DNA of 63,632 bases, counting the filler, from Fonticula-like sp. SCN 57-25 (taxonomy: Eukaryota), in NCBI GenBank assembly GCA_001724245.1. It is 7 parts of 7 records of this genome, joined end to end, with 100 filler letters (N's around TTAATTAATTAA, not from the genome) between each part and the next. Parts side by side here need not be neighbours in the genome. Positions count along the whole stretch, not along the records: positions 1 to 9,974 come from MEDX01000691.1; 6 more parts are not named here. The stretch is one strand, 5' to 3'. Of this stretch, positions 1 to 63,632 are shown in pieces. Positions within the stretch are counted from its first letter, which is position 1, and every line of letters begins with the position of its first letter. The notes under the pieces are model-generated. The model had not been told where the DNA came from. It made no database searches and saw only the letters and a list, made by a program, of their open reading frames with translations. Made by a program: the position numbers and the translations under genes.

Positions 1-996
1 CCCAACTATGATGTCTGGCCCGAGAATCCGCTCGCGATGCGCTTCTTTGACTACTCGTCGACGTACCGGTTCGACTCTGATGCCTATACCAACTTTTACA
101 TCCCCAAGAACATTGTGGCGATCGCGACTGCTCCTCCTCGCACGACGCTTCAGCAGAAGAGCAAGCAGTACACCGTGGGCTGGGTTGTCTCCAACTGCAT
201 CTCGTTCAACCGCCGCGAAGAGTTCATCCTCGAAGTGATGCGCCTGATGCCCGACACGATGCAGACGCTCGGGTCGTGCTGGCCCAACTCGCCCTGGCCG
301 ACGCGTGCTAGCACCGACGACAGCCCAGGCGAGCCCCTTTCGCTTGTCAACGTCATCGCGCAGTACCGCTTTTACTTTTCGGTCGAGAACAGCGACTGCA
401 AGGACTATGTCACCGAGAAGCTGATCAACGCGCTCGAGGCCGGCGTCGTTCCCATTGTCGGCGGCCCGCGCGCAAACTATGAAAATTTTGCACCGCTCAA
501 GGACGCGCTGATCTACATGGACGAGTTTGCGACGCCGGCGGACCTCGTGGCGCACCTCGACCACCTCGCGCGCAACGACAGCGCCTACATGCACCTCCTG
601 CGCTACCGGAACGTCCCGGGCACGACACCTGAGCCGCTCTCGCCGGCTTTTCTTGAGATGGCGCGCACGGTGCGGGACGCGCCGTCGCCATACTGCCGCA
701 TGTGCATGCTGGCGCACGAGGACGACGAGCGCGCCGCGGCGGGCCGCGAAGTGAGCGGGCCGCGCCAGGGCGAGCTGCAGGCGTCAGCGGTCCGATATGA
801 CGACACGTGCGTGCGGGATCGCTTCAGGGACCACGAGAACCAATGGGGCATGAAGCCATGGTACCCGTACTACTACCGCAGCAGGCACATCATCCTTCCG
901 ATTGCCGCTGTGCTGATTTTTGCGGCGTTGGCGGCCGCGGCGGTCGTGTTCTGGAGGTCGAGGAACGCCGCTCGGCGATCGACGAGCAAGGCTTGA
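1..996 (+). CDS. alpha-1,3/4-fucosyltransferase (GT10), 5'-partial, with C-terminal transmembrane helix
   Basis: Frame is open from base 1 (PNYDVWPENPLAMRFF...). Contains the GT10 motif YRFYFSVENSDCKDYVTEKLINALEAGVVPIV, plus WVVSNC and STYRFDSD. Hydrophobic C-terminus IILPIAAVLIFAALAAAAVVFW followed by a basic tail. Confidence 0.92.
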   Translation, partial: PNYDVWPENPLAMRFFDYSSTYRFDSDAYTNFYIPKNIVAIATAPPRTTLQQKSKQYTVGWVVSNCISFNRREEFILEVMRLMPDTMQTLGSCWPNSPWPTRASTDDSPGEPLSLVNVIAQYRFYFSVENSDCKDYVTEKLINALEAGVVPIVGGPRANYENFAPLKDALIYMDEFATPADLVAHLDHLARNDSAYMHLLRYRNVPGTTPEPLSPAFLEMARTVRDAPSPYCRMCMLAHEDDERAAAGREVSGPRQGELQASAVRYDDTCVRDRFRDHENQWGMKPWYPYYYRSRHIILPIAAVLIFAALAAAAVVFWRSRNAARRSTSKA

Positions 997-1269
997 TGCT
1001 ATTATTTGATGTAGAGTCATGAATCTGTACAGCCAGTAATGATTTTTGTAAATATTGTACCAATAGTGTAAATGGAATGATAATTTATCGCATCAATAAT
1101 GATCCGATATTCATGGTAACTGTGTCGCTGCAGGGCAGAAGTTCTTCTGCAGCGTTACGGCAAGCCCTACGGACTCCTACAAGCGCATTCGGCCCTGTGA
1201 AGCAGCGCAGGCGCCCCTTGGCCGCCGTGATTCTCGCCCTTTGCCTTTTTTGTAAACGATCTTCGTCCG

Positions 1270-1281
1270 CTGATTGGCTGG
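1270..1281 (+). promoter_or_regulatory. inverted CCAAT (NF-Y-type) box CTGATTGGCTGG
   Basis: The same 12-mer lies about 50-60 bp upstream of the ATG of all three paralogs; here the ATG is at 1341. Confidence 0.7.
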
Positions 1282-1340
1282 AAAACCTCTGAAGACAGAC
1301 TCTAGACTCCAGAGTCACGCGAACTCTTGTGCTGAGCCAG

Positions 1341-3755
1341 ATGTCGGGGCATGGCATCGCCCGCGTCCGCATTGCGGCTGCAGTGGTGACGCTATGTCTT
1401 ATAACGACAGTATATAGCCTGGTGGCTCGCAACGTTTCGCTTTCTTTTGAAGCGCAGCCGACGTCGATTTTCTTTTCGCTACTGGCGGGCACGGTAGTAC
1501 AAGGTTGCGTCGTAGCCTTTTTCCACATTGGATGGCTGTGCAAAACGGATGCCGCGGGCCTGAGCCAGGTCAGGCTGTGTACGCCAGGCGTCTGGCTTTC
1601 AGGGTTGCTTGAGTATGCCACTGTCCTATTGACTTTTGCATCTTTCTCATATGCGCCGCTCGCCGCCGTCGGGTCGATGCGCGCCGCCGAGCCAGTCGTG
1701 CCGGTGCTGCTGGTGGCCTTTTTGCGGTACCGCGCGCGCGCTCCAGAGCGGCCGTGGTGGGCGGTTGCGTCGGCATTGGCGCTATTGACCGGATCACTCT
1801 TGTCATTTTTTGCCGTCATTGACGAGGGATTCTGCAGCTCTGGGATCGTGTTGCTACTTTTGCTGGGCGTCAATGCGTGTCGCAACGTGCAAAGTGCGCT
1901 TCCTGAAGACAAGAACGCGCCCGACTTTGCCAAGCACATTGCGGCTTTGGCCATTGGCACGTTTGTTTCGTTTGTCTTTTCTCTCGCGGTCCCATCGTGG
2001 TCGCTCGCCTACATCGTGAATGCCACGTCAAACATCCCGTGGCATGTGCTCATGTGGCCGGTGGCCGGTTTAGCGCTCGCGGCGTACAGTGTACTGCTGA
2101 CAAGCTTGGCAACATGGTATGGACATAGTGTGTCGTTGATGGTGGCAGCGGCGCATCACGGTTTGTGCTTCGTCGCGGCATGCATCTTTGTGCCGGATGC
2201 CGCCCATGGCCGCGTCGCCATGCTGTGCTTTGGCATCATCTTTTTGCTGGCGGGCTTTGCGCTCCACTATTTCGGTGTTTTGCAAGTGCGCTATGAGATT
2301 ACGCTGCCGGCGAGCGACTCCAAGACGCGCGGTTTCGCGATGATGGACGTTGGCGTCATCGTGGTCGGCATCATCGCGGCGATTTTCTGGATCGTGCTGA
2401 GCGCGCGCGCCCCGCATCCCAGTTCCTCGTACGTCGCGGCACCAAAGCCGTGTTTACCGGCCACGCTCAGCGACACTATTGTTGGCACGCCGCCGCCACC
2501 GGCGCCTCCCGGGCACCTGGTTTTCTCGTGCTTTGACTTTCCCGGAAATCTCGGCGACACGGGTGTGCACAAGGCTTGTGAAGGCCTCTTTTCCGAGATC
2601 GCCGCCGAGGAGGGCTACAACATCACCTTTGTTAACAAAAAGTGGGCGACGAATGATACTGTTATGATTTACGGCGGCGGCTCGCTGCTCGGCTCTGACT
2701 GGGCACAAGAGGCGTGGTACAAGATTGCGCGCACCCTAGACCCGAACCGCTGGCGCTACCCGGTCTTTGTCTTTGGCAGCGGCTACGACGACAACGCCGT
2801 CACCTGGACGGCTAACCGCACGGCGCTGGACACTGTGCTGAGCGATTCCCTGGCTGTGGCCGACGGCGACGGCATGCGCGACGTTCACCTCTCGTCGTTC
2901 ACCTCGCCCGTGCCGCTGCCGCAGCAAATGTGCTACAACCGCCTGTACTGGCCCATTGTCATGCCAAACCTTCTTTATGGCGGCGTGCGCGGCCCGCTCA
3001 GCGCGCGCATTTTGTCGACGCTGGCGAGCGAATCCAACATCACCTACCCCGTGGCGCCGCACGTGCTCGGCGACTCTGGCGCCTTTATCGGCCGCTACTG
3101 GAACTACTCGCTCGGCCTCACCACCGAGCTCGGCCTGCACAACAAGACGTATGTGCTCATCATTGCCGGCAAGGCGAGCGACGGCACCTTTATTGTCGGT
3201 GCCGACCAGACGCACGCGCAGGTCGTCGTGCAGGAGGAGATTGCGCTGCGCGACTTTGCCATCCACGCGGTCAATGCGGGGTACACGGTCATGATTGCGC
3301 GCATGGATGACCCGCCGCTGGACCGCGAAATGGTCGCGTCGCTCTACAAGGGCGTGCGCGAGGGCCTGCATGAGACGATGCGCGAGCATGTATTGATGTA
3401 TCGGCCGGTGCCGAGCCTCGAGGGGCTGCTGGGCTTGATCAAGAGCGCGCACGTGGTTGTCGCGCACAAGTTGCATGGCGGTGTGTTTGGCGGCGCGTAT
3501 GGTGTTCCATTTATCAGTATTGCATACCGATTGAAGCACTATGACTGGGCCATGTCGCAGAATTCTGTTGACTTGGTTGTTCGTATTAGCGACGTCTCGG
3601 CGGCGGGCCTCATCGAGCGGTTCGATTATATCAATTCTGATTATGAAGCCATTCGCGAGCGCCTAACTGTGACCTCTACTGCGATTTTTGAAAAGTACAA
3701 GGTGGAGGCGCGCAGATTCATGCAGGCCGTTGGGACGATCTTTCGCGCTGAATAG
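1341..3755 (+). CDS. TPT/DMT-like transporter fused to polysaccharide pyruvyltransferase, copy 1
   Basis: About 10 N-terminal hydrophobic helices with SMRAAEP (TPT K-x-x-EP motif), one further TM helix, a Pro-rich stem, then GNLGD, YGGGSL, GVRGPLS, GDSG and KLHGGVFGGAYGVPFISIAYRLK (PS_pyruv_trans motifs). ATG 1341 chosen by alignment with the paralogs. Confidence 0.8.
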   Translation: MSGHGIARVRIAAAVVTLCLITTVYSLVARNVSLSFEAQPTSIFFSLLAGTVVQGCVVAFFHIGWLCKTDAAGLSQVRLCTPGVWLSGLLEYATVLLTFASFSYAPLAAVGSMRAAEPVVPVLLVAFLRYRARAPERPWWAVASALALLTGSLLSFFAVIDEGFCSSGIVLLLLLGVNACRNVQSALPEDKNAPDFAKHIAALAIGTFVSFVFSLAVPSWSLAYIVNATSNIPWHVLMWPVAGLALAAYSVLLTSLATWYGHSVSLMVAAAHHGLCFVAACIFVPDAAHGRVAMLCFGIIFLLAGFALHYFGVLQVRYEITLPASDSKTRGFAMMDVGVIVVGIIAAIFWIVLSARAPHPSSSYVAAPKPCLPATLSDTIVGTPPPPAPPGHLVFSCFDFPGNLGDTGVHKACEGLFSEIAAEEGYNITFVNKKWATNDTVMIYGGGSLLGSDWAQEAWYKIARTLDPNRWRYPVFVFGSGYDDNAVTWTANRTALDTVLSDSLAVADGDGMRDVHLSSFTSPVPLPQQMCYNRLYWPIVMPNLLYGGVRGPLSARILSTLASESNITYPVAPHVLGDSGAFIGRYWNYSLGLTTELGLHNKTYVLIIAGKASDGTFIVGADQTHAQVVVQEEIALRDFAIHAVNAGYTVMIARMDDPPLDREMVASLYKGVREGLHETMREHVLMYRPVPSLEGLLGLIKSAHVVVAHKLHGGVFGGAYGVPFISIAYRLKHYDWAMSQNSVDLVVRISDVSAAGLIERFDYINSDYEAIRERLTVTSTAIFEKYKVEARRFMQAVGTIFRAE

Positions 3756-4157
3756 ACTTTAAAGGGATGATTGTATAGGCATTTTTGAGCATGTGTAGTG
3801 TAATTTCAGATAAATGTTGTTAGCAATAAATCAATGTAAATAAATTACCGTAGCAAACGAAAGCAACATCGAATACAGCGCTGCTGCCGGCGGCAATTGG
3901 CTGCGGCGGCGGGTCTGGAGGGCGAGCTACGCCCATTGGTCGCGCACTGCAATGGTCAATCGAGAATCCAAGGTCACTTTAAAGCCTAAAACTTTGATTA
4001 TCCACTCTTTTATGACAGCCAACGGCGAATCCTGCCATTACCTAGCACTAGCTTCAACGTTGTTGTACAACAGCGAGTGTAGCGCGGCAGCCGGCAAGGC
4101 GGAACCTCGGGTCTTTGTGAGTGCCGAGTGAAGGGTCGATCAATGATCAGCGCTTCG

Positions 4158-4169
4158 CTGATTGGCTGG
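4158..4169 (+). promoter_or_regulatory. inverted CCAAT box CTGATTGGCTGG
   Basis: Same 12-mer, 52 bp upstream of ATG 4221. Confidence 0.7.
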
Positions 4170-4220
4170 TTCCAAATTGATTACTTGATGGGTGTCAAGC
4201 GCACTTCCTAATAGAAAAAC

Positions 4221-6608
4221 ATGGGCGACTCGCTAGGCATCGCGCGGGTCCGCGTTGCGGCCGCGGTGATCGCGCTATGCGTCTTGACGGCGTTATATAG
4301 CATTGTGTCTCGCAATGTTTTGCTTTCTCTTGAGGAGCAGCCGACGTCGATTATCTTTTCGCTGCTGGCTGGCACAGTAGTACAAGGTTTCGTTGTGGCC
4401 TTTTTATACTTTGGCCTGCTGTGCCGTTCGGGTGCCACGCGTCTGCATCAAGTTCAGCTATTTTCCGCAAACGTCTGGCTATTAGCGCTCGTCGAGTATG
4501 CTACAGTTCTGCTGACTTTTGCATCCTTTTCATATGCGCCGCTCGCCGCCGCCGTGTCAATGCGCGCCACCGAACCGGTCGTGCCAGTGCTGCTCGTGGC
4601 CGTTTTGCGGTACCGCGCGCGCGCCTCGGAGCAACCCTGGTGGGCGCTGGCGTCGACTGCGGTATTATTAACTGGGTCGCTGCTTTCGTTTTTTGCCGTC
4701 ATCGAGAACGGTTTTTGCAGCTCGGGGATCGTCCTGCTACTTTTGATGTGCACCAACGCGGGCCGGAACGTGCAGAGCGCTCTACCAGACGGCGACGACG
4801 CGGCCGAGTTTGCCAAGCGCGCTGCCTCTTTTGTTATCGGCCTTTGTGTTTCGTTTGTCTTTTCGCTCGCTGCCCCTTCCTGGTCGATCGCGTATATCTT
4901 GCAAGCCGGTTCGAACATCCCCTGGCATGTTTTTATGTGGGCGGTGGCCGGCGTGGCGCTCGCTGCCCACAGTGCACTGCTCGCAAGCTTGGCGACATGG
5001 TATGGACATAGTTTGTCGTTGATGTTGGTAGCGGCGCATTATGTTTTGTGCTTCATCGCCGCTTGCATCTTTGTGCCCGATGCCGCCGATTACCGGATTG
5101 CGATGCTGTGCTTTGGCATCATCTTTATGGTGGCAGGGTTTGCGCTTCAGTACGTTGGAGTTTCACATGTGCGCTTTGAGAGTACGATTTCTGCGGGCGA
5201 GGCCAAGACGCGCGGGCGCGGCGGCCTTTCCATGATCGATGTCGGCGTCATCGTGGTCGGCATCGTCGCGGCAGTTTTCTGGATCATCCTGAGCGCGCTC
5301 GGCCCCGTCCTCAGCCCGCCCTCGTACGACCCAGTGCCGCTCCCAAGCTCGCCGCCGCCACAAGTGTACCTAGCTCTTTCGTGCTTTGACTTTCCTGGCA
5401 ATCTCGGCGACACGGGCGTGCACAGGGCGTGCGAAGGGATCTTTGCCGAGGTCGCCGCCGAGGAAGGCTACAACGTCACCTTTATTGACAAAACGTCTGC
5501 GACGAACGATACCGTAATGGTGTACGGGGGCGGGTCCCTGCTCGGCGCCGACTGGGCGCAGAACATTTGGTATTCTATCGTGCGGAGCCTGAACCCGCAT
5601 CATTGGCGTTACCCGATTTTCCTCTTTGGCAGCGGCTATGACGACAACGCTGTCTCCTGGACGTCAAACAGCACAGTGCTGGACAGTGTGCTGAGCGAGG
5701 CTGTTGAGGTGTCGGCGGGCGACGGCATGCGCGACGTGCACATGTCATCTTTCAACACGTCGCTCTCGCTTCCGCAGCAGTCGTGCCCGAACCGCCTGTA
5801 CTGGCCAATTATCATGCCGAATCTTTTATATGGCGGCGTGCGCGGCCCGCTGAGCGCGCGTATCCTCGCGACGCTGGCGAGCGAATCCTACATCACCTTG
5901 CCCGTGGTTTCGCGCGTGGTCGGCGACTCTGGCGCCTTTGTTGGGCGCTACTCAAACGCCCAACTCGACCTCGTCGACGAGCTCGGCGTGCGCAACAAGA
6001 CATTTGTTCTGGTGCTTGTCGGCAAGGCGAGCGACGGCACTTTTCTTATTGGCGCGAACCAGACCCACGCGCAGGTCGTCGAGCAGGAGGAAGTTGCGCT
6101 GCGCGGCTTTGCCATCCATGCAGTCAAGGCAGGATACGACGTAGTGTTTGCGCGCATGGAGAGCCCGCCGGCGGACCGCGAGCTTGTCGCGTCACTGTAT
6201 AATGACACGCGCGCGGGTGTCAACGAGACACTGCACGATAATGTCAAGAGCTACCTGCCAGTGCCGACCCTCGAGAGTCTACTGGGCTTGATCAAGAGCG
6301 CGCACGTGGTAGTCGCGCACAAGCTGCACGGCGGTGTTTTTGCCGGCGCGTATGGCGTTCCTTTTATCAGCATTGCATACCGCTTGAAGCATTACGACTG
6401 GGCTATTTCGTTGAATGCCCCCGATTTGGTTGTTCGAATCAGCGACGTCTCGGAGGCAGGCCTCATCGAGCGGTTTGACTATATCAATTTAGAGTATGGA
6501 TCGATTTGCGAGCATCTATTGCTCTCGTCTTCTGCCATTTTTGAAAAGTACAAGGAGGAAGCGCGTAGATTTTTAAAGGCCGCCGCCGAGATCTACCTTG
6601 GCGGCTAG
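4221..6608 (+). CDS. TPT/DMT-like transporter fused to polysaccharide pyruvyltransferase, copy 2
   Basis: Full-length paralog of copy 1 (SMRATEP; GNLGD; YGGGSLL; GVRGPLS; KLHGGVFAGAYGVP). Single uninterrupted ORF. Confidence 0.8.
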   Translation: MGDSLGIARVRVAAAVIALCVLTALYSIVSRNVLLSLEEQPTSIIFSLLAGTVVQGFVVAFLYFGLLCRSGATRLHQVQLFSANVWLLALVEYATVLLTFASFSYAPLAAAVSMRATEPVVPVLLVAVLRYRARASEQPWWALASTAVLLTGSLLSFFAVIENGFCSSGIVLLLLMCTNAGRNVQSALPDGDDAAEFAKRAASFVIGLCVSFVFSLAAPSWSIAYILQAGSNIPWHVFMWAVAGVALAAHSALLASLATWYGHSLSLMLVAAHYVLCFIAACIFVPDAADYRIAMLCFGIIFMVAGFALQYVGVSHVRFESTISAGEAKTRGRGGLSMIDVGVIVVGIVAAVFWIILSALGPVLSPPSYDPVPLPSSPPPQVYLALSCFDFPGNLGDTGVHRACEGIFAEVAAEEGYNVTFIDKTSATNDTVMVYGGGSLLGADWAQNIWYSIVRSLNPHHWRYPIFLFGSGYDDNAVSWTSNSTVLDSVLSEAVEVSAGDGMRDVHMSSFNTSLSLPQQSCPNRLYWPIIMPNLLYGGVRGPLSARILATLASESYITLPVVSRVVGDSGAFVGRYSNAQLDLVDELGVRNKTFVLVLVGKASDGTFLIGANQTHAQVVEQEEVALRGFAIHAVKAGYDVVFARMESPPADRELVASLYNDTRAGVNETLHDNVKSYLPVPTLESLLGLIKSAHVVVAHKLHGGVFAGAYGVPFISIAYRLKHYDWAISLNAPDLVVRISDVSEAGLIERFDYINLEYGSICEHLLLSSSAIFEKYKEEARRFLKAAAEIYLGG

Positions 6609-6823
6609 AGTTTCAACCTTTATATTCACAGTTGTCGCAATTTTGAGCATGTCTTATGTTCTTTCATAGATGCATTCATTATATCATTCGATCATTGTAG
6701 GTAAATTCCACTAGTATATGGCAATAACATGCATTATCTCCTTCTTGGCCGGTCAATCCACTCATGTCAATCATGGCTGAATCAGCTGCTGGGCGCTTGA
6801 GGGGCAGTCAAAAAGAGTCGAAC

Positions 6824-6865
6824 CTGATTGGCTGGAAAAAATGGACAATCGATCTGATTGGCTGG
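6824..6865 (+). promoter_or_regulatory. duplicated inverted CCAAT boxes (6824-6835 and 6854-6865)
   Basis: CTGATTGGCTGGAAAA occurs twice, 30 bp apart; the second ends 52 bp before ATG 6917. Confidence 0.7.
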
Positions 6866-6916
6866 AAAATCTTGTCGATCCCCGGTGGTTTTAGCTTGAC
6901 GCACGCCGAGCGCACG

Positions 6917-9325
6917 ATGGCGCCCGGCATCGACGTCCTTAGGATAGGCGTAGCCTTGGCTGCGCTATGCAGCGCGACAGTATTATACAGCCTAGTGTCG
7001 CGGGAGGTGATGGATTCGCTGCCGTCCCATACATCTACAATACCATACTTTATTCTGGGCGGGAGCATCGTCCAGGCCTTTGTTATGGCCTTTTTTGCCG
7101 CCGTGGCACCCAGCAGCAGCACGCCGAGAGGCGATTTCCGCCTCTCATCTTTAGATGTGTGGCTGAGGGCTGCGGCCAATTTTTTTGCTCTCATTTTGAC
7201 GTACGCCACCTACTCGCTCGCGTCGTCCTTTGCGGCAGTCGAATCGGTGCGGGCCGCCGAGCCGTTCTTGCCGCTGCTGCTGGTGGCGTTCATGAAGCGA
7301 CGCGCCAAGGCATCTGAAGGGCCCTGGTGGTGGCTTGCTTCGGCCGCTCTATTATTTATTGGCGCAATTTTTTGCTTTTTCTCCATTGCTTTTGATCAGC
7401 GAGCAAGTGTTGCTTCAGTTTTGATGCTCGGGCTCTGCGCGAATCTAGCCCACACCATGCAGGACCAGCTCCACGACAAGGATGGCGCTTCCCAGTTTTC
7501 AGTTCAGTTTGCGTCTTTTCTGCTTTGCGTTTTGGTCTTTCTTGTCTACCTTTTGTTCAGCCCGTCATGCTCGCTTGTGCACGCCATGCATGTGGCAACC
7601 GTAGACAACCATCTGGTGATGCAGATCGCCATGTGGATCGTCGCTGGCGTCACGCTCGCCGTGCTCGACATGATCCTGTCGCACTGTGCGACGTGGCTCA
7701 GCCCGACTGGTATAATTATTCTGTCGGCGATTCACCACGCGGTTTGCATTGTCGGCGCGTGTATTGTCGTCCCCGGCGCTGTCGGCGGCGGCATCGCCAT
7801 GCTCTGCATTGGCATTATTCTTCTTGTGGCCGGGTTTGCCCTCCACTTTCGCGCGGTGCAGGCCGAGCAAGCTGTTCTTCCCATGCCGGCGTCTGATACG
7901 TGGGGAAGCGGTGCTGCGCCGCTCGACATTGCCGGCATCATCATCGGCATCGCCGCGGTTTGCTGGATTATTGTGGCGCGCTCGACGCCAGTGGTTACCC
8001 CTTCGTATGTTTCGATGCCGATTCTGCTCAACGGCAGCTCTGTTGATGGACAGTCTGCCTCTTTCAACCTGGCCTGCTTTGACTTTCCCGGTAACCTCGG
8101 CGACACGGGCGTGCACCTTGCCTGCGAGCGGCTGTTTGCCGAGGTCGCCTCCGAGGAGGGCCTCATCGTGAACATTATCCAGAAGGAGAGCGCGACGAGT
8201 GACACGATCATGGTGTACGGCGGCGGCTCGCTGCTCGCGACCAGCTGGGCGCAGCAGCGCTGGTTCAATCTGGCGGGACGCAGCATGGACCCGCACCGCT
8301 GGCGGTATCCGCTCTTTTACTTTGGCGGCGGCTATGATGACAACGATGTATCGTGGACGTCAAACACGACCATGCTCGACATTGTGCTTCGCGAAACTGA
8401 GGAGGTGACGGCGGGCGATGGGAGCAAGGACATTGACATGTCGAGCTTTAGCACGACACTCTCGCTTCCGCAGCAGTCCTGCACGCTTCGGCTCTACTGG
8501 CCGATTGTCATGCCGAATCTCGTCTATGGCGGCGTGCGCGGCCCGCTGACCGCGCGCATCCTTACTACTCTGGCGAGCGAGACGTCGCTGAGCATGCCGG
8601 CCTCGTCGCGCGTCATCGGCGACTCGGGGTGTTTTATCAACCGATACGTCGACACCAGCCTTGACCTCACAACGCGGCTCGACCTGGCCGACAAGCCTTT
8701 TGTTCTTATTCTCGCGGGCAAGTCGAGCGACGGCCAGTTCTTGGTCGGGGCGAACCAAAAGCAGAGCGAGGTTGTCCGGCAGGAGGAGGAGGCGCTCCGC
8801 GATTTTGGTGTTTATGCCGCCAATCAGGGGTATAAAGTCGCCTTGATTGCGATGGCAGGCCTGAATGAGGACATTGAGCAGCTCGCCTCGCTCCATGACG
8901 GCATCCGCGCGCGAGTGAACGCCTCGGTCGGCGATAATGTCGTGTTTGATTCCGAGTCGCCGTCGCTCGAAAACCTGCTCGGCTTGATTCAGCAGGCGCA
9001 CGTGGTGGTCGCGCACAAGCTGCACGGCGGGGTGTTTGCCGGCGCCTTTGGTACCCCTTTTATCAGTATTGCATACCGCTTGAAGCACTATGATTGGGCG
9101 CTGTCGCTCGACGCCACGGACTTGGTCGTGCGTATTAGCGACGTGACGGCAGACAGCCTCATTGACCGATTCAACTATATTCTCGCGGATTACGATTCCA
9201 TTCGAGATAGACTGCTGGCGAAGGCTGCTTTGATTCACGGCAAGTTCAAGGAGGAGGCGCGTCGCTTCTTACGCGACGCGGCTTTGATGGGCAGCGGCGG
9301 GCCGCTTCCTCATCGTGCCAATTAA
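6917..9325 (+). CDS. TPT/DMT-like transporter fused to polysaccharide pyruvyltransferase, copy 3 (most diverged)
   Basis: SVRAAEP; GNLGD; YGGGSLL; GVRGPLT; KLHGGVFAGAFGTP. ATG 6917 (MAPGIDVLR) aligns with the paralog starts. The longer ORF from 6764 reads through the promoter. Confidence 0.8.
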   Translation: MAPGIDVLRIGVALAALCSATVLYSLVSREVMDSLPSHTSTIPYFILGGSIVQAFVMAFFAAVAPSSSTPRGDFRLSSLDVWLRAAANFFALILTYATYSLASSFAAVESVRAAEPFLPLLLVAFMKRRAKASEGPWWWLASAALLFIGAIFCFFSIAFDQRASVASVLMLGLCANLAHTMQDQLHDKDGASQFSVQFASFLLCVLVFLVYLLFSPSCSLVHAMHVATVDNHLVMQIAMWIVAGVTLAVLDMILSHCATWLSPTGIIILSAIHHAVCIVGACIVVPGAVGGGIAMLCIGIILLVAGFALHFRAVQAEQAVLPMPASDTWGSGAAPLDIAGIIIGIAAVCWIIVARSTPVVTPSYVSMPILLNGSSVDGQSASFNLACFDFPGNLGDTGVHLACERLFAEVASEEGLIVNIIQKESATSDTIMVYGGGSLLATSWAQQRWFNLAGRSMDPHRWRYPLFYFGGGYDDNDVSWTSNTTMLDIVLRETEEVTAGDGSKDIDMSSFSTTLSLPQQSCTLRLYWPIVMPNLVYGGVRGPLTARILTTLASETSLSMPASSRVIGDSGCFINRYVDTSLDLTTRLDLADKPFVLILAGKSSDGQFLVGANQKQSEVVRQEEEALRDFGVYAANQGYKVALIAMAGLNEDIEQLASLHDGIRARVNASVGDNVVFDSESPSLENLLGLIQQAHVVVAHKLHGGVFAGAFGTPFISIAYRLKHYDWALSLDATDLVVRISDVTADSLIDRFNYILADYDSIRDRLLAKAALIHGKFKEEARRFLRDAALMGSGGPLPHRAN

Positions 9326-9974
9326 GTTTTGGGTTGACTTGCGGCCTTTGTATTTTGATTATCTTTTTTGACATGTCATTTACCTGCATTTTTCGTGTAA
9401 TTTAACAGCATTAATACATTGATTCAATTATACTACGAGCGTGACGGGAACGAGTTGGAGGCGACACGCGTTGAAATTCGTGAAAGCTTGGCTCAGCACG
9501 TTCACTATATGTTGCGCAATATCAAAGCGGATAGGCAGCAGCCACGAGCGTGCACATGACCCCTACTGGTGCGGGCCCTGATAATGCGCGCAGATGCCGA
9601 AACATTGGTGCAGATGTCGGCGGCCAGTGCGCCATTCCTGATTGGAAGAATTCGTTGTGCAAACTATCTGATTCCCGCCGCGCGCTTGCCTGTCTCCCTC
9701 GGCGGCGGCTCCGCAGTCCTTTTCAATGCGCGCGCGAAACTTGTCAAGCTTGTCGGGCAGCGCGAGATCGGCGATGAAAGGAAGGCGGCGCCGATAGTAA
9801 TCATTATACCTTTGCCAGTCTTCTTTGAATGCTTTTGAAGAGGACACCAATGGTTGCCACGGCAGCTCGCCCTTAAGCACCACACAAGCACCAATAAAAG
9901 CCCCTCGAAATCGTCCTCCATCTTCCACCCGCCACGCTCGAGCGCGCGCGAGCTAGCAAACATGGGCGTTCCTT

Positions 9975-10074
9975 NNNNNNNNNNNNNNNNNNNNNNNNNN
10001 NNNNNNNNNNNNNNNNNNTTAATTAATTAANNNNNNNNNNNNNNNNNNNNNNNNNNNNNNNNNNNNNNNNNNNN
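9975..10074. other. artificial contig linker
   Basis: 44 N + TTAATTAATTAA (stops in all six frames) + 44 N. Confidence 0.99.
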
Positions 10075-11049
10075 TGCACGCGCGCAGGCGCTGTGCGAGC
10101 GGCCAGCCAGCACACGCGCGCTTTGGCGCGCCCCGCGCAGGCGCGCGATGGCCCGCATCGCCGTGCGCCGAGGTGTGTGCTCTCGCGTCTTTGCGGACTG
10201 GCCGAAGTGCACGCGCGCAGGCGCTGTGCGGGCCGTCCCGTCACGGCGCAGTGCCCGCGCATTTTTGTGCTTTCTTTCGCTCCCTTACAATGCTTTCTGC
10301 GTCTCCCCTCTCTCTCGTTTTGTGACGGCCTGCTCCTGCAACGGCGTCTTTGTACGGCGTCGCTGTCTGCCTCTGACGCGCTTCGGCTCAGTCATGGGCC
10401 AGGCAGACGCACGGCGAACCCGCGCGATGAAGGCTGCATGCCTGCGTTTGCTCTGCGAGGCGTGCCAGCAGCAAAGCGTGCGAGGGCTTCATTTTCAGGG
10501 CCGTGCGGGGTTACGCACCACAAGTGTCTTTACTACTGACGACAGCAACGCGTACGCCTTTTATGTGCACCAACGGCGTCGGCGCCGCACCACAAGCCAC
10601 TGCAACACGCCAAGGTTCATTTCAACAAGCGCTTCAAAGTGCCTGGCACCACTTTTTCGTGGTCGTAAGTGAGGACCGCGCCGAGGTGTCGCTGAGCGTT
10701 GCTCGTTCTGCCGGCATGGCAAGCTACATTGTGATCTTGGGCGCCAATAAAACTCGTCGATGCTAAGGTTTAATGATAGAAAGATAATGTATTGTAGAAA
10801 AGACTGCGTAGTTGAAACGTCTGGAAAGAACTCGAATGATGGGAAAACGTTTGCGAAAATGGTAGCGCTCATTGCATGTATTAGAGAAAGATGACTAAAT
10901 AAAGTGCAAGGATACCGGTATGGCGGGAAGAGGTGCTAGTAATCACAACAGAGAAAGGAAAGAGCGGGGATCCGGCGGAGTCGATCATCACACTGACACT
11001 GCAAGCAACAAAAAAAGAGCGCTGAACACGAATCACAATAAGGCAAAGC

Positions 11050-14000
11050 TCAGATGCTCACGCTGTCAATCACGACGTTGGCGCGCTTCGCCGATGCAAC
11101 GCCGCGCTCGATCAAAGTGTTCACTGCAAGTGCCAGAGGAAGCAAGAGAAATATGAAAGTAAGCGAAATGGGCATATTTTGCACAGAAGGAGACGCACAG
11201 TCATTCAGACGCTGTCGCAAGAAATTGCTGGCGGGCGGAAAGACATCGGCCGGCCGGGAACTGCAGCGGGACGTTTTGTGAGCGGACAAATTAGTATTAT
11301 AGGTAGGTACGCCCATCAAAGGCACTGTGCCGACGCACAGCATATCGCGTAGCAGCGTAACCTCGCTGCGCCAGTGCGCAAGGACGGCGCGCATCTCGCG
11401 AGGCAGGCGGCCATTTGCCTCTTCGGCGCGCAGACGCTCTCGGCGCGCGCGCATGGCACGGCGCGCCGTCGGAATGAGAACCTCAGGCACGAGCGGCTCT
11501 TGCCGCCAAAATGAGGATGTCGGCGCCTCGCTGTCGGCCTGCGTCATCCTGGGGACGCCCGCGGCAGCTATCGTAGTAAAGTATGAAGGAAGGAAAGAAA
11601 GAAATCAAGGAAAAAGGAGCAATCCGAGTCAGTGTTGCGATCGATCCATGCATGCGTGAGTGCTCATGCAAACAGTCTACTACGAAGGGCGCACCCGGAG
11701 TGATCGTCACGGCCGCGTCGGGCGCCGCCGCCTCAGTCATAGTGGTACTTGTGGTTTCGACAAACCTATTGTAGGCGGCCACCTTCGTGTCGCGGGCCTT
11801 GGATAGGGCACGCTCCACGGTTTGAGCGTGCTGCGTCATCTTGTAGCCGCCTATGGAAAATGACAGCCGCTGAGCATGAGACACAATTTCACGGGCAGTA
11901 GAAGGTGCGCGCGGAATTCGTACGATAATGGCGTTGCGCGTGGCTTCTGGCGGCGACCAGTTGCTGGCCGGCCTGAGAGGCGGCCACAGCGAGGTGGTAC
12001 GCCTTGACCAGCACCTCCTCCACCTTACCGCAGAGGGCTTGGGCGCGGAATGACTGTGTCATGCCGGGCTGGGTCGGAGGCACAGGCGCGGCCATCATGA
12101 CCTTGTCGATGGCGTCAAAAAGAGCGACGTGCGACGGGTACCCTTCTCTCATGTACGCCGCGCTTCGGTCGCGATCATCTTGACTGCAATAGACGGCGAA
12201 TAAAAGTCGCGGAAGGAGAGCGAGTGAGTATAAGCGAGCATTTGAACGTATACGCATGATTGCATACTATACTGTCCAAAGCACAAAAAACAACGGGTAC
12301 AGCACAAGTCAAACGCAAACACAACGGCGAATCATGATATCGGCACACAACATATTATCACCACGCACAGTACTATTATAATAATGTGCGCGAGAACCCT
12401 GCTCCCGCACACTATATAGCACAGTATAAGGGCAACATACAAATACACACTGCAGTAGTGGACTCGAGCTGCTACTAGTATAGACGGCATGCAAGTACAT
12501 TCGAAATCCCTGCGACTGAAAACAAGAAACGTACGATGGTAAACTGAGACTCGTGGCGAATGCGTCGTAGACATAGCAGCAATACAGTCGGGCAGCACGA
12601 CCGACGTATCCTGCCGGTGGCAGACGGGAAAAAAGTGTGTAGCCCAGACACAATCAGCACCATATACGCATGCACCGAGCACCGTAAATAACCCGCGCAC
12701 CTCCGGTCCAATCGACGCCGGGACGTGCCTCGATTTCATCGAGCGATAGACCAGCCTCTGTAAGCTGATATGCGGAAGTGCGCAAGGTAACTTAAAGTGA
12801 GAAAAACAAAACGCAATATCTCGCGACTCAAAATGCGCGCGTACTGCTTGCGAGCATGTGGCGAGCTCTAGCGTGCTCGACTTGAGGCGTGCGTCCGCGG
12901 CGCGCAGCTGTTGGGTAAGCATTTTCACTGGGACCGAGCAGCGCGCCAGTGAGTACTTCTACTAATGAGGCTCCAGAGAAGTAGGGCCAGCGTCCCGCCG
13001 CCAGCTGGTATGCGGAAGTGCACCAACCCGGTGGCATTGCACGCAACATCGAGAACACTTATAAACATGCCAACGTGACGTACTGAGGCCCTCTTCCTTC
13101 TCGCGGTTTCTCACCGTTGCCAGGAAAAAGAGGTGCTCAAAAAAGGCGACCTCGCCAAGCTGGCGCAAAATAGACTTGTACGGCGCTGAGTAGCATCACA
13201 TAGAAAGGGGTAAGAAGAATCACTGGCAGGTGAGCATTGAAATGGGCCCGCGACGAATGGCGGGGCAGGTGGCGGACACAAAAACGACCAGAACCGCTCA
13301 GCCGACTCGCCGTCCCTGAGGCCGAGGCCCGGGGTTCGCAAAGGGTCATGGTTCTAGCAAGGGTCGGGATTACAAAAAGAGTCAGACCGACAGACACATC
13401 AGGCGCAGAGACGCTCATCGCAAATTATTGCTATTGGCACGTACGTCCTGGCATTTGGTCTGGTGACCGTAAAAGTGCATCCCCGGCAGGACAAACTCGT
13501 ACTCGCCTTCGATGAGCTCGACTAGACCGCTTGCATGCTGTCGAAAAAGTACGCACATAGCATGAGTACATGATGGTGCACGAGAACAAATGCAATTTCC
13601 GCCTAGTAGCATTGCACGAGAACGAATGTTGACACTGGCACAGCACTATCAGATAGTACTAATTGTACTGGCAGAGGAAGCGTACTCGCGTCATATAGGG
13701 CTTAAGCTTGCAAGCCAAGTCGTAAAACACGTACTTGGCCGGCTCGCCGCTTTGCTCCATATGCGCCAACAGCGCGACGCTGAGGTACAGACTGTGGGGA
13801 GAGAGGACGAGAGGGGGAAAGGGAAGCGAGGATTGTGTGCGTTAGTTATCGTGCTACTAGACGACAGAGACTCGAAGGCGTTGGTCATGCGATAATCTCA
13901 TCAAAGACTCCACAAGACAAGAAGCGTGATACACATTGTAAGATGAAGCCGCGGAAACAGACCAGATTTCAAGGCAACAACACGACTGGCGTACCGCTCC

Positions 14001-16071
14001 CCGGCATTCATGGGCGCCAGGGCCAACAGGAACCCATGATGGCACACGGCGCCCATGACGCCGGTCTGATCAAGATGTTGGTGACGTGTGGACACGTCGG
14101 CGAGCATGAGATCAGCGTCGGAGCCTTTGGTGACCCCGCATGTCTGCGATTCAGGGCAGAGATATCAGCTGCGCGAATTTGCTTCAGACAGTGCAGTGCG
14201 TCTCCCGCACCGCGTTTGTCGTGTTCCCCTGCCGGCTTACAGCGGCGGCGGCGGCCTCGAGGGTCGCGTCCGGCACGATAAGCTCCTTGTCTGCAACGAA
14301 CGAGGCGTCAGCAAATGAGCCACCCGCCCGTAGAAAACTCTATGAGGGCACAGGCGCACTGAGGCAAAGCGATGGGCGATGGCCGTTGATGTGCTTGTAG
14401 CGGACGGCTTGCATGCAGCCGTCAATGCATACAGCAGACTCGCCCTGTCGGCGATCAGTGAAGTTCAAGTAGGACCAGTCAAAATGATAAGGCACAGAAG
14501 AAGAAAGGATGCGACACGCGTGAGACACGCCGATGACTTCCATCACGAGTTTGACCGCAGTGCGGCAGGTGAGGTCACGCACAGGCAAACAGGCCCCGGC
14601 ACATCGAAAAGATGAAAATGGTGCAGCCGCCGCTGGCGCGGGCGTGCTCAGCGAGACCGGGCCGTCCGCCGAGCAGCGCGTCAACGCCCAGCGGTAGCTC
14701 TGCGCCATAAAAGCGCGATAAAAACTTGTCGCGTCATACAGCCTCGTTCGGAGGCTGCTGGTAGACGGCGACTACATGGCAAAAATCGTGGCGCAGGTGT
14801 GAGGCCGATGCGGAGGGCCGGTGCATTGGCATTCGCGCGAACGCACCGCAGTGTTATAACCGAAGCCAGCCGACAACACGCGCCAGACGTCATGTGTTGC
14901 CGTGCGCGCCTTGCCATAGAGTAAAGCGGCCAGTTGCAGCAACCGGCGGTGGAAGGCGGTCTCAGGCCGCAGCGGCGTGCCCGGCACAAAGCCGTGTGCC
15001 ATAAGGCACACCGCCAGGTCCGAGTCTGCGCCCGGTTCACTGGCACTGGCAGACGAACTTGTTGAACTTGTCCTTGCATCGGCAAAGAACTTGGCGCTGC
15101 AAACGCCTGCCAATGCAACACATGTCAGCTGCGGCACATACTCAGGCTAGTAAATATGCGAGTCATACCCCACTCGGTCACGACGACCACCTCACCCACT
15201 TCCGCTCCGTCGCAGGCCCCAAAGCAAACAGCCTCCGGCAGCACCGGCGTGCGATCAGCCGCACGCATGCGAGCGTGCAGCTGTCGCAACCCGCATGCCG
15301 CGCCACAGTGCAGAGTGCGGTCGCACGGTGCGCACAGAGGGCCGCACTCACAGCAGATCAGCGTCGCGGCGGCCGCTTGCGGTTTGCCGAGGACGCAGCA
15401 GATCGTGCAGTTCTGTTATGTTGGTGGGTAGGGAAGCGCGCGTCGCAGTCCAGTAAGTATCAGATAGGAAAAGAGCGTGCGCAGGACGGAGAGGAATTCA
15501 TGTACCTGACCATCGCGCAGCGTCATCGACGACGCAAGGGCGTCGGCAAGGAGCGCCTCCTTCTCTTGCCACCCAGCGACGCGGGCAGCTTCGGTGATGC
15601 GGTAGGCGCCTGGGCGACGGCGCTTCGTAGCGCGGTCGGCATCTTCCCTGCACGCGGCAACACCGTCAGCAAGTGGGTAGTGTGATCATTTAGTTGTGCG
15701 TACCCTTCTTTGCTTGTGTCGTCTTCGCCATCATCGGTTTCGCTATCCCACGCCGTGTCCTCGCAACTTGACTCGGACGAATCATGCGGATCGGGAGCGC
15801 CGTCGTCAGGTCCGTCGTCACAAAAGCCGCCAGGTCCGTCGTCGCCGACAAAGTCGTCGCGCCCGTCGTGCGACGGCGCAACGTGCTGGACTGGCACGCG
15901 GACAGCACTAGCACTGGCGACGTCCGCGCCGTCCTGCCTGCCCCTTGCAATCAGTTTTATGGCGCCATCGTCGTCTCCCGACGTCAACCGGGCCATAACT
16001 CGCGAGATCTGCGCCGACCTCTTGCGCTCAGCAACGCGCGCCATGTCGTACAACCTCTTGACTCCCTTCAT
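11050..16071 (-). mobile_element. KDZ (Kyakuja-Dileera-Zisupton) transposase gene, multi-exon, probably degenerate
   Basis: Motifs in the expected order on the minus strand: CxC-type HGFVPGTPLRPETAF (~14960-15000), FRCAGAC, CIDGCMQAVRYK, LDQTGVMGAVCHHGFLL...GERY (~13990-14075), FYDLACKLKPY (~13700-13730), PGMHFYGHQTKCQ (~13450-13485), PGLGLRDGESAERFWSFL (~13280-13335). These are separated by GT..AG introns. There is an in-frame TAG at 14340-14342. Gene ends are approximate. Confidence 0.8.
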
Positions 16072-18419
16072 CGCCGAGCTGATCAGCGGCAGATCCGCGC
16101 AGGATCTGGGCGCGCGAAGCGCATAGACAAGAGGAAACAGGCAAGGAAACAGCCAGGAGAGAGCCAAAAGGCACACGCTGCACGCGCAAAAAGCAGGCCA
16201 AAAGCTGGCCAAAAAGTGGGCCTTTTTTTTTTTAGTTCGGCGCACCTTTTTTGGCTGTTTAGGCGGAACAATCCGGATTTGATTGCATCTGCATCAGGGC
16301 ATTTTTATGCGTATTTTTCAGCGAGATACTCTATGCACTGTTGACAGACGGCACTATACGTCGAGTATTACGTATGCAGGGGTTGGCCTTGCTTATAAGG
16401 CAGCCAGTCCTGTGTATATTTTGCGTAATTGCATATAGAAAAATGTCGAATATTGTCATAAAAGAGTTATCCCCTAATCTCGTGCATAAAACTTGTGTGT
16501 TTCATTATCCTGTCACAAAACAAGGCCACGTTCTGTGTAAATGGTAAGGGCCTTTGCTGGCGGGAGATTTTGATCACCTGAACATGGTCAGAACTTTGCG
16601 TTAAACGAAGAATGCCACTATGTCATATGTTAACATACCCGAATCAATAATTGTACATCATAACTCGGTGCAAACACATGGGGCCTACAAGTACTATTAA
16701 GGGCGGAGGGCATCTATGCTATCGAAAAATTGCCCTTCACCAAGGGTCTCATCGTGCATACCCTGAAAATCGTGGATAAAATGGCACACGATCAGCTGAT
16801 TTGTCTGATTTTGCGGTCGCGAGTCGTTGCACTTGAGGATGGCGCGGTGGTGCATGCACCGCGCTACACTGTTAGCCTTCGCACTGTATTTTGTGCTGGT
16901 CAATGGTGGGGTCGCTCGGACAGCACAAAAAACTAGGTCAAGAGTGAGCTCTATTCGAGTATCATTACTACAGTACATATCTGTGTCGTTTACGCTACAA
17001 AATGCACATAGACAAGGTAATCTATTGTTCAGTCAAGTGCAGTTCCACAAGATAGCTCATCACCGGCAGGAATGAAGTGGTGGAAAAAACAGCAAAAATA
17101 TGCATTTGACCTTGACGCTGCGTTTTACCCGCCTATGATGATAGCGCTATTGACCCCTCACAATCAAACTACGTAACCACTACGAATAACGTTGACGCAG
17201 AATGAGCGCCATCAGTCGGCGACAGTAATGACTGTACCAGCGGCCATGTAGGCCGGCACGGCAGATATATCAGTCCAACCTAAATCAAGCTAACGGGTGA
17301 AAAAGAACAAAACACGAAACCGTTTGACATGCGCCGTTGTCCAAGTTAGTCAAAATATCACTCACAACAAGCTGTCACTCACAACAAGCTGATGTGTATC
17401 TTGTGCCATGTCAACGAAGCCGCGAAGGTAAAAGCGCTGTAGATTGAGCTAGAAAAAACGACCGTGCCTGTCATTCTCCGTCGTCCTGTTCAAGTGCTCC
17501 TTGACCGCGAGGGAGCTCGGGCCAGGCTGTTGTTTGCACAGACTTGGTACCACAGTGCCGAGACAGAAAACTGCTCATGTTAAGCCTGCGCAGGTGCAGT
17601 AGCTGCTCAAAGCGGCCCTGGGCGCATGTGTACAGCGGCAGAATAAGGAAGCGCGAGTAGCACCAGCGTGCCATGGTGGATCGCACACGCCATCAAGACA
17701 GGAAGCAGCCTTTCGCCACCAACAGCCACACCGCCGGCGGCACCGCTGTTGGCCAGCAGAGCCACCCCAGCATGAGGAGCACGACTGGGAGCTGTTTGAA
17801 AGTAGTACTCAGCGATGGCCGTCAATGAGGAGCTGGCGCGGCCACTAGCCGCAGCGGTGAGCAATTATAAACAAAAACAAGCACAAAACACACACAACAA
17901 AAACGGAAAAAGAAGGGAAGGAAATCTTTCAAAAGCAAAAAACGGGACGCACAGCCAAGGTGCAAGGCTACACCCGCCGCGTCCTTCAGGCCTAGACCTT
18001 GTTTTGATCTGAGTGGCGCTGCCATGAGTGCCGCCGTCGTCGCACAGCATGGTGAGAAACACACCAGGAAAGAGTCTTTGCCTCACGTCGCTGCAATTTT
18101 TACACTTGCTGAGCGCCAGACATAAAGCATCTTTAAGGTGAGGGGAGATCGTACCGTCTGCAGCGTGTCGCATGGGTCGGAGCAGAGCACACACAGGCAG
18201 CAGCCTGGCAGCAGCTGGGCAGCAGTGCAGAGGGCGTGGCCACAATCCGCCACATGGCCCTTTGTTTTTCTGGTTTGCCAGTTTGCCATTTTACTGTGTG
18301 GCCTGCTGCCTCGGTGCTGCCTCCAGAGGCTGCCTCACATCCCATCACTGGTGCTGGCCTCATCGGCGATTCAGCAGATCCACCACACGATCAACGTCGG
18401 TCGAGCGTGGGGCCAAAGA

Positions 18420-19958
18420 ATGTCCGAGGTGGCGGAGTGCGCTCAGCAAGCTGGCGGCGTGATGTCGGAGCCGGCGCGATCGCTGCTCGCAGTAGAAGGG
18501 GGTGCGCACTGTGCGATCTGCCGGAACGGATCGGAAAAGTAACAAGAGAGGTTTTTTTCCTCTTTTTTTTCGGCGGGCAGGTGCCAGTGGCGAGGCGAGC
18601 ATCGGCGGTACCGGTGGTGATTCGAACGTGGGCGGTGCCAGTGAATTGCGTGACGCCATCGACGACACTGAAACCTTTATTAATGAGCAGGCAGTTGATC
18701 GCCTCGCCGCGCTGCACGCCGTCGACGACGACGACCAGGGCGGAGGGGACCTGGCCAGGGGAGAGGCCCGCAAAGCCCTAACGATGTGGCTGCGCGAGGT
18801 GCACGCAAAGCCTGGCGTGGTGCGCCAAACCGCCGTGAAATTTTTGGCTCGGTTTTCTCTCACGCAATAGCGGCTTGTCGAGAAAGAAAGGCATTATGCC
18901 TTCCCACGAGGTCAGCCTTCAATGGAAAGCGGTGCCCCTGGAGAAGCGCAAGGCCTACGCCGCCGCGTGGGATTCCATTCGCGCGCGCGCCATATCCCTG
19001 GGCGCGGATGGCATCGTGGCGGGCGGCCATCTGGTCGGCGACCAGGTGCGCCGTGCGAGCATGATGCGTACGGCGCTCCGCAAAATTTCTGTCGAGGTAT
19101 GTATATGTTTATGGCGCAAAGGCGATAATGGAAACGCGGTTGCATCTGCTGCTGCGTCCTTTTACTCGTTTTTGTTTCATGCTAATGATTTGCTGCTTTT
19201 CCTTTCGCTTTTTGGCGTCTGTTAGATCGAGACTTTGTACTCCAACTGTGGCATGGACGTTGTGCTGCTCGCACAAGGCCCTGGCATGGCGGCCCACGAA
19301 ATCGCGACGCCAGGGGCGGCGAAGGCGTTCGCCGCCGAGCTATGTATGGCGCAAGCGTTTACGCGCTTTGTCGCGCTGAAAAAGGCCGCTGTCCCGTTGA
19401 CCGCCGGTACGTTCCATTATCACCGTGACCGCTTGCGGTACATTTGTACACGCACTGAATTTCTGCCAGCAGATGCGGTGCAGGTCCTCGGCAAAGCGGC
19501 CTTGCGCACCATTGTGTGCAACCGCCTCGACGCTCTATTTGGTGCGCAGCATGCCCTGATGCTCATGTCGCGCACTCATCGCGCTGTCTGTTTAGTGCAC
19601 TATGCGTCAGCACCTGCCGTGCCCTGGCGCCTGCAGCTTGCCGGCACGTGGCAGTTTGCTGCCAAGGTCGGAGGCCCGGCCGAATGGCAGCTAACCGCCA
19701 TGCCTGACGGCATCCCCACGCGGAAGGACGCGTGGGCGCTGGCGGACCTCCGCATGATTGCGCTTGCGTTGCAACAAGTTCAACTGATCCCTATTGGTAC
19801 GCTCAGTTTTGTGGCGCTGCTGCTCCAACTGCATGTGCTCATTGATCGTTTAGGCTCCAATGTCGCCGCGCCCGCCGCTGCGCCCGCCGCCGCGCCCGCC
19901 GCCGCGCCCGCCGCCGCGCCCACGCCCGCGCCCGCGCCCACGCCCGCGCCCGCGCCCA
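18420..19958 (+). CDS. HMG-box-like protein of the type associated with KDZ elements, multi-exon, 3'-partial, possibly frameshifted
   Basis: HEVSLQWKAVPLEKRKAYAAAW resembles HMG-box helices 2-3. Intron GTATGT..TTAG at ~19097-19225. Transcribed divergently from the KDZ transposase. Confidence 0.5.
19863..19958 (+). repeat. GC-rich tandem repeat encoding (APAA)n and (PTPAPA)n
   Basis: gccgcgcccgcc and cccacgcccgcgcccgcg units run to the contig end and probably caused the assembly break. Confidence 0.85.
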
Positions 19959-20058
19959 NNNNNNNNNNNNNNNNNNNNNNNNNNNNNNNNNNNNNNNNNN
20001 NNTTAATTAATTAANNNNNNNNNNNNNNNNNNNNNNNNNNNNNNNNNNNNNNNNNNNN
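19959..20058. other. artificial contig linker
   Basis: N44-TTAATTAATTAA-N44. Confidence 0.99.
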
Positions 20059-23000
20059 GGAAGAATATCCATATCAAAGCCATATGCAAGCTCCAGATCA
20101 ATCCCACCCAAAATTGCCGACCATGCTTGCTCCACTTGCGGACCCGATAATGGCAAATCCACCAGAAAATCAGGAAAAACCAGCATATTTGCGTCACTCT
20201 TACTTGCAAAGCAGACGTGTAGACCTTTCAGGAACGCAATCATAACACCATACGAGTCCTCCATATCTGCGCACGAATCCAACCATATGTTCTTCAAATC
20301 CCTGACTGAAATTTCACCATTCTGGAAGAAAGCATTGTGTTCCGGACGGAAAAGCTCACCAAGCGCATGCTGAGTCAAGAACGTCGGCTTCACGACCACG
20401 TCATCGAGTCCATCAATGTCAATGATGCGACCCCACGAACTCAACCGACACAGCGCAACTCGTATTTCATCATGATCGAGAATTGATTCTTGAACTGAAG
20501 ACATATCTAGATTGCAAATCAGCAAACGAATCAGACAAATAATAACCATACATATCAGATCATCCAAGTCAATAATTGGATCCTCACAATCTTCTACCGC
20601 GTCTAGCACGGCAGCATGCTGCTCGCTCATCAACACTCGAACACCCGCCACACGGACGAGACGATCGCCCAAAGTCGTGATAATGTCCGATACAGCACAA
20701 GGAGTGCTCCTTGCGAACGTGGTCTGGTTAACCATGGAGTGGTCAAAATGCACCGCGTCCAATGTTGACGCGCTCACCTCGCAATGCTCCCAGTCGTAAC
20801 CAATACCAGACTCGAGAATACATTCTCGAATAATGTCGCCACGCTTTCGCAAAGCTGCTCCATCCGACACACCTTCCGCATCCAAGTGCGTCCCCACGAC
20901 ATAAATGCACGTGCGCTGCTTCACTTCTTCCTCGAGTTCTTCCGCCTTGGGAAGGTGCGCCTTGAGCGTGCGCAGCCAATCAAGCAAATAAATGCTAATA
21001 TCTTTCCAGCTTTTGCTCGCATCGTATACCACCATGTACACTGACTGGTCGTGCAGAAAAGACGCCTGTCCGCTGACAAAGTGCCGATGATTTCCCAAGT
21101 AAGACCGTTGCCCAGCGAAATCCCAAGCTAAAACAGTGACGCCATCAATATAGTGTGTTTGTACATCAATGCCATGCGTGCGATGCGGCAGTGGCTTCTT
21201 GGGTCCATTATCCACATTGACCGTTTCGGCGGTGCACGTTTCAATTATATCGTGGAGCATGTCATGCCACCGCTTGGCTACCCGCTCAGTGCAAAACGTA
21301 ACATTTGTATCGCCGATCCACATTGAATTACCTTGCAACGAAAGCAATAACCCTTTCTCCAAAATAATCGTGGGATTCAACCACCCTTGCAGTTGCCAAA
21401 TACCCCACAAAGTATTCCATTCCAATGTAAGACGTAGTCCCTGAAGGCAAAGTGTCTTGCTGATGCCCATATGTGTAACGGACGTCTTTTCAGGAAACAG
21501 AGCTCGCAAAATAGTCGTTTTTCCCACCTCAGCAAATCCAACAACAAGCAGTTTGGCGGATGTTTGGTCATCACGATCACCTTCATCGAATGGCAAGTTT
21601 GCGAGAAATTTGCTGATCGCATCTACTCCATCGTGAAGGACATCTAATGGAATTCTTGCAAGCTTGCCGATAGGGGGCAAAGGGTAACTCCAATCTGAAT
21701 CGCTAAATAATCGGTTTAATTAGATGGTGCATTAATAGACAAAACAATCGTACAAATTGCATGGAAAACCCAATGTCCAACGATCAAACAACGCTTCGGC
21801 AATTCGCAATAAAGAATTCTCCTCCGTATCCAATGAAATTTGATAAAAATAATCTGCATCCGTGTCCAATGAACCTATACAAATGTTAGGCAACCGTTGA
21901 AGAGCAAAGTTACGTACAAAACGAATTCAAAGTAATTGACTGTACACAATTACTTCGAATCAAATCCGTAATCAAAACGACCGGATCATCCAATTCTTCC
22001 AAAATTTCAATCGAATCGTCAAAGGGAAACTCAGAAATCGGTACATCATAGTGAAAATATAAATAACAGACAATTGAGAGAGTGTTGGTATCTTTAAGAC
22101 CCTTGACCCAATCTAAAAACACTTCTAGGCTGGCGATACCCTTAACTACGCGTGTGAAAATGTGTTAATCGTCGCAGTACAAAAGTTTCATAAACGGATT
22201 CGCACTGGAAATATCCAGAAGAGCAAGATCACCTTGTTCGCGTAACTTTGATAACACTTCGCATAGCATGGATGTAGTTTCTGCGCCCGATATATTCCCT
22301 ATGACAGAATTAGATGCATTGGCATTAAACTGCACACTACGTACCCATCTTCAACGTTTTCAAGGTGCGCAGAGTAGCTAGGGATTGTGTTAACGATTGA
22401 ATAATACCTCCAGTCAACCCACAACCTAGCAGTAAATTAAGCTAAAAATAAAAATGCGAAAACGAAGGATACATACCACTTATATCCAAATACTCAATAG
22501 ATGGATGGTTGAGCAATCCTTCTGCAAATTCTTCCACCCCATGACTGTCAATTGATCGGTTCCCTGCAATATAATAGTAAGAAGTGGGGTAGGTCAACCG
22601 CAATAACGTACGAGAAACATCAAGTTTTCGAAGCGACTTGCAGTTCTTAAGCACGTGACCAAGTCCATTAGAGCCCCATGCAATGTCGCAATCTGATAAT
22701 TAAAATTATAAGAAACATAATTATGGAAATAAGTAAAAATATGAGTACCGCTAAGATTCAACTCCTTCAGTGCACTGCAACCGGCCAGGCCCGTGGCAAG
22801 CGCATTAAAGCCTGCGAGATCCATTTTCACCTCTAGCCAAATTCGTGATAATATCGTTAGAAAAAACTTACAATATTTAGCAAACTAGATATTGTACATA
22901 CTGAAAAGATCCAGCTTCTCCAGTTTCTTGCAATTAGCCAGGCCTTCAGCAAGCGCCTCTAAGCACGCGGAGGACATTTTGACACCTAAAATGCAATTAG

Positions 23001-23750
23001 AAGGAATAATGACGAGCGACAAACGTACCATAAAGGGTCAAAAAGGCCAGCGAAGTGGGGAGCGACTTTAAAAGCTCTGTGCTGTTATCGAGACGATAAT
23101 CTAAATCGTGTCAGTACAAAGCACAGCTAAGAAAAAGCCGCACAAAATAAACGAAAATGCGTCAATGGGCAACGCTGAAGGCAGCCAATAAGAGAATCAA
23201 CAACCTTGGGATGTACCTCAACATCATATTGCAAGTCGTCGTTTTCTGCGTTGTGGTGAGTTAGGAATTGACGATTGTCGCCAAACGACGTTCCGCACCC
23301 AAGTTGATCTCTTTGAGGTTGTTGCACTCGTCCAGTAGAGCACTGAGACTCTCGTGCGCGTCCACTGACTTGGGCACTACTTTAGCGTTAGCGGCAAACA
23401 GTTGAACAAAGGCGAATACCTCTCACGCTGAGGCGAAGGATTCGTGAAGGGTTTGGCGAACGGAGCACGGAATCCACATATTCCTTCATCACTACAGGGT
23501 TGTCTTTGGGTTTCCCGAAGCGAAGCGATAAATCTTCGACGAAGCGATTTTTACGTAGGCAATCAGCCAGTCGGCCCAGATCACTCATTTCAAATGAATT
23601 ATAAGAAAGATCTGTCTTTGGGTTAGCAGTCGCTCGATACCATGCGAGTACCGTACCGACTCGAATCAACTTGGCGCGGGACGCCCTATCCCAGTCAACG
23701 CCGCTACTTATACCCTGCCACGTAAAAGAAGCATCCTGTTTCTGCGTCAT
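20059..23750 (-). CDS. Roco protein: RI-type LRRs - Roc GTPase (PH-like insert) - COR; multi-exon, 3'-truncated by the contig end
   Basis: ATG at 23750. LRR exons at ~21800-23420 (LKELNLS, LRKLDVS, IEYLDIS). Roc motifs KLLVVGFAEVGKTT, RTHGIDV, WDFAGQ, VVGTHLD. COR-like segment LCRLSSWGRII..VVVKPTFLT..FPDFL. Confidence 0.88.
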
Positions 23751-23840
23751 CGTGATCAGCTCTCAAAAAAGCTCGAAAAGGACTCGAGCAACAATTGGTC
23801 TGTAGGCTGTCGGTTGCGAGGTCGTCCAGAGGTCGTCGCC

Positions 23841-23885
23841 CCGCCGCCGCCGCCGCCGCCGCCACCGCCGCCGCCACCGCCGCCG
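23841..23885. repeat. (CCG)n microsatellite upstream of the Roco gene
   Basis: About 15 CCG/CCA triplets. Confidence 0.9.
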
Positions 23886-33872: not shown

Positions 33873-35048
33873 ATGGAACTGGACAAGTGGTTGAAGCTTA
33901 CTGTCAATTATCAGCACATTGCTGTAATCAAAGCGCAACTTTCTGCTGTGTTGAACTGCTACCCGCACCTCTCTGTGAGTGCTAGTGTGTACCGTACGTG
34001 AAAATTAACACTTTACAATGCACCCTATTAACATTTCCGATGCACCATTACCATTATTCACATTTTCCAATCACATTACCATTTTACACATTTCCGATGC
34101 ATCCTCACCATCATCCTCACCATCCTCATTCACATTTCAACATCTGTTGGAAGAAGACCACGAGAACAATCGGCAATCTAAGCTCCTAACTCTTAATGGA
34201 GATTTGAGCATTAACAACACCGTCGTTCCGATTATCGTCTGGATCAGCGAGTTGTACCCGTTCCATGCACCCTACGTGTACGTGGGGATGTCGAGTGTCG
34301 CAAATAATGTCGATCCTAACGGTCGGTTGCACCTCAAGTACACAACTGGGTGGAGTGCGCAACACGACCTGGTTACACTGATGAAGCACGTTGAAAAATC
34401 GCTGAACACGCAAATTTCTGCTGCGCATCCACCAGTCTATCCTCCCTTGTCACAGGGATCGCCAGTTCAACATGTGCTATTACCGCAACAAGATTGTAAC
34501 TATCTCACTCTCTCTCCCCTGTAAGATAATGTGAAGTGAAGTGGTGTATGTGAAGTGATGTATGTGGAATGTGAAATGGAGTGTAAAAGTGAAGTAGTGT
34601 ATGTGGTATGGTATGTGCAGTGTAATGTAAAAGTGAGAAATACATAGTGGAATATGTGTGTGAAATCTTTGTTACTGTGAATGTGTGCAATATCTACGTG
34701 TTAGATCTCTCTGTGTGCCTGTGGTTTCCTACAATCAACCCATTCTTACGACTGATGCTGCTGCTACAACTCTCAGTGTTCGTTAAAGTGCTCTATGAGA
34801 TTGAAGTTGCGGAGAAGGGGTTAATCAAGGGGGAACGGGCAATGATGCTAAAGAGCGACTGCAACGGAAAACAGTTGATCGCAAAGTTCACCCTCCCATC
34901 CTCTTCACTGTACGACTTGACACATTTCGCACTGTTCAATTCTGCAAACTTTGAGTACGATCCAGACTCACCTCTCTCAGCCCTCTTCCCGAGCAAGGGT
35001 CTCGCCCAGAATGATCCAATTGTGCTACACTTGAAACGTGCTTGGTAA
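33873..35048 (+). CDS. UEV (TSG101/Vps23-like) domain protein with possible C-terminal ubiquitin-like domain, multi-exon
   Basis: LLTLNGDL..PIIVWISELYPFHAPYVYV..NVDPNGRLHLKYTTGW..DLVTLM is a UEV signature. Introns (GTACGT at ~33994, GTAAGA at ~34521) are CA/GT-rich. Exon limits are approximate. Confidence 0.7.
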
Positions 35049-35272
35049 ATTAAAATTCTCAATATTATTTACTCTCTTTTTTCTTCTTCCCAAACAAAAT
35101 CTGATAGACCTTTGAGGGAAAAGATGGCATTTTTCTTTTTACACTCCTTTGCAAGCTCACTCAACGCTTACAAAACCACATTGATTTCTTGCGTGGTGGT
35201 ACACGCAACTGGTGGGGGAAAAACCGAGAACACAGACCAATCGTTGTTGTGTTCATAATCATCAGCATCACA

Positions 35273-38087
35273 TCAGTCGTGGCCATTTGCATACTGCTGC
35301 TTCCCGTGTGGTGCTTGTGGCGGAGGTGGTGCCATTAGCAATGGTGATGGTGTTTTTAGTCTCGAAATGGCTCTTGTTTGCCTTTCAACAACAGATGCAG
35401 AGGGAAGTGCAGCTATCTGTCTTTGATTCTTTTTCTTATTCTTGGTTGCACGATGGGCAACAAGATTAGGATCCTGAAACGAGTGAAACCGATGATGTTG
35501 TTGTTGCTGCTGCTGTGACATGTTTCTCGAGTACTGAGCCGTCTCTCGTGCATTGTCATCTCCAACCAAACGAAGTTTTCTACGGCGCAAGCCAATATCA
35601 TGCAAACTGCGTTGATCAGAGAGCCCCCTCTGCCATTGTTGCTGCTGCTGCCCCCCAATATAGTGTCCAGAAGGGCGATGAGGCTCGTCGTAGTAGTAAA
35701 CATCTTCTGGTTCTTCGTAGTTGCTATTTTTCGTTGATGCATATGTACCTAGGCTACTGCTGGCATTTGTCTTGTAGTACCCTTGTGAATCTTGGTCCTC
35801 ATACTCCCCTTCATCTTCGTCTTCGTCCTCGGAAATAACTTCTCTAAACTCTCTCATGTTGAACAAATCTTCATCCTCCTCGTATCCAACCGACCTTGGT
35901 TGTGTCGCATGCGCAATAATGGCAGATGCGGTGTGGTTCAAAGGGCCCTGTGGGATATTCTCTTGAGAATGATAGGAGGAGAATTCGTCTTCATCAGTAT
36001 ACTCTTCTTCTGCGTTTTCTTCCTTTTCATTATTTGATGTCATGTTGAACTCGTCATTGTTCATGATGAACGGTTCCGAGAGTAAGTCATCAGCTGTTGC
36101 CCGCATAACCGGGTCAATCACGAAGCATTTTGTCAAGAATCTCTTCCCTTCATCTGAAAGATTATCAGGAATAGTCGGTGTCTCGCTGTTCTTTGCTGCT
36201 TCGCGTATGTGGTACAAGATGGCCATCTGATGCCATCGAGGCTGGAAACTTTTCCAGGGGCTCCCATTTGTCAACATTTCAATAATAGTACAACCAAGGC
36301 TCCAGATATCTGCAGCCTTTGTATATCTATGCTCTTTTGAAATCACTTCGGGTCTATTGTTGTGGTGAGCAGAATGGAATACACGAGGAGGGTATATCGC
36401 CATATATTACGCACACTTGCAAACATATACACATATCACACACACACCACACACATCACACACAATCCACATGGATCACAAAGGGTGCACGCAGACAATG
36501 TGTTACATACGCTGTGAAGAGAGGTGTCCCCTTAATGGCACCATCACTCACTGAGCCATCTTCTCCTAGACGCATGGCGTGTCCAAAGTCAGCGAGCTTA
36601 AGAGTACCTATCTCACTGATCAAAATATTTCCACATTTTATATCACAGTGCACAATATTGTTGTCGTGGATGTGCTTGATGGCAAGCAGCAATTGCCTGG
36701 TATACTCTCTCACAACCTTTTCGGGTAACCCGCCGAAGCCATGAGATCCACTCAACAGGTTGGAAATTGAGCCACCAGAAACGTATTCCATGAAGATCTG
36801 CACAATCTTATCTTGGCGTGCCATTGCCATGTATCTTACAATATGCGGGTAATGAAGCGATGCCAAAATATCAATCTCCTTTGCGATTTCTTTGACTGGA
36901 AAATTGTCCATGTTGATTTCCTTTACCACCATGAAGCGAAAGTTATTCAAATTAATGCACAGATGCACTACTCCAGAGACTAAACTGAGTGTGAGAAACA
37001 AATAGCAACCACAACCACAACAAACATCACACATGCACCGTTCCCATACAGTGATCACTCAACATGTACCACACCACAAATGTACCACATATATATCACA
37101 CTTGTGCTATTCGTACCAACCAAATCATGTACACTACACATGCACCACAACATTCCAGATCACATCACAATACTTTACATTTCACACACTACTTGTCACA
37201 AAAGAAACAAACTGACCTCCAGTGCCAATTACGGGACCCTTGAGCCATTGAAGAGGGTTGCCAATGAGCAGTGTTCCACTCTGGTGATGATGGTGTGCTG
37301 GTGCACTCGGCGACTTTGGAGTGCGCGTCGGTGTGATGGGCGTCGACTGCGCAAAGAATGTGTCCTGGGTGCCCGCGATGATCTTCACAGGTTTCTGCTG
37401 CTGGCCAAAGAAGCTCAGACAGTGCTTCCAGTCGCTCTCGTTGGTGACCGTGATGAACTCGTCCTCGTCGTCCGCATACACGAGCGTGGTGATTGCGCAT
37501 GGCGGAGGGAAGATCTCCACGACGCGGCGGAACAGCTCGCCAAACTGGCACCCCCTCTCAACCTCAAAACGACGGATCTGCCCCTCGTACTGCACTTTGA
37601 TGGCAGTGTTGCTGCTACCGAGGTGCAGTTTTGGTGGTGCGTTCGCCAGCATCCAATTGGCACTGCCAGTACTAGTAGTGCTTGGTGTCAACGTTTGGTT
37701 GTTATACGGTGGGAGTGCTGTTTGGTTGTTGTTGTTGTGGGATGAGGATGAGAGTGCTGTTTGGTTATTGTTGTGAGATGAGGATGAGAGTGCTGTTTCC
37801 TTGTTGTAAGATGGGAGTGTTGCTTCGTTCTTGTAAGATGGGAGCATTGTTTGGTTATTATTGTTATTGTTGGATGGAGGTGGGAGTGCAGTTTCGTGAA
37901 TGTGGGAAGAGGAAGATGGTGTGATTTGTGGTTGATGGTCGCAATTTGTAAGCAATCGCTCGTCGCGAGTTGCTGGAGATTGTGGACGAAGTGGTTTTTC
38001 GTTGCAAGTTGCTAGCGACTGCAATTGTGGTGGCGACGGCTGTTCGTTGCGCGTCGCCACTGTATGCAAAGAATGATTGTTGTTCAT
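35273..38087 (-). CDS. PB1-domain MAP kinase kinase kinase (STE11/MEKK2/3-like), multi-exon
   Basis: PB1 IKVQYEGQIRRF..YADDEDEFITVTNESDW. Kinase WLKGPVIGTG|VSGVV, VVKEI, FMEYVSGGS, HCDIKCGN, ADFG, GTPLFT|APEV, ADIWSLGCTIIEM, assembled across two GT-AG introns. Confidence 0.9.
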
Positions 38088-39015
38088 ACAGGCTCAATAA
38101 ATTGGGTTGAAGTAGAAGAAATGGAGCGCACGCGCATCTATTGTCGATGCAGATCCTCTCCTTGCGTCTCGGTTTTTTTCAAGTCAACTGAGGTTCGTTT
38201 TTAGGTTTTGCAGAGTTCCAGCACAAGCTGACTCTGCTATGTGAGCAAGGGGGAGCGAGGTGTTCCATGGGCCTTGGAATTAACTTCAAGTTTAGCAGTG
38301 TGGTCCAAATTGAAGAAATGGGTCAATCACAACTGATGGACGGTGATGCAAGGGGATTCGTTCGTTTTGTCCAGAATTTAGCAAACTATACAAGTACGGT
38401 TGCAACTGGAGGAAACTGGTTGCATCACTTTTTTGTTGCATTTAGGTGTCTTATCCTCACTTTAGACCGAAGCACGTTATGATCAACCAAAACTCAGAGT
38501 ACGAAACTCGAGCACTCTTCTTCATTGCTTTTGTTGTCACACAATCCTCACAACAACCACTTCCTAAAGAATCACTGTTCACTTGTGCATCCATTTTTAG
38601 CGTTGCACAGTCTCAAATTTCCAAGACACCAAAGTCTAACAGTCTGTTCGGTTTTACTTCTTCTCAGCAACTCAGTGATGTTGTACGCTTATCCCACAGC
38701 AACTTTTCTTTGAAACTTGTTCTCTTGTGTTTTCCTTCGTTTACGGTCAACTGAATAACCGAATAAATACCGTAATTGGTTGTTGGATGTGACCTCTTGC
38801 ACAATAGAAACACTTACTGTAACAAACAAGGGTTTACTTTTTTCTTGCTCCACTAGCCATTGTAAGGAAGACCAACCCAACATACTTCTTAACCTTTCAG
38901 TTCAAGTGATACAGATTTCTTCTGGAAACGAAAAGTTGTTTGGAAATGAAACAGGTTCATGATTTAGTTGACCATTCTTGTTTTCCGCACCACACAGTAA
39001 TTTTAACCAAAACAA

Positions 39016-39336
39016 ATGGAAAACATTGTCTGCCAATTCTGCCACCAACTACGTGATGAATATGTGTTTTTGCAATGCAAGCATCCCATCTGTTCAAAAT
39101 GTGTTCAATCGCAGTTTCCCTTTGATTGCCATCAGAAACGATGTGTTGGTGTTGTAGGGATAGTTAAGCAGATGAAGAAGACCCGTTACAAAAAGCAAAC
39201 AGTCAACATTTGCTGTCCCGTTTGCAATAAGAAAACAATTTTGAATTTCTCACATGGAAATATCAAATTAACAAACGATCAGCAATTGTCAGTTGCCAAT
39301 GATGGATTGAAAGAGAACAAGCAACAACAACACATT
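39016..39336 (+). CDS. RING finger (C3HC4) protein, 3'-partial
   Basis: CQFC..CKHPICSKC..CPVC. Confidence 0.7.
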
Positions 39337-39436
39337 NNNNNNNNNNNNNNNNNNNNNNNNNNNNNNNNNNNNNNNNNNNNTTAATTAATTAANNNNNNNN
39401 NNNNNNNNNNNNNNNNNNNNNNNNNNNNNNNNNNNN
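39337..39436. other. artificial contig linker
   Basis: N44-TTAATTAATTAA-N44. Confidence 0.99.
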
Positions 39437-40404
39437 TGGCAACATTGTGCTTGGTCGTATTAATGGTCACGTGGAATTGTGGCAAACTGATCCTTATATT
39501 GCACCCCATATTGGCCTTCCCATCCATTCGTGCATTCGTGAGCGACTGGCCAAGGCACAGGCAGAAGCCCATGACATTGAGGCGGCACTTAGTATGGCAA
39601 ATGGCGATATTCATCTGCGTGAGCAAGAACTGAAAGACTCGATTGCCAACCTCGAGGCCAAATGTGCGTGTTCAATATTATATCACGTGACCATCTACTA
39701 ACATGTAGTTATGATATCATACCGGGATGGTAGTGGTGAGAGAGAAAAAGGCACTAGAGCAACTGCATCATCTAAAGTCTATGGCAGAGTCACGTGATTT
39801 CGCTAAGCTGAATGAGCGCCATAATGAACTACTTGGCATCATTCATGTTTGCACGCAGACACTTGACAGCTTGACACACTGCTTGTCTGTGTCGGGATTG
39901 GAGGACCTTCGCGGTGCCGCCTTCAACGAATGGCTGTGTGACATTGGTCTTGGCAAACTACAAACTGCCTTGAAAGATGTTGACGGAATTTCCCTGACGA
40001 TGCTCAATGTGGGCGACGTCTTTGGCATTGACGATGACGTCACCTTCAATGATGCCGCTACCCTTCAACTATGTGGCTACATGGCTCATTACAAGCTGAG
40101 TAATGACAGGGCATTTACCCCGCCACGTGACAGCGTATTATCATGGGACAAAGAGCAAACTGCAAACTGGATTGGTTCACTTGGTGATCAATATTATTCT
40201 CTTGCTGCTGCTGGCTGGCATGGTGCTGCCTTATGTTCACTTTCACCGCCACGCGTCATTGAGGCATCGAAAGGAAAATTCAAGGCAAATGACGCAGTAA
40301 AGTTTATCGACCTTGTCAAGGCCCTGAGGAAGGAAATAGACGGCGACAAGGACGAGTGGGTACCAAAGTGGAGTGGATCGATTCCCATCGAGCGTAAGGC
40401 TTAA
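39437..40404 (+). CDS. WD40-coiled coil-SAM-SAM protein, copy A, 5'-partial
   Basis: Last WD strand (GRINGHVELW), coiled coil, then SAM-like FNEWLCDIGLGKL..DVDGISLTMLN and SWDKEQTANWIGSL..HGAALCSL. Confidence 0.65.
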
Positions 40405-40756
40405 GCTGGTTTTTGCCTCTCTATTGTAGTACTTATTCAATTGAGCTATCCTGTATGTCTGTAATATTCTGTCCTTAATAATAGTATGTATGCCCAGCAT
40501 GACAAGAGCAAAAACTGGACATTTTGTCCTTTCGTGGCCAGACGAACACCCTGCTTTCCCGTTACCCGCAGCTCTTTGCATTCCCAGAACCTACTTCGAG
40601 CTACCTCGCCATCTCTTCAGGTAAACATCCGATCGGACCGATCCTTATCGGAACGATCATGTGACACATATCACGTGATCATTCTTGCGAGCCGCAGCCA
40701 GTGGCTCAGCGGCGATTGCGAAGTTGCGAAGGGGCCTATTTTCTGCGCACTCAGTC

Positions 40757-42999
40757 ATGTGGCATGGTGGGTGGATGCCGGACAATATAGTGATGAAAGT
40801 GGTGGTACACACCCTTTGGTTTAGTTTTTCTCCGGAAATTGTTAGTCTGGCACTGAGTGGGATCGGAGCAACGTTGTCTAACAGACGGAGTGAGCTGAGC
40901 CTGGCGAGCGTGGAAGGCGAAGCTCCGAAACAGATCAAGCGGGCGGCTATTAGGTTGCATGACCAATTGGTACGTCGCTAGTTTTTGTTCTTCCGCTGAT
41001 CTGATGCTGGTTGTGTTGACAGGTGAATGCGTGCGCGATTTCCCCCGACGGCACTTTTGTGGCAACTGCCAGTGACATGTCACTTTGCATCACCAACATT
41101 CCTACACAGCAAAAGGTGTGCACTGTGGAGTGTGATCACCAAGTACGTGTATATTTGTTGTATTTTTTTCTGACACCACACCGAGGTACGGGATGTCGCG
41201 TGGTCGCCCGACGGGACGCGTCTTGTCGCTGTAACTGATGACGGCAGTGTCATCCAAGTCACAAGCAACAATGCGCTCTTGATCGTGCACAAGATCAATA
41301 AGGCCGTATGCATAACTATTATGTGCGGCTCTTATTTGCTCATCCCTTGTCTAGCTATGGGGATGCGCGTTCAGTCCTCGTGGGATTGTTGCTGTCGGTG
41401 GACTTGATAGCGCGGTGACACTCTTGGATCCGTCCAACAACTATGCAGTTATCGAAACATTGACTGGATTGGCTAATGATGTGCGTCAATGTACGTATCG
41501 TCTTTCTTTTTCTCACGGTTTTGAATGCTACTCAGGTGCGCTGCGTCGCCTTTTCCCTCGACGGAAATCTTCTTGCCGCGGGATCTGGTGTTGGCCACGT
41601 GTACATTTATCGACTGACCAATGGCAAATGGGAGCAAGTATCATGTACCAAGTATCATTCTCGTCAAGTATGTGATACTATTCGTACTATTTTATTACTA
41701 ACTGCAATTAGATCACTTCGCTCTGCTTCAGTCCCACTGGCCGTATGCTATTGGTCACAAGTAATGACAAGACTGCTTCCATCTGGAAGGTTCCATCCAA
41801 TGCCACGTGGCCGACCACTCCTCACGTGACACTCAAGGGACACACGAATGCTCTCTATGGCGGCGCTTTTCTCGGTGACGAGTCTCACGTGATCACTGCG
41901 TCGGAGGACAAATCCCTGCTTATTTGGCGCACCTCTGATGGAGTGAAATCTGCAAACTACGAGTGCAGTGGCGGGGTGTGTAACTTGCTTGTCTATTATT
42001 ATCACTTACCAAGGTTGTATAGATTCATGCGTTGTCGTTTCATGCTATGTCTGGTCTCATTGTCATTGGTGTCAATGATGGCCAAGTTGAAATGTGGCAA
42101 ACTGCTCCTCATATTGCACCCCATATTGGCCTCCCAATTCAGACATGCCTTCGCGAGCAGCAGGCGGACGCACGGGCACAAGTGAAGGATATTGAGGCAA
42201 TTCTTGAAGAGGAGGCTAGTGGATTACGTCAGCAAATGGCACGTGAGCAGGAACTCATGCGAACGATTGCCGACCTTGAGGCCAGATGTGCGTGCATGAT
42301 ATCACGTGCGAAAGTGCTGACAATGTCATCACAGTGGCGACCGAGAAAAAGGCACTGAGGGAACTGCAAACTGTCGAGTATATCCTACAGTCACGTGAAT
42401 TGAACAAGCTGATGGAGCGCCACAATGAACTACTTGGCATCATCAATGTCTGCACCGAGGCGCTTGACAGCTTGACAGATTGCCTATCTGTTTCGGGATT
42501 GGAGGACCTTCGCGGTGATGCGTTTAACGAATGGCTATGCGACATTGGCATGTGCAAACTGCAAACTGCTCTCAAGAGCATTAATGGAAACACGCTTACG
42601 ATGCTCAACGTTGAACACGTGATGGACTATGGTGTGTCATTCTCTGACGCGGCTGCCCTTCAACTGCGCGCCTATATTGCACACAACAAGCTGAGTGATG
42701 ACAGCGCATTTTCCCCGCCACATGACAGTGTTATATCATGGGATGACAAGCAAACTGCAAACTGGATCGAGTCACTTGATGCTGCTTTTCATTGTCTTGC
42801 TGCTGCTGGCTGGCATGGTGCTGCCTTGTGTTCACTTTCGCCACCACGTGTAGTGGAAGCATCGAAAGGAGCGCTCAAGGCAAATGACGCAGTTAAGTTT
42901 TTCGGACTCGTTCGCCAATTACGAAATGAAACGGACGGTGAGAAGTCCACGTGGGTGGCAAAGTGGACTGGATCGATTCCCATTGAGCACCAGGCCTAG
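40757..42999 (+). CDS. WD40-coiled coil-SAM-SAM protein, copy B, multi-exon
   Basis: WD40 exons (CAISPDG, VAWSPDG, VAFSLDG, TSNDKTASIW, LKGHTN..TASEDKSLLIW) separated by short introns, then the same SAM-SAM tail. Start codon inferred. Confidence 0.7.
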
Positions 43000-43344
43000 C
43001 ATTGTTTTGTAATTTTTTGTCTTGTCAATTTTGAGTACCCTTTCTGCCTATACTATCGTATCCTGAATATTGAGTGCGCCCAACACAGAAAGAGCGTGAC
43101 TCATTTTTGTGCCAAAGAACACTTTTGAGGTCAGAAAGACACCTTTGCTTTCCTTTTACGCGTCGCTCTTCATTTCCCGCCAGATGTTTTCGTTCTCCAA
43201 TGCCATTGGTCCACCAACTTTCCAAACCAGGAACACATCTGAATCCGCCCTTGTCAAATACACCGATCACGTGACAGACTTTGCAGCAGACACTTCTTGC
43301 GGCGGCGAGCAGCGAAGCGGCCGACTTTTTCCGCGGGATCTGCC

Positions 43345-45573
43345 ATGTTTCGCGGTTGGTGGTCGTCGGAAGGGAAAGCGGCAAGTGCGGTGGAAGGCGA
43401 AGCTCCGAAACTGGTCAAGCGCGCGGCTACTAGATTGCACACGGACTCGGTGCGTATCTCGATCATGATGTGCTGCAGCTGCTGCTGGTCTGATGCTGAA
43501 GATTGTGTTTGCAGGTGAGGGCGTGTGCGATTTTCCCCGATGGCACTTTGGTAGCAACTGGCAGTTGGGGCATGTCGCTTTGCATCACCAACATTACCAC
43601 GCAAGAAAAATTGTACACTGCGCAGTGTGATGGTGGTGTACGTGCCCATTTGTCCTCCTTTATTCTGACAGACTGACGCCACAATCAACAAGGTGCGGGA
43701 TATCGCGTGGTCGCCCGATGGAAGGCGTCTTGTCGCCGTGACAAATGGCGGTAGTGTCATTGAAGTTACTAACAATAATGCGCACTCGACCGTGTACAAA
43801 ATCAGCAAGGAGGTATGCATCATGCTTGTCGCTCTTTCTTTGCTCAAAACTTGTCTAGTTGTGTGGATGCGCGTTCAGTCCCAGCGGCATCCTGGCCGTG
43901 GGCGGGTGGGGTTGCTCAGTTACACTTTTGAATGCATTAAGTGATTATTCAGTTATTGAGTCATTCGAGAAACCATCTGAGAGCGTGCGGTAACAAATTA
44001 ATTTTATGGGTTGTTCACGGTCTGTGATGCAGGGTGATACTGGCCTTGAAGGCACAAGCATAATGGTGCGTTCAGTTATTCCTTCTTACTGTTGTTCACG
44101 TGGAACGAGTAGGTGAATTGTCTTGCCTTTTCGCCCAATGGGAATCTTCTTGCCGCAGGATGTTCCAGTGGTCACTTGTACATTTATGGACTGACCAATG
44201 GCAAGTGGGAGCAAGTGGCATATACCAAGTTTCACTCTCAAATGGTACGATACTTTTCGTACTATTCTCACTACTAATTGATACTAGATCACTTCGCTCT
44301 GCTTCAGTCCCTCTGGCCAAATGCTATTGGTCACAAGTGCTGACTCTACTGCTTCCATCTGGAATGTTCCATCTGGAACCAAATGGTCATCCACTCCTCA
44401 CGTGTCACTCAAGGGGCACACGAATGATGTCGATGGCGGTGCCTTTCTCGGTGACGAGTCGCACGTGATCACTGGGTCATTTGATAATTCCCTCCGCATT
44501 TGGCGCACGTCTGATGGAGTGCAAACTGCAAAATACGAATGTGGACAGGTGCGCCATGCTCTGTCTAATTATATCACTCACCAATGTTGTATAGGTGTAT
44601 GCTTTGTCATATCATGCTGCGTCTGGCAACATCGTTGTTGGTCTTCGTAGTGGTCACGTGGAAATGTGGCAGACTGATCCTCATATTGCACCTGATATGG
44701 CACTTCCCATTCATGGGTGCATTCGTGAGCGGCTGACAATTGCACAGGCACAAGTAAAAGATATTGACTCGGTACTCGAAAAGGCTGACAGTGCACTACG
44801 TCAACAGATGTCACGTGAGCTGGAACTCAAGCGCTCGATTGCCGATCTCGAAGCCAAATGTGCGTACATGCTATCATGAGGTATATCTTCTAATATGACG
44901 GTGTGTAGTGGCACGTGACAAAAGTGAACTGCAGGAACTACAAACTGCCGAGTATATTGCGCAGTCACGTGATATGCCCAAGCTGATGGAGCGCCAAAAT
45001 GCCTTGCTTGGCATCATTGATGCCTGCACGCAGACACTTGACAGCTTGACAGATTGCTTTTCTGTTTCCGGATTGGAGAATGTTCGCGGTGATGCGTTTA
45101 ACGAATGGCTCTGTGACATTGGCATGAGCAAACTGCAAACTGCTCTCAAGAGCATTAATGGCAGCACGCTGATGATGCTCAACGTTGAACACGTGATGGA
45201 CAACGGTGTGTCATTTAATGATGCCACTACACTTCTGCTTCGTGCCTACATTGCACACAACAAGCTGAGTGATGACAGCGCATTTGCCCCGCCACGTGGC
45301 ACTGTTTTATCATGGGATAAAGCGCAAACTGCAAACTGGATCAAGTCACTTGATGACTCATATTCTTCTCTTGCTGCTGCTGGCTGGCATGGCGCTGCCT
45401 TATGTTCACTTTCGCCGCCACGTGTCATTGAAGCATCGAAAGGTGAACTTCAGGCACCAGATGCAGTAAAGTTCATCAACCTTGTCAAGGCAAAGCGGAA
45501 TGAAACATACGTTGATAAGGCCACGTGGGTGGCAAAGTGGACTGGGTCGATTCCCATCGAGCATCAGGTCTAG
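43345..45573 (+). CDS. WD40-coiled coil-SAM-SAM protein, copy C, multi-exon
   Basis: Paralog of copy B from ATG 43345 (MFRGWW..VEGEAPK); LKGHTNDV..TGSFDNSLRIW; SAM-SAM tail ending IPIEHQV. Confidence 0.7.
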
Positions 45574-45853
45574 TTTTACGTTCTCATTCTTGTTTTCTTT
45601 CTTGTTTTCATAATTGTTTTCTTGTTTCCTTTGTTGATTCTCGATTGAGTACATCTTTGTCTGTTAATCTTTTCATCTTGCTAGCACACCCATAATCAAT
45701 TCCATATCCTTTCCGCGTAACTTCTATATTTGTGATCAATATAGTATCTTTCAACTCAACTTCTTTCTAGCCAAAATATCAAACACAGTAAACTGCAATA
45801 TGTCTCATTCATTGTCTATTCTCATACAATACAAAATGTCTATAACTTCTCGA

Positions 45854-48623
45854 TCACATTCTCCCCCTCGGTGGCGTCGCCGGCGCCTTCCCCCTTTCCC
45901 CAACCGCCGCCGCCGCCGCCCTTCTCCTCCTGCCCGCCTCCTCCAACTGCTCATTCAACGAAAATATATGCTCTGTCATCAAATTCATTTGCGTCTTATA
46001 ATTCGTCTCGGTCGTCATCAACGTGTCACGCACTTCCGCCGCGTCAGCCTGAGCCTCTTTCAGTGCCTCTTGAAGCAATTTTTGTTCACGCCGAGCACGT
46101 GACAGCGCCTCTTTGTGATCGCCGAGACGTGATTGGAGCGACATGACGGTGCCGTCTGCTGATTGGAGCTGCGCGATGAGCTGGTGAACACGTGTTTCAA
46201 AGTGGCGTTTGATAAGGGATTCGCGGTCAAGTTGGTCTTGGGTGACTTGGAGGGAAGTGGAAGGTGAGTCACGTGATACTGTGAATCTGACAGTAGTAGA
46301 TGGAATAGTAGGCGTAGTAGTAGTAGATGGGATAGTAGGAATAGGAATAGGAACATTGGTAGTAGTAGGAGGAGGAGTTGTAGAAGAGGCAAGGTCGTGT
46401 GCGTCAATGTCCATAAAGGAAGAAGAGGAATGTGAACTTGTAGTAGTAAATGTAGTCGATGTAGGTGCAGTAGTAGGTACAATAGTACTTGAAGATGCAC
46501 CATATGTACTTGTAGATACACCTGTAGATATACCAGGGAATTCACTTGATACACCATTGACTCCACTTGATACTCCAGTTACACCAAATGAATCTGCAGA
46601 CCATACATCAACTGAAGACATTGTATCTTGGCCACGTGGCGGTATGGCAGGCGGCTCATCAAATGCTGACGCACCACCTGAAGTAAACTCGCCAAATGAC
46701 TCATCCATAAGTGAAGCAGGCGGTGCCCCTTCACTAAACGACGCATCCATAAGTGACTCTTGATGACCATAAACTCTCTTTTGATGACCATCAGGAACAA
46801 CATGAGAATCATGAACATCATGAGTATGATCATGAGTATGATCAATATTAAGATCATGATTCACTTGATTCACTTGATTCTGATTAATCTGATTAATCTG
46901 ATTAATCTGATTCGCCTGATTCATCTTTACCATTTCCACCTTTTTCTTCTCTTCACTCAACTCTTTCCTACACCTTTCCAATGCCAACTTTGCCTCTTCC
47001 AACTCTCCTTTGACAACCCCAATCTCACCCATAACCGACATCACGTGACCTTCCGCCGCCACTGCCCTTTCCCTTTCCTTTTCCCTTTCCGCTTCCATTT
47101 CCGCCGCCCTTTTTTCCTCATCCTTTAGCCTGCTCTGCAGCAACTGCTGACCAAGTGACCACGTGACCTGCTCACGCTCAAGTTTGGCCGCGGCCTCTTG
47201 TGATTGGGCGAGCTTGACCGACATTTCATGCTGACTTTTCGAGGTCGTTTGTAACATGGCCACGTGGCGGATGGCATCGTCGTAAGGCACAGAAGGGGGT
47301 GTGTCGGTGGAAAAAGAGGATAAAAATGTGCGGATGCGAGTGCGCTGATTGGCTGAAAATGCAGATGGTGACGTCATCGGAATGCCATGGGCGAATAAGG
47401 AGGAAAAAGAGCGCTCGTAGAGGGAAAAAAGGCGGGAAAGTGACGTTGAAAGGGGCAAAAAGTGGACTGACATGCTTGTGGCTGCTGCAATGATGGCACT
47501 GGAAGTGGAAAAGAGGGAAGATGAAGTGGAAGGTGAAAGGGATTGGGAGGCATGTTGGTGCTCAAATTCAAGTTTGGACTTGATTTGCACTGAAAAGGCT
47601 GAGGAAGTGTTAGAAAAAGGGAAGAAAAGGGAAGAAAAAGGGGAGAACAGCAAGAAAAAGGGAGAAAAAAGAGTAAAAATAGATATGAAATGTGCTCAAA
47701 ATGATACACAGTGATACACAATACTCCATAAAAAGCACCAAAAACATTCATTTTCCCTAATAAAACACTATTTCTCCTTCCATATTTCCCTTCCATATTT
47801 CCCTAATAAAACCATTTCGTACTCTTTAATGACTCTGAAAGAGACTTCATTGCCCTCGCCATTCTCTTTCCATTTTCCGTCAAATCACCTTCTACTTGTT
47901 CTTCCTCCTCTTCTTCTACTTGTTCTTGTTCATGGCCACGTAGCATATTCACTGATGACGTCATCGATCCGATCGTGCCAAGCAGCAATCTGTTGCGTGC
48001 CTGCAGTGCTGTCGGACACGTGGGCGCAGCGCACTCGTCTTCGAGTAGTTGGGAAAGGAGGGGTAGCATTGTGGCCACGTGGGTGAGGAGGTGAGTGAAG
48101 CGGCGTGTAACGGCTGCGGCGTCCATTGGGGGCTAAAACAAGTATAAGTGGAAAGAAAGTAGGGAAAGTAAGGAAAGTAATAAGAAAATGGCACAATATG
48201 ACTACATAGCCGACAATATAGACAATAGAATAAGACTATAGACAATACAATACAGTCACAATAGCCAATACAATACGACTATATACCAACTTTTTTTTGA
48301 CCATACTCAAGACAATAGGCAACACAATAGACAACACAGTACACAATCACAAAATACACATGAACCAATACAGCACCAAAATACACCAAAAATGACCCTA
48401 CAATTACCCTCAAATTTACATCTTTCCATCTTTCCATCTTTCCATATTTCCCTCTTCTCGCACCTGATTGGCCATGTTCTTCCTGCCCGCGCGCATCTCC
48501 GCCACCCCCCTCTCCACCGCCCCGTCCACCGCCACCACCGCCCCCATATCGCTCATCATCTCATACAGCCTCGCCACTGTCCCTCCCAGCGTGCTCGCCT
48601 GCTGCATCGACAGGCCAAGTCGA
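45854..48623 (-). CDS. PPP1R21: PPP1R21-like (KLRAQ/FERRY subunit) coiled-coil protein, multi-exon, 5'-partial
   Basis: C-terminal RESLIKRHFETRVHQLIAQLQSAD..RDTLMTTETNYKTQMNLMTEHIFSLNEQL matches my recollection of the conserved PPP1R21 C-terminus. Upstream exons at ~47810-48126 and ~48465-48623. Confidence 0.7.
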
Positions 48624-48723
48624 NNNNNNNNNNNNNNNNNNNNNNNNNNNNNNNNNNNNNNNNNNNNTTAATTAATTAANNNNNNNNNNNNNNNNNNNNN
48701 NNNNNNNNNNNNNNNNNNNNNNN
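48624..48723. other. artificial contig linker
   Basis: N44-TTAATTAATTAA-N44. Confidence 0.99.
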
Positions 48724-50058
48724 GGGGCAGGTTACGCTTGGTCGGTATTTGCGCAACAATCTGGAGCTGTGACAAATACCGTCTACTTTTGCACGAACGT
48801 TAACCTGGACGGCGCGGTGTGGTCGGTGCAACATACTGTGCTGGCGCACTGTTTGAAGGCGATTCCAAGGATGAATGTAGTTGTTCGTCGAGGTGGCCGG
48901 CCGCGCATTTGTTCACCAGGAAACCTAAAACTTATTGCCGTGAATCTGGGGTCGGTCGACTGCTGAACTACGCCGCTGCACCTTTCCGCGAGCAGCGGTG
49001 GCAGCAAAAATATACGCTGACGATGTTGCATGCTTGCACGCCGATCACCTTGCCGCTGCGACGGTACACTTAAACGCCTCCGTGTTCTTGCTTGTCTCCA
49101 CGGTTAGCTGCTCTAGGTCCTCCGCCAACGCATCGTCGCCTTGCTCTTCACGAGCGTCGTCCTTGGGGCGGCTGACAACCGCGAGCACCGCCATGCGCGC
49201 ACAATCCCGCTCCACCCGCTCCACGCTAGCAAGGACCAACGTACCGCTCCTCGTCATAATGCCCTGCTCCAGGAAGTGAGTCGAACGTGAGTATGCAAAT
49301 TGGTAGCTGGTCGCCAATCTGACTGCCTGCGCAAGAACCATAGCGTCAACCTCACAAAACCTAGGAAAATAAGCGCACCACGAAGATCCAGCCGAGGCGA
49401 TCCAAGAAAAAGCCTGAACAACATATATGGCCGTGCTGCCATGCTTCAGATCAGGTTACGACGCAACGAGGTACCACGGCAACATGCTATGTATTCTCCT
49501 CACTTTTTGCGACTGACGCTGCAAACACTTCCGGACGATTCGTTCACCGTCGCGGTGAGTAGTTTCATACCAGCCTACTCAGCCGCTGAACCGCAGTCCG
49601 AGTGCTGGTGTGCTGCACTACAGTCAGACCTCTATCGGCGGCCAATGATTTATTACTCGATAAGGTTATTCCTCGTCGGCGTTGTGGATTTATTCACGTC
49701 CGCCACGCGCGTGCTTGCACACCACAGCACACACACTACGACCGCTACAACTTGCACAACCAGTACCACAGAGGATGAGTACGGCCAATCAACCACACTG
49801 AGCACACACCGCCTTTCGTTATGAACAAATAAAGGTGACCATTAACCGTTGGGAATGTAAGGCGGACATGGGGACAAATTATTATGGCGGTAAATCTGAT
49901 ATAATTCAACGACACTCCCAATCCTGATTGGATTTCACTAACACCGCCCGACCCCTCGCCATTTCATTAAATAGCTCGACCGCTGTGACGCACTACTGTC
50001 TATTGAAACTAGAAAAACAACTTCAAAACCACGCTTAGCGCACTCCATTCGTCCATGA

Positions 50059-52404
50059 CTACAATTCGCCGCTGCGTGCGCCCGCCTCCTCTTCGCCAAT
50101 CCGCACAGCCTCCTGATACACCTCCCCTGACGCCCTCCGCATACGTCGTATCGCAAAGTTCTCCTTGGCTTCTCCCATGCACGGACGCCCAGAAAAAGCA
50201 GCTACCGCGATGGCGACCTGCTTCTCGAGATGCGGATAAATAAGCCATTCGTGGGCGGACACAAATACGATGGCAACGCCAAACGCGGGCGGCATCTTTG
50301 CGTCAAGCTGTATCTTTGACTTTGCATGCGTGTCCATTGCGCGCACGTCACCGAGCGTCGACGTCGTGACGCCGCCCAGCGCGGTCGCCAATTTCTGGTT
50401 GAATATGAGGTCGACAAGCGAGCGCCCGTGCGCTGTCGCCACGACGCTGACACCGCGCACTGCAATTGTCTGGCACGCCTGGGCCTCGGCCGACGTGCTG
50501 AGCTCATCCACAATGACGACGTCGGGCGCATGATTCTCCACCGCCTCAAGCATGTCAGCGTCCTGACTCGAGCCGCGCAGCCGCCGCGCCAGTCCAACCG
50601 ACAGGTGTCCGCGCGTGCACCGCTCCGTGCCGCCACCAATCTCATTCGACCCATCGACGATGACGACACTTTTGTCCAACCGGTGGGTAAACAAGTGCGC
50701 CACCTCGCGCAGAAATGTGGTCTTCCCGGCCCCCGGCGGCCCAATGGCCACAATCGACCGACCGTGCTCTATCGCCTCCTCAAGCTGGTCCAGCGCCAGA
50801 CCCTCGACAACACCGACAATAGGTCGACCGACGCGGCATGTAACGCCAACGATCTTGCAGCGGCCGTCGCGCACAACCGACAGTCGGTGAAGCGCCCGTT
50901 TCACGCCGGTGCGCCCCTTGGCATTCACCGTGCCGGCGTCCTTGCCACGCAACAAACGACGCACGTCTCGCGTCGATACGGCAAAGCCGGAGAAACGCAA
51001 TAGACGCTGGCCGCCAATGCTGACAGGCGACCAATGACCGGCCAAGTCAACCTCTTCAGCAATGCCTCCGCCGTCTTGCCCGTCGCTATTACCTAGGCCA
51101 TCATCCTCGCTTTCCGTGCTATCACTCTCGTCATGCTCCTCTTCTTCGTCTGCGATCATCGCGGCGCGCCGATAGTATTCCAACACGGATGGAGACGCGA
51201 GCGGGAGCGGCGCGGCGTTGCTGAGTTTGACAATAAGGGGGCGCCGCACGTCCAGGATGATCTCGGCGATGCATTGCATGCGGTCGTTGCCAAGGGCAGC
51301 AATCGCAGCCTGCACGCGGGGTGGCATTACATTCAACAGGAGCGGCAAGTCATCAGTAAGCAGTTGCGGCAGCATCGGGCCGCTTTTGGATTCGTGCGGT
51401 GACGAATGGAGAGACGGTTCAGAGAACCGCGTCGAGGCGGAGGATACAGCGACGGCGCGCGCGCTCGGAGTGTGCGGCAGTACGACAAGGCAAGCGCCCT
51501 CCCACAGCGTGCCGTCGAGTGTGCGGACACGCTCGCAGTCTAGAAGAGTTTTGCAGGTGATAATGGCATATCGGTCGGCATGCGTGGCATTAAGAATGAC
51601 GCCCTGTTCGATAGCGATTTTGAATAAACGCAGAAATAAAGCAATATGGCGCACCATAATATTAATACCGGGCAGCTTGGATTTAAAAAAAGATGAAATG
51701 TCCGCTTGGTGTTTGTCGGTAGGGAAGCCGGCAACGTGCATGGCACAGCCGGTGCCATCGTGAGGGACAGAGGGGCGAGTATCCCCTGGCGCGACATCTG
51801 CAACAGGTGGAAAAGCCACAGGCGGAAGAGCAACAAGGGTGGCATGTGCGACAGACAGGGACGCATCAGGCGTGGCACGTGCAACAGGCAGGGGAGCAAG
51901 AGGCGAGGGAGTGACTAGCGCAGGCACGACGTGGTTGTCGTAAATGGTGAAACCCAGCCGCTCGAGATACGTTTGGAGTGGCCGTGGAACGTCAAGACCA
52001 TTATCGTAAATAAGGTTGTTAATGTAACCTAGATTTAAAAGGCCGCGCCGACCACAAATTGCAGCTTGACGGATCGCGTCGTTTATCACCGCGCGTACGC
52101 CAGACGCATGTCGGTCTGAAACTGGTTCGACAGGCTTGGGCTGCTTGGAGGCGATTTTGGGGGCAACGAAGGTGGAGCGGGCTGCTTTGTTGGGCACGAC
52201 GTGGTTGTCGGAAATAGTATAACCTAAACTCACGAGGTACGGCGTGATTGGGCGAGGGAAGTCGAGGCCCGCCTCGATGATGTGGGTGACCAGGCTGCCG
52301 ACGTTAAGCAGGCCATCACGATCGGTCTCCGTCGCGAACCGAATCTCTTGGTCGACTACTTTGCGAATTGCAGTGGCTTGCCTGTCAGACGGCACCTTTG
52401 TCAT
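50059..52404 (-). CDS. Ycf45/SpoIIIAA-like AAA+ ATPase with N-terminal duplicated domain and RRM
   Basis: EIILDVRRP, RTGVKRALHRLS..GVTCRVGR, Walker A GPPGAGKTTFLRE, VIVDGSNEIGG, EAVENHAPDVVIVDE, RGVSVVATAHG. RRM-like MHVAGFP..YAIITC..LDG. Likely ATG at 52404 with a CCAAT box at ~52505. Probable in-frame intron at ~51604-51654. Confidence 0.88.
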   Translation of the reverse strand: MTKVPSDRQATAIRKVVDQEIRFATETDRDGLLNVGSLVTHIIEAGLDFPRPITPYLVSLGYTISDNHVVPNKAARSTFVAPKIASKQPKPVEPVSDRHASGVRAVINDAIRQAAICGRRGLLNLGYINNLIYDNGLDVPRPLQTYLERLGFTIYDNHVVPALVTPSPLAPLPVARATPDASLSVAHATLVALPPVAFPPVADVAPGDTRPSVPHDGTGCAMHVAGFPTDKHQADISSFFKSKLPGINIMVRHIALFLRLFKIAIEQGVILNATHADRYAIITCKTLLDCERVRTLDGTLWEGACLVVLPHTPSARAVAVSSASTRFSEPSLHSSPHESKSGPMLPQLLTDDLPLLLNVMPPRVQAAIAALGNDRMQCIAEIILDVRRPLIVKLSNAAPLPLASPSVLEYYRRAAMIADEEEEHDESDSTESEDDGLGNSDGQDGGGIAEEVDLAGHWSPVSIGGQRLLRFSGFAVSTRDVRRLLRGKDAGTVNAKGRTGVKRALHRLSVVRDGRCKIVGVTCRVGRPIVGVVEGLALDQLEEAIEHGRSIVAIGPPGAGKTTFLREVAHLFTHRLDKSVVIVDGSNEIGGGTERCTRGHLSVGLARRLRGSSQDADMLEAVENHAPDVVIVDELSTSAEAQACQTIAVRGVSVVATAHGRSLVDLIFNQKLATALGGVTTSTLGDVRAMDTHAKSKIQLDAKMPPAFGVAIVFVSAHEWLIYPHLEKQVAIAVAAFSGRPCMGEAKENFAIRRMRRASGEVYQEAVRIGEEEAGARSGEL

Positions 52405-52871
52405 CTTGGGCAGGCAGCAAGAGCAGCAGGGCGGGCCGGGCCATATGTTGGCAACACTATGGAAACTTCGACCCAATGGCGGCGTCTGCGCGCCGCAAAA
52501 TCGTCCAATCACAGCATGGCAATCTCCTCATTCGCTCAAAATTCGCTCCCACAGTCCGGGGGTCATGAAACTTGCTACTGACAGTATCTCGAAGGCCGTG
52601 TCTCCTTGTTCTGGCTAAATACACATTTGGATCTTGTTCATACATAGAATCCCGATCAATTTTTGGCGGCAAGTGACATATCCATACTCTATTCAATCGC
52701 TGACTGCACAGGCTCACAGCACAAACGAAGGTCGACTAGTCGTTACAATACTCAGTATGGCTGGGCTTTAGGGGACTGGTACCATACTGTAGTTTATTTT
52801 CCAAATTAACGATATGACATAGGGTGACGGTATCTACTAATGCCCTGTTTTTTACTCTACTGACGAAATGT

Positions 52872-53110
52872 TCAGCGGGGCTGACCGCAACTGCGGGCAT
52901 TATGACCTGCCACTCCGCAGATGCTGCAGGAGATGGTTCGCGGGGGCCTTGCGGTTGCGGAAGCGGCGGTGGTGGCGGTGTCCACGTGCTCGAAGCGTGA
53001 AACATTCCGAGTCGTCGTGTTGGAAGGAGGGCGACCCCGCGCTCTGAGAATTGCCGGCTCACGGATCGGACCCTCCATCACTTCCGCGATCAGCTGCAGA
53101 TGCCTGCCTC
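52872..53110 (-). mobile_element. C-terminal remnant of a MULE/Mutator-like transposase with CCHC zinc knuckle
   Basis: IREPAILRARGRP..TRNVSRFEHV..CSICGVAGHNARSC resembles MULE/FAR1-type transposase C-termini. No DDE core is present. Confidence 0.55.
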
Positions 53111-53159
53111 CAAGTCCGCTCCGTGACCAACTTTGGCAGCTGCTGGCGGAGGAGGCCCG

Positions 53160-54402
53160 GTTGTGGGAGGCGATAGATATGTGCTGCGAGCATCAGCAGC
53201 GCATTACAGACGACGTGCTCGAGGTGTCACATATGCGCGCTGGCCGCTTTGCTCTGCACGAGCGCGTATTCGCTTTATCATCTGCTAAAGCGGCCCTCTT
53301 CAATACGTTTGCGGCCCAGGCGCGGTCTCTTGATATGGCATTAATATTAGAGGACACGTCACCAAAGGGGCTACTGCTGAGGGCCGACCCGCAGCGCATC
53401 CAGCAGGTTCTAGCCAACCTACTCTCAAACGCCATCAAGTTTACGGCCTCCTGTCCCGAGCGACGCGTTGTCCTGCGCGTCAACGTCGAGTCGACGGATG
53501 AGGCTGGTATCCAGGCTGCGCTAGCCCAGTTTGGCCCTTCCGATGCCAATGCAGTGGGAGTGCAACGGGGGAGCCGGCTTGTAATGGTGACGTTTGCCGT
53601 GAGCGATACGGGGATTGGGATGACGGAGGAGCAGCGGCAGCGACTCTTCCTGCCGTTCCATCAAGCAACACCCAAGACGCACAGCACGTACGGCGGGTCG
53701 GGCATGGGACTGTTTATCTGCCGAGGACTCGCCAGCCTCCTGCGCGCCACCATCTCAGTCGAGAGCGCGCTGAACGTTGGAAGCACATTCACGTTTCGCG
53801 TCCCGTCCGCCGTGGTCGAAGAAGGAGGAGAGGGCGTCGCAGCTCACGAGGACTTTGCGGCTCCTATAAGGCGCCCGGCAAGACGACGGCCCTTGACACC
53901 CGAACCAGATGCGGACACGGGAGTCTCGGCGCTTCCCACGGGCGACAAACCTTTGCGTACTCCCTCGTCAGTGTTGTCGGCGCAAGCTGCTCCTAAAAGC
54001 CCATACCATATTCTCGTTGCGGAGGACAATGACATTAACCGAAAGGTACTGCAGAAACAGCTGGAGAGCGCATCAGGGAGGCCGTACTGTGTAACGCTGG
54101 CAGTTGACGGACTCGAAGCCGTTGCGCAGTTTGAGCGTGCCGCCCCCCCTCCCGACCTTATTATCATGGACGTGGAGATGCCCAACATGAACGGCCTTGA
54201 GGCGACGGAACGAATCCGAGCTATTGAGCGCGAGCGTGGTGTGGTGCGAGGAATTCCAATCGTTGGCCTTTCGGGCAACGCACGGCAGGAGCAAATCGAT
54301 ATCACCCTCGGGCGCGGCATGAGTGGCTACCTTGCAAAGCCATGCCGACAGCCCGCCCTCCTTGCCTATCTAGAGCGATTTCTACCAAAAAGACCGTCCT
54401 GA
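53160..54402 (+). pseudogene. hybrid histidine kinase (end of HisKA + HATPase_c + receiver), N-terminally truncated
   Basis: QRITDDVLEVS, DPQRIQQVLANLLSNAIKFT (N box), DTGIG, LFLPFHQ, GGSGMGL; receiver ILVAEDN..MDVEMPNMNG..LAKP. The phospho-His box (SHEIRxP-type) is absent, and the upstream sequence is the antisense of the MULE remnant. Confidence 0.8.
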
Positions 54403-54718
54403 GGGCTGGCGAGGCGCAACACGCTCGAGTTTGTTTTTGTTGAGTTCTTGAAAGCGCCTGCGAGTGCCCAGTCGACATTGCCTGTCCAAATGTAAGGATA
54501 CATTGGAATATTGATGTATAGGCACTAGCGCAATATACAATCCCAATCTCGAACAAAGTTTCGTTAGTACCTACTTTTCCAGCGCCCAAATTCGGCACGC
54601 ATATTTTCATTGACACGCATACACGGCGCCTTTCTAACTTTATTGTTGCAGTTAGCGAGTTTTCAGACAGCACCACGAGGTCCAGTTCTCGTCTTCCCTC
54701 TTACGGTTTCTTCACACG

Positions 54719-55831
54719 ATGCCGGGCAGAGGACCACGCGGCGTAGTCTACCCGACGTGGTTTCGTGAGCGCATCTTGGAGGCGGGTGGCACACCGGCGG
54801 AGAAGTCCGTTCGGTTTGGCGCTAATTTGTCTACATTTTGCCGCCATCGAGTCATTTTGCGCGAAACCGGTTCGGCCGCGCCCAAGCCTCGTCGCGGCGG
54901 GCACAAGAATCTAACCACTGCGGAGCAGGACCAGATCCTGCGCACCATCACTTTGCTGCGACTGGACACTCGCATTTTGGAGGCACAAGCTGTTTTACAA
55001 AGTCTTGGCATCCCGCCGCTGTCGTCGACGACGGGCGTCGATGGGATTTAAGCGCAAGCGTCTTCGCGTGTTTGCGCAGCAGCGAGACGAGCAACGCCGC
55101 GTTCACTTTTGTAGAATCGGCCCTGCAGCGTCGCTCGGCGTGTCTGGCGTTGCCGGTGTGCCACCGCTCTTGCTCATCGACGTGGACGAGTGTGGCGTTG
55201 TTCTTCATGAAGCTGAGCGCCGAGTGGGGTTGGCTCCGCGAGGTCAACGTGCGCGCATGCCGGGACGAGTACGATTCGGCCGGTCATTTGTGCTTGTGCT
55301 GACGGGAACGATAGTACTCGCGTGGCGCCGCCCGGCATAGCGTCGTCCTCGATCGACATGATTTGCGGCCCAGTGGCGTTCTGGATTCTTCCATTTAATG
55401 TCAACGCCGACATTTTCCGTCTTTTCGTCCTTTTGATGCTGCCGCCGCCGATCCGGCCACAGCCGCATGCATACCACTTGAGGCGTGTTATCCTTTGGGA
55501 CAACCTGCGGGTACACTTTGACGCCGAAAATCTTCGCAGGAGGGTCCTGTGGTGGTTTCCCGCCCTGCCTTATTCACCAGACATGGCGCCGATCGAGTCA
55601 GCATTTTCAAAAATGATGGGCTTTTTGCGGACACACAAAGATAGTCTCACCGAGGCCAACCTTAGGGACTACATTTTGAGAGGAATATCCACGAATACCG
55701 CACGAGACATTCAAGGATGGTTTGGTCATCGGTTGCAGCCCTGGTTTAGTTTCAAGTCCGCAATGGGCTCGCCAAGAAGCCTAAAAGCTGCGCTCCGCAT
55801 GCGCCAGCTTTCTCCGACCGCGCGCGTTTAA
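54719..55831 (+). mobile_element. IS630/Tc1-mariner DDE transposase, frameshifted pseudogene
   Basis: HTH region FRERIL..RETGSAAPKPRRGG; then GFKRKR..IDVDECG..GLAPRGQR in a second frame; then ILWDNLRVH..LPYSPDMAPIESAFSK in a third. Two frameshifts at ~55035 and ~55320. Confidence 0.85.
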
Positions 55832-55964
55832 TTGAGGTAGCTGGAGCACAAGTTGCCCACCAGTGCCAGCAGCAGCGTACCCTGGGAATATGTCAGGTAG
55901 CTATGCCAACGACGGCTTGTAATGGGACGGGAAGTGGCCTGACCTCGATGATGTTGGAGCCAGC

Positions 55965-56054
55965 GACGGTGACGGTGACGGTAATGGTGATGGTGATGGT
56001 AATGGTGATGGTAATGGTGATGGTGATGGTGATGGTGATGGTGATGGTGATGGT
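55965..56054. repeat. (GGTGAT)n hexanucleotide repeat
   Basis: About 15 GGTGAT/GGTAAT/GGTGAC units; on the minus strand it reads (SP)n or poly-His depending on frame. Confidence 0.9.
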
Positions 56055-56117
56055 GGGGTTGTATTAGGACTGAGTCGAGGGCAGATTTCTGCAGTTTTCT
56101 GCCGTATTTCCTTTCCA

Positions 56118-56257
56118 ATGGACGCCGAGGCGACCCGAAAGCGCCCACACGACGCGTCCCTTATACCCGCGGAGCTTATTTGCTGCGGCAAGCGCTTTGC
56201 CTCCAAAGCCAACTATGCCAAGCACGTCTTGTTGAAAAGCCGCTTCGGAGGCGAGCA
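56118..56257 (+). CDS. possible C2H2-like zinc finger protein start, truncated by the contig end
   Basis: ICCGKRFASKANYAKHV. Confidence 0.3.
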
Positions 56258-56357
56258 NNNNNNNNNNNNNNNNNNNNNNNNNNNNNNNNNNNNNNNNNNN
56301 NTTAATTAATTAANNNNNNNNNNNNNNNNNNNNNNNNNNNNNNNNNNNNNNNNNNNN
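56258..56357. other. artificial contig linker
   Basis: N44-TTAATTAATTAA-N44. Confidence 0.99.
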
Positions 56358-56830
56358 CTAACGGCCAAGCGTTCTTGTTTGTCGTAGCGGAATGGGTTTC
56401 TGGTCCAAGAGATGAGTCGCGACCCGAGAAAGATGCACCTCCTCGCAGTGCGATAGGACATGGTATTCTTGGAAGACTGTCTAATGTAGTAGAGCATGGA
56501 TTCCTTGCTGACGCGCGTAATGGTGGCAGGAATGAACATCAAAATGTGGTAAAGAACCTCGGGAGGAATTCTGGCTTCGAAGTAAATGCAACGACCACCT
56601 TTCGTCATGCCGCATTTGTCGAACTTTGAGGGGTCTTCTAGGGGTCTGTAAAGGAATTCTTCTTCTTGGTTTGGCTTCTCTGTAAGTGGGACAAAGTTAC
56701 CAACTCTCAAGTAATCTTCAATGTCCTTTTGAGGGGTGATTTGAACGACGTTAGGGGGAACGTTCTTGGGGAATGGTATCTTGGACCTTAAAAATTTCTT
56801 TCGGAGTGCTTCCAATTCTTCTGCTTGCAT
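56358..56830 (-). CDS. putative F-box protein (giant-virus-like), 3'-partial
   Basis: ATG 56830 (MQAEELE); IPPEVLYHILMFI...RVSK is F-box-like. Confidence 0.55.
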
Positions 56831-57003
56831 GTTGTTTCTCTTTAGTGTAAAGAAAAATTGGTGGCGTCGAATTTGTGATTTTGTACTTTTTCGTCTCCCG
56901 AAGATCTGAAAATAAAAAATAAAAAATGACCAGCTTTTTTGGAATTTTACACCAACCAAAACAACGCTAGACCACGCGAGACGATATTGTTCTAATACCG
57001 ACA

Positions 57004-59019
57004 ATGTACAAGAGAAAGATTATCGACGAAGGTTATTTCCCCTCGAAGAAGCAGCGCACGGAAAAAGAGTGCACACCACCCTACGACACTTCCTCCGTGT
57101 TTTCCCTCCGAGAGTTGTTCGACACGATCCTCAGTTTCGTGCCCGATCAGCCCACGAACGTACGAAACTTCACAAGAAACGAAGAGATGCTCCTAAGACT
57201 GGGTTTCAACGCCCGATTGAAAATAGATCCCATAGCATACGACTCTACGTTCACTCTGTTCATTTTACAACACGTATCAAAGACATTTCGAACGATGACC
57301 AAGGCGTATATAAAGGGAAAGAGAGACATAGAAGAGAAGATGAAGAAGGGGATCTCTTTTCAGAACTTTTATTGCGCAGCTGCAAACTTGGGCTATGCTT
57401 CCGTCATGCTATTTTGCGAGAAGGAATTCCTGGACGTTTGCGATAATGCACCCCTGGGCAAATATCCTCGCGATAAAAAATACCCGAGCCGCATTCCGTT
57501 TCGAAAAGAGGTGTTCAAACTAGTACACCGTCGTGCCATTAATTATGCCGTGCATGGTGGAAACAGTGAAGCATTTCGATGTCTCCCTCTTGCCATAAAA
57601 GACGAATTGATGGAGACAAAATTCAAGAGAAAAGTGGGGAAGTACGCAATCGCGCTCGTGGCTTCACGAAGTGGAAATATGGACTTTATGTTTACATTTC
57701 TCAAAGATCACTTCCGTCCCAACGATAAAGACGAGTTAATGTGCACAGCCGCGTTATCTGGCAATCTCAAACATTTCAAATCGGTCATTAGAAGATATTG
57801 CTACTGTGAATTCCCACTTGGTCCAGTGCCGAAATCATATCTCGCCAAAAACAAATTTGAATTGCACCCCATTGTTATCAGCGCAGCTGTAATATCCGAG
57901 AACGAAGAACTCATCGATTTTGTGCTTGGATTGATCGAAGACTTGGACGGAGAACGAAGGTTTTGTGCAGACCAAAACGAAATGTTGTTTGCCGCTCTTT
58001 TGGCAGCACTGGAGACAAAAAACACGCCATTAGCGCTCCGCATTCTGAAGAACACCAAATTGCACACATTGTCGACCAAAAATTCGGACGCGAGACTCAC
58101 ATGCATGATGGTGGAAGCGTGCGCATCTATCGGCTCTCTAGAACTATTTGACGCAATTTACAACAGAATAGAAACTGTTTATAAGCGCATTTCCAGACCA
58201 ATTTCCAAGGCAATCGAAAGACAAGATTATCCTTTTGCGTTGATGTTTCTAGAGAGAGGATTCGAACCGGACAACGACGAGATCGTCAGTCTCCTCGTAA
58301 ACACCGACAAGACGATAGATTTTTTTGCGGACATTGGACAAGCTCGAATGGAGATAATCTGCGCCAAATTGGCTCACGCAGGCGCAGTCGAGACATTCAA
58401 GAGCATCGCCAGACGTATTCCCTTGTCACATGAAATCGCAGAAGCAGCAGCCGGAAACTTGGAACTCGTCAAATACGTCCACCAAAGGGATGCCCAATGG
58501 CTCAACACAATGTGCGACATATGTACTGACTCTAATTGTCTGGAATACCTCGTGGACCACGGAGCTATTTTATCCGAAAATGTTTGTCCAAACTTTGTAG
58601 AAAAAGGAACACTAGAAGGACTGAAGTACGCAAGATCAAGAGGAGCACCATGGGGTTCCTTTTTCAGCAATTGTTTTGTATTTTCATTGAGCCGATCGGC
58701 GGAAATGGTACAATATTTCCTAGAGCAACCCGAGATAGGATACATTGACAAAGAAGATACACTATTCACATCCAAGGCAGGATGTTTGGAAGTTTTGGCG
58801 CTTTTACGAAGCAACGGATTTGCATGGAATTCGAACGTAATTTACCAAGCCATCAAAAGGGATGACCTAGTAACTCTAACCTACGCTCACGAGATGGGGT
58901 GTTCGTTTGGCACCTGCAACCTCATAAAATTAAGCAAGAGACATAGCTTAAAGTGCAGAGCCTATCTGAGATCAGTGGGCTACGTTGTCAATATACTTGT
59001 ACAAGACGAATATTTGTAA
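57004..59019 (+). CDS. F-box-like + ankyrin repeat protein (giant-virus-like)
   Basis: Basic N-terminus KRK..KKQR; LRELFDTILSFV; degenerate ankyrin units AALSGNLKHF, AAAGNLELVKYV, LKYARSRGAPW, LTYAHEMGC. Intronless. Confidence 0.75.
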   Translation: MYKRKIIDEGYFPSKKQRTEKECTPPYDTSSVFSLRELFDTILSFVPDQPTNVRNFTRNEEMLLRLGFNARLKIDPIAYDSTFTLFILQHVSKTFRTMTKAYIKGKRDIEEKMKKGISFQNFYCAAANLGYASVMLFCEKEFLDVCDNAPLGKYPRDKKYPSRIPFRKEVFKLVHRRAINYAVHGGNSEAFRCLPLAIKDELMETKFKRKVGKYAIALVASRSGNMDFMFTFLKDHFRPNDKDELMCTAALSGNLKHFKSVIRRYCYCEFPLGPVPKSYLAKNKFELHPIVISAAVISENEELIDFVLGLIEDLDGERRFCADQNEMLFAALLAALETKNTPLALRILKNTKLHTLSTKNSDARLTCMMVEACASIGSLELFDAIYNRIETVYKRISRPISKAIERQDYPFALMFLERGFEPDNDEIVSLLVNTDKTIDFFADIGQARMEIICAKLAHAGAVETFKSIARRIPLSHEIAEAAAGNLELVKYVHQRDAQWLNTMCDICTDSNCLEYLVDHGAILSENVCPNFVEKGTLEGLKYARSRGAPWGSFFSNCFVFSLSRSAEMVQYFLEQPEIGYIDKEDTLFTSKAGCLEVLALLRSNGFAWNSNVIYQAIKRDDLVTLTYAHEMGCSFGTCNLIKLSKRHSLKCRAYLRSVGYVVNILVQDEYL

Positions 59020-59061
59020 CTCGTGCGTGTGCTAATAAAACTTTACTTTGGACGAATCGTT

Positions 59062-60084
59062 TTATTCGTACGCGGGACAGCCATTTTGTAAGGCATACAT
59101 GATACAATCACCATGGCTAATCTTTTGACCTTCTCTGGATTGAGGGGCAGTACATTCGACAGAGTTGAATTTGACTAGGGCCTCAGATGCATTCATCACG
59201 CATCTCATGTGCTGCCCGTACGCTAATTGAACTCCGCGCACGCCCAAGGGGCAGCCGTTTCGATGGGCATACTCGAGACACTCGATGGAGCCACCCATGG
59301 CCGCGTATTCGCACGTGAGTTCGTCCCAAGGACAGCCTCGATTGTGTAAGAACTGTAGACATTCCAAGTGGCCTCCTTTGGCTGCCTTTGCACACGCCAG
59401 ATAGTCCCAAGGCGCTCCGTATTCTCTCAAACGTCGTATGGCCTCTATATTTCCGCGAGAAGCTGCCATGGCTATAGCGGTAATGTTCCAGGGGCACCCT
59501 CTCTTGAAGAGGTAATCGATCACTTCGAGCGATTCGGAAAAAGCGGCACTAGCAAACAACGATGGATCCATCTCGACACCGCCGTGAGTCAAAATGTAGT
59601 CGAGGCACTTGATGTGTCCCTTGTTGGCCGCTTGATTGGCCGAATATTCCGGTATCTTGGAACCTTGCATGTGGGCGTAGACGAGACATTCCAATTGACC
59701 GTATTCGGCTGCCGCGCCGCAAGGACGGACGCACTCTGATTTCTTGTCCTTCAACAGCAACTTTAGGCAATCCAAGCTCCCGTGCGCTGCTGCGACTTCG
59801 GCTGCGTCACCTGTCCAGGGGCACTCGTTTATGAGAGCGTAGGTGACAATGTCCACTCTGTTGACCGCGGCGGCATTGTCCATCGTGGCTTCGTCCCATT
59901 CGCAACCTCTTTCGCGCAGGAATCGCAGGGCGTCGAATTGTCCGGATTTTGCGGCCAATGCACAGTGGTAGGGCGTGAGTGGCATTCCTCTCGCGGTGCA
60001 TTGTGCGATGACGTCCAAATGTCCACTTACGATGGCCTCTTCGAGTTCGTCCTTGGGGGTGATAGTCGAGATAACGCGTTGCAT
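59062..60084 (-). CDS. ankyrin repeat protein of the GCPW type
   Basis: Repeated AAxxGxLxxLxYxxxxGCPWD units typical of amoebal giant viruses. ATG 60084 preferred over the ORF-track start at 60246. Confidence 0.88.
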   Translation of the reverse strand: MQRVISTITPKDELEEAIVSGHLDVIAQCTARGMPLTPYHCALAAKSGQFDALRFLRERGCEWDEATMDNAAAVNRVDIVTYALINECPWTGDAAEVAAAHGSLDCLKLLLKDKKSECVRPCGAAAEYGQLECLVYAHMQGSKIPEYSANQAANKGHIKCLDYILTHGGVEMDPSLFASAAFSESLEVIDYLFKRGCPWNITAIAMAASRGNIEAIRRLREYGAPWDYLACAKAAKGGHLECLQFLHNRGCPWDELTCEYAAMGGSIECLEYAHRNGCPLGVRGVQLAYGQHMRCVMNASEALVKFNSVECTAPQSREGQKISHGDCIMYALQNGCPAYE

Positions 60085-60264
60085 TTTGTTTTGGAGGAGT
60101 GTGGTGTGGTGTTTGAAATGTGTTAAAACAATGAATTTTGGAATTCGCCTTTTATCCTCGAACGCGAACATCACTTTTTCAATTCTTTGCGTCCAGAATG
60201 TCCGAATTCCGGAATGGGGAATTTTGATTTTAATAATGGGACGCATTTAGTTTCGAAAGTAATT

Positions 60265-61209
60265 TTATTCGTGTGTCATCATCATTCCAATACAATCGCA
60301 AGGGCACCCATTTGCATGCACATATTCTAGCATTTCTTCATCGGCCCTATTACAAGCGTATAGGCAAACATCTCCTGTCATTCGGGCTCCATTTTCGTAC
60401 AGGTACTTTAAGCACTCGAGTCGACCATACTTGGCTGCCACCTCGCAAATATTAGCGAGCCATTTTTGTTTGTAACGACTGTCATCTTTCCATTTTTGTG
60501 GATTCTCGTGCATATATTTTAGACAATCCAATCGACCGAGTTGGACGGCACGCGTAAACGCCCTTTCCCAATGATATATCAAGCCTTCATCGACGATATA
60601 TTTAAAGCACTTTGGGCTATTGTTTTCGATTGCAGCGATCAGATTGTAGTCGTCGTTGACGTACCAACCAAGCGATGGTACAAACTCGAGCATTTTGACG
60701 TCGTCCAATCTCACCGCGGCAAGACCTGGTTCTTGGTCATCCAGTACTGATTGGTATTGGGAGGGGGACTTCCATTTATCGACGTCATAATTTGGTAGGG
60801 TCCTTCTTTTCAAATCCTCTATTTTTCTCACCAGTCTTTCTCTGTCACCTCGTGTGGATTCGAGTGCACGCAGTCGTTCTTCTGAACCTTTTGCAAAGTT
60901 CTGTACGCTCTCCGTTAATTTTTTGAGTTCACCTTTTGCTTCTTTCAACCCCTTTGATATCTCTTTAAGTTCACGGTTCATGACGCGTTCATTTTCAACT
61001 GAAATGCCGGAAAAGCGTTCTGACACATCTCTGAACATTGCCAAAGCGATAATCCTATTATCTCTATCCAAAGTGCTTAGAATCTGCGACCATATTTCGT
61101 TGGGCAAGCATTCACCCGAGGTATCATCAGTGGATTTTAACACCTTGGCCTTTCTTTCTTCTTCTTCTTCGTCGCCGTGGTCTTCGCGTTTTCTTTTTTT
61201 GTCTTCCAT
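60265..61209 (-). CDS. F-box + coiled coil + ankyrin repeat protein
   Basis: MEDKKRKRE (NLS-like); LPNEIWSQILSTL (F-box); AAKYGRLECLKYLYENGA; LEYVHANGCP. Confidence 0.85.
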   Translation of the reverse strand: MEDKKRKREDHGDEEEEERKAKVLKSTDDTSGECLPNEIWSQILSTLDRDNRIIALAMFRDVSERFSGISVENERVMNRELKEISKGLKEAKGELKKLTESVQNFAKGSEERLRALESTRGDRERLVRKIEDLKRRTLPNYDVDKWKSPSQYQSVLDDQEPGLAAVRLDDVKMLEFVPSLGWYVNDDYNLIAAIENNSPKCFKYIVDEGLIYHWERAFTRAVQLGRLDCLKYMHENPQKWKDDSRYKQKWLANICEVAAKYGRLECLKYLYENGARMTGDVCLYACNRADEEMLEYVHANGCPCDCIGMMMTHE

Positions 61210-61292
61210 GTTGCTGTGTTTGTCAATCAAAAATAAATGGCTCATCTTTGACAATTTTATTTTTTTTTCCTTGTTCAGAATATTGGAATTTG

Positions 61293-62447
61293 TTACAAGC
61301 GCGAGTGTTTGGACCTCGTGGTGGAATACAAGTAGCGAATGTTCATGATGTGGTCGCCAATGTATCTCATATGAGCAGCTTGTCGTGCGTCGTAAACTTT
61401 ACCGCTCTCCACGGGTCTGCCGTTCAAGAACAAACCTCGCAAAATGACGCGCTCGGTAAACTCTGCGTTGGTGCGCTTCTGAGGGTCCACCTTGTTGCCG
61501 TCCACAATCTTTTCCACGGTAGGGGTGACAAACTTGATCGCCACGGTGTTTTTGGGCAAATTCAAGCGACGAGAGCCCTTCTCTTCCTTGTATGCAACGG
61601 GAGAAGGTGTGACGTGGAATGAACTCTCCACGTCCCAAGGTGCGTCGTAACCCCATTTAGTGCCCACGTAGGCTGCCATTTGAACACCTATCTTGGGGTC
61701 TAATTTGGCCACGTCGTCCACGTAGTACTTGACGCCGCGCACGGGTATTTGATGGCAACCTGCTCTGAAATTAGAGCAGACCATGTTTTGGTAGCGCTCG
61801 CAAATGTTGGGTAAGATGGGCTCGGTGGGCATGGAGAACTCTCCCTTGGACATGATTCTGTGGGCAATGTCAGCGATTGCAACGCAGTTCAAATGGCGTC
61901 GCTCAGGGTCCCAGGATAGCTTGGGGCCATAAGTCTCGAACAATCCGTAAGGGTGAACTGCGTCCGGGTGGTCCATAAACTCGATCACGGATTTGATAAA
62001 GTGAGGGTAAGCGACGGGAAAGACGTTGACGTCGGGAAGTCCTGCGAGTTGAATCGAAGTCTCCACGGGTGCCATTCTGCCAAGAACTTTGGACGTGTCG
62101 AACGTATTGAAGACTCTTCCCGTTGCAATGGGTACGGTTTTGGTGGGTGGCAAGCTCTCTTGGTGCAAGACAGCGGCCACCAATTCACCCACGTCGTTTC
62201 TCCACATGGAAGCAGTACCCAAATGGTGAATGGTGCTGTAAGTGGCTTTGAAGCGTATAAAGAGCTCGAATCCCTTGTGCTTGGGAGCCATTTTGGCCGA
62301 TTTGATCCACAATGCGCGTTCGAGTTGCGTCAGCCATTGTTCCGCACACTGGGATCGTAAGTATTTGGCGATGAGTTTGTCTGCGTTGCCGAGAGTGGTG
62401 CGCAACTCTTCCGAGGTAGGGGGAAACCAGTTCCCTGTGTGTCCCAT
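61293..62447 (-). CDS. hypothetical protein (~384 aa)
   Basis: Long ORF with coding-like composition. ATG 62447 follows an AT-rich intergenic tract. No motif recognised. Confidence 0.65.
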   Translation of the reverse strand: MGHTGNWFPPTSEELRTTLGNADKLIAKYLRSQCAEQWLTQLERALWIKSAKMAPKHKGFELFIRFKATYSTIHHLGTASMWRNDVGELVAAVLHQESLPPTKTVPIATGRVFNTFDTSKVLGRMAPVETSIQLAGLPDVNVFPVAYPHFIKSVIEFMDHPDAVHPYGLFETYGPKLSWDPERRHLNCVAIADIAHRIMSKGEFSMPTEPILPNICERYQNMVCSNFRAGCHQIPVRGVKYYVDDVAKLDPKIGVQMAAYVGTKWGYDAPWDVESSFHVTPSPVAYKEEKGSRRLNLPKNTVAIKFVTPTVEKIVDGNKVDPQKRTNAEFTERVILRGLFLNGRPVESGKVYDARQAAHMRYIGDHIMNIRYLYSTTRSKHSRL

Positions 62448-62611
62448 GCGTAAAAGTGAGGGGGCGCTAAATAAAGAAGCAAATGCACGTGTATTTTCTT
62501 TTGTACTTGACACATGACAGCTGACGCGAACGCGACGGAATAAATCAAAAAAAAATTTATTGTTGATAGCGAGCGTACAAAGTTGCCTAAATTCGAAAGA
62601 CGGTGGCAAAA

Positions 62612-63109
62612 CTAACGCACGATGCCGTCCGGGAAATGTTTCTTGTGAAATTTCTTGAGTGCGATCATGCATTTGTAGTGGTCTTTTCTTCCATCGGGTC
62701 CGCAGGTCAGCCCATTGTACAAGGCGTTGCAAGGTACGTGACCAGACTGGCACTTGGCTTGGGCGTCTCCGTGATGACCCTTGGAGTGCGATAAAAGGTA
62801 CTTTAACCCCTTGTGAAAGCCCACCTCGGCGCATTTTCTCACAAAGAAATAGAATATGCCACATTGATCGTCCAAATCGACGTGAGCAGTGCTACACAGA
62901 TTGACCAGGCTTTCCAAGTCGTATTCTTCGATGCACTTTTCACCGCGGTCGAGAGTGGCCTTGGTAGTGCCAATGCACGCGCATTGGTGGCCGTCGATGT
63001 GCTCCTCACCAACTAACATGGTGCATACAATGTCGTGCTTCCAAGGTGTGTTGTTTCCTGCGACAAAGGGTGCCTGGTATTGTAGTGATGATACCGTTGC
63101 GTTGCTCAT
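62612..63109 (-). CDS. hypothetical Cys/His-rich protein, possibly with a degenerate ankyrin unit
   Basis: ATG preceded by an A9 tract; CAEVGFHKGLKYLL is ankyrin-like. Confidence 0.6.
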   Translation of the reverse strand: MSNATVSSLQYQAPFVAGNNTPWKHDIVCTMLVGEEHIDGHQCACIGTTKATLDRGEKCIEEYDLESLVNLCSTAHVDLDDQCGIFYFFVRKCAEVGFHKGLKYLLSHSKGHHGDAQAKCQSGHVPCNALYNGLTCGPDGRKDHYKCMIALKKFHKKHFPDGIVR

Positions 63110-63632
63110 TCTTTTTTTTTGGTGGTGGTCGATAGGCGTTGTTCTGTTGTGTTGTTCTGTTTTGTTTGGTGCTACAAGAACAGAAGCAAAATTTTATTTA
63201 TGTGCATTTTTCCAGAAAATCCGAAAACGGAATCAATTCTAAAAATATAAATAGCGCTCTTTCCTGGCGCTTTGGAATACCAAATTATCAGCATGAAACC
63301 AATCTCACAAACAACAACCACTCTCGTTAGCAATGTGGCTCGGTAACTAGAGAGGCATTTATTTGAGAGATGTAATGACACAAGGTGGTTTTGAGTATAG
63401 CCCTGTGCGCGACCATGGACTAGAAATGTTATGGGATGCGTTTTTATTTGGTCCTGTGCTTCATTATTACATCAATACATTTGACGTGGTCTTTCTCGTT
63501 TCCTCCACAGTAATCAAACCGGTATTTGCGCCAGCATTTCATGTGCTCTGGTATGCATTTGGCGTGCTCATCCGCGCAAATTGTTATCAAATGAAACAAA
63601 TCCACGCGTATGTCGACATTGAGGAGGAATTC

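Follow-up and report, generated by a model that had tools for sequence, protein, structure and literature searches.

The locus studied here raises the question of whether a eukaryotic pyruvyltransferase can carry the importer of its own donor on the same polypeptide chain. To our knowledge, fission yeast is the only eukaryote in which glycan pyruvylation is understood; there, the enzyme and the PEP carriers are separate proteins. In S. pombe the enzyme, Pvg1p, needs the TPT-like Golgi PEP transporters Pet1p and Pet2p, as described in PMC6801904 and PMC4872226; an earlier note on this DNA had cited this dependence, correctly by these accounts, and had proposed that in Fonticula-like sp. SCN 57-25 the donor importer and the luminal enzyme form one polypeptide. 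The window, i.e. the whole stretch of DNA that was analysed (63,632 nucleotides, filler included), contains the genes in question between positions 1341 and 9325.

As the note had stated, three tandem, uninterrupted ORFs of about 800 residues occur here: ORF listing and translation give three ORFs without internal stops, all on the + strand, at 1341-3755 (copy 1; 804 residues plus stop), 4221-6608 (copy 2; 795 residues plus stop) and 6764-9325 (copy 3; 853 residues plus stop, for the longest ORF), separated by spacers of 465 bp (copies 1 and 2) and 155 bp (copies 2 and 3). Copy 1 encodes a TPT-like domain of ten TM helices, a further helix (TM11), a stem, and a pyruvyltransferase domain; copy 2 has the same architecture (membrane domain at about 4221-5183, enzyme domain at 5376-6605), and in copy 3 the membrane domain lies at about 6917-7876 and the enzyme domain at 8069-9322. 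Met52 of copy 3 (at 6917) aligns with Met1 of copies 1 and 2, and may be the start in place of the Met of the longest ORF. Protein identity to copy 1 amounts to 71% for copy 2 and 48% for copy 3. Between copies 1 and 2, dN/dS is 0.27 over TM1-10 and 0.30 over the enzyme domain, with 0.57 over TM11 and the stem; the ORFs are thus coding genes and not chance ORFs of GC-rich DNA. Contigs of run X1, which is possibly the window's own source, span both junctions (3491-6506 and 6508-9132), and the junction between copies 2 and 3 is also spanned by contigs of X2 (6189-7319) and of X4, from another study (6460-6872); the tandem arrangement thus does not stem from a single faulty assembly. A duplication introduced by assembly was likewise rejected, as the proteins diverge from one another by 29-52% and contigs of other runs bridge the junctions; so was one long multi-exon gene, as every copy has its own stop and can be aligned over its full length with the other two, and so was an origin in a giant virus, as the window has typical eukaryotic signalling genes and long ORF-free stretches. 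An ORF for a GT10 fucosyltransferase lies directly upstream of the array, on the same strand; for 15 ORFs within 9563-20011, Pfam returned no match.

The C-terminal part of each protein is, by its sequence and its predicted model, a GT-B ketal-pyruvyltransferase domain (PS_pyruv_trans). In copy 1 it comprises residues 395-804 (2523-3752, + strand), assigned by Pfam PF04230, the AF2 model, and GT-B fold matches, and it carries the motifs GNLGD (2544-2558), GGVRGP (2979-2996), HKLHGG (3465-3482), and YRLKH (3525-3539), all on the + strand; these four recur in all three copies, in agreement with the complete motif set reported before. PF04230, the family that the note had named for this part of the chain, passes its cut-off of 25.3 bits in all three (38.8, 40.6, and 44.4 bits in copies 1-3), with a match that spans profile positions 127-278 in copy 3 and only 226-278 in the other two; among the matches of the three proteins at E <= 1, it alone attains its curated cut-off. 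The NCBIfam models for CsaB and WcaK match weakly (20-29 bits against equivalog cut-offs of 213). The AF2 model of the domain (pLDDT 74.2, pTM 0.79) retrieves GT-B enzymes with Foldseek and VIA-align (top VIA row: Z 17.9, 298 residues, rmsd 4.2), a fold match that by itself does not discriminate a pyruvyltransferase from other GT-B enzymes; neither 5AX7 nor another pyruvyltransferase structure is among the best 50 Foldseek and VIA-align matches listed, which has no bearing on membership. A phmmer search of the PDB with the C-terminal domain of copy 1 gave no match at E <= 10, and a search with the full-length family profile did not retrieve a pyruvyltransferase either. In the Atlas model of the metagenomic homologue P0007, residues 391-814 align with a PS_pyruv_trans cluster of bacterial proteins (listed TM 0.65).

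The residues that bind PEP are R148, R306, H308, and K328 in CsaB, equivalent to R217, R337, H339, and K361 in Pvg1p (PMC10435577, PMC4872226). Their putative counterparts here, located by motif and spacing and not by residue-level alignment to a solved structure, are R550, H712, and K732, invariant in all five family members, and Lys710, which in all five (HKLHGG) stands where CsaB has R306 and Pvg1p R337, at the leading basic position of the R-x-H PEP motif. The resulting R...[RK]-x-H...K pattern matches the spacing in CsaB: 20 residues from H712 to K732, as from H308 to K328, and 160 from R550 to K710, against 158 from R148 to R306. The Lys at this position counts against the reading put forward below: at another of the PEP residues of CsaB, the conservative exchange R148K abolished activity, as given in PMC10435577. 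D406 in GNLGD is also invariant in the five proteins and may correspond, by its position only, to the catalytic D106 of Pvg1p.

Between the two domains, TM11 (copy 1, 2340-2402; copy 2, 5232-5294; copy 3, 7916-7978; + strand) resembles a type II signal anchor. It is the one additional helix of which the note had spoken: model helices and hydropathy together give eleven helices or hydrophobic segments. The stem that follows (residues 355-394 of copy 1, 2403-2522, + strand, from the translation) is Pro-rich in copies 1 and 2, again as described earlier, and less so in copy 3. The carrier domain is predicted from the sequence to have ten TM helices with both ends in the cytosol; Lys and Arg residues in predicted cytosolic versus luminal loops number 12:2, 11:2, and 8:2 in copies 1-3, and 9:0 and 13:1 in the other two of the five fusion proteins. 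The positive-inside rule thus puts the enzyme domain on the luminal or extracellular side, and the luminal catalytic domain of the earlier proposal is predicted here as well. Each gene is predicted to give one membrane protein, located in the secretory pathway (Golgi, or possibly the plasma membrane). The opposite orientation or another location, with a cytosolic enzyme that acts on lipid-linked precursors like its bacterial relatives and a membrane domain unrelated to donor supply, would find a precedent in the characterised enzymes CsaB and WcfO, which work at the cytoplasmic face on lipid-PP-linked sugars (PMC6801904), and the topology is a prediction only; yet the charge asymmetry is strongly one-sided in all five proteins, 26 of the 30 N-x-S/T sequons lie after TM11, and the succession of TM11, stem, and catalytic domain matches the type II layout of Pvg1p as described in PMC4872226, which makes such an arrangement highly improbable.

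The N-terminal domain was less readily assigned. The note had counted about ten TM helices with R-A-[AT]-E-P and expected TPT or EamA in residues 1-330; the helices do number ten, with S-[MV]-R-A-[AT]-E-P in all three copies, and Pfam yields neither TPT nor EamA even at E <= 10, its matches to the three N-terminal domains within this limit being restricted to short stretches. As this direct search fails, homology to TPT is seen only through intermediates. An N-domain profile (A3) run against 1.84 billion representative proteins retrieves P0006 (E 1e-25) and P0007 (E 4e-19), which reach 79.5 and 51.1 bits with the Pfam TPT family PF03151, both above its gathering cut-off of 30 bits; P0005 stays below it, at 16.5. 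A further match of this profile, P0008, is a repeat protein and was discarded as false. A profile of six N-domain sequences (A4) has a TPT structure (5Y78/5Y79) as its sole match in the PDB within E <= 10, with an E-value of 0.0088. TIGR00817, the phosphate/PEP translocator model, scores 53 bits with P0006 and 38.8 bits with P0007, both far under its cut-off of 317.9 bits, and finds no match in the N-terminal domains of the window copies, nor does NCBIfam. In the ESM Atlas, all ten of the best family-bearing language-model neighbours of residues 1-330 fall into one family or clan, with scores of 0.95-0.96, the families being of the DMT type (e.g. EamA, TPT, UAA, Nuc_sug_transp, SLC35F). The AF2 model of the domain is poor (pLDDT 46.5), and the Foldseek search with it, in which ranks 1-11 are all DMT carriers (E 8e-4 to 0.02, TM 0.2-0.47) and 5Y78 has the best TM-score (0.42/0.47), thus weighs little; an hhalign comparison of TM1-5 with TM6-10 on the A4 alignment, for the internal 5+5 repeat, gives a probability of 1.8% and an E-value of 0.01, which is not significant. 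Based on its helices, hydropathy, profile relatives, and the match to 5Y78, the segment TM1-10 (in copy 1 residues 1-320, 1341-2300, + strand) is, as judged by sequence, a very divergent 10-TM domain of the TPT family, with a probable DMT fold. All ten helices are retained in every fusion protein.

The Pfam TPT family also includes nucleotide-sugar carriers, and the domain could be an active carrier for some other solute (a nucleotide sugar that supplies a transferase nearby, phosphate in export alone, or another small anion), the altered binding site discussed below then being a new specificity. The Atlas neighbours of residues 1-330 are indeed mostly clusters of nucleotide-sugar carriers, SLC35B1 and the CMP-sialic acid transporter head the Foldseek rows of the low-confidence model, and a possible client, the fucosyltransferase, is encoded directly upstream on the same strand. 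We nevertheless regard another solute as quite improbable: the nearest relatives in sequence have the Lys-Arg signature of phosphate translocators and match TIGR00817, the sole sequence match in the PDB is a phosphate translocator, and a PEP-using enzyme is fused in all five full-length members of the family, which speaks for a substrate or product common to carrier and enzyme.

How far the domain has kept the means to handle PEP depends on its phosphate-binding site. In plant phosphate translocators (TPT, PPT, GPT, XPT), which exchange their substrates 1:1 with Pi, the residues Lys204, Tyr339, Lys362, and Arg363 are strictly conserved, and each mutation tested at these phosphate-site residues strongly lowered exchange (TPT structure paper). 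P0006 and P0007 retain all four (K, Y, K, R); the family thus descends from a carrier of the phosphate-translocator type. In the window copies, Lys204 is Arg throughout: it aligns with R114 of copy 1, within the motif S-M-R-A-A-E-P of TM4 (1674-1694; 4557-4577 in copy 2, 7244-7264 in copy 3; + strand). Tyr339 is Y, H, and L in copies 1, 2, and 3. The position of Lys362-Arg363, in TM9, is taken by His272-His273 in copy 1 (2154-2159, + strand), His-Tyr in copy 2 (5037-5042), and His-His in copy 3 (7733-7738), so that the first His is invariant in the three; the alignment needs a one-residue gap just downstream and may be offset by one residue, no offset restoring Lys-Arg. The three cationic residues of the site are thereby reduced to one, kept as Arg. 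P0005 has K, H, E, and S at the four positions. Common to all members are Thr188, an aromatic residue at the position of Phe192, and a basic residue at that of Lys204. With Lys-Arg replaced, the sequence weakens rather than strengthens the case for PEP import, which by this evidence is plausible but not secured for the window copies; if they have retained PEP carriage, it would use a modified site. Of the importer-enzyme polypeptide proposed in the note, the single chain with carrier-type domain, TM helix, and enzyme thus stands, the import of PEP is the part that has lost ground, and the substrate channelling also suggested there is hypothetical.

The ten helices derived from TPT could also have ceased to transport altogether, serving as a large membrane anchor, as a module for retention or oligomerisation, or, given that TPT and nucleotide-sugar carriers dimerise, as a dock for an active PEP carrier encoded elsewhere, with an otherwise normal luminal pyruvyltransferase attached. 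The loss of Lys362 and Arg363 in all three window copies and in P0005, and of Tyr339 in two of the three, would be expected of such a domain, since mutations at the phosphate site cripple a real TPT (TPT structure paper); yet Thr188, the aromatic residue at the Phe192 position, and a basic residue for Lys204 persist in all members, and the His in place of Lys362 does not vary among the three copies. The domain has drifted beyond recognition by Pfam, yet between copies 1 and 2 its dN/dS (0.27) equals the low value of the enzyme domain (0.30), and every fusion protein keeps the full ten helices, although losing an even number of them would leave the topology unaltered. That carriers and transferases can be coupled as separate proteins is seen in the mammalian Golgi, where they associate non-covalently (PMC9368800), and an enzyme-less relative with an intact site exists in P0006 (348 residues), which lies on a contig of 1258 bp, however, and is possibly incomplete. 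On balance, loss of transport seems to us somewhat unlikely.

The reading we put forward, at a little under an even chance, is that of a luminal pyruvyltransferase fused to a TPT-derived carrier that imports PEP and exports Pi. Pyruvyl transfer from PEP releases Pi (PMC10435577). The enzyme would transfer pyruvate from PEP to a glycan with release of inorganic phosphate, and the fused carrier would move PEP across the membrane beside the active site and return the phosphate so released; the carrier step would be a 1:1 exchange as in the phosphate translocators of the TPT family, so that the import of one PEP would pay for that of the following one. Acceptor glycans probably differ among the three copies. 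In a bolder form, which we consider unlikely, the proteins would be self-contained machines, each polypeptide closing a PEP-in/phosphate-out cycle by itself, with a site rebuilt around one Arg and the His pair; a carrier with such a site, if real, would be non-canonical, for instance sensitive to pH or no longer a strict exchanger.

Outside the window, two metagenomic proteins, P0007 and P0005, can be aligned with the three copies over their full length. The homologue search for P0001 returned three proteins (copy 2, a near-identical variant of copy 3, and P0005), that for P0007 also three, and that for P0006 only itself. A pattern scan of metagenomes matched 175 stretches with one true relative, the contig of P0007; there were no relatives among 21 stretches from viral contigs, nor among 64 from prokaryote genomes. 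The ESM Atlas has a cluster of 60 proteins, with Mollusca as the commonest phylum, in which 97% of members have PF04230 and 93% have PF03151; it is linked to the window proteins by language-model similarity (0.93), not by alignment. By way of this cluster, the same architecture seems to be present in molluscs. P0007 and the cluster differ from the window copies in having a TPT domain that Pfam recognises, P0007 also in retaining Lys-Arg, and the representative of the cluster is shorter, at 613 residues. The literature searches on a fusion of TPT with PS_pyruv_trans found no characterising paper, and PMC3111387 holds nothing on it, in line with the note, which knew of no characterised example; the architecture, whose being common and characterised would have spoken against the note's proposal, is not unique, yet it is rare, and no characterised case emerged from the literature searched. 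We regard the window genes as genuine and divergent, uncharacterised representatives of a transporter-enzyme fusion that is rare.

Compared with known systems, the part formed by TM11, stem, and enzyme follows the type II logic of Pvg1p (PDB 5AX7), as far as this is described for that luminal, TM-anchored PS_pyruv_trans enzyme; since no sequence search linked the domain to 5AX7, what the two share is the Pfam family only. In yeast, Pvg1p and Pet1p/Pet2p are separate proteins, whereas carrier and enzyme form one chain here. With the plastidic phosphate translocators (GsTPT2, 5Y78/5Y79) the window proteins share ten TM helices, [KR]-x-x-E-P in TM4, Thr188, and the aromatic residue at the Phe192 position; they differ in the variable Tyr339, in the fused enzyme, and in that a plastid context is unlikely. 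It is from the solved TPT that the changed Lys-Arg site sets them apart. The bacterial CsaB and WcaK, to which weak NCBIfam matches and, for CsaB, the spacing of PEP-binding residues relate them, are unlike them in being soluble or peripheral, cytoplasmic, and directed at lipid-PP-linked acceptors. A further parallel is the mammalian Golgi, where SLC35A2 and SLC35A3 associate non-covalently with MGAT1-5 and B4GALT1, as reported in PMC9368800 and PMC6453868: there, too, donor import is physically coupled to transfer, but between separate proteins and for nucleotide-sugar donors, while in the window proteins the link is covalent and the donor presumably PEP.

A natural fusion would directly show donor import coupled to transfer, for which the mammalian case of the nucleotide-sugar carriers rests on interaction assays only, and would, as a single gene, permit a joint look at transport, transfer, and topology. 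The window copies add the puzzle that two cationic residues deemed essential in the TPT mechanism are replaced, yet the domain is under purifying selection. Pyruvate caps mimic the charge of sialic acid, as set out in PMC4872226, and a pyruvylation module consisting of one gene could therefore serve glyco-engineering. Molluscs have pyruvylated glycolipids for which, by the account in PMC6801904, the enzyme is not known. If the closed cycle were true, these genes would be the first natural fusion of a donor carrier and a transferase in the secretory pathway to be understood, and would put a name to the pyruvylating enzymes that are missing so far in protists and invertebrates.

The region holds three tandem genes on the + strand, each an open reading frame without an internal stop: copy 1 (1341-3755, 804 aa), copy 2 (4221-6608, 795 aa) and copy 3 (6764-9325, 853 aa). 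They align over their full length, copy 2 being 71% and copy 3 48% identical to copy 1, and each of the elements listed in the earlier note is present in all three: the sequence S-[MV]-R-A-[AT]-E-P, an eleventh hydrophobic helix, a stem (proline-rich in copies 1 and 2), and the enzyme motifs GNLGD, GGVRGP, HKLHGG and YRLKH. The transporter-pyruvyltransferase fusion is real, and its reading as a fusion is right in outline. Between copies 1 and 2, dN/dS (Nei-Gojobori) is 0.27 over TM1-10, 0.57 over TM11 and the stem, and 0.30 over the enzyme domain; the copies are thus coding genes under selection, not chance frames in 58% GC DNA. Copy 3 begins with 51 residues missing from copies 1 and 2 (6764-6916, +), in which LIGWK occurs twice, followed by a methionine that aligns with Met1 of the other two; its true start may be this Met52, at 6917. 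Between copies 1 and 3, dS in the enzyme domain (0.86) is about half that in the membrane domain (1.74), a difference that may stem from gene conversion of the 3' halves or from constraint on codon usage.

Both junctions between copies are spanned by contigs of the public sequencing run X1 (3491-6506 and 6508-9132), which may be the window's own sample; that between copies 2 and 3 is also spanned by contigs of X2 (6189-7319) and of X4 (6460-6872), a run from another study. Every run containing the region is a DNA metagenome, labelled bioreactor, wastewater, aquatic or 'fungus'. An 853-aa ENA metagenome protein (P0004), near-identical to copy 3 with a few substitutions, lies on an 8041-bp contig of another assembly; this organism, or one of its close strains, has thus yielded more than one assembly.

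The C-terminal domain matches Pfam PS_pyruv_trans with 38.8, 40.6 and 44.4 bits in copies 1, 2 and 3 (cut-off 25.3), the sole family to reach its curated cut-off in each copy; the NCBIfam matches to CsaB and WcaK are weak, far under the equivalog cut-offs. An AF2 model of copy 1 aa 390-804 that used an alignment of five sequences (pLDDT 74.2, pTM 0.79) retrieves lists full of GT-B enzymes in both Foldseek and VIA-align (best VIA-align rows: Z 17.9, 298-312 residues aligned, rmsd 4.1-5.0). This fits a pyruvyltransferase, since S. pombe Pvg1p is itself described as GT-B-like, near MshA (PMC4872226), although the fold cannot tell GT-B enzymes apart; no pyruvyltransferase structure occurs among the best 50 rows, and sequence searches of the PDB with the C-domain and with the family profile did not reach Pvg1p (5AX7). 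The residues of the PEP site in CsaB/Pvg1p are R148/R217, R306/R337, H308/H339 and K328/K361 (PMC10435577); by motif and spacing, their putative counterparts in copy 1 are R550, K710, H712 and K732, unchanged across five family members, the K710 position being an Arg-to-Lys change throughout the family. H712 and K732 are 20 residues apart, as in CsaB, and R550 and K710 are 160 apart, versus 158 there; D406 of GNLGD is likely the counterpart of Pvg1p D106. In the Atlas model of the metagenomic fusion protein P0007, residues 391-814 align to a bacterial PS_pyruv_trans cluster (TM 0.65 for that match). We take the C-terminal domain to be a ketal-pyruvyltransferase belonging to a divergent subgroup, with predicted activity.

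For the N-terminal domain, the direct Pfam comparison proposed in the earlier note failed: aa 1-360 of each copy give no TPT, EamA or other credible match even at E <= 10, and the homology is seen only via intermediates. A profile of the three copies and the metagenomic fusion relative P0005, run with hmmsearch against 1,835,955,588 representative proteins, finds five at E <= 0.001: copy 2, P0005, P0006 (348 aa, without an enzyme part; 1e-25), P0007 (814 aa; 4e-19) and a repeat protein (P0008), rejected as noise. P0006 and P0007 pass the Pfam TPT cut-off of 30 with 79.5 and 51.1 bits, P0005 staying below it at 16.5; P0007 also passes PS_pyruv_trans, and both P0006 and P0007 match the phosphate/PEP translocator model TIGR00817, far under its cut-off. 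The six-sequence profile has one match only in the PDB (177,635 distinct sequences, E <= 10), the triose-phosphate/phosphate translocator 5Y78/5Y79, at E 0.0088. The Atlas language-model neighbours listed for aa 1-330 are DMT families (scores 0.95-0.96), the 10 best family-bearing matches all sharing family or clan. Although the AF2 model of this domain is of low quality (pLDDT 46.5), DMT carriers (SLC35B1, CMP-sialic acid transporter, YddG, TPT, Vrg4) occupy all of Foldseek ranks 1-11, with a best TM-score of 0.42/0.47 for 5Y78, which we take as weak support for a DMT fold. A test for a 5+5 internal helix repeat gave no significant signal. Overall, the domain belongs to the TPT branch of the DMT superfamily, in which it is highly divergent.

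With helix limits taken from the AF2 model and hydropathy, K+R residues in the loops that an inside N-terminus would make cytosolic, versus those in the other loops, number 12:2, 11:2 and 8:2 in copies 1-3, 9:0 in P0005 and 13:1 in P0007. On this prediction TM10 ends in the cytosol, and stem and enzyme lie beyond TM11 on the luminal or outer side, in agreement with the luminal catalytic domain that the extra helix had been proposed to provide; that this topology is wrong is very improbable, and is ranked last among the readings. The TM11-stem-enzyme part has the type II layout of Pvg1p (PMC4872226), and no topological conflict arises when a type II enzyme is attached to a 10-TM carrier whose C-terminus is cytosolic. 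Across the five fusion proteins, 26 of 30 N-x-S/T sequons follow TM11, which is consistent with a luminal enzyme, if weakly so because the membrane domains are poor in Asn.

What the carrier transports depends on its phosphate site. In TPT, phosphate is bound by Lys204, Lys362, Arg363 and Tyr339, which are strictly conserved among plant phosphate translocators; every mutation tested there cut exchange greatly, and the three cations drive strict 1:1 exchange (bioRxiv 10.1101/169169). TPT numbering was taken from chain positions in the HMMER alignment with an offset of 89, which reproduces His185, Lys204, Tyr339, Lys362 and Arg363; the register is supported by the 23-residue spacing of Tyr339 and Lys362 common to GsTPT2, P0006 and copy 1, although a MAFFT alignment requires a one-residue gap just downstream of Lys362/Arg363. 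At Lys204, copies 1-3 have R and P0005, P0007 and P0006 have K; at Tyr339, the copies have Y, H and L, and the relatives (same order) H, Y and Y; at Lys362, the copies all have H, the relatives E, K and K; at Arg363, the copies have H, Y and H, the relatives S, R and R. All six sequences keep Thr188 and are aromatic at the Phe192 position. Descent of the family from a carrier of the phosphate-translocator type is clear, and P0007 makes a good candidate for a genuine PEP/Pi exchanger with its enzyme attached. The window copies retain one site cation, the other two cation positions being His-His (copies 1 and 3) or His-Tyr (copy 2), and the altered site speaks against canonical PEP/Pi exchange by them. 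This loss would suit a retired carrier, now an anchor or docking module, which we rank second and consider rather unlikely: against simple decay, none of the ten helices has been lost, all three copies share the His at the Lys362 position, and dN/dS matches the value for the enzyme domain (0.27 versus 0.30). A carrier for another solute, ranked third, is improbable. The leading reading, held tentatively, is that the domain still carries PEP via a modified site. Of the earlier proposal, the single polypeptide stands; self-supply is an attractive idea that the altered phosphate site weakens for these copies.

The window is eukaryotic, with low ORF density and patchy GC. Its other ORFs carry Pfam domains including BTB-BACK, PPP1R21, PB1, Roc (20007-21680, -, a GTPase domain), TIR (25694-26458, -), ankyrin, protein kinase, a GH30 glycosidase (30562-32121, +) and a hybrid histidine kinase with receiver domain (52921-54402, +). 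The Roc, TIR, GH30 and histidine kinase ORFs together hint at a protist living freely or an organism resembling fungi. Directly upstream of copy 1, on the same strand, lies a GT10 fucosyltransferase ORF (1-996, +; 124.5 bits in Pfam), open at the window start and with a C-terminal hydrophobic segment followed by basic residues; this ORF and the three fusion genes may make up a small cluster for modifying glycans, and fucose also occurs in the known pyruvylated glycans of sponge and sea hare (PMC6801904). None of the 15 ORFs downstream of copy 3 (9563-20011) has a Pfam match. Just downstream of copy 3, at 9484-9800, summed contig depth rises about five-fold in all four runs compared (in X1, 81.7 versus ~16), which points to an element that is repeated or present in several copies. 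On the 4400-bp metagenome contig L001, the P0007 gene (1188-3632) is preceded by an Abhydrolase_3 esterase/lipase (5-817, +; 143.9 bits), and no glycan genes besides the fusion were seen.

The close family is very rare: homologue, profile, metagenome, viral and prokaryote searches yield five fusion proteins (the three copies, P0005 and P0007) and P0006, which has no enzyme part. The architecture is not unique, however. The Atlas cluster nearest P0007 (score 0.93, 198 of 256 language-model features shared) comprises 60 'hypothetical proteins', all eukaryotic and most commonly molluscan, with PF04230 on 97% and PF03151 on 93%; matched by features, without alignment, it is a lead to a further fusion family. 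The cluster accords with two known occurrences of pyruvylated glycans, in glycolipids of the sea hare Aplysia and in a sponge proteoglycan; the available text of two reviews names no enzyme for them (PMC6801904, PMC6994554). In a Cryptosporidium life-cycle paper, the genes listed as expressed in female stages include two for pyruvyl transferases, and the available text mentions no carrier domain (PMC6877471). As the earlier note had supposed, no characterised or described carrier-pyruvyltransferase fusion, and no paper pairing a pyruvyltransferase with SLC35, was found in full-text literature accessible without subscription. The fusion may have been overlooked: a survey of sequence space restricted its networks, by the text available, to proteins of 250-600 aa (PMC6801904), and 800-aa fusions would therefore have been excluded.

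The window fusion is thus a divergent version of a rare, database-visible, uncharacterised architecture. Its nearest studied analogue is Pvg1p with Pet1p/Pet2p of S. pombe, separate proteins there and one chain here (PMC4872226, PMC6801904). Since pyruvyl transfer frees Pi from PEP (the CsaB assay measures that Pi; PMC10435577), and translocators of the TPT family swap a phosphorylated C3 acid against Pi, one for one (bioRxiv 10.1101/169169), a fused carrier and enzyme would form a closed loop: the Pi left from each PEP spent, made beside the carrier, would pay for importing the next. The fusion would matter more if it resided in the plasma membrane rather than the Golgi, because exported PEP would otherwise diffuse away.
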